DNA from: a virus
Lineage: Duplodnaviria > Caudoviricetes
Virus record (IMG/VR): IMGVR_UViG_3300042323_000377
Span: 1-28,072 of that record
Strand: one strand, 5' to 3'
Length of the DNA: 28,072 bases
Made by a program: the position numbers and the translations under genes. Below, one piece after another: positions 1 through 28,072 of this stretch. Below the pieces are notes generated by a model, which ran no database searches, was not told where the DNA came from, and saw only the letters and a program-made list of their open reading frames with translations. Numbering within the stretch: position 1 is the stretch's first letter; the number at the start of each line of letters is the position of its first letter.

Positions 1-281
1 TGCTTGCCCTCGATGAGGACACCGATGACACGGGGGTTCTTGTACTTGCAGTAGACTGTGCCACGCTTGACTTCTGGGGAGGCAACTGCCTCTTCTGGCT
101 TGATACCTAGGTTCTCACGAAGGAGGGCGATGCCTATGTCGCTCCACTCGATTTCCCAGAGATGGCTAGGCTTGCGGGACTCGATACGCTTCCAATGCAG
201 ACCCTCCTCGTAGGAGGTGCGGAGTTCCTTGAGCAAGTCTCTGGAGAGACCTAGGGCTAGGGAGAGAGCCTTTTCTTTCAT
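1..281 (-). CDS. Phage hypothetical protein, truncated by window edge (MKEKALSLALGLSRDLLKELR...)
   Basis: ATG at 281, frame open to the window start (93 codons, manual translation); not in the ORF track because it has no stop in the window. Confidence 0.75.
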   Translation of the reverse strand, partial: MKEKALSLALGLSRDLLKELRTSYEEGLHWKRIESRKPSHLWEIEWSDIGIALLRENLGIKPEEAVASPEVKRGTVYCKYKNPRVIGVLIEGK

Positions 282-333
282 ATGTCGATTTCTGGACGAA
301 TTATAGATATATGTCAAGCGATATGTCGAAAGG

Positions 334-406
334 TGGGGGCGGCTGGATTTGAACCAGCGTTTCTTCCGTTATGAGCAGAGTGTTCTTACCTTTGAACTAC
401 ACCCCC
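334..406 (-). tRNA. tRNA with CAT anticodon (elongator Met or Ile2)
   Basis: Acceptor GGGGGTG/CGCCCCC, anticodon loop CTCATAA, T-loop GGTTCAAATCC; G1-C72 pair argues against initiator; ends ACCT (no full CCA). Confidence 0.9.
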
Positions 407-411
407 GTAAG

Positions 412-495
412 TGGTGCTGAGGGCGGGACTTGAACCCGCAAGCCGTTGGGCAACTGATTTTAAGTCAGTCGTGTATACCATTCCACCACTTCAGC
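412..495 (-). tRNA. tRNA-Leu(TAA)
   Basis: ACTGA-CTTAAAA-TCAGT anticodon arm, long variable arm, GGTTCAAGTCC, encoded CCA. Confidence 0.95.
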
Positions 496-498
496 AAA

Positions 499-569
499 TA
501 GTCTTGCTAGGACTTGAACCTAGACAGAGAGAACCAAAATCTCCCGTGCTACCATTACACCACAAGACT
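499..569 (-). tRNA. tRNA-Gln(TTG)
   Basis: Acceptor AGTCTTG/CAAGACT, GGAGA-TTTTGGT-TCTCT anticodon arm, GGTTCAAGTCC. Confidence 0.92.
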
Positions 570-574
570 GAGAA

Positions 575-646
575 TCGACCCGCTAGGAATCGAACCTAGA
601 TAACCCGCTTAGAAGGCGGGTGTTCTATCCGTTGAACTACGGGTCG
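575..646 (-). tRNA. tRNA-Arg(TCT)
   Basis: Acceptor CGACCCG/CGGGTCG, CCCGC-CTTCTAA-GCGGG anticodon arm, GGTTCGATTCC. Confidence 0.95.
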
Positions 647-701
647 TAAAACGACCACCCCAGAGAAACCATCGTAGAGAGGGCGGGGTGGTACTAAAGC
701 G

Positions 702-773
702 AGCCTTGAGTCGGACTTGAACCGACAACCCTCAGTTTACAAAACTGATGCACTACCATTGTGCTATCAAGGC
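702..773 (-). tRNA. tRNA-Thr(TGT)
   Basis: Acceptor GCCTTGA/TCAAGGC, TCAGT-TTTGTAA-ACTGA anticodon arm, GGTTCAAGTCC. Confidence 0.95.
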
Positions 774-1148
774 GAAATCAAAGAGCGACTATGTATTCAT
801 TGAGTTTTCTCTGACAGTCAACTCTTTTCTCTACGAACCATAAACCCCTTCCCCCAGAATTGGGGGACTGAGGGGGTGAAGCCACGGGGATTACTAAGGG
901 GTTTACATTTCCTTGTGTCAACACGGAAAGTATCGTCCAGATTCGGCTCGTCCATTACTTCTTCCTTGACGCAAGGTCTTTGCACTCCCCTAATAACCCC
1001 TAGGACGCTACGCACTCAGTCGTGCTTCGCTACAAGTCGAACCTTCGGTTGATGCTTTTTAGTATAAAAAAAGTATCTGTTGGGATGGGTATAAAAGACC
1101 CTAACCTAAAAAAGTAAAAGACCCCCGCCCCCCCGTGGGTGGGGAGTG

Positions 1149-1330
1149 TTTATTATATAATTATAAAGTAAAAAGGCTGAGGTTATATAATAAGATTATA
1201 AAAAGATTATTATAGAATTATAAAAGAGTTATTATATTTGTAGCCTGTGTGCTGTTACCCATCTCTTATATAGTTATTATATAATTATAAACCTAAAAGG
1301 CTCTGATTGTAAAAAGAAGGTAAAAAGCCG
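1149..1330. repeat. AT-rich low-complexity region with TTATTATATAATTATAAA direct repeat
   Basis: Repeat copies at about 1150-1167 and 1274-1291, each followed by ..AAAAGGCT; many TTATA units. Confidence 0.8.
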
Positions 1331-1476
1331 AATTAGGTAGGTAGTGAACAGGTGGTCAGTAGTCGGGGAAGGGGTCTAGGATGCCCTAGGAAGCCTTTTG
1401 ATGGGCTGGGGTAGGCTAGGGTATAGGCAAAGGCTCTATACAGGCTCACAGGGTCACGGAGGCGGGTCTAATCGGC

Positions 1477-1520
1477 AAACAAGAAAGCCCACCGAGGCGG
1501 GTTAGGCACAGGGTGGGCTT
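1477..1520 (-). terminator. Intrinsic terminator ending the leftward operon
   Basis: Stem AAGCCCACC/GGTGGGCTT followed by TCTTGTTT on the - strand. Confidence 0.65.
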
Positions 1521-1549
1521 GGGTGGTCAGAGGACGGACACGGGGGCGG

Positions 1550-1642
1550 TCAGCGGGTAGCGAAGGCTAGGAAGCCGACCAGACACGCAAAGCCCGTGAG
1601 GGCGATGCAGAGCAGAGCGAGGGCTGTCAGTAGTTTGTACAT
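1550..1642 (-). CDS. 30-aa single-TM peptide MYKLLTALALLCIALTGFACLVGFLAFATR
   Basis: ATG 5 nt after the stop of the preceding gene; hydrophobic; lies just before the terminator; below the ORF-track cutoff. Confidence 0.6.
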   Translation of the reverse strand: MYKLLTALALLCIALTGFACLVGFLAFATR

Positions 1643-1647
1643 ACGGA

Positions 1648-1977
1648 TTACAATTGATGCGTGAGGATACCTTCAGCGAGTCGCTGGGGGTAACGCTTGA
1701 GGAGGTTGCTCCCGTAGGAGTCCTCAAACGCTGGGTGCTTGAATTCTGGATTCAGATTCTTGAGCGTCCGCATAATGTCCTTACAGGTTCGCTCTTGGTC
1801 ACGCCAGACTTCGCAGAGCGTCTCGTATTTTTCTGAATCGTTTTTCAGCCTTTCACATTCCCGCCAGAGCGTCTCCTCGCCCTTGAGGGCGAAGTGGAGG
1901 GCGGTCTCCAGCGAGGTTGCGGTCTGGTGCTGTGCTTGCACAGACGAAGGCGAGAACTGAACTAGGATTTGGTGCAT
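1648..1977 (-). CDS. Phage hypothetical protein (MHQILVQF..., 109 aa)
   Basis: ATG at 1977 directly follows the conserved leader repeat. Confidence 0.75.
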   Translation of the reverse strand: MHQILVQFSPSSVQAQHQTATSLETALHFALKGEETLWRECERLKNDSEKYETLCEVWRDQERTCKDIMRTLKNLNPEFKHPAFEDSYGSNLLKRYPQRLAEGILTHQL

Positions 1978-1990
1978 AGGATTTTTGTAG

Positions 1991-2212
1991 TTAGGATTTG
2001 GTTTTGTATACGGCTCGATTGACAATGAACCATTGTGGGTCGAGTTGGTACGCCATCTCTTCAGCCCACATATCACGGGCGAGTTGGTCACGCCACCAAG
2101 CCTCCTCATTCGTGTCTCCTCGCTTTCCAGCCTCGTCAGCCATATGAAGGCTGTGCTTGGCATTGCGATTGAGACGGGCGAGGAGGAGTCGGTGATATTC
2201 GGATGCGGTCAT
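1991..2212 (-). CDS. Phage hypothetical protein (73 aa)
   Basis: Start and stop both lie inside repeat copies. Confidence 0.8.
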   Translation of the reverse strand: MTASEYHRLLLARLNRNAKHSLHMADEAGKRGDTNEEAWWRDQLARDMWAEEMAYQLDPQWFIVNRAVYKTKS

Positions 2213-2225
2213 AGGATTTTTGTAG

Positions 2226-2516
2226 TTAGGATTTTGATACGGGGAGGTTGGCGATGAGGTAGAGGATTTCTTCCTCCTTTTTCTTGAGACGATGGAGGAG
2301 GTCTACGACCTCAGAGTGCAGTTGCGATTTGGCTTTGTTTCTGGATTCAAGTTCAAGGGCAAGACGCACGACCTCGTTGGCGAGGAAGGAGGCGTGACCC
2401 CACGAAGCGAAACCAGACATAACTGTGTTCATCGTTTCCAGCGTCCCACCTTCGCAGGTGGTTTTTAGAATCTGGATTTGTTCTTCCGACAGGTGGTTGA
2501 GAGACGGGTAGTCCAT
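2226..2516 (-). CDS. Phage hypothetical coiled-coil protein (MDYPSLNH..., 96 aa)
   Basis: ATG at 2516 follows a repeat copy; stop lies in the next copy. Confidence 0.75.
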   Translation of the reverse strand: MDYPSLNHLSEEQIQILKTTCEGGTLETMNTVMSGFASWGHASFLANEVVRLALELESRNKAKSQLHSEVVDLLHRLKKKEEEILYLIANLPVSKS

Positions 2517-2544
2517 TTTTGTAGTTAGGATTTGGTGACGGGGA

Positions 2545-2874
2545 TTACTCGTAGAACTTGCGGTCGGTATCGTGCGAGCCTTTGAGGATTTCGTCTTGGA
2601 TGATGATAGCGTCCTGCTCTGGCGAGGCAGACCTGTAACCACGCTTGCCCTTCTCTGGCAGGGTCAAGCCGAGGTCGAGGGCGGTCTCAGCCAATTCCTT
2701 GCGGGCAACGCTGTCCGCAAGTTCCTGTTCTTCCGCTGTGCCAGCGGGAATCTGAATCGAGATTTGGTGGTCGTAGGTGGTGTACCACCAGCCACCCTCT
2801 TCTGCACCTCCGTAGCACAGTTCGATTTGATACAAGCCCAGAAAGTATGTGGGCAGGATTTCGGTTTCGGTCAT
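2545..2874 (-). CDS. Phage hypothetical protein with YGGAEEGGWWY motif (109 aa)
   Basis: ATG follows a repeat copy; YGGxEEGGWWY is a motif I recall from small phage proteins of unknown function. Confidence 0.8.
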   Translation of the reverse strand: MTETEILPTYFLGLYQIELCYGGAEEGGWWYTTYDHQISIQIPAGTAEEQELADSVARKELAETALDLGLTLPEKGKRGYRSASPEQDAIIIQDEILKGSHDTDRKFYE

Positions 2875-2950
2875 AGGATTTTTGTAGTTAGGATTTGGTG
2901 ACGCTGGGGTCGGGCTGAGTTGTCAGCCCTTCCCCTTTGTCGGATTAGGA

Positions 2951-3814
2951 TTAGTTGTTCTTCTGGAGTTCCTTGACGAAGAGGTCGCTGATGCGACCCT
3001 TGCGAGCGTGGTCAGCCAGAACCATCGTGGCGTTGGTGGACAGGCGGGTAGCGAGTTCCACCTTCCTGCGGACACCATCGACCTCGTGCGTGGTGTGCTG
3101 AGTGATAGCGTTCCAGAGGTTGTAGACATTCCTCTGGCGGTCTTGCTCGTAAGTGGGCTTCTCCCAGATTTCACGAACCTTGTCAGCGACCCTGTCAGCG
3201 AGAACGCTACGCTTCACCAGACCATTCAGCAGTTCGTGACCTTCCTGCTGATTGAGTTTCGTGCGACTGAAGAGGTCGAGCGTGTCGTACTGCGATTGGA
3301 AGTTGCGGACAGCGACATCGACAGCGTTGGAGGCGAACTCGACATCCACGGAAGCCGTGTGCTTCCGCATCAAGTCGATACCGCCATCCATCGACCACGC
3401 TCCGTTACTGCACACGACCCGCAGGAGTCCCACGACAAGGCTGACCTTCATCGAGCCATCGAAGGAATTGCGAATCGAGACACGCATCTGGAAGTCATCC
3501 TTCTGCACCTTGAATCCGTGATTGGCGAAGGTGTAGTTGGCGTACATCCGAGAGCCGTCCTGCGTGACATCGAACTTGCGGGTGAACTTCATCCCCTTCG
3601 TGTCGAAGATGGACTCAGCCTTCTCGATGAGGTCTTGGTTCTGCACGATGGTGTAGGACTCCGTGACAGCCTTGAGGCACACGCCCGTGTCCTTGCGGAC
3701 ATTGCCGTAGAACGGGGTGGGCGTGCCATCGGGGAGGTGGAGACGCTCCTGCGTGACTTGGTAGAACGGGTTGTCCGTCACCTTGGTTTCGTTTTCTTCG
3801 ATTTGGATTTTCAT
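2951..3814 (-). CDS. DUF932/DUF945-like phage protein
   Basis: V..SY..VQN, NSFDGS, RVVCSNG, KHT and C-terminal YNLWNAIT...H motifs. Confidence 0.85.
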   Translation of the reverse strand: MKIQIEENETKVTDNPFYQVTQERLHLPDGTPTPFYGNVRKDTGVCLKAVTESYTIVQNQDLIEKAESIFDTKGMKFTRKFDVTQDGSRMYANYTFANHGFKVQKDDFQMRVSIRNSFDGSMKVSLVVGLLRVVCSNGAWSMDGGIDLMRKHTASVDVEFASNAVDVAVRNFQSQYDTLDLFSRTKLNQQEGHELLNGLVKRSVLADRVADKVREIWEKPTYEQDRQRNVYNLWNAITQHTTHEVDGVRRKVELATRLSTNATMVLADHARKGRISDLFVKELQKNN

Positions 3815-3869
3815 ATCTGTGTTTTGGTTTTGGGTTGGGGGGAATTGTAGTTAGAATTTGGATGCAGGA

Positions 3870-4175
3870 TTAGGCGAAGAGCGTTCCGTGCTTGTCGTGC
3901 GGAGCGTGAATTTCTCCGTCAGACTCCATCGCAACTTGCCACTTGGAATCCCTTTCGAGATACCAGCCTTTGGACTCAGCGTAGTCCTCGACCTTCCAGC
4001 GAGCCTCAGCGAGCAGTTCGTCCGTGTTGAAGTTGTAGTCGCAGGGCGGGTTCTCCCAGAGGTCGAAGAGGTTGCTGTAGTACGCTTGAATCCATTCGGA
4101 GCGTTGACCACGGAAGTCCAGCGAGGCGAACTGCCTCACACGGAATTCCTGTTTCATTTTGTCGGCGGTGTGCAT
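3870..4175 (-). CDS. Phage hypothetical protein (MHTADKMK..., 101 aa), first gene of the leftward operon
   Basis: ATG at 4175 preceded by an A/C-rich leader (ACCAAAAACCA twice). Confidence 0.75.
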   Translation of the reverse strand: MHTADKMKQEFRVRQFASLDFRGQRSEWIQAYYSNLFDLWENPPCDYNFNTDELLAEARWKVEDYAESKGWYLERDSKWQVAMESDGEIHAPHDKHGTLFA

Positions 4176-4223
4176 TGGTTTTTGGTATTTGGTTTTTGGT
4201 ATGGGTTTTGAATCTGTGACTGC

Positions 4224-4292
4224 GGACTCGTCAGCGTAGGCGTAACCTACGGACAAGGGGGTGGGATTTTCACCTACCCCCGTGTTTCGTCC
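4224..4292 (-). ncRNA. Hammerhead ribozyme, type II
   Basis: GGAC-GAAA-CACGGGGGTAGG-TGAAAAT-CCCACCCCCTT-GTC^-CGTAGG-TTACG-CCTACG-CTGACGA-GTCC: complete CUGANGA/GAAA/GUC core and three stems. Confidence 0.93.
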
Positions 4293-4570
4293 TTTGTTGA
4301 TTCACGAATCTAGAATCTCTTACCCGTAGGTTTCTAGGTTTCTGAATGTCTGCCATCGTGCGGGGAATATATCAGCCTAGCACACGCTGGATTGTCGTTT
4401 AGGAATTAATGCCGATGCCCTTCTGGGGCTGGGGCTTCCTACAGTAGAATTTCAATGAACCGAGTTCTGTATCGAATCTTTACGCATCTGGCTGGCGGGC
4501 GAGTTGCCCGCATCTTGTGCGACCATCCCGCAGGGCGGGAGGAGAGAACCGATTGACGAAGAACAGGACT

Positions 4571-4601
4571 CCAAGGTGGGACAGGTGTATTACCGATTCA
4601 A
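4571..4601 (-). promoter_or_regulatory. Putative leftward promoter with GTAATAC operator
   Basis: TTGAAT-cg-GTAATAC-...; -10 non-canonical (CACCTT at 17 nt). Confidence 0.45.
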
Positions 4602-4810
4602 GTTCTATTTTCAGATTTCTGCATTTTATTTCCAGAGCCTTCGCCCTTGGAGTGAACGCACCCGCCCGCATAGCAGAGAGCGTGCCAAGTCTCTTTACAG
4701 GATTGAGGTTTATTTGCTATTTAGACGCAGAATTTGCTTGTCTCACCTTATTGAGAATAGACCCCTTTTTATTGGGGTTTTCGTGTGTTTCTCAGTCTCA
4801 CATTCTTTGG

Positions 4811-5293
4811 GGTGTACAAGCCCTTTACAGGTAGGGGTGAAGGGGTAGATATACCCTTTGCACATACCCCCCTTAGAATCGAAGCCAGACCCCTTAGCGT
4901 TGATTTGACATCTTTTTTACAATTGGCTGGAATGATTCTATCCAGCCCGAATCCTGTTATCATTAGTCATCTACTTATCATTATATCTTTAGTTAGGATT
5001 ACAGGATTAGAGTCCGAATCCTACTTGACAGACCTATGATTAGAGATTCTACACGGGGCATTAGGATTGCTTATAGCAGTCTCTGACCCCCTATTTTGTG
5101 CTTGATTGAACGGATGTTCACTATCGTTTGCAAGTCGTTGATTTACAACGCTTTACAACTTCTTGCACAGTTGCCCTACAAGGCTCTTGCAAGGGTCAGC
5201 CTAGGGGTAGGTATAGGCTCTTGATACCCCCACCTTAGAATCGATTGTAGAGGCTCTTTGCATTTTTACATCTTATTTACAATTGTGTATAGG
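4811..5293 (+). repeat. Two imperfect ~115-bp repeats 360 bp apart (4811-4925, 5171-5285), each ending in a promoter-like element
   Basis: Shared ATACCCC..CCTTAGAATCGA and ACATCTTWTTTACAATTG blocks; TTGACA-17-TGGAAT and TTTACA-17-TATAGG. Confidence 0.7.
5131..5143 (-). promoter_or_regulatory. IHF-consensus site inside an imperfect palindrome
   Basis: AATCAACGACTTG matches WATCAANNNNTTR; context AAGTCGTTG-ATTTA-CAACGCTT. Confidence 0.5.
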
Positions 5294-5641
5294 GTCTTGG
5301 CACGAAGCCTGCTACCTGTTTTCTAATCACGGAATCACAGGTTAGGTTAACGGGATTAGGATTCTAAATCTAGATTCTACTGTGCTTTTATAATTCTATA
5401 ATAAACCACGGCTGGTTATTTATAATTCTATTATAATATTATAAACTGAGGTAAACTTATAAAGACCATTAGCGTTACTACTGCGTAAAGGTTCTTGATA
5501 AAAGCAGTTGAGCCTGTCGTAAAAAGTCTTTCCATCGTATGTGCAGGGTCTAAAAACCCTCACGCTCTTTCTCAGTCTACTTTCCCTAAACCCGCAATCG
5601 TGCGGGAGGGGGATACCAAAAAACAAAAACAAAAAACCGAT

Positions 5642-6067
5642 ATGAAAAAACTGATTATGAAACTGCTGGGTCTGAACACGCTGGTCTCTGACCTCGCTCT
5701 GCTCAAAAAGCAAAACGAGGAACTGAAAACCAAAATCGAAAACCTCGAAAATGTGGTCGAGGAAATTGAGATTCCCGATATGGACGACTACATCGCCTCG
5801 TGCGATTTAGACGACAACATCGAATCGTATCTCAATAATAACGATTACGCTACCATCTCCTATGTGGATGATGAAGTTGAAAACAAGGTTTCCGATGCTG
5901 TCGAGTCCGCTGTCGAAGACCTCGACATTGACGAGAAGGTTCGTGACCTGTTCAACGATGCCAGCCCTGCTCCTATGAGCGAGGAGGACATCAAGAAGGA
6001 GGTCGCTGAAGCCGTCAAGGTGACGCTGGAGAAGATGGTCAAGGCTCTGGCTGACCAGCAGAAGTAA
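5642..6067 (+). CDS. Acidic coiled-coil protein (141 aa)
   Basis: ATG after A/C-rich leader; about 25% Asp+Glu by manual count. Confidence 0.85.
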   Translation: MKKLIMKLLGLNTLVSDLALLKKQNEELKTKIENLENVVEEIEIPDMDDYIASCDLDDNIESYLNNNDYATISYVDDEVENKVSDAVESAVEDLDIDEKVRDLFNDASPAPMSEEDIKKEVAEAVKVTLEKMVKALADQQK

Positions 6068-6070
6068 TCC

Positions 6071-6100
6071 GAGGGGGGAAGTTACTAACCCCTTCTTTTT
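6071..6100 (+). terminator. Intrinsic terminator
   Basis: GAGGGG...CCCTTC hairpin plus T-tract right after the stop. Confidence 0.6.
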
Positions 6101-6102
6101 GT

Positions 6103-6131
6103 TTGACGAATGGTATTACAGTAGATTGATT
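6103..6131 (+). promoter_or_regulatory. Putative promoter with GTATTAC operator
   Basis: TTGACG-aatg-GTATTAC. Confidence 0.5.
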
Positions 6132-6158
6132 CCCTTTCTGTTCTTTCACATCCCGCAT

Positions 6159-6362
6159 ATGAAACTAAAATACATTAACACGGCTGGCGTTAAGAAGTTT
6201 TGCAAACAGGAATATGGTAAGCGTGTAAGCAAGGATTTCCTCGCTCAACTCGATTACTATCTTCAAAACAAACTTCGCTCCGCTTGCTCTGAACATAATG
6301 GTGGCAAGAAGACCTTGGATAACGCCCTCGCTGGCTATGTCCTTGGTCGCTCTGGTCGATAG
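6159..6362 (+). CDS. Histone-fold-like small basic protein (67 aa)
   Basis: YINTAGVKKFCK (a1), KRVSKDF (L1), amphipathic a2, GGKKTL (L2), resembling RVS and GRKT(I/V) of prokaryotic histones. Confidence 0.7.
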   Translation: MKLKYINTAGVKKFCKQEYGKRVSKDFLAQLDYYLQNKLRSACSEHNGGKKTLDNALAGYVLGRSGR

Positions 6363-6388
6363 TTGCAGGGGGTAACTCCCCTTTATGC

Positions 6389-6620
6389 GGGAAAATTTAG
6401 GTTCTGTTTCTTGCGGGTGGATTCATCATTGCCCAATAATAAAAGAAACAGGTAAAAGCCATATGGTTTTCCTAATTCACTTTGCTCACGGCAGTACGGA
6501 TTATAGGCAACGAAGTCCGCTGTTTTCTAACTCATATTTGGTTACAGATGGGTGCTGTCGTGAGCGATTAATTTCAAATGCACCAACCCATAATAAAAAG
6601 GGGAGGCTAAACTCTCCCCC
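6389..6620 (+). ncRNA. Candidate structured intergenic RNA
   Basis: 14-bp stem 6484-6497/6552-6565 with two G-U pairs, 9-bp stem 6404-6412/6443-6451, closing stem 6389-6395/6467-6473, terminal hairpin 6600-6619. Confidence 0.5.
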
Positions 6621-6675
6621 GACTTTCCTTAAAATACTTCTTGTAATACATAAAAAACCCTCCACACTTCTAACT

Positions 6676-6963
6676 ATGGACTCGTACTTCATCCACCACA
6701 CGCCTGTCGCTCGAAAGACGAACAAGGTCATCTCGCTCTCCCAAGTAGATAAGGTCTACATCGGTAAAGGAAACTGTTGCCGATGCGGATGCGAAGGCGA
6801 ATACTACTACGCCGAAGAGAATCCTAAGAAGGTAAAGAACGCCCTCGAAAAGATGTCCAGCGGTATCTACGAAGTGGAATCAATTGACGACAACATTTTT
6901 GAAATTGAAATCAGCAGTAACGCAAAAAGCACCAAGGTCATCTGCATCTACCTCAAATCCTAA
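6676..6963 (+). CDS. Phage hypothetical protein with GKGNCCRCGCEGEY cysteine cluster (95 aa)
   Basis: ATG at 6676 downstream of a TTGTAA/GTAATAC element; the upstream extension in the ORF track overlaps the structured region. Confidence 0.8.
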   Translation: MDSYFIHHTPVARKTNKVISLSQVDKVYIGKGNCCRCGCEGEYYYAEENPKKVKNALEKMSSGIYEVESIDDNIFEIEISSNAKSTKVICIYLKS

Positions 6964-6967
6964 TCCT

Positions 6968-7237
6968 ATGAAATATCCTCTGGATAACATCGAAATCGAA
7001 CTCGGTAGCCGTACTGTAAAAGTCAGCGGTCACGCACACTACGAGGTCGAGGGCGGGTTCGCTCGCTTCACCAGCGTAAAGATTAAAGATTGGTCTTTTA
7101 TGGTAACGCCATACGACCCGAAGGTCGAAACGGGTCTGACCAAGGAAGACATCACGGCTCTCCAAGATTCTATCCTAGATAACTTAAACGAAAACTTTGA
7201 ACTCTGCGACTACCTCGCTGGAGAATACCTTTCCTAA
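6968..7237 (+). CDS. Phage hypothetical protein (89 aa), paralog of 8114-8377
   Basis: AAATCCTAATCCT-ATG leader; aligns by eye with 8114-8377. Confidence 0.8.
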   Translation: MKYPLDNIEIELGSRTVKVSGHAHYEVEGGFARFTSVKIKDWSFMVTPYDPKVETGLTKEDITALQDSILDNLNENFELCDYLAGEYLS

Positions 7238-7253
7238 CCCAAAATAAAGCCAA

Positions 7254-7562
7254 ATGAAAATCAAAGATAACCACTCCTGCTGGATTCTAAACACGACCCT
7301 CGTAGACAACGAAGGCAAGTGCCTCGACCAGCAGTTCTATCAGCACACAAGCAGTATCGATATGCTCAAACTTCTTGTTGACCGCAAGAAGACCAAGGTT
7401 ATCTGGGAAACTGAAAAAGGTTCTGTTGTTAAGTACCACCTTTTCCTCATTCAGATTTGCAGTTACGGCTCTGCTGGTGTCCTCGCCAGCGACACCAATT
7501 CAGAAGAATTGCTTGAGTTACACGCAAAGGAAGAACAGGCTCTCATCGATGCCCAATCCTAA
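7254..7562 (+). CDS. Phage hypothetical protein (102 aa)
   Basis: Tightly packed co-oriented ORF. Confidence 0.75.
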   Translation: MKIKDNHSCWILNTTLVDNEGKCLDQQFYQHTSSIDMLKLLVDRKKTKVIWETEKGSVVKYHLFLIQICSYGSAGVLASDTNSEELLELHAKEEQALIDAQS

Positions 7563-7563
7563 A

Positions 7564-7809
7564 ATGCAAAACCACAGCATCCTCGTCCTCGGCAAGTCCA
7601 TTGCGGTTACTGATAAAACAGTATTCCGTGTGGAGGAGTCTAGGAATTCTAAAGCCACATATGAGGGGATGTTCTCCTCTACTGACCCCGTGAAGGCTAT
7701 CCGCTACTACAACTCCACCTGTGAGGCTGTCCGCAAGGCTGGCTTCCGTGTCCGTCTGGTCAAGGACGGGGACGAGTTCTCTGTCATCGCCAAGAAGACC
7801 TTCGCCTAA
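7564..7809 (+). CDS. Phage hypothetical protein (MQNHSIL..., 81 aa)
   Basis: ATG 1 nt after the previous stop. Confidence 0.75.
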   Translation: MQNHSILVLGKSIAVTDKTVFRVEESRNSKATYEGMFSSTDPVKAIRYYNSTCEAVRKAGFRVRLVKDGDEFSVIAKKTFA

Positions 7810-7810
7810 T

Positions 7811-8041
7811 ATGGATACCAAGACAATCAAAATGCTGATTAAAATCGCTGAAGCGAACCTCAAGGTCGCTCGCAGGGAGTTTAATGAAATCAAGAATAAC
7901 CCCCACAACAATGAAGAGTGGGAGTGGGAAGACCAACTTGAGGAGGCTGGTAACGAGTCCTACGCCTGTGAGGAGGTCGTGCGATTCCTTAAAGCCAACC
8001 TTGAGCGAGTCTCCTACATCGAATCCCAAGAATCCAAATGA
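7811..8041 (+). CDS. Phage hypothetical protein (MDTKTIK..., 76 aa)
   Basis: ATG 1 nt after the previous stop. Confidence 0.75.
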   Translation: MDTKTIKMLIKIAEANLKVARREFNEIKNNPHNNEEWEWEDQLEEAGNESYACEEVVRFLKANLERVSYIESQESK

Positions 8042-8075
8042 TACTGAACTAACTTCCCATATAAAGTCAGAGTTC

Positions 8076-8114
8076 ACAAGGCTCACCAGATATGGCTGGT
8101 GGGCTTTGTTATTT
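8076..8114 (+). terminator. Terminator between convergent genes
   Basis: ACAAGGCTCACCAG/CTGGTGGGCTTTGT hairpin followed by TATTTT. Confidence 0.75.
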
Positions 8115-8377
8115 TAGATAATCTTCCCGCCTAAGACACGGCACAGGTGGGAGTCCTTGTTTAAGGCTTCGACCACGCTGTCGGACATATAGCCTAGGAC
8201 TTCCTTAGAGGTCACATAGCCGTCCTTGCCCAGAGCGTCATAGAGTTCAGCGGACTCAAACAGGGCTTGCTTGCCGTCCTCTTCGTAGTCTTCGATTGTG
8301 TATCCAGCAGAGCCATTGACCAACAGGTCAAGTCCTTCGTGCTTGATGTTTAGGTTTTTGAATCTGTATTGGAACAT
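8114..8377 (-). CDS. Phage hypothetical protein (87 aa), paralog of 6968-7237
   Basis: Own TTGACA-ga-GTAATAC element at 8416-8402; similarity to 6968-7237. Confidence 0.8.
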   Translation of the reverse strand: MFQYRFKNLNIKHEGLDLLVNGSAGYTIEDYEEDGKQALFESAELYDALGKDGYVTSKEVLGYMSDSVVEALNKDSHLCRVLGGKII

Positions 8378-8412
8378 ACAGAAGACCCAATAAACAAAGC
8401 AGTATTACTCTG

Positions 8413-8880
8413 TCAAGGTGATTCTTTGGCAGGGGGCAAATCAATGATATCGCCCTTCAGCATAGCGTTGATATCTTCGTGGCTGACCCTAAGCCTATGC
8501 TCTACGATGACTGTGGGAGCGTCCTGTAGGGCTAAGACCTTGTCGGTCATAATGGCGATGGCTAGGGGCAACTGACCAGCGGGAATATTCTCGATTTCTT
8601 CTAGGAGGCGGGTAGAGCCACGGCTGACAATCTGGGACATCAAAGTCGCAGTTTGCTTTTTCCAAGTGCCTAATTGGAATTCAGAATTGGACTCCATATT
8701 CTGTCGCATCGCAATCACAGTCGTGCGGTTCACCCCCGTGACTTGGTTAATCTCCGAAGCCCCAGAGCCGTCCTTGAGCATCTCCTGCACCTTCTCCTGC
8801 GTCTCCTTGGGCAGTCGCTTCCCCGTCCGTTTGTGGGTGGGGTTAGTAGATAGGCGTTCTGGGCTTGACTCGTAATCCAT
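8413..8880 (-). CDS. HTH DNA-binding protein, possibly terminase small subunit-like (155 aa)
   Basis: HTH-like segment VQEMLKDGSGASEINQVTGVNRTTV, helical middle, AIAIMTDK then a beta-like tail. Confidence 0.55.
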   Translation of the reverse strand: MDYESSPERLSTNPTHKRTGKRLPKETQEKVQEMLKDGSGASEINQVTGVNRTTVIAMRQNMESNSEFQLGTWKKQTATLMSQIVSRGSTRLLEEIENIPAGQLPLAIAIMTDKVLALQDAPTVIVEHRLRVSHEDINAMLKGDIIDLPPAKESP

Positions 8881-8941
8881 AAAATTATTTGTCATTATCC
8901 GTGTTGACGCTCGAAAAGCAAGCATAAAGGCTATACGGGCT

Positions 8942-9046
8942 ATGGAACTACTCGCATTAGGCTTTTTCGCTCTGGTTGCCCTGCAAGGGATTTTACTCCT
9001 TGTATGCTCAGTCGGTGCTTGCCTACCTACCAAGAAGAAGAAATGA
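8942..9046 (+). CDS. 34-aa membrane peptide MELLALGFFALVALQGILLLVCSVGACLPTKKKK
   Basis: Hydrophobic helix plus basic tail; ATGA overlap with the next gene. Confidence 0.6.
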   Translation: MELLALGFFALVALQGILLLVCSVGACLPTKKKK

Positions 9047-9408
9047 GAATTAAAACCAAAGACATCCCCGTTCTGCGGGAAAAGATAATCGCTGAACAGC
9101 AGGGCAAGTGCTGGCTGTGCGATATTGATTTAAAATTAGTCGTGCCGTGTCTAGACCACAATCACGAAACGGGTCACATCCGTGGGGTGCTTTGTGGAAA
9201 CTGTAATGGCATTGAAGGTAAGATTACTAATCTTGCCAGACGAGCCAAGCGTGATAAAACAAAATACGATTTCGTTGCCAAGGTGCTGTCGTATTGGAAT
9301 TTCTTTTCTGCCTGTCAGCGTAATGAGATTCACCCTACGCACAAGACGACAGATGAGAAGAGATTGAGACGAAATAAAAAAGCGAGAGAGAGACGAAAGA
9401 AAGGTTGA
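9043..9408 (+). CDS. Recombination endonuclease VII-like protein (T4 gp49 family)
   Basis: QQGKCWLC, LDHNH, IRGVLCGNCN motifs. Confidence 0.9.
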   Translation: MRIKTKDIPVLREKIIAEQQGKCWLCDIDLKLVVPCLDHNHETGHIRGVLCGNCNGIEGKITNLARRAKRDKTKYDFVAKVLSYWNFFSACQRNEIHPTHKTTDEKRLRRNKKARERRKKG

Positions 9409-9433
9409 CAGGCGTATTACCATTTGTTTCCCT
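9405..9433 (+). promoter_or_regulatory. Putative promoter with GTATTAC operator
   Basis: TTGACA-ggc-GTATTAC-catttgtttc. Confidence 0.55.
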
Positions 9434-9440
9434 AGCGGAG

Positions 9441-10256
9441 ATGAATAACAACCTCGCTCAAGGCAAAGACCCCGCATTCTGTGCGGGAATGACTGAAGCC
9501 GACTATCGCAAAGCCCTCGGACTCTCGCAGTCCTCGCTGAAGATTTTTCACAAAAGTCCAGCCCACTACCTCGCCTCCACGGAGGAACAGGCTGAACCCA
9601 CGGACGCTATGATTCTGGGTTCTGTCTTTCACGCTATGATGCTCCAGCCCGATGAGGCGAAGAACCTGTACGCTGTTAAACTCAAGGTAGATGGTCGCTC
9701 CAAGGAAGGTAAAGCCTACAACGAGAATTTTGCCGTGGAGAACGCTGGCAAGTTCATCATCAATGTGGAGCAGGAAGCCCAACTGCTGGCTATGCAGAAG
9801 AGCATCCTCAGCCACCCCAAGGCTTCTCAACTGCTGGCTGACAGCGACTACAAGGAACTACCTGTCTTCGGCACTTACCCCACGCCCTATGGCGATGTCC
9901 GCTTGAAGGGTCTGATTGATGCTTACGATTCTAAACTTGGATTCATCAACGATATCAAAACCTGTGAATCAGCATCGCCAGAAGATTTTAAGCGAGCCAT
10001 CTGGGACAGGAGATACGATTTTCAAGATGTGCAATATTCTTGGTTGCTGGAAAATGCTGGCAAGCCTGTCAATCAGTTTAATTTCATCTGTGTGGAGAAG
10101 AAGAGTCCTTGGGCGGTGGCGGTATACAGCATTTCCGCTGAGTCCCTGCTGAAGTCTGCTGGACGCTGGGAAGACCTCGTCATCGAGTACGGGGCTTGTA
10201 CCTCCTCTGGAATCTGGAAGGCGTACTCTGACGACATCATCGAACTGTCTCTATGA
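9441..10256 (+). CDS. RecE/exonuclease VIII-like PD-(D/E)XK nuclease (DUF3799-like)
   Basis: LSQSSLK..SPAHY, GSVFH, LKGLID, DIKT, Y..Q...Y, FICVEK..P motifs. Confidence 0.88.
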   Translation: MNNNLAQGKDPAFCAGMTEADYRKALGLSQSSLKIFHKSPAHYLASTEEQAEPTDAMILGSVFHAMMLQPDEAKNLYAVKLKVDGRSKEGKAYNENFAVENAGKFIINVEQEAQLLAMQKSILSHPKASQLLADSDYKELPVFGTYPTPYGDVRLKGLIDAYDSKLGFINDIKTCESASPEDFKRAIWDRRYDFQDVQYSWLLENAGKPVNQFNFICVEKKSPWAVAVYSISAESLLKSAGRWEDLVIEYGACTSSGIWKAYSDDIIELSL

Positions 10257-10924
10257 GCGAACCGAAGTTCACGGGAGTCTGGATTCCTGCTGGGGTGTTC
10301 CAGCACACCACCATTAGCATCACCGCTAAGGTGGTCTACGGGGTCGTAGAAGCCCTTGACAATGACGATGGGTGCTTCGCATCCAATGCCTACCTGTCTC
10401 GCCACCTTGGGCTAGGGGAGAGGCAAGTCCGAAACATCCTACAGGAACTCGATGAGGCTAATCTGATTACCCGTGTCGAGGTCGATGGTCGCAGGGTCAT
10501 CCGTACTGTCGAGAAGACTGCGATTGTAAATGCTCTTGGGGAGGCAAAGAATTGCCTAGGGGGGAGGAAAAATATTGCCACGGGGGGTGGCAAAAAATTG
10601 CCTACATATAACAAAGAAGATAATAAAGGAGATAAAGATACAGTCAAACAGCAGATTTGGATTGCCCGTTTACCCTTTGGTTCTGAGGCTTTCCTTACGG
10701 CTTGGAAGTCTTGGGTAGCCTATCGCAAGGAGATGAAGAAGACCCTTACCGACTCCAGCGTACAGGCTCAATGCAAGGAGTTCGTCCTGTGGGGCGAAGC
10801 CAAGTCAATCGCCAGCATCGAGCAGTCCATCAAGCAGGGCTGGCAGGGTCTCTTTGAACCCAAGCAAGTATTTGGCAAAGGTAATACAAATGTCTTGACC
10901 GCCAGAGACCACGAAGCATTCTAA
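10253..10924 (+). CDS. Phage replication initiator (N-terminal winged HTH)
   Basis: GCFASNAYLSRHLGLGERQVRNILQEL; internal iterons; C-terminal W..W..YRK...IEQSI..GWQGLF; DnaC-like gene downstream. Confidence 0.85.
   Translation: MSEPKFTGVWIPAGVFQHTTISITAKVVYGVVEALDNDDGCFASNAYLSRHLGLGERQVRNILQELDEANLITRVEVDGRRVIRTVEKTAIVNALGEAKNCLGGRKNIATGGGKKLPTYNKEDNKGDKDTVKQQIWIARLPFGSEAFLTAWKSWVAYRKEMKKTLTDSSVQAQCKEFVLWGEAKSIASIEQSIKQGWQGLFEPKQVFGKGNTNVLTARDHEAF
10543..10645. other. Putative replication origin: three iterons plus A-rich tract
   Basis: GGCAAAGAATTGCC (10543), GGAAAAATATTGCC (10566), GGCAAAAAATTGCC (10589), exact 23-bp period with G-run spacers, then an A-rich stretch. Confidence 0.75.
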
Positions 10925-10931
10925 TAGCACT

Positions 10932-11168
10932 ATGAACCCAGAAGTAATCAATCGCCTTGGCTATGGGGCTTGGGCTGAGAACATCATCGTGAACTACATC
11001 GAGGACTACAGCGATGTAATCAAGTCCAGCAACGGCAACCACAGCATCGAGCGTGAACACTACACCATCAATGCTAGTTGGAATGACTGCTCGCTCTCGA
11101 TTACTGTCCGTGCCTATGTGGACGGGGACGGATGGCAGACCTTTGACCAGAACATCAAGATTAAATAA
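10932..11168 (+). CDS. Phage hypothetical protein (78 aa)
   Basis: Co-oriented packed ORF. Confidence 0.7.
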   Translation: MNPEVINRLGYGAWAENIIVNYIEDYSDVIKSSNGNHSIEREHYTINASWNDCSLSITVRAYVDGDGWQTFDQNIKIK

Positions 11169-11169
11169 T

Positions 11170-11325
11170 ATGAAACCCGTATCCCTAGAAGTGTCTATGA
11201 TGAAACGCATTGGCGAACTCAACAAGGAGAACGCTTTTCTTAGGTCAGAGATTGAGCGACTGAAGAACAATGTCGCTTACCTTGACAAGAAACTTGACGA
11301 AGAACTAGACAGGAAAAACAAATGA
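11170..11325 (+). CDS. Small coiled-coil protein (MKPVSLE..., 51 aa)
   Basis: ATG 1 nt after the previous stop; ATGA overlap with the next gene. Confidence 0.7.
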   Translation: MKPVSLEVSMMKRIGELNKENAFLRSEIERLKNNVAYLDKKLDEELDRKNK

Positions 11326-11996
11326 GCGAGATTGCCTGTCATTGCGGACGCAGGGGTGCGTTGTTCGCCAAGAACGATGGCTCTCTGAAGTTGGTTCGCT
11401 GGCATCATTGCCGTGAGCATCTGGACAAGGAGCGAGTTGCCTACGCTGGGCTGATTGACTCGACCATTCCCCCCGCCATCCCTCAGATTTTCTTAGATAC
11501 GGATGTGACCCGCCTCCACCCCAAGATTCAGACTGCCCTCGATTGGAAGCCCGAAGGGGATGTCTCTGGACTCCTCCTGCACGGCACAACAGGCGTAGGC
11601 AAGACCCGTGGCATCTGGGAAATCATCAAGCGTCTCTGGGCTGAGGAGACCAAGAAGGACAAGCAACTTAACTTTGAATTCCTCACGATGCGGAAACTAG
11701 AAACTGTAATCGAGAAGGGCTTTGAAGACCGCAAGCACGGCTCTGCCATCGACTACCTTATCTCCTGCCCCCTGCTCATCCTCGATGACTTCGGCAAGGA
11801 GCGTCTGACCCAGCGTATGGCTTCTGACATCTTCGCTATCGTGGACGAGCGTAGCACCAGCCGTAGGGCTACCATCATCAGCACGAACTTCAACGGCTCT
11901 ACCCTTCTGGAGCGATTCGACAATCGTGACAAAGAGACGGGCGTTGCCCTAATCCGAAGATTAAAGGATTATTACAGGGGCGTTGGAGTAGGTTAA
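11322..11996 (+). CDS. DnaC/IstB-like AAA+ ATPase (helicase loader)
   Basis: Walker A GTTGVGKT, Walker B LLILDDFGKE, TIISTN, N-terminal Cys/His. Confidence 0.9.
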   Translation: MSEIACHCGRRGALFAKNDGSLKLVRWHHCREHLDKERVAYAGLIDSTIPPAIPQIFLDTDVTRLHPKIQTALDWKPEGDVSGLLLHGTTGVGKTRGIWEIIKRLWAEETKKDKQLNFEFLTMRKLETVIEKGFEDRKHGSAIDYLISCPLLILDDFGKERLTQRMASDIFAIVDERSTSRRATIISTNFNGSTLLERFDNRDKETGVALIRRLKDYYRGVGVG

Positions 11997-12042
11997 CTTT
12001 CCTGCTTGCATCAGTAATACCATTTCTTTCTATCAGCAACCT

Positions 12043-12522
12043 ATGAAACGCCTATTCGCACTCCTGCTCAGTTACGCTTCTGTCGAAGCAAGGTCTATCA
12101 TCACGGAAGATTACTTAGACAAGGTCGCAATGATTGAATCCAACTTTAACTACGAAGCCGTTGGTGACAAGGGCAAGGCTATCGGAGCGTGGCAGATGCA
12201 CGAAGATAGTTGGCGTGAGTCCTGTCAGCGTCTTGCTCGAAAGGACTGTGCTGGCTTCAGTCCGTGGGATGACTTCTCCAAGAACCACAAAAAGTTCGCA
12301 ACCGACCCTCTGGTCAGCCGACTCGTAGCCAAAATGTACTTACAGATTCTTGAGACCCAGATGAATAACTCCAAGATTAAGGTCACGCCTATCTCCCTTT
12401 ATATGGCTTACAATATGGGCTTCCAAGGTGCATACAACAAAGACTTCAACTTCAAGTCTTTTTACCTTGACGGCAAACGCAGAGGCATCCTTGCCCGTGC
12501 CAACCAAATCCTTTCCCGATGA
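12043..12522 (+). CDS. Lysozyme-superfamily/lytic transglycosylase-like protein with signal peptide
   Basis: IES catalytic Glu, AVGDKGKAIGAWQM, AYNMG; N-terminus MKRLFALLLSYASVEA. Confidence 0.8.
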   Translation: MKRLFALLLSYASVEARSIITEDYLDKVAMIESNFNYEAVGDKGKAIGAWQMHEDSWRESCQRLARKDCAGFSPWDDFSKNHKKFATDPLVSRLVAKMYLQILETQMNNSKIKVTPISLYMAYNMGFQGAYNKDFNFKSFYLDGKRRGILARANQILSR

Positions 12523-12695
12523 AGAAAACTAACACCAAGAAACGAACCCGTAACCACGAACTTATGCTCACACTCCGTGTGTCTAAGTCGCTGTTCAACT
12601 TACTCAACAAAGTGTCAAGCAGAATCTCAATGACTCGCTCAGATTATGTGAGAACTATTTTGCAGAGAGATGTTGACACACACCCCCTCTCGTAA
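12519..12695 (+). CDS. Ribbon-helix-helix (CopG/Arc-like) regulator, 58 aa
   Basis: Manual translation MKKTNTKKRTRNHELMLTLRVSKSLFNLLNKVSSRISMTRSDYVRTILQRDVDTHPLS: alternating strand LTLRV, helix, TRSDYVR helix; ATGA overlap; below the ORF-track cutoff. Confidence 0.8.
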   Translation: MKKTNTKKRTRNHELMLTLRVSKSLFNLLNKVSSRISMTRSDYVRTILQRDVDTHPLS

Positions 12696-12707
12696 TACTA
12701 CCTAACT

Positions 12708-13511
12708 ATGTTCACCGAATCACTCTTCACCTACACACCAAATAAAATGCACGACAACAACCCCGAACAACAAGTCAGTCTCATCAAGGCTCTCGTAGCC
12801 TTTGTGTCTGAAGCCCAAGATGTCCACGCTGACAGCGACAATCCATTTCATAAGTCACGCTATGCCAGTCTCCAAGCCCACCTCATCGCCCTTAAGCCTC
12901 TCGCTAAGAAGCACGGACTCGCCATCATCCAGATGCCCATCGGTGACATCGATGCTGTCGGTATCCGTAACATCATCATCCACGAAGACGGAGGTATGCT
13001 TTCGTGCAACGCTCTCGTCCCTGCTGAGAAGGGTATGTCTGGTCAGCAAGCGGGTAGCCTGTATTCTTATGTCCGTAGATACAGCCTTGCTTCCATTGCT
13101 GGAATTGCAACTGAGGATGACGATGCGGAATCCGACCGCCTCGCTAAGACTTCTACTAAGTCTGCTCCTAAGAAGGAGTATGTTAAACTCGAAACGAAGC
13201 CGACTGCTTCTGGAACAAAGTTCATTCCTAACCCCACAGCCAAAGCCCCTGCTGGCGGTGAAGCCGTTGCTCCTTTCGGTGACCTCAAGGGAACTCCCCT
13301 GTCCCAACTCCCGCTGAAGTCTGCTGACCGAAGCGTCAAGTTCGGTGACCTCAATTACTTCGCTAATGTCTGGAAACCCAAGCCCTTCGGTGACAACACC
13401 GAAATCAGCCCCCGTGACCTCCGTGTCAAGGCTGAGGCTGAACGCCTCTGGGCTATCGCCAACGGAGACATCGAGCCTCCGACTGTAACCCAAGACGAAG
13501 TACCCTTCTAA
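12708..13511 (+). CDS. ERF-family single-strand annealing protein (start may be 12747)
   Basis: NPFHKSRYASL and GSLYSYVRRYSLASIAGIATEDDD motifs; acidic tail DEVPF. Confidence 0.92.
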   Translation: MFTESLFTYTPNKMHDNNPEQQVSLIKALVAFVSEAQDVHADSDNPFHKSRYASLQAHLIALKPLAKKHGLAIIQMPIGDIDAVGIRNIIIHEDGGMLSCNALVPAEKGMSGQQAGSLYSYVRRYSLASIAGIATEDDDAESDRLAKTSTKSAPKKEYVKLETKPTASGTKFIPNPTAKAPAGGEAVAPFGDLKGTPLSQLPLKSADRSVKFGDLNYFANVWKPKPFGDNTEISPRDLRVKAEAERLWAIANGDIEPPTVTQDEVPF

Positions 13512-13529
13512 TCCCTAAACACAAATCCT

Positions 13530-13730
13530 ATGTCCCTACAAGCCAAGCAATATAACGACACGCAGTACATCATCCTCAGCGATGGTCGTGTCGCTCGTCT
13601 ATTAAAGCCCACAAAGATTCACCAGCAGACCTACATCAATTTCATCATCGACAAGAAAATGAAGCGGGTGAACACGCAGGAACTGGCGAAGATGTTTGCT
13701 GAAGCAGACGAGAATGGAAAGACCTATTAA
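13530..13730 (+). CDS. Phage hypothetical protein (66 aa)
   Basis: ACAAATCCT-ATG leader. Confidence 0.75.
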   Translation: MSLQAKQYNDTQYIILSDGRVARLLKPTKIHQQTYINFIIDKKMKRVNTQELAKMFAEADENGKTY

Positions 13731-14085
13731 GTCCCACGGGCTTTCCTACTTACGCCACGCTGTCAGTCACAGAAACAAGAAACTGAATTACATCAGTCTC
13801 CCTGTGGATAAAGCACAAGAAATCCTAGACGCATCTAACGGCTTCCAACCCACGCACGGAGAGTATACTCTTAGGAGTAACTCCGTCAAGGGGGCGGCTG
13901 TGGTGCTGGCTATGGATGTCAAGGAACTCATCGAGCGTCTGAACTGCCCTACCCCATCCAAGATTCTAAACGACTTGGCTGAGGCTAAGTGCCGACTGAA
14001 GGCAATGTCTGAGGCTGGGGATGTCCTAGCCCGCACCGCCAGCAAGGAAGCCATCAAGGAATGGGTGCGAGCGAAGTCCCTATGA
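13714..14085 (+). CDS. Phage hypothetical protein (MERPIK...)
   Basis: Overlapping co-oriented ORF. Confidence 0.7.
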   Translation: MERPIKSHGLSYLRHAVSHRNKKLNYISLPVDKAQEILDASNGFQPTHGEYTLRSNSVKGAAVVLAMDVKELIERLNCPTPSKILNDLAEAKCRLKAMSEAGDVLARTASKEAIKEWVRAKSL

Positions 14086-14375
14086 CCCTCCTTGAAGCCT
14101 ATCGCCTTGCCCTCATCGAAGGGCTGACTGCCAAGCAAGCGGGTGCTAAGTTCAATCTTAACCCCCAGAGCATCGCCAAATGCAAGACTAGATATAACCT
14201 CCCCACGCTGAGGAACGAGTGGGATGCTGGCTATGAAGAGAAGTTAGGAAAGTTCAGCGACAAGCAGTTGCTCCACTACCACGACCTTCTTTCTCTGCCT
14301 AAGAATTATAAGTCTGCCCGTGAACTCAGCGTCTGCAAGCGTCTGCTTCAGAGCCGAATGCTATGTCCGAACTAA
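14082..14375 (+). CDS. Hypothetical protein with HTH-like N-terminus
   Basis: EGLTAKQAGAKFNLNPQSIAK; ATGA overlap. Confidence 0.65.
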   Translation: MTLLEAYRLALIEGLTAKQAGAKFNLNPQSIAKCKTRYNLPTLRNEWDAGYEEKLGKFSDKQLLHYHDLLSLPKNYKSARELSVCKRLLQSRMLCPN

Positions 14376-14572
14376 ACGACTATGCAAAACAGTTACTCAG
14401 TCGTAGACCTAGAGGAAGAGTCCAAGGCTCGCACAGAGGCGGTAGCGTATTGGCTGGAAAACTGCCAACGGCTTGGGAGGTTTCTAGAGCCACCGAAGAG
14501 TTACAACGCAACAAAGAACGCTGGGCTATCCTTCTTGCTAAACCTCTGAACAAATGGAAACCCCAACAGTAG
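14363..14572 (+). CDS. Phage hypothetical protein (69 aa)
   Basis: Fills the gap in the operon. Confidence 0.6.
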   Translation: MSELNDYAKQLLSRRPRGRVQGSHRGGSVLAGKLPTAWEVSRATEELQRNKERWAILLAKPLNKWKPQQ

Positions 14573-14799
14573 TATTCTACGAACACAGTTTCGATGACAC
14601 TTTGATTCAGAGCCTGTCAAAGAATGTTCTCAATCTAGGAAACGAGTGCCGTGCCTTGGCTGAGGAGAACAAGCGTCTCAAAGAAGAGAACGAGATGCTT
14701 AAGGGCAGGGTTAACTACTGGAAGATTGAGGCTGAGTGCGACCACGGACGCTGGTTGCGGACGCTGGAAGACCTAGAACATCTCCGTAATCTAAAATGA
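14554..14799 (+). CDS. Phage coiled-coil hypothetical protein (81 aa)
   Basis: LAEENKRLKEENEMLK heptads. Confidence 0.7.
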   Translation: METPTVVFYEHSFDDTLIQSLSKNVLNLGNECRALAEENKRLKEENEMLKGRVNYWKIEAECDHGRWLRTLEDLEHLRNLK

Positions 14800-15002
14800 T
14801 TCACGAATTCCGTAACCCTATCCCTGTGCATACCGACATCGGCTATGGCTGGCTGATGTATGTGCGGGATGGTGGCACTTGGTCTAACGATATCTTTGCT
14901 ATCGTGCTGGAGCAAGACGGGGTCATCCGTCATATGCGTACAGACCAGTTCAAGGTTCTACAGAATCCAACTTTTGACATCAAGAACAAATCCGATGTTT
15001 AA
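14796..15002 (+). CDS. Phage hypothetical protein (68 aa)
   Basis: ATGA overlap; beta-rich. Confidence 0.75.
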   Translation: MIHEFRNPIPVHTDIGYGWLMYVRDGGTWSNDIFAIVLEQDGVIRHMRTDQFKVLQNPTFDIKNKSDV

Positions 15003-15399
15003 CAAAGACAACAGGTTTGACATTGACCTCCAATACGGGCAAGAGGGTGAACGCTGGCTTATGTGGCTAGGCGTAGACCAAGCAAGGGTAGAGGTCAAGA
15101 CAGAGCGTGACAAGTGGTTCACCACAGGCAACGCCATCTTTGAATTCCGTTCACGGGGTAAGCCTTCTGGATTTGCTGTGACTCAAGCCGACTACTGGAT
15201 GCACAATTTCTTTCTCAAGGGAAGATGTAAACACTCTATTACATTTGACATCGAAGACCTCAGAGACTTTCTTCGACTTGTGTACCGCAATCCTTATAAC
15301 TACGGAGCAAGAATTTGCACAGGAGGAGACGACCATACCTCTGACTTAATCGTAGTTCCAATGTCTCAACTATATAAAGCCTCTCTTCCCTATGTCTAA
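14995..15399 (+). CDS. PD-(D/E)XK-like phage nuclease-fold protein (134 aa)
   Basis: FDIDLQYGQEGE, VEVKTE, TGN...E...GKPSG...TQADYW. Confidence 0.65.
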   Translation: MFNKDNRFDIDLQYGQEGERWLMWLGVDQARVEVKTERDKWFTTGNAIFEFRSRGKPSGFAVTQADYWMHNFFLKGRCKHSITFDIEDLRDFLRLVYRNPYNYGARICTGGDDHTSDLIVVPMSQLYKASLPYV

Positions 15400-16129
15400 A
15401 CTAATTAAGTTCGTAGCCGTGGGAGATAACCACGGAGACCACATCGATGAGGATGTTGCCAAGCAGTTTTATAAATTCCTAAAATGGTTCGACCCAGACG
15501 AGGTCATCCACTTAGGCGATAACTTTGATTTTCGTTCTATCCGCAGGGGTGCGGGACGCAAGGAAGAAGATGAATCTCTGGTCGCTGATGTCAAGGCTGG
15601 CAAAGAATTCATCACCCGTGTCCAGCCTACTATTTTCTTAAACGGAAACCACGATGACCGCCTCGACCAGATTATCAATGGCTCGACCAGCGGGATGATG
15701 GTAGACTACTGCCACGACCTCAAGAACGACATCCGCAATCACCTCAAGAAGAACGGATGTAAGAAGATTTACGATTACCACGCAGAGGAAGGCGTACACA
15801 GGCTTGGCAAGATTGCCTTCGTACACGGATATTCCTGCGGTGTCCGTGCCGTGGAGGAACACGCTATCCATTACGCAGAGCCTCAAGGTGCTGTAATTAT
15901 GGGACACCTTCACAGCATTCAGCAAATCAATGCCAGAAAGCACCAAGGTGCTGTCGGCTTCTCTGGTGGTTGCCTATGCCACAAGTCCCCAGACTACGCA
16001 AAAAACAGATTAGGAACTTCTAAGTGGGGGTCGGGTTGGACTTACGGATTCACTCAAGGGTCGGACTGGAAGGTCTGGCAAGCCCACAGGGTCGGTAAAG
16101 AATTTATCTATTCTGTAAAAGGACTATGA
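15392..16129 (+). CDS. Calcineurin-like metallophosphoesterase
   Basis: GDNHG, LGDNFD, GNHD, HG, GHLH motifs. Confidence 0.9.
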   Translation: MSKLIKFVAVGDNHGDHIDEDVAKQFYKFLKWFDPDEVIHLGDNFDFRSIRRGAGRKEEDESLVADVKAGKEFITRVQPTIFLNGNHDDRLDQIINGSTSGMMVDYCHDLKNDIRNHLKKNGCKKIYDYHAEEGVHRLGKIAFVHGYSCGVRAVEEHAIHYAEPQGAVIMGHLHSIQQINARKHQGAVGFSGGCLCHKSPDYAKNRLGTSKWGSGWTYGFTQGSDWKVWQAHRVGKEFIYSVKGL

Positions 16130-16386
16130 ACAACAAAGACCTACGGGCAATGGAGAAACTCTTTGGCAAGGTTGTCCAAGAAAAGCCAGAGAAAGGATTC
16201 TATACACGAAGGGAAATTCAGAAACTCTGGAATCTTTCTGAACCTATCATTACCAAGAAACTAAGCGTTGCCCTAAAGAACAATCTTCTTGAAGTCCGTA
16301 TGTATAGGGTTACTTCTGGAATGGTAACTCGTCCAATCCCCCACTACCGAATTAAAAATGAGCAAAACAGACAACGAAAAACTTGA
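16126..16386 (+). CDS. Small winged-HTH-like protein
   Basis: FYTRREIQKLWNLS...L...VRMYRV...RPIPHYR. Confidence 0.6.
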   Translation: MNNKDLRAMEKLFGKVVQEKPEKGFYTRREIQKLWNLSEPIITKKLSVALKNNLLEVRMYRVTSGMVTRPIPHYRIKNEQNRQRKT

Positions 16387-16642
16387 AGAATTCCTTGCTG
16401 AATTAGACGATGAGATTGTCATCGCTGATGGGCTTGCTCACGCCTTTGTAGGGCTGACCAATACTCCTAATGGGGTTGTGGCGGTCTATTCCACAGAGCG
16501 TATCATCTCTAACCTAATGGAGAATGATGCTATGGACTTTGAGACGGCTGAAGAGTATATGTACCACAACATCATTGGTGCGGATGTTGGTCAGCGGACT
16601 CCTGTTTTTGTGGATGTGATTCCAGAGGAGTTCTGGAAGTAA
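16358..16642 (+). CDS. Acidic phage hypothetical protein (94 aa)
   Basis: ADGL..AFVG, VAVYS, AEEY..HNIIGA.VG..TPVF pattern recalled from phage hypotheticals. Confidence 0.8.
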   Translation: MSKTDNEKLEEFLAELDDEIVIADGLAHAFVGLTNTPNGVVAVYSTERIISNLMENDAMDFETAEEYMYHNIIGADVGQRTPVFVDVIPEEFWK

Positions 16643-17291
16643 GTTTCTTGATAAGCACGGCAAGCAGGGATATGCAAACTATCCCGACTGAGCCTCCTGC
16701 TATCCAAGTGAACCATTGGCTGTCGAATATCCAGAGGGAAGCCATAGCCAGAGAACCACCACCCATAACAATAGCCCCAGACTTCTTGAACGGAGTGAAC
16801 GCAACCACAAGAAGCCCAGTCACGAACAGCCCTAACCCAGCCGTACTGAACTGCCATAGCACCTTCTGCTTGAACTCAGCGTCAGCCCTAGAGTGAGCCT
16901 CAGCGAGTTCATAATCCTTTTGTTCTACCATTGCGTACAGGGCTGTGGTCTCATCCTCTACCTTGGATGCCTCTTTCTTATCCTTCTCTACCGCCTTGAA
17001 GTCGTTTTGTTTTATAATCCTAGTGTACTCCTCTACCTTAGCAACTGAGGGCTTGGCAACCCCAGAGAGGCGTGTCACTTGGGCTTCGACAAGTCCTCGT
17101 ACATTGCCTTTATCGAGGCTAGGAACGACAGCAGTAAGGGCAGAAGCGGAATCAGAGACGATATCTTCGACCCTAGTGATGTACTTGTCCTTCTCTTGGT
17201 TCTTCGTTTCAACGGGGGCAGGGGGTAAGGGGGTAGGCTTAGGGGCGGTAGAGCAACCAACAAGGAGCAGGGCTAGTAAAATGAATCTCAT
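16572..17291 (-). CDS. Lipoprotein with coiled coil and C-terminal TM helices (spanin-like)
   Basis: Lipobox LLVG-C13, Pro-rich linker, coiled coil, about 3 hydrophobic segments. Confidence 0.7.
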   Translation of the reverse strand: MRFILLALLLVGCSTAPKPTPLPPAPVETKNQEKDKYITRVEDIVSDSASALTAVVPSLDKGNVRGLVEAQVTRLSGVAKPSVAKVEEYTRIIKQNDFKAVEKDKKEASKVEDETTALYAMVEQKDYELAEAHSRADAEFKQKVLWQFSTAGLGLFVTGLLVVAFTPFKKSGAIVMGGGSLAMASLWIFDSQWFTWIAGGSVGIVCISLLAVLIKKLTSRTPLESHPQKQESADQHPHQ

Positions 17292-18400
17292 CTACGCATT
17301 TCCATCATAGAACCTGTGCTTGTTTCCCTATTTAAAAACTCTGGGACATAGCCTCCTATAAATGCTTTTGCAGGCTCAGTATTTCCAGCAAGCAAATTAT
17401 AAACAGTAGCACTAATAGGACTACGAATCTGATATTCTGGGTCAGCAACTTGGGCTTTCATTTCTCCCCACGCTTGTTGAACAGAGTTTCCTTTATTGGA
17501 ACTAGAGTCTTCATATAGACCAGTTATCTTTCCCATAAAATCCCAAGCAGGGCGTGTTCCATAGATGTCTGAAGCCCCGTGATTTCTATCATAATAATTT
17601 TCTCTCGTAGCCCCGTAACCCATCATGCCCATACTTGCCAGACCTCCTACTGCACCAAGGGCTGGGGCTGTGGCAGGAGGAAGTTTAATATTATATAATC
17701 CAGAAAGAAGACTTGCAGGAGTTCTTGCATTTACAACTTGAGGACTTTGTGCCATTGCACGAACAGCGGTAGCGGTAGGAGGACTGACGGCTGTTTCTGT
17801 AGTCGCTACCTGTCCTTGTTGAATAAACTGAGGAGTGTAAGGTGTTTTAGCAACGGGAACAGGAGGGGCAGGAGGTGTTGGAAGCGGCTTATCCGAAGCA
17901 AAGGTACGCAACCTATTCATTGCTACTTTATATGCTTCTGGGTCTGTAGGTTTTCTGTCTGGAGTTAAATCAGTAAACTTTTGTCCCGAATTAATAAAGT
18001 CTTTTGTTATGTTGCTTCCCTTGTTATTGACCATAGGCAACGCTTCAACGAACTCATCAGCGTTAGCGTTTCCAAAGACTTCATCAAGAGCCATCCCAAC
18101 TCGTTCTAACTGTTTATTTCCATAGAATAAATCATCTGCTTTCTGAACACCTTTATTAATCCATCCGTCTTTTGAGCCGATGCCAGCCGCAGGATACCAT
18201 CTGTTAGGAGGAACATGAGATTTTCCTCCTGCACCAGAACTAAAATAAAAAGGCATCTTTTCTCCATTAACATTGGCAACAACCATAGGTCTGTCGGCAT
18301 CGCCCGTGAGATTAATTATGTACGAAGTTTTGTCTTTACCGACAGGGATTGCGTCTAGGTCGAATCCGAATTCACGAAGTCTAGCAAGTTGTTCTTCCAT
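17288..18400 (-). CDS. Hypothetical protein (370 aa), globular N-domain, Pro/Thr/Ala linker, C-domain
   Basis: Long ORF coupled to both neighbours; PFYFSSGAGGK...WYP motif. Confidence 0.8.
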   Translation of the reverse strand: MEEQLARLREFGFDLDAIPVGKDKTSYIINLTGDADRPMVVANVNGEKMPFYFSSGAGGKSHVPPNRWYPAAGIGSKDGWINKGVQKADDLFYGNKQLERVGMALDEVFGNANADEFVEALPMVNNKGSNITKDFINSGQKFTDLTPDRKPTDPEAYKVAMNRLRTFASDKPLPTPPAPPVPVAKTPYTPQFIQQGQVATTETAVSPPTATAVRAMAQSPQVVNARTPASLLSGLYNIKLPPATAPALGAVGGLASMGMMGYGATRENYYDRNHGASDIYGTRPAWDFMGKITGLYEDSSSNKGNSVQQAWGEMKAQVADPEYQIRSPISATVYNLLAGNTEPAKAFIGGYVPEFLNRETSTGSMMEMRR

Positions 18401-18401
18401 A

Positions 18402-18707
18402 TTATTTAGTCTGTTTAATAAATTTACGCTTCAGCCACTCAAAAATATCTGGGGCTAACGCACCAGCAGAGGAGTAGATGATGCCCTTGTACATAGCGTC
18501 CAGAGGGGCGTGGTTGATGGCGAAGTAAATCAGAGTACCAACGATAGCACCCGCCAGAGCCTTGCGTACCCAGATGATGGCTTGCCACTTCTCCTCAGTT
18601 ATGATGAGCCTAGCGACAGCACCTAACGCTCCTAGGACAGCAACTATCCAGCCACCCTTCTTGAAGTCTTCGGCTGTTTCTAGAATGCTAGGGTCTACAG
18701 GACTCAT
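18402..18707 (-). CDS. Holin-like membrane protein (101 aa)
   Basis: About 3 TM segments, basic C-terminus, near the spanin-like gene. Confidence 0.6.
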   Translation of the reverse strand: MSPVDPSILETAEDFKKGGWIVAVLGALGAVARLIITEEKWQAIIWVRKALAGAIVGTLIYFAINHAPLDAMYKGIIYSSAGALAPDIFEWLKRKFIKQTK

Positions 18708-21700
18708 TGCTTAGGCTCGTCCCTTTGGACTCTCCGCTTGGCTTGCTCTAGGTCGTTGTAGATGCCGACCATAGCCTTGTAGGGGTTGTAGACCTTGAAC
18801 TTATCGCCCTGCACCATGATGACATAGCCGACAGCGTTCTTGACCACAGAGCCAAGCGAGGTGCGTTCAGATTGCCAGTCACGCCAGCCTTCAGCGGGCT
18901 GATAATGTCTATCAGAGAATATCTTGCTCCAAGAGTGAACCCAAGGCTCATAGCCTTCCATTGTCTCATAAGAGCCATCCTGTTTCTGAATATCGATTAA
19001 AGGCTTTTTGAGTTTGTCGAAGTTTTCCTTTGTGGGCGGGAAATACTGACCCCTATCTGCATCAATTAACTTAGACTCTCCAAAGCCAAAGGTATTGACT
19101 TGAGCGTACATAGGAAGTGCTAAGTCGTTTTCAATTCTCTGAAGGAAGTCTTCAGCCCCTAAGAACCTCGCCCGTTCAGCCATTTCAGAGTAAAGAAGAT
19201 TAGAGTATCCCTTGCCCCTGTACTGTTCCCATACACGAACCGCAGGGTCAGAAAGCAACCACTTACCTCCGCTACCCTTCTTAACTTCGTAATCTATTCT
19301 GCCGATAAGTTTGTTTCCTTCCTTTAACTCAATAGAGCGTCTTCCATAATCATCGGTTCTCTTATCCCAGTTCTTCATGCTGAGTTTCAAACCTTTCGTA
19401 AGGATAGGGTTCTCCTCAGCATATCTGCCAATGAAGCCATTAGTCCATTGACGGCTATCTGTATCATAGGTTCTGTTGCCTTCACCCATCTCGTACTGAT
19501 TTGTGCTGACCTTTTTTGTGCTGATGGTCTTCTTCTTACCAGAGAGTCTGATGGGTTCGCCCTGCTCGCCTTCCGCTGGCATGAAAGATGTTCTGTCTTT
19601 ACCAGCCTCGTTGTTCTTGAACGCCTTGTTGACTTCACGCTTAAGAGCAAGAACAGCCCTTTCTGGATTTTCTAAATTCACATCATGTAAAGGATGGTTT
19701 ATTGCCTTTCCGTTTACTCTTATGTCTACGCCTAGCGTATGCTTTTCTTTGTTTTTAACGCTATTTTTAAGGATATCTAAGATAGCCTCATACTGTTTGT
19801 TTGTAGGAACAGAACCTATGTCTAAATAAGTGCGTCCGTCATCTGTGCCATAATCATTGTGGTCTATGCGGATAGCACCAGCCTCTTGCATTTTGCCAAT
19901 CTTGTCTTCTTCCCAGCCATACTCTTCCTTCATTTTTCTCTTAACCTCTGGAAGCATTACGGCTTCTCTATGGTCTAAGCCTCTTGAATTCTTGAAGTCA
20001 TCAAACTTTGTGGTGGGAATGTATTTGTCGTTTACTCTCTTGAACCCAGAACTTTGTGAGCGTCCAGAGAAGTCGAGCATTCTTGCGTCTGGCAATATAT
20101 AGCCAGCCTCATACGGACTGTTTGTAAGTCCAAACTTCTTAATGTTAAGTTCAAACAGTTTTCTAGATGCTTCTGGAAGAGCATCCCAAGTAGACTTCAT
20201 TCCCAGTTCCCTTGTCTTTTCCCAAGACTCAGAAGGCATATACCAAGCCTTTTCCTTCAAGTAAGAAGTGACATCTGTCTGCGTATCGCCATACCTATCC
20301 CTTCTTGTTCTTCCAATAAGAGTGTCATCTGGCTCTCCAATCCTAGTGTTTTCTTGGTCAATGATTCTTTTGCGAATCTTCTGAGGTCTTCCAGATTCAT
20401 CGACAATCATTCCGCTGAATTCTTTTACGCCAAGGGAGCGAAGACGCTCAACCATTTCAGAGTAAAGAAGATTCCCGTATCCTTCGCCTTCCCATCTAGG
20501 ATTTACTTTTACATATTCAACAGACGCATCAGTTCCATTGACTTCAACATTTATATATCCTACCTTAACTTCATTTGCAACTTCATCCTTTGGTTTAATA
20601 GTAAGCCTATATGTCTCTTCTCCAAATCTTCCTTTTTCAGTATCCTTGGTGAATATAATCTTTTTATATTTTATTGCTTTAGGATTTTCAGAAGCATAGC
20701 GACCAATAAATTTACCAGACATCTGCTCTGGCGTGTAAGTACGACCACCCTCAGCATCGCCCTCCGCTGGCATGAAGTTGGGACGATTTTCTCTGCCCGT
20801 ATCTTCTTCTGAAACTCTGAATTGATTAAGTCTTCCTTCTTCCTTGATTGGTGTCTGAACCCAAGCGTATTTAATGCCAAGGTCTTCATAGGCTTGAAGC
20901 CTGTGTCTTCCATTGGAAACACGAACTTGATTAACAGCACCTTGTCCTTCAATAAAAGTCTTTTCTGGGAATACCGACACGACTGGGGCTTCAGCCATCT
21001 CTCGGTTATTTTTTCTTTCCCAAGGTCTTTCTTGAATCCACTTAGTAGCATTAGCAAGGCTATTAGGCTTTTGATTCTTTACATCTCTTACTGTATTAGA
21101 AGGATTAGTTCTTTGGAATTCGTCATTAAACTTCTTAACATCAATAAGGACAAACTTATTTCCACTCCAAGGCTTTTGATGAGCCTCTAATGGAATTTCC
21201 GCTGGCTGATATGCAGTATCTCTATGCTCTCTTTCTCCTTCTGTATTGTAGCGTCTTCCATCCTTGTCAGAAATCTTACGCATCTGACCAGTCGCTCGCA
21301 TGAACGCATTGTATAAACCTTTTCTTGCGTCTCTAATGTCTTTCAGTTTTGCAAGGTATGTATATTGGTCGATGTTTTGTGCCTCTTGAACGGCTTGCTT
21401 TAATGTGATTTCTTTGTTCTGAAATCTGTCAACAATAGCACCACCCTTGCTTCCAAGTTTTAAGATAGCCTCAACAACATCATCGTTGCTTGCTTTTGTG
21501 AAATTCTCTATGTTGTTAAAGACATAATCTAATTCTGGAGTCATCATCTCTTGATGAGACTTGCCCGTCTTTAATCCGTATAGATATTCAGTTAACAGTT
21601 TATAAGCCTTGTTGCTGTTTGGTTCAAAATCAAAACCGCCTTTTTCACCCTCCGAAGGCATCATGTGCGTCTGTATCTTGCCGTCTAGGAAGTCTTGCTT

Positions 21701-24700
21701 GATGCGGTCATTGAGGACAAAGGTCATGCCTCTGTCGATAGCCTCAGCGGAAATACCAGAGTCTGTAGTAGACATTGAGCCGATTTCGCCACGGATACCA
21801 TTCTCACGAAGTTTATTAATTCTGTTGTAAGCATCCTTTTCGGCAGACTTTATCATTGCAACTTCACCGATAAGCGTTCTCAGTTTGTTATCGTTAAGAT
21901 TTTTAGCCTCATTTTGGATTTTTACACCAACGAATTCGTCAGACTCATGCACGGGCATTGCCATTAACTCAGCAAGTTTGTTGATGGTCGCAGGGTCTTC
22001 ACTACCCTTGACCTGTTCAAAGTGTTCAAGTACTGCCTTATTAGCATCGTGCAACTTGTTGGTAATCTCAGCCATCTGACCCTTGGCGGTATCAATGGTA
22101 GCGTCAGCCAACTTGTTAGTCTGCTTCATCTCAATCCCGTACTTGCGAAGCCAAGCACCCCAGATTTCTGGGATTAACTTGCCGTAGAGTCCCTGTCTGG
22201 CATCGCCTTTCATGTGCGAGACAGTAGGGCTGTCATCGGGGTGCGTTAGCGTAATCCTATCTAAGCCGTCACGGATAGCCTGTCTGATGATTCCCTTGAG
22301 TCCTGTGAGCGTCCAGTCCTTAGCGGCAGTAAGCGGCAAAGGAGTAGGCTCTTTTTGACTTAAACTTAATTCATGCAATTGAATCAACGACTCATTGTCT
22401 TGAATAGATTCAAGCATAATGTCTGGATTGTCTAAAGTATAATTAGTTATGTGTCCTTCATCTATAAGACTTTGAATTCCTTCTGTTCGGTAAAATTTCT
22501 GCCGTTCGACTTCAAACTTTTTTATTGTATTAAATTGATTTAACAATTCATCGCTAAGTCGTAACTTTTTCCAAACTTTAAAATGTTTGTCAAAAACTGA
22601 TTCTGTTTCTGCTTCAAGTCTATTTAAGAAATCGCTAAAACTTGTTGCTGTACCTATCATGGTAAACACATGGTCTAACCCTTCCTGTAAAACTTTCCTC
22701 GCATCTTGTCTTGACATAGCGGCATCATAACCTTGAGACGGGAATATTTCTTTTAACAATAATGTTATTTCAGAATTTAATTTTTCGCTATTCCATAACC
22801 CTGCTTTTATGTACGCAGTTTTTTGAGTCTCAAAACCTTCTCCATTGCTGTTTTGTACATAAATTCCTTCTTCTCTTGCTTTGTTATAAAGTGTTTTTTG
22901 AGTTCTTACATTTCTTCTAACTATAAATTCTCTATCTGGAGTAAGTCTTCCAGATACTTTTCTTTTATCCGTATTATTAGCCTGTACTTCTTCGATGAAC
23001 AGGTGTCTGTTGCCGTCAGCGTCAATACGCTCCGTGGTTCGGAAGTGAACAATAGTATCTTCTCCGTAGTGACCACGGATGCCGTGAGCGTACTCTGGAT
23101 TGATTCTAATTGCCGTCTGCTTGTAGTTATCCTTAGCACCGCCAAGGGTGAACCTAGAGGTGTCCATTCCACTTCTTTCCTTAGCACCCTCTTCAATAGT
23201 TACCTTGATTTCCTTGGACTTAGCGAAGTCTAGGATTTCGGTCATGTCTAACTTAGGCTGAGTAACGCCCTGTGCCATGTCAATCCGTGTGCCATCTTCA
23301 AGGAATCTAGGCGTAGTGGTCTTCTGAATCTTGGACTTCAACAAGTCAACAAGACCAATCTCCGTGGCTTCTTGGAACATTCTGCTACCCTGCGAGCCGT
23401 ACACGACTAACTTCTTGAGAAGACCTTGGGCTGTGAGGTTAGGGTAGTCTTGGAAAATTTGGGCAAGTCTGGGGTGCAGGGCAGACTTGATTTCCATCGG
23501 ATACATTGCGTCATATTCGTGATGTGATAAATTTGTTAACTTATCTAACAAATAAGAAACTTTTAAATCTTTTGCATAATGAGGTATTCCTATGTCAATA
23601 TCACCTAAAGAAGAAACATCTGGTTTAATTTTAACTTGTTCTAAAATAGAACTTACATTTTCATTGCGTAATGCCTTTATTAAACCTTCTTTTTTAACTA
23701 CTTCTAAAGCATCTTTAGATGGTCTTGAGTAATAATTGCTCGCAGACTCTGCTTGATTCTCTTTTGAGTTTATATCGTTTATTTGTTTTTCTAATGCTTC
23801 TATTACACTTTGTTCAATTTTATTATCATCTAAAATCTTTTGAACACGCTTATCTTTGTATCCAACTCTTGACGGAGGAATTTCAGTCGGAGGCACAGCG
23901 GTGTCTTTACCCTCAACGCTCTTGTCGAAGGATTCATTGAAGTGTTTTTGAGCCGCACGACCAGCGTCAGCGATTGTATCGAATTGACCAAGCGACTTGC
24001 CCTCTGGGTCGAACACCTTGAACTTTTCGCCAGCCTGTTTGCTGATGTTATAGCCCGTAGCGTGACGGATTATCTTGCCACCAGAGGGAGTAGTCTCCTG
24101 CCTCATCTCATCTGGCATGAAGTTGCGGGTGAGGTCTAGGTGGGCGTTGTTGTGGTTGTAGTCCACACGCTCCCTGCCAGCGGTACGCATAGCCACGATG
24201 CCGTCATTGCTGAAGGTCGTAACGCTGTGTCGGATGCCGACAGGAATCTCAGCGATGGGCTTGTTGATGTACGGGAGGTCAGAACCCTTGTGGAATCCAA
24301 GCATCTGGTGCAGGGCATCTCTACGCTGACCGCCTAAGCCGTCACCCCTGTCAAGAAGACGGAAGGAGGGCTTGCGGTTAGGGTCTCCAGACGGAAGGGA
24401 GGCGTTGCTGAGGTAGGCGTAGAAGTCAGCCTCCATGCTTGTTCTGTCTCCGTTCCAGAGGTCACGGACTTGAGGGTCACGCCAGACCTCGTTGCCTCTA
24501 GCCTCGATGACTCTGAGGTCAAGGGTGTCAAAGTTAGCGAAGGTCGTACCATCGGCTTTGACCTTGAAGTTCACATCAAGAAGTACAGCCCGTCTGTTCT
24601 TGAACGGCACAGCCGCACCATAGACACGCTCGTTGCCGTCACCAATGTGGGCAGAGTAACCAAGGTAGCCGAACTCGACCACATTAGAACCCTTGCCTTC

Positions 24701-27700
24701 AAGGATGTTATAGGCGGCTGTAAGTCTGTCGAACCACGCTCTCTGGAGGTAACCTGTACCCACAAGGGCGTTCATCTGAGCCGTGTTGGGCTTGCCAGAC
24801 CAGTTGCCGTCACCATCCCTACGCATACCGCCCCTGTGGTCAGCATCAGAAAGGGAGTCTAGAACCTTGAACATCTCCTTGCCCTGTCGGATTTCTTCGG
24901 CTGTGTATCTGCGGAGTTTAGGCTTCTTTAAGTTGCCAGCCTTGTCGATGGTCTCAAAGCCCTGTCCACGCAGACCATGCGTCTGGATGAACTGCTTACG
25001 GGCATCGGGGGAGAGGTTGCTGATGTCGAACTTGCCACCCTTGTTGATGTTAGACTGCATCCGAATCATGTCCTGCATCAAGAGGTCTAGGGCTGTTACC
25101 TTGGCTCTCTTGCCGTCTTTGCCAAATCCTCTGGACAGGGCATATCCCTCGATGTTGTCGAAATTGACGGACGGGTTGTTCTTGCCAATCTTAGCCTTCC
25201 AGAAGTCGAGGAACGACTCCTTGGAGGTCTCAAAGACGGCTCTGAGTCCGCTGTATTCGCCACCTCTGAACAGGAAGTCCACGGGCTTGTCCATCACGAA
25301 CTTGGCAAAATAGTAAGCACCGAACTCCTCAACTAGATGCTCAAGCGGTGTCTGGGTAGTGTCAGCGACACGATTAGGGTCGTTACGCTTCTTGTATTCC
25401 TCGATAGAACCCTTGAGTTCATCAATCTTGCGTTTACGGAATTCTTCGCTTTGGTTTCTATGGACGCTGTTGATATAGCCTTCCATGAACTTCTGGAGTT
25501 GGGTCGGGTCAACGACAGCCTTCTCAAGCATCTTGCCAGTCTGAGGGTCAAATGTGCCGACAAGTTTCTGGATGAGTCTGTCGGAGTAGTCCTTAGCGAA
25601 CACAGAGTCTCTCATCACGGAGTGGAAGAGTTCGTGGGGCATCGACTCACGATTGCCCTTAGCCATGAACTTATCTAGGTTGATGTAGATTTCAGTCTGA
25701 CCAGTAGAGTTCCTACGCTTAGTCCAACCAGCGGAAGCGTCAAACGATTGAAGCGTCTCTTCGACATCCATGTTGCGAGACTTTCTGATTGTGCCATCCT
25801 TGTCGATGTATCCGTCCGCTTGGAGTTTCTCCTTAAGCATCTGACCTCTGCGGGTCAGTTTCTTGTCGGAGCGTGTCTCAGCCTTGAGGGTCTCAGCAAT
25901 CTTACCAGAGACGAGATTAGCGTTCTTCTGGTTAAGGGTGTTAATCATCTCAGCCAATCTTTCGGCATAGGCGAGGTCACCGAAGTGAGCGTTTACCTGT
26001 CTGCCCTTGAGGGACTTGATGAAATCGGGGTTGCTGTTTTCCTTAATCTGCTTGAGCAGGACAGCCTTGGCGTTGTCATCCAGACGCTCCCAGACGGGCT
26101 TCAGTTTCTTGTATCTGGCTTCGGTTGTGATAGCCTTCTCAAAGCCAGCAGGGTCTCCAGCGAAGTTGCCTCCGTTGTCTCTGAGGATGCCGAGGACATC
26201 AGCGATGGTTCTTCTGTCTCCGATTTCGGGGAAGATTCTGGACTTCTCTCTGAGTTTGCCCGTGCTGGGGTCAATTCCTTGGCTAGTTAACGCTTCAGCG
26301 TAACCTTTCTCGTTAAACGCCTTGATGACCGCATCGGGGTTCACGACATCCAGACCAGCGATGATACCATCAATCTGGGCTTGGAATCGTCTATCTCCAG
26401 TAGCCTCAGCCGCAATAGCCATAGCCTCAAGAGCCACATGGTTTTCATTGCCAGCGTCCTTGAGTCCTTCGATGACCAACTTACGCTGGATGGCAATCTG
26501 CTCCATCTTCGTGTTGCCTGTGATGTCAGAGGTAAGCCTGCCAGCACCAGCACCGACAGCACCGAGTGCCATGCCAGAGCCGATACCGCCAGCCATGCCT
26601 TCTTCACCGCCAGCAAGATAACCTAGACCGCCACCGATAGCCGCACCTTGAAAAGCACCAGAGGTAATTTCATCGGCATAGGCGAAGAACGGGTCAACAG
26701 CCTCAATAATCTTAAGCAGTCCTTGGGCGTGTTTAGAGAGAACGATGCCTTGTTTCTTGGTGTCTCTAAGAGCCTGTCCAGCATAGCCAAGAACGCCACG
26801 ACCTGTGTTCTTCTGCTTTTGCATCTGCTCACCAAACATACTGATAGCCTCACCAACGCCACGGGCGGTAGTAGAGCCGACCATCGCACCAGCGACATCC
26901 CCGACAATAGGAAGGGGAATTGTAGCACCTGTCATAGCCGCAGTCGCAGAAGTCCATCCGTACATCTGTGCGGTTGTCTTGACCTCAGCGGCAGAGATAC
27001 CAGATACAGTCTCGAAAGCCTTGGCACTACGCTCTAAGCCATAATCAATCGTATTTCTGACGGCAGTACCCATGAACTCAATGGGAGCACCAACGCCCCA
27101 CTTGAGAACACCACCCATAATGCCACGCTTGATAGCCGCAGTACGGGCAGAAGCCATAGCCAACTTCTCGCCCATGCCAATCATCGTAGCACCCTTAGCC
27201 GCAATCCCACCGAACGGGATAAACAGGGTAGGGTCAGCGATGTAGGACATCACCTGTGTCATCTCTGGGTTGATGACATCTTTGTCCATGACAAGGGTAT
27301 CTTGACCAGTCATCAGACGCATCGAATGCAGATTGAAGGCTTGAGCCTCCATGAACTGCTGGTACTCAGCCGCCTCGTCATCGCCATTGGCTAACAAGGC
27401 GTTCTTCATTCGGAAGAATACGCTAGTAGGGTCGGCAGACTGAGCCGCCATTCCATAGAGGTTTCTTGTGCCTTGGGCAAACGCCTCGATTACAGAGGGC
27501 GTAAGTTTCTTCATCGAGTCTACGGGCTTGTCATAGATAGACCCAGCCGCCTTAAAAATCTCGTCAAATACTGTGCTAGCCGCCTCGCCAATCGTGCCGA
27601 TGACATCTGTTTCCTTAGATTTTTGATGAGCCTTGAACAGTCTGTATTGGTCTAATGTCATGTCCATCAGTTCGCCATTGGCGTTCTTCTGAGCCATTGC

Positions 27701-27874
27701 TCTTGCTACTTCCTCACCAGTAGGAGGGGCTGTAATATACTTTAACGCCTCTTCCCTTTCGTCCGCAGGAAGGCTATCTATGATGCTTTCGATGCTGGGA
27801 GGTGCATCAGATGCAGTTCCAGATTGCCCTCCAAGGGAAATATACTGCTTGGGGGATTCGTAAAGTTCAGCCAT
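18704..27874 (-). CDS. Giant (3056 aa) polyvalent, probably virion-internal/ejected protein: zincin HExxH, ParB-like and two GNAT modules
   Basis: Gly/Ala-rich hydrophobic N-region; HELFH (aa 747-751) plus EEFGAYY (aa 849); NGRHR; EGEGYG/RGKGYS..LLYSEM; repeated linker. Confidence 0.9.
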   Translation of the reverse strand: MAELYESPKQYISLGGQSGTASDAPPSIESIIDSLPADEREEALKYITAPPTGEEVARAMAQKNANGELMDMTLDQYRLFKAHQKSKETDVIGTIGEAASTVFDEIFKAAGSIYDKPVDSMKKLTPSVIEAFAQGTRNLYGMAAQSADPTSVFFRMKNALLANGDDEAAEYQQFMEAQAFNLHSMRLMTGQDTLVMDKDVINPEMTQVMSYIADPTLFIPFGGIAAKGATMIGMGEKLAMASARTAAIKRGIMGGVLKWGVGAPIEFMGTAVRNTIDYGLERSAKAFETVSGISAAEVKTTAQMYGWTSATAAMTGATIPLPIVGDVAGAMVGSTTARGVGEAISMFGEQMQKQKNTGRGVLGYAGQALRDTKKQGIVLSKHAQGLLKIIEAVDPFFAYADEITSGAFQGAAIGGGLGYLAGGEEGMAGGIGSGMALGAVGAGAGRLTSDITGNTKMEQIAIQRKLVIEGLKDAGNENHVALEAMAIAAEATGDRRFQAQIDGIIAGLDVVNPDAVIKAFNEKGYAEALTSQGIDPSTGKLREKSRIFPEIGDRRTIADVLGILRDNGGNFAGDPAGFEKAITTEARYKKLKPVWERLDDNAKAVLLKQIKENSNPDFIKSLKGRQVNAHFGDLAYAERLAEMINTLNQKNANLVSGKIAETLKAETRSDKKLTRRGQMLKEKLQADGYIDKDGTIRKSRNMDVEETLQSFDASAGWTKRRNSTGQTEIYINLDKFMAKGNRESMPHELFHSVMRDSVFAKDYSDRLIQKLVGTFDPQTGKMLEKAVVDPTQLQKFMEGYINSVHRNQSEEFRKRKIDELKGSIEEYKKRNDPNRVADTTQTPLEHLVEEFGAYYFAKFVMDKPVDFLFRGGEYSGLRAVFETSKESFLDFWKAKIGKNNPSVNFDNIEGYALSRGFGKDGKRAKVTALDLLMQDMIRMQSNINKGGKFDISNLSPDARKQFIQTHGLRGQGFETIDKAGNLKKPKLRRYTAEEIRQGKEMFKVLDSLSDADHRGGMRRDGDGNWSGKPNTAQMNALVGTGYLQRAWFDRLTAAYNILEGKGSNVVEFGYLGYSAHIGDGNERVYGAAVPFKNRRAVLLDVNFKVKADGTTFANFDTLDLRVIEARGNEVWRDPQVRDLWNGDRTSMEADFYAYLSNASLPSGDPNRKPSFRLLDRGDGLGGQRRDALHQMLGFHKGSDLPYINKPIAEIPVGIRHSVTTFSNDGIVAMRTAGRERVDYNHNNAHLDLTRNFMPDEMRQETTPSGGKIIRHATGYNISKQAGEKFKVFDPEGKSLGQFDTIADAGRAAQKHFNESFDKSVEGKDTAVPPTEIPPSRVGYKDKRVQKILDDNKIEQSVIEALEKQINDINSKENQAESASNYYSRPSKDALEVVKKEGLIKALRNENVSSILEQVKIKPDVSSLGDIDIGIPHYAKDLKVSYLLDKLTNLSHHEYDAMYPMEIKSALHPRLAQIFQDYPNLTAQGLLKKLVVYGSQGSRMFQEATEIGLVDLLKSKIQKTTTPRFLEDGTRIDMAQGVTQPKLDMTEILDFAKSKEIKVTIEEGAKERSGMDTSRFTLGGAKDNYKQTAIRINPEYAHGIRGHYGEDTIVHFRTTERIDADGNRHLFIEEVQANNTDKRKVSGRLTPDREFIVRRNVRTQKTLYNKAREEGIYVQNSNGEGFETQKTAYIKAGLWNSEKLNSEITLLLKEIFPSQGYDAAMSRQDARKVLQEGLDHVFTMIGTATSFSDFLNRLEAETESVFDKHFKVWKKLRLSDELLNQFNTIKKFEVERQKFYRTEGIQSLIDEGHITNYTLDNPDIMLESIQDNESLIQLHELSLSQKEPTPLPLTAAKDWTLTGLKGIIRQAIRDGLDRITLTHPDDSPTVSHMKGDARQGLYGKLIPEIWGAWLRKYGIEMKQTNKLADATIDTAKGQMAEITNKLHDANKAVLEHFEQVKGSEDPATINKLAELMAMPVHESDEFVGVKIQNEAKNLNDNKLRTLIGEVAMIKSAEKDAYNRINKLRENGIRGEIGSMSTTDSGISAEAIDRGMTFVLNDRIKQDFLDGKIQTHMMPSEGEKGGFDFEPNSNKAYKLLTEYLYGLKTGKSHQEMMTPELDYVFNNIENFTKASNDDVVEAILKLGSKGGAIVDRFQNKEITLKQAVQEAQNIDQYTYLAKLKDIRDARKGLYNAFMRATGQMRKISDKDGRRYNTEGEREHRDTAYQPAEIPLEAHQKPWSGNKFVLIDVKKFNDEFQRTNPSNTVRDVKNQKPNSLANATKWIQERPWERKNNREMAEAPVVSVFPEKTFIEGQGAVNQVRVSNGRHRLQAYEDLGIKYAWVQTPIKEEGRLNQFRVSEEDTGRENRPNFMPAEGDAEGGRTYTPEQMSGKFIGRYASENPKAIKYKKIIFTKDTEKGRFGEETYRLTIKPKDEVANEVKVGYINVEVNGTDASVEYVKVNPRWEGEGYGNLLYSEMVERLRSLGVKEFSGMIVDESGRPQKIRKRIIDQENTRIGEPDDTLIGRTRRDRYGDTQTDVTSYLKEKAWYMPSESWEKTRELGMKSTWDALPEASRKLFELNIKKFGLTNSPYEAGYILPDARMLDFSGRSQSSGFKRVNDKYIPTTKFDDFKNSRGLDHREAVMLPEVKRKMKEEYGWEEDKIGKMQEAGAIRIDHNDYGTDDGRTYLDIGSVPTNKQYEAILDILKNSVKNKEKHTLGVDIRVNGKAINHPLHDVNLENPERAVLALKREVNKAFKNNEAGKDRTSFMPAEGEQGEPIRLSGKKKTISTKKVSTNQYEMGEGNRTYDTDSRQWTNGFIGRYAEENPILTKGLKLSMKNWDKRTDDYGRRSIELKEGNKLIGRIDYEVKKGSGGKWLLSDPAVRVWEQYRGKGYSNLLYSEMAERARFLGAEDFLQRIENDLALPMYAQVNTFGFGESKLIDADRGQYFPPTKENFDKLKKPLIDIQKQDGSYETMEGYEPWVHSWSKIFSDRHYQPAEGWRDWQSERTSLGSVVKNAVGYVIMVQGDKFKVYNPYKAMVGIYNDLEQAKRRVQRDEPKQ

Positions 27875-27878
27875 AAAA

Positions 27879-28072
27879 TTATAGTATTCCCTTTTCCCTC
27901 AGATATTGCTCACGAAGGGCTTGGTACTTGTTACCACCTGTGTCATCTTTAATTATAACTGTCAAGCCATGAGCCGCAGATAGATTCTTGATACGCCTGT
28001 CAACTCGTTCAGCAAGAGCGATTAAGATGGCTCTATCCTTGGCTTCAAGAGAGAAGAAGTTAACAGCGTTCT
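27879..28072 (-). CDS. 3' end of an upstream gene (...NKYQALREQYLREKGIL*)
   Basis: Frame open from the window edge to TAA at 27879-27881, 4 nt before the giant gene's ATG. Confidence 0.75.
   Translation of the reverse strand, partial: NAVNFFSLEAKDRAILIALAERVDRRIKNLSAAHGLTVIIKDDTGGNKYQALREQYLREKGIL

Follow-up and report, generated by a model that had tools for sequence, protein, structure and literature searches.

The window analysed here is the whole 28,072-nt stretch of the 28-kb virus record IMGVR_UViG_3300042323_000377, a member of the Caudoviricetes with a completeness of about 67%, and its twin is a 43-kb record with terminal repeats that is identical across the 10 kb compared. A gene-poor gap (~4180–5640) parts a leftward operon from a rightward region that encodes endonuclease VII, exonuclease VIII, O-like, DnaC-like and Erf genes. 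The leftward operon opens with an ORF of 101 aa (3870–4175, minus strand), which has no family assignment and is missing from this slot in most relatives, followed by a DUF932 gene (2951–3814, minus strand), in relatives the usual first gene behind the ribozyme described below, and by four small ORFs, after which a consensus scan placed a terminator-like hairpin (1488–1501, minus strand). The DUF932 alleles of the window and of the related loci L001, L010 and L020 are only 38–43% identical behind near-identical leaders, a pattern pointing to gene exchange at the DUF932 slot. An A-rich block of ~25 nt is repeated, one copy before each small gene of the leftward operon (1963–2913 and 3845–3868), and six starts in this operon lack a Shine-Dalgarno-like run. 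In many relatives an apparent three-way junction, recognized by eye, separates the ribozyme from the start codon of DUF932 (L001:2785–2845, L010:510–560 and L022:3880–3925); it is absent from the window, L027, L028 and L030.

No host and no cultured relative were found. Scans of genome contigs for DUF932 and for the ribozyme returned no match, no usable host name emerged from two protein searches, and a search of a phage collection produced nothing beyond a terminase matching at 33% and a single distant DUF932. Elsewhere in the window, five tRNA genes are present at 334–773 (minus strand), and an AT-rich repeat is common to 1142–1314, before the tRNA cluster, and to 5383–5446, between the rightward sigma-54-type motif and the rightward leader; both could be regulator or origin sites. 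A protein of 3056 aa (18704–27874, minus strand) contains a GNAT-like stretch near residues 2435–2486 and has no PHROG match. The basic 67-aa protein at 6159–6362 (plus strand) is possibly a phage histone: its nearest Atlas clusters are unnamed viral proteins (0.93–0.94) and its nearest named cluster is histone-like (score 0.88), with PF00808 on 18% of the members, which can be taken as a lead only.

At the head of the leftward operon, descriptor and comparative searches place a type II hammerhead ribozyme on the minus strand (4224–4292). Hammerheads share the consensus CUGANGA plus GAAA at a three-way junction, and both elements are present here, with an NUH triplet before stem I. Reading along the minus strand, the two strands of stem II, GGAC (4292–4289) and GUCC (4227–4224), enclose GAAA (4288–4285), a stem III hairpin that runs to 4253, the GUC triplet (4254–4252), stem I (CGUAGG 4251–4246 with CCUACG 4240–4235, loop UUACG) and CUGACGA (4234–4228); stem II is open while loops cap stems I and III, which is the type II topology. 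All of the core elements that the preliminary description had assigned to this strand were recovered in place, and the type II descriptor, which matches nothing in 300 dinucleotide shuffles, has a single match in the window. A stricter descriptor that demanded three unbroken stem III pairs missed the real site and likewise found nothing in the shuffles. The cut is predicted between 4252 and 4251, and with the first ATG at 4175 the distance of 76 nt proposed earlier is borne out. The stem I hairpin (4235–4251, minus strand), seen in folds and in relatives, would form the 5′ end of the cut mRNA. Taken together, the sequence and the comparison with relatives are consistent with a type II hammerhead heading the leftward early operon, a cut at this site, a 5′-OH hairpin end and the release of an upstream RNA.

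The Rfam Hammerhead_II model (RF02276), put forward with the preliminary description as a check on the assignment, gave no match at the site at either gathering or E-value thresholds. Two relatives reach 23.1 and 20.2 bits, and the model stays below its cut-off of 37 bits on all three genomes of the group that were scored. Across the window and 20 related loci Rfam returned tRNAs only, and weak tpke11, U6 and RNase P scores were dismissed as chance. The ribozyme class itself is known. Bacteria and prophages commonly carry type II hammerheads, of 18 consensus hammerheads assayed 14 cut in vitro and four did not, and the early polycistronic RNA of the haloviruses HF1 and HF2 has its mapped 5′ end ≤3 nt from a hammerhead cut, such that hammerheads heading early phage transcripts are already published (PMC3088659). 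For most self-cleaving ribozymes of bacteria and phages, the biological role is described as open (PMC6765202). In the literature searched, PMC10250234 included, no report of a hammerhead ending a boxA-like phage leader was found, and no publication was found that links DUF932 to a ribozyme, a link that may be in print in the gene-association tables of ribozyme surveys. The less ordinary part of the locus is the fixed coupling of the hammerhead to interchangeable structured leaders.

Pattern and DUF932 scans provided 82 loci, from which 14 repeat contigs (one of them identical to the window) and one chance match (L013, a 16-mer) were removed, leaving 67 loci and the window to be scanned for the ribozyme. 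It was located by descriptor in 23 loci, and inspection by eye added a locus whose stem I is bulged and another with a U4C core, for a total of 25 loci (23 distinct), and it occupies the same slot in all of them. Twenty-four loci have GUC as the triplet and one has GUA, and CUGANGA is kept in 24, the exception being the natural U4C variant, which has a longer stem I (L045:3790–3855). The 5′ strand of stem I occurs in nine versions among the 25 loci. Pairing across the relatives amounts to 97.8% for stem I, 97.8% for stem II and 88% for stem III, and both-sided changes affect four of the six stem I pairs and two of the four stem II pairs; the shuffles used for covariation can be beaten by relatedness alone, and sliding the partner strands cuts pairing to 41–51%. 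The A-U pair that opens stem III and a C-G pair are kept in 23/23 and loop I opens with U in 22/25. A model built from the ribozyme loci has one match per genome in each of five near-complete genomes, and every one of the 22 loci that keep the leftward sigma-54-type motif in the slot also carries the ribozyme. The model found no match in a further 45 loci, which are for the most part DUF932 neighbourhoods at greater distance and in many cases short; two loci with a readable operon head and no ribozyme (L037 and L041) have a short leader. Different first genes and leaders of 64–275 nt flank the same ribozyme, and the distance from cut to ATG is 67–114 nt in 18 of the 25 loci (the seven left out have an ATG inside the core).

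The preliminary description had also proposed that loop I pairs with an upstream CGUGA (4306–4302) as a pseudoknot. The five pairs can be drawn in the window, but the pairing fares poorly among relatives: all five pairs form in four of the 23 distinct loci and no more than three in the other 19, one of which has the same loop I and lacks the CGUGA partner, and the proposed pseudoknot cells are 37% and 65% paired compared to 97.8% for stems I and II. The pairing is also on the wrong side, as the published type II pseudoknot engages the 3′ tail (PMC3088659). Between loop I and the 3′ tail, the best unbroken pairing in relatives is 2–4 bp, with no register in common. A possible distal extension of stem II, in which 4299–4304 pairs with 4209–4214 (both minus strand) across an internal loop, has its 5′ strand overlapping the proposed pseudoknot strand. 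The extension is present in many loci and weak in several, with cognate pairs outscoring 4808 of 5000 permutations (192 were better), and its probability is 0.69–0.88 in short folds and 0.01–0.02 with the whole leader. A likely substitute is a loop-to-bulge contact from a loop I uridine to adenosines beside stem II, and the adenosines 5′ of stem II are kept across relatives; this contact, and not the proposed pseudoknot, probably holds the active fold. Nearest-neighbour folding, in programs that leave out the core and tertiary contacts, places the hammerhead fold 3–6 kcal/mol higher than the minimum, which speaks against easy folding, and the probability of stem II comes to 0.01–0.23, low because the 5′ strand of stem II can pair with the GUC region.

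Upstream of the ribozyme, a motif scan with the −24/−12 consensus of sigma-54 promoters identified one motif facing the leader (4672–4687, minus strand) and a second, divergent one (5298–5313, plus strand), which bound the intergenic gap and both face outward. Two such motifs in the window compare with 0.06 expected, and one of 100 shuffles reached two. An IHF-like match is present at 5143. A sigma-70-like promoter candidate (4573–4614, minus strand) consists of an A-tract, TTGAAT at 4601–4596 and a weak −10 near 4578–4573; the consensus promoter scan of the window missed it and the −10 is poor, and the A-tract with the −35-like hexamer recurs in 22/22 loci, 57–97 nt below the sigma-54-type motif. 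The conserved structured non-coding leader that follows (4293–4566, minus strand; its start inferred from the promoter-like motif) belongs to type A, about 275 nt in length, and comprises a 5′ multibranch domain to about 4464 and a second domain thereafter. Type A leaders have 93% column identity over 10 loci, a run of >30 invariant bases and a compensatory change in six of 82 predicted pairs. At least four leader types can be distinguished, of about 275 nt (type A), about 195 nt (the second type) and 64–154 nt (the others), the shortest of which (64–68 nt) hold a hairpin, a boxA-like motif and little else. A 50-codon stop-free stretch ends at stem II in only 3 of 22 leaders, and a leader peptide was rejected because the leaders have no ORF in common. 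Readings of the leader as a permuted RNase P or as a Cas12a repeat were likewise rejected, as the pairings do not fit. New regulatory or anti-defence RNAs may be represented among these leaders.

Between the two leader domains lies the boxA-like 11-mer GUUCAUUGAAA (4450–4460, minus strand), with one mismatch, inside the U-run, to an 11-mer that was assembled from two published consensuses (PMC13753749) after the phage motif had been noticed and that may not be the boxA of the host. Fifteen of 22 left leaders, nine of which are near-identical type A, match it with at most one mismatch and the other seven have 2–4, while perfect copies occur in none of the 22 left leaders and in 7 of 14 right leaders; in the window, the left leader has one mismatch and the right leader two. 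In the leaders the 11-mer is always 3′ of a 5′ hairpin or domain. Six sites with at most one mismatch exist window-wide, and a third 11-mer (6140–6150, plus strand, one mismatch) follows a promoter-like site near 6103 and has no hairpin. The leader of the rightward operon (5534–5629, plus strand) is built from a hairpin, a boxA-like 11-mer (5564–5574) and a covarying bulged hairpin (5584–5611), and is without a ribozyme. An unrecorded leader motif, in which a boxA-like 11-mer, a ~10-nt spacer and a strongly covarying bulged hairpin follow one another ahead of the first rightward gene, is repeated in relatives (window 5534–5629 (+); L021:2262–2370, L030:2137–2232, L020:1667–1773 (−)), and three relatives have a second copy behind the next promoter. 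The bulged hairpin with a CAAUC loop, which covaries strongly in right leaders, is also found in nine left leaders of relatives and not in the left leader of the window; a model of the right leader found nothing significant among left leaders (best E 2.6). The idea that the loop CAAUCGAA is antisense to the T-loops of tRNAs was set aside, since the loops of right leaders are variable.

A wider survey with two patterns for this compact type II hammerhead build retrieved 128 viral loci (L087–L214), two of which share one 87-kb contig, in 43 flank clusters; in 126 loci, stem I has ≥4 bp without a break. Stem II adjoins (≤12 nt) the end of an ORF of ≥50 codons in 36 of the 43 clusters, compared to 6.5% at random sites, 8.6% at other AAGG and 15.7% at other TAAGG, and an ORF start lies ≤45 nt away in 26 of the 40 clusters with enough flank (control 12.7%), suggesting that cuts by this build normally fall between cistrons. 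In five of 41 clusters scanned the first ORF is DUF932, and stem I plus its loop measures 17 nt in 25/43. Judged by sequence, the upstream unit in the group of the window is a non-coding RNA, where other phages have the end of a gene.

Evidence for expression comes from assembled contigs in four on-record RNA libraries from four studies; 14 sequencing runs with a matching stretch are listed, each with a small share, and contigs from eight of them were aligned to the window. Contigs from all four libraries cover the leader (within 4303–4629). In two of the RNA studies they end at 4322, without a loose end, and two runs that are probably DNA continue to 4224. The RNA contig ends fall 50–70 nt short of the cut, at strain-variable positions and at depths of 2–9, and presence of the stretch was the criterion by which the RNA runs were selected. 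Upstream intergenic pieces occur as well in two of these runs, which leaves room for DNA carry-over. The four RNA runs have no coverage at the cut or over 2900–4215, which is uninformative with runs preselected, depth low and the downstream genes strain-variable, and the contig ends are at most a weak hint of a leader RNA.

The ribozyme of this phage group has an intact core, type II topology, covarying stems, a fixed position and a single copy per complete genome, and it is preceded by a non-coding, swappable leader. Transcription would start from the promoter motif at 4687 and/or 4601, and self-cleavage at 4252/4251 could occur soon after stem II is completed at 4224. The cut would split the leader from the early-operon mRNA, which would then begin with a 5′-OH stem I hairpin and carry an A-rich start region without a Shine-Dalgarno-like run. 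We consider it rather probable that a constitutive cut separates leader from mRNA as a natural insulator for the DUF932-led operon. Its purpose may be to give the operon the same protected 5′ end whatever the upstream leader and promoter, and to detach the region where ribosomes load from the folded leader and from whatever is bound to that leader. The synthetic insulator RiboJ raises transcript ~2-fold and protein two- to tenfold (PMC6206723). Against insulation stand the active fold above the predicted minimum, the failure of the Rfam models to score the site, the rightward operon with its structured leader lacking a ribozyme and the poor −10 of the downstream promoter. A pure insulator also leaves the 93% identity of the type A leader unexplained.

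Two further readings, which are not exclusive of insulation, give the leader a role of its own. The point of the cut may be a discrete, structured upstream RNA of ~315 nt (from the downstream promoter) or ~410 nt (from the sigma-54-type motif), with a 2′,3′-cyclic-phosphate end, whose function lies in trans, such as that of a decoy for an RNA-binding or defence protein of the host, and which is swapped between phages like the downstream genes. Such an RNA would fit a ribozyme build that parts two cistrons in 36/43 clusters and here has a non-coding upstream unit, as well as the >30-base invariant run and compensatory changes of type A and the existence of at least four leader types, and the RNA-library contigs that cover the leader and in two studies stop at 4322 add a weak hint. 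However, Rfam gave no family and no target was found, the contigs end 50–70 nt before the cut at depths of 2–9 with DNA carry-over possible, and leaders of 64–68 nt barely exceed a hairpin and a boxA-like motif. We hold a trans-acting RNA to be rather unlikely. Slightly less likely still is a nut- or rrn-like Nus-factor loading site composed of hairpin, boxA and second hairpin, in which the hammerhead replaces the RNase III site of lambda PL-nutL-N and the cut severs the tether, with the first gene translated while the polymerase stays modified. RNase III reportedly relieves the repression of lambda N. The motif behind this proposal has at most one mismatch in 15/22 left leaders and is perfect in 7/14 right leaders, always behind a hairpin or domain, with similar motifs behind the third promoter (6140) and in three relatives. 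In Bacillus subtilis, rrn leaders have a hairpin and then a NusB-binding boxA (PMC13753749), boxA-bound Nus complexes keep translation down across as much as 100 nt and lambda N is subject to repression by nutL (PMC5725501), and the activity of HK022 put is independent of the tether (PMC9378689). Conversely, the 11-mer was built post hoc from two consensuses, no left leader of 22 is perfect, the window mismatch falls in the U-run and 7/22 left leaders have 2–4 mismatches; the consensus scan shows no clear intra-operon terminator, a weak one at 2818–2799 being at chance level (nine found, 5.5 expected), and the right-leader model misses the left leaders (best E 2.6).

That the ribozyme is a regulated switch, turned on through the CGUGA pseudoknot or off through the upstream segment 4332–4324 (able to cover the cut site and stem I with 9 bp), is very improbable. 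Both pairings can be drawn in the window and the anti-helix reaches 0.45 in one of five folds, but it is at 0.02–0.03 in the other four, neither pairing covaries, 4332–4324 belongs to a UACG-loop hairpin, and both 4332–4324 and CGUGA are kept while stem I and loop I change completely. Least credible of all is an inactive or selfish relic without a role for the phage. The active fold is not the predicted minimum, and four of 18 published consensus hammerheads remained uncut (PMC3088659), yet the core is intact in 24/25 loci despite compensated rewriting of the stems, at a single fixed position.

The insulating ribozyme favoured here can be placed next to several described systems. It is like the type II hammerheads of Perreault et al. 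2011 (PMC3088659; RF02276) in topology, full core, NUH triplet, phage setting and likely mRNA processing, but it is without a conserved pseudoknot between loop I and the 3′ tail, remains under the cut-off of 37, and is present as a single copy and not as a cluster flanking genes. The HHphage ribozyme of HF1/HF2 likewise sits just before the first ORF of an early polycistronic transcript and defines its 5′ end (PMC3088659). It has a variant core 13 nt from the start codon and comes from an archaeal virus, whereas here the core is standard, the start codon is 76 nt away and the ribozyme follows a long conserved leader. RiboJ similarly cuts off a variable leader to leave a hairpin-capped mRNA (PMC6206723); it is engineered, while in this phage group the element is natural, cleavage is predicted and the leader to be removed is itself conserved and structured. 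The lambda PL leader (nutL, RNase III site, N) and the boxB-boxA leaders of rrn operons (PMC5725501, PMC13753749, PMC8632103) have the same order of promoter, hairpin, boxA-like motif, structured spacer, processing site and first gene, and a similar motif is again present in the divergent leader. They differ in that the putative processor here is a ribozyme, the left motif is degenerate and no N-like protein was identified. As in HK022, where putL and putR are two similar two-stem RNAs of ~70 nt behind PL and PR (PMC9378689), some relatives have two-hairpin RNAs behind both divergent early promoters. In this group, however, the left and right RNAs are not alike by the right-leader model, which misses the left leaders, there is no positive sequence match to put, and the left leader of the window is four times longer and lacks the hairpin shared by nine left leaders.

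Beyond insulation, a more tentative proposal, which we hold to be possible and on balance unlikely, treats the structured non-coding RNA as the first cistron of the early operon. The fixed hammerhead would mature a swappable small RNA, of at least four types, that either acts in trans against host defence or the transcription machinery or loads host Nus factors and is then cut loose, with the ribozyme replacing the RNase III step of lambda. The locus is a clean case in which to consider the role of such ribozymes, with one ribozyme per genome, a fixed slot and natural variants of every stem, and the swappable leaders upstream and swappable genes downstream add to its value as a test case. Across many phage groups the pseudoknot-free build marks borders between cistrons, in five of these groups before DUF932, and the first-cistron proposal, if true, would provide a concrete function for orphan phage hammerheads.

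Follow-up and report, generated by a model that had tools for sequence, protein, structure and literature searches.

A short tag between the exchangeable cassettes of a giant phage polyvalent protein varies with a residue beside its predicted zinc-protease site

In a giant protein of 3056 residues encoded by a phage genome, a five-residue tag delimits exchangeable cassettes, and crossovers between distant phages fall inside its 15 bp. Among homologues, the tag changes in step with a residue beside a predicted zinc-protease site in the same chain, and because of this we think it probable that the protein's own zincin cuts the tags. We place the cutting after ejection, as likely, since the fusion of so many modules in one chain makes sense as a loading and delivery device.

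The window, by which we mean the whole stretch of 28,072 nucleotides that was analysed, represents 28 kb out of a complete phage record of 43,185 bp (G001) with direct terminal repeats; the source phage is of lake-water origin. The remaining genome runs in the order terminase-like, portal-like, scaffold-like, major capsid, adaptor and tail genes, followed by ORFs of 148, 335, 809 and 3056 aa; the scaffold-like gene precedes the capsid gene. The major head protein was identified as phrog_1328 (E 9e-52, PHROGs), with matches for tail genes too, and the terminase and portal were called by sequence and position, without family matches. The genome thus has the terminase-portal packaging found with polyvalent proteins (Iyer 2017). 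Podophages encode their ejection proteins at the genome place equivalent to the 335-, 809- and 3056-aa ORFs and, going by gene order and family knowledge, the giant protein likely travels in the virion and leaves it together with the DNA. No cultured relative was matched among 50,697 INPHARED phage records, and a single GTDB contig matched at 33%, this being phage-like DNA inside a MAG and not a host call. The gene-wide features are as follows.

18704..27874, minus strand: giant polyvalent protein of 3056 aa, the last of three ejection-position genes (335, 809 and 3056 aa) downstream of the tail genes.
25805..27874, minus strand: N-terminal region (aa 1-690), conserved, whose Gly/Ala-rich stretches are weakly hydrophobic (hydropathy peaks 1.05-1.33).
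21665..23929, minus strand: variable 755-aa region of uncharacterised domains, mosaic among relatives, with breakpoints away from the tags.

Residues 1-690, which matched no family, are likely, from their composition, to be the channel or membrane part of an ejection protein.

The pattern [FYM][MQ]P[ASD]E has seven copies in the 3056-aa protein, all in the places listed by the initial annotation, where 0.012 would be expected, and more than two copies arose in none of 20,000 shuffles; the pattern was defined after the fact, but a looser one returns the same seven and no more. It is absent from the other five frames of the window. The first, typically aromatic, tag residue falls at aa 1252, 2071, 2222, 2367, 2545, 2764 and 2991, giving units of 819, 151, 145, 178, 219, 227 and 66 aa, in line with the sizes of about 820, 151, 145, 178, 219, 227 and 67 aa given earlier, and the 14-mer reported in two copies was located at tags 4 and 6. 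All seven copies here agree with the pattern as first written, although across the family, from the aligned proteins, the tag is broader, Φ-[QMKS]-[PV]-x-[ED]. The tags and the units that they open are, in order along the protein:

24107..24121, minus strand: tag 1, FMPDE, aa 1252; positionally conserved across the family and placed in a low-confidence (low-pLDDT) loop of the model.
23930..24106, minus strand: small domain of short strands and a helix after tag 1, homologue of the C-terminal 66-aa unit (35% over 52 aa, E 1e-5).
21212..21664, minus strand: tag 2, MMPSE (21650-21664), and a 151-aa cassette; family of 9, function unassigned.
20777..21211, minus strand: tag 3, YQPAE (21197-21211), and a 145-aa cassette with a GRHR motif; near-identical copies in distant hosts.
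20243..20776, minus strand: tag 4, FMPAE (20762-20776), and a 178-aa GNAT cassette; largest family, with 154 of 677 modules.
19586..20242, minus strand: tag 5, YMPSE (20228-20242), and a 219-aa cassette; family of 5, function unassigned.
18905..19585, minus strand: tag 6, FMPAE (19571-19585), and a 227-aa GNAT cassette, by Pfam.
18707..18904, minus strand: tag 7, YQPAE (18890-18904), and the conserved terminal 66-aa domain that closes the array; family of 107.

Over the 120 proteins of our homologue set (the best 120 of 129 matches, in which the window's own protein replaces its incomplete copy, P0001), the tag parses 677 modules into 73 families; several unrelated domains and a variable architecture are thus combined, as in polyvalent proteins. 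The GNAT calls for the 178- and 227-aa units were borne out, with PF00583 falling below the curated cut-off for either unit alone (E 0.0012 and 0.002) and reaching E 1.3e-6 over the whole protein, and the two units are paralogues (35%, E 4e-14). The 145-aa cassette had been called ParB-like, an assignment for which the basis is the resemblance of its GRHR motif and which was not confirmed: no Pfam family was found at E 3, and a PDB sequence search gave no useful match. None of the non-GNAT cassettes was named by PHROGs or Pfam, the 219-aa cassette had no ESM Atlas lead, and a single-sequence model of aa 2051-3056, spanning tags 2-7, reached a pLDDT of 38. ART-PolyVal (PF18760) was present in 5 of 16 relatives scanned, so that the cargo, as judged by family matches, is GNAT, ART-PolyVal in relatives, and mostly uncharacterised domains. 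Elsewhere in the window, none of the 677 modules occurs as a free-standing copy.

Comparison of homologues for module exchange at the motif, as the initial annotation had asked, revealed exchange from tag to tag. Loci L001 and L003, although 96-97% identical in aa 1-1251, have different cassettes in different orders, and their homologous cassettes align tag to tag. After masking of the tag, 4819 of the 8143 alignment ends with 60% identity or above lay within -10 to +20 residues of a tag (null 7-8%), as did 81% of those at 80% identity or above (1855/2298; null 7.8%) and 94% of those within the cassette zone only (1855/1968; null 13%), bearing in mind that the pairs behind these counts share events and are not independent. 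Collapsed per protein, with the tag unmasked, the figure was 36% versus 6%. The motif therefore lies at module borders as claimed, with the exception of swaps inside the 819-aa unit, where breakpoints within aa 1316-2070 lie far from tags and bypass the motif. At the DNA level the crossovers centre on the Pro-x codons of the tag (26 and 18 pairs from 21 genes). A contig of another run joins position 20768 to 21657, skipping 888 nt, which is exactly two cassettes from tag 4 to tag 2, and a second contig, from other runs, has 1085 letters inserted inside tag 7.

Another way to view the tag is as the translated trace of short DNA homology used for cassette exchange, with no function as protein. 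Crossovers that map within 15 bp speak for this reading, and the tag is rich in CCA and GCG codons (48/84 and 13/32), as expected from repeated crossing over, so that homogenisation at the DNA level does contribute. However, only 4 of 207 within-gene tag pairs are identical over 15 nt, and third codon positions vary (the Pro codons are CCA 58, CCT 17, CCC 17 and CCG 8 of 100). At position 2, moreover, M/Q hosts switch between M (ATG) and Q (CAG) but seldom have K, the one-step intermediate of these codons, and position 2 covaries with a distant protein residue, number 715, as described below. We consider it very improbable that the tag is such a trace and nothing else. A fixed DNA recombination site at the tag was rejected because of the varying third positions; the crossovers use its short homology. 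The earlier suggestion that linker DNA serves as a module-swapping joint thus stands as regards crossovers inside the tag and the deletion and insertion contigs, and falls as regards any fixed site. Nor do we give much more than passing credence to the tag being a structural end-piece of the modules themselves, despite the tendency of its aromatic letter to follow the upstream module: the 557 junctions bring together 97 flank families upstream of it and 71 downstream, in 256 combinations, its flanks are poor in hydrophobic residues, and position 2 tracks the host core, not the module.

It is this behaviour of position 2 among the homologues which shows that the tag is selected as protein and not merely as DNA. 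In a count whose pattern admitted only M, Q and K at this position, the 17 proteins with K in tag 1 had K in 72 of 72 internal tags, against 9 of 483 in the 100 M/Q proteins. Five distant proteins with K-V in tag 1 have K-V tags throughout, and the S and K-V dialects of distant relatives, some of which lack internal copies, are uniform within each protein. Across the aligned proteins, then, all tags of one protein are shown to follow the dialect of its own core (Q/M, K, S or K-V). Cassettes move between these groups: of the 47 K-host modules that match one from an M/Q host over the full length, 21 are 81-97% identical to it, and the cores share 40-50%. Relative to the crossover, position 2 belongs for the most part to the upstream module (DNA identity 0.77 versus 0.50; 26 and 18 pairs), and K must therefore be re-made or selected after exchange.

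The conserved core that the tags follow, aa 1-1315, contains the candidate protease, together with a second conserved domain:

25025..25807, minus strand: predicted zincin metallopeptidase domain, aa ~690-950, with two strands, an HExxH helix, a helical insert and a glutamate helix.
25730..25732, minus strand: residue 715 (Ala here), directly before the invariant G716 and strand 717-721; acidic in relatives with Lys at tag position 2.
25622..25636, minus strand: HELFH, aa 747-751, predicted zinc ligands and predicted catalytic E748; invariant in 120/120.
25325..25330, minus strand: E849-E850 in the second helix, E850 being the likelier third zinc ligand.
24146..24772, minus strand: conserved domain, aa ~1035-1243, a Sm/SH3-type barrel resembling WYL domains, as a VIA fold lead.

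Consistent with the initial annotation, which had pointed to HELFH and a distal EE, residues H747, E748, H751, E849 and E850 are invariant in all 120 homologues, again the best 120 of 129 matches. The earlier choice of E849 needs revising, as the third ligand is more likely E850, given that two distant relatives have S or D in place of E849. An AlphaFold model of aa 680-1320 (36 alignment rows, 641 residues, pLDDT 73, pTM 0.60) has strands at 717-721 and 727-731, the HExxH helix at 744-756 and the Glu helix at 843-861, followed by the barrel domain, the loop with tag 1 and a small strand-and-helix domain; the zincin-like MPTase signature of an HExxH helix, a second Glu helix and preceding strands is thus present. 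The best match to a solved zincin fold for aa 700-950 was a weak one, to Certhrax (4fxq_A 60-239; Z 5.4, rmsd 5.5, 141 aligned, VIA), and thermolysin, SprT, ArdC and N4 were not among the VIA matches listed, an absence that is uninformative with so large a model as query. Foldseek found no PDB match to the core model at E 0.001 or better, a profile search of PDB sequences with the core gave one weak, unrelated match, and no Pfam MPTase family matched the giant protein. In BFVD the fold matches of the core were LPD and ART-PolyVal proteins of uncultured phages; leads from ESM Atlas were all below 0.9; and the search for mid-length forms of the core gave one fragment among the best 7991 candidates scored. 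A complex prediction of aa 680-969 with Zn and a 32-aa tag 4 peptide scored 0.00, with controls not folded, and weighs neither for nor against contact. The barrel matched PafBC, DriD, BrxR and CapW (Z 7.0-6.0, rmsd 2.4-4.0, 78-98 aligned, VIA), with Z values of 6-7 too low to exclude a common arrangement, and had no Pfam match, WYL included.

All 17 K proteins, from three lineages, have E or D at residue 715, and none of the 103 others does. Since columns 666, 813 and 1267 of this discovery set also separated the K hosts, with 754 and 1052 coming close, we retested residue 715 on new data: 59 distant proteins, of which 57 exceeded 900 aa; the HExxH-Glu core could be aligned in 42, and both positions in 37. 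In these 37, acid occurred with K in 14 and without K in 3, K without acid in 3, and neither in 17 (p 5.6e-5), so that an acidic 715 accompanied 14/17 K and 3/20 non-K proteins, the best of 625 columns. On a tree of 55 tips, computed with the tested columns left out, 49 of 55 tips agree; none of 19,612 traits simulated with about as many changes did as well, and residue 715 ranks first among 16,250 column-class pairs. An independent-pair sign test gave 5.4 pairs in the same direction, 0.5 opposite and 3.1 with no difference, which is not significant (median p 0.125). Six exceptions occur among 157 proteins, namely K tags without an acidic 715 (P0156, with five internal copies, P0159 and P0177) and an acidic 715 with S tags (P0140, P0147 and P0155; also loci L048-L054); the clade of P0147 and L048-L054 implies that the acid permits K and does not force it. 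The covariation provides a repeated border motif matched to an embedded protease, as in a self-processing polyprotein. What it would report on is contact at best, not catalysis.

Contact alone would be equally well explained by a zincin-like groove that binds the tags without cutting them, as a clamp that orders, threads or silences the modules during packaging and ejection, or with tag 1 autoinhibitory and the others decoys. N4 vRNAP and ArdC are reported to stay whole, and nine distant relatives in which EExxH replaces HExxH still have a tag-like stretch of F[IV]P[VL]E type near aa 1000-1035, both of which suit such a clamp. A clamp without catalysis should, however, tolerate loss of E748, whereas E748 and the ligands are invariant in the homologue set described above and also in the distant HExxH set; and every cassette has tags at both ends, as expected of cut sites. 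On balance we consider a non-cutting groove unlikely. Cutting by some other enzyme, whether a phage prohead protease of X-X-E specificity or a host protease, seems to us improbable. The tag does end in [ASTD]-E, reminiscent of the A-X-E after which SPN3US gp245 cuts in the published account (PMC10052503), and different hosts could impose different dialects. Against this, no protease gene could be made out from terminase to tail in the complete genome, in which many ORFs have no family match, and no prohead protease among 15 ORFs scanned with PHROGs, 11 of them without a named family; what is conserved in the tag is the aromatic and Pro rather than A-X-E; and cassettes cross dialect groups while the dialect tracks residue 715 of the same chain.

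If the giant protein does cut itself, the linker, as an extended strand, would run beside upper-rim strand 715-721, and the bond before the aromatic residue would be cut, with the aromatic as P1' and Q, M or K as P2' facing residue 715, in a register that we infer. Aureolysin offers the precedent: its upper-rim strand starts 30 residues before HExxH, contacts P1' (hydrophobic) and binds substrate as an antiparallel strand (PMC9002140). Residue 715 precedes HExxH by 32 residues, where the corresponding strand is predicted to begin. The single chain would then be a device to load and eject many enzymes together, and cutting after ejection would free the GNAT, ART and other modules against host targets early in infection, their anti-host action being inferred from the polyvalent class. 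A cassette arriving in the wrong dialect would remain fused and be counter-selected, which would account for the concerted change of tags. The predicted products would start with F, Y, W or L. These are bacterial N-degron residues, and such starts could limit the lifetime of the products or argue for another bond. We would speculate that DNA triggers the protease through the WYL-like barrel. A fuller scheme, which we offer tentatively and regard as doubtful, is that one 15-bp joint serves both as crossover point and as cut-site code, each lineage re-lettering its joints to the dialect of its own zincin through one upper-rim residue, while the WYL-type barrel activates the protease on ejected DNA and the payload is freed only inside the host.

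By its testable features, which are those of sequence and architecture, the giant protein is a polyvalent protein (Iyer 2017). Autoproteolytic release by the MPTase domain was proposed for this class by Iyer, Burroughs, Anand, de Souza and Aravind in 2017, by analogy to the polyproteins of RNA viruses (PMC5512222), so that the initial annotation was right in treating polyvalent metallopeptidase proteins as an established class with autoprocessing proposed. The giant protein resembles these in being phage-encoded in a terminase-portal genome, in its unrelated domains, in its HExxH with a downstream Glu and in its GNAT and ART-PolyVal cargo. It differs from them, as described in the main text of that paper, in its defined tag, in the use of that tag as exchange joint and in the covariation of tag and protease; the main text, supplements apart, names no recognition sequence or linker (the word 'linker' has 0 occurrences; PMC5512222). 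The protease-tag covariation is what this locus adds. N4 vRNAP is likewise a giant third ejection protein with an N-terminal hydrophobic part, an HExxH domain and a beads-on-string layout; no polymerase is recognised here, and no array of cassettes with a repeated tag has been described for N4. N4 vRNAP is reported to be packaged unprocessed, and ArdC and TraC1 to be transferred full length (PMC5512222, PMC13434306). ArdC of plasmid R388 also places a polyvalent-class metallopeptidase beside a nucleic-acid-binding domain, but it is a two-domain plasmid protein, uncut, whose protease activity was dispensable in the reported assays: its E229A variant retains function, and a substrate was not found (PMC7213743). 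In their available portions, neither the N4 structure paper nor the ArdC paper shows self-cleavage (PMC13434306, PMC7213743). Thermolysin-family gluzincins such as aureolysin share the HExxH and Glu helix and an upper-rim strand ~30 residues before HExxH, and the hydrophobic P1' preference described for aureolysin is our model for the proposed cut (PMC9002140); they differ in being secreted and of broad specificity, in giving no sequence or fold match from the giant protein and in the spacing of the Glu helix, which here lies ~100 residues after HExxH. The prohead proteases of T4, phiKZ and SPN3US (gp245, A-X-E) likewise act on short Glu-ending motifs repeated in internal head proteins, as far as the cited account goes (PMC10052503), but are encoded by a separate gene and trim N-terminal propeptides, whereas the tag here separates cargo modules. 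We found no paper naming such a tag or showing MPTase self-cleavage in a search outside which most subscription papers fell.

Thus, the polyvalent self-cleavage proposed in 2017 gains a site, a predicted scissile bond and a prediction of specificity that turns on one residue, with 715 acidic for Lys tags. The array shows how one ejected chain could serve phages as a shuffled arsenal, and the mostly unannotated families into which the tag parses the modules are candidate early anti-host or anti-defence enzymes. If the cutting is true, then these proteins would constitute a new protease family that is sequence-specific and has natural variants of specificity.

The variable array of the giant protein, the 3056-aa predicted polyvalent protein, starts and ends with one small domain (window 23930-24106 and 18707-18889, minus strand), and in distant relatives its terminal copy is preceded by a Pro-rich linker rather than by the tag, the five-residue Φ-[MQ]-P-x-E motif found between modules. 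This small domain is a possible packaging or ejection handle. Unknown domains make up a second mosaic zone (window 21665-23929, minus strand), where recombination takes place away from the tag.

For the domain C-terminal to the zincin (window 24146-24772, minus strand), an Sm/SH3 barrel fold was predicted, and structure comparison of the model matched WYL regulators with Z scores of 6-7. This barrel domain, which adjoins the protease, is a possible nucleic-acid sensor. In distant relatives P0165, P0168, P0169, P0171-P0174, P0178, P0180 and P0181, EExxH replaces HExxH, and the nine EExxH relatives examined retain, around aa 1000-1035, a stretch of the F[IV]P[VL]E type. These proteins may have a variant metal site or else form an inactive branch.

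Outside the giant protein, a single LMPTE lies within the 809-aa upstream ejection-position protein (3568-5997 of locus L002, plus strand), with similar stretches at loci L001 and L010 and none in most relatives; its occurrence in the 809-aa protein is probably due to chance. The N-terminus of a 370-aa ORF (window 17288-18400, minus strand) weakly matches positions 1707-1774 of the 1957 in phrog_32390 (E 0.001, PHROG profile search), and the ORF matched none of the modules of the giant-protein family. The ORF perhaps encodes a stand-alone version of a domain from a giant protein.

The sole GTDB match, locus L024, is a relative at 33%. Its 25.6-kb contig was assigned to an uncultured Acidimicrobiaceae MAG, which is a weak host hint at best.

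The window also encodes:

332-773, minus strand: five tRNA genes (Met, Leu, Gln, Arg, Thr)
9004-13511, plus strand: replication and recombination genes (endonuclease VII, exonuclease VIII-like, O-like initiator, DnaC-like loader, SLT transglycosylase, Erf annealing protein)

Erf together with the exonuclease could drive cassette exchange across short homology.
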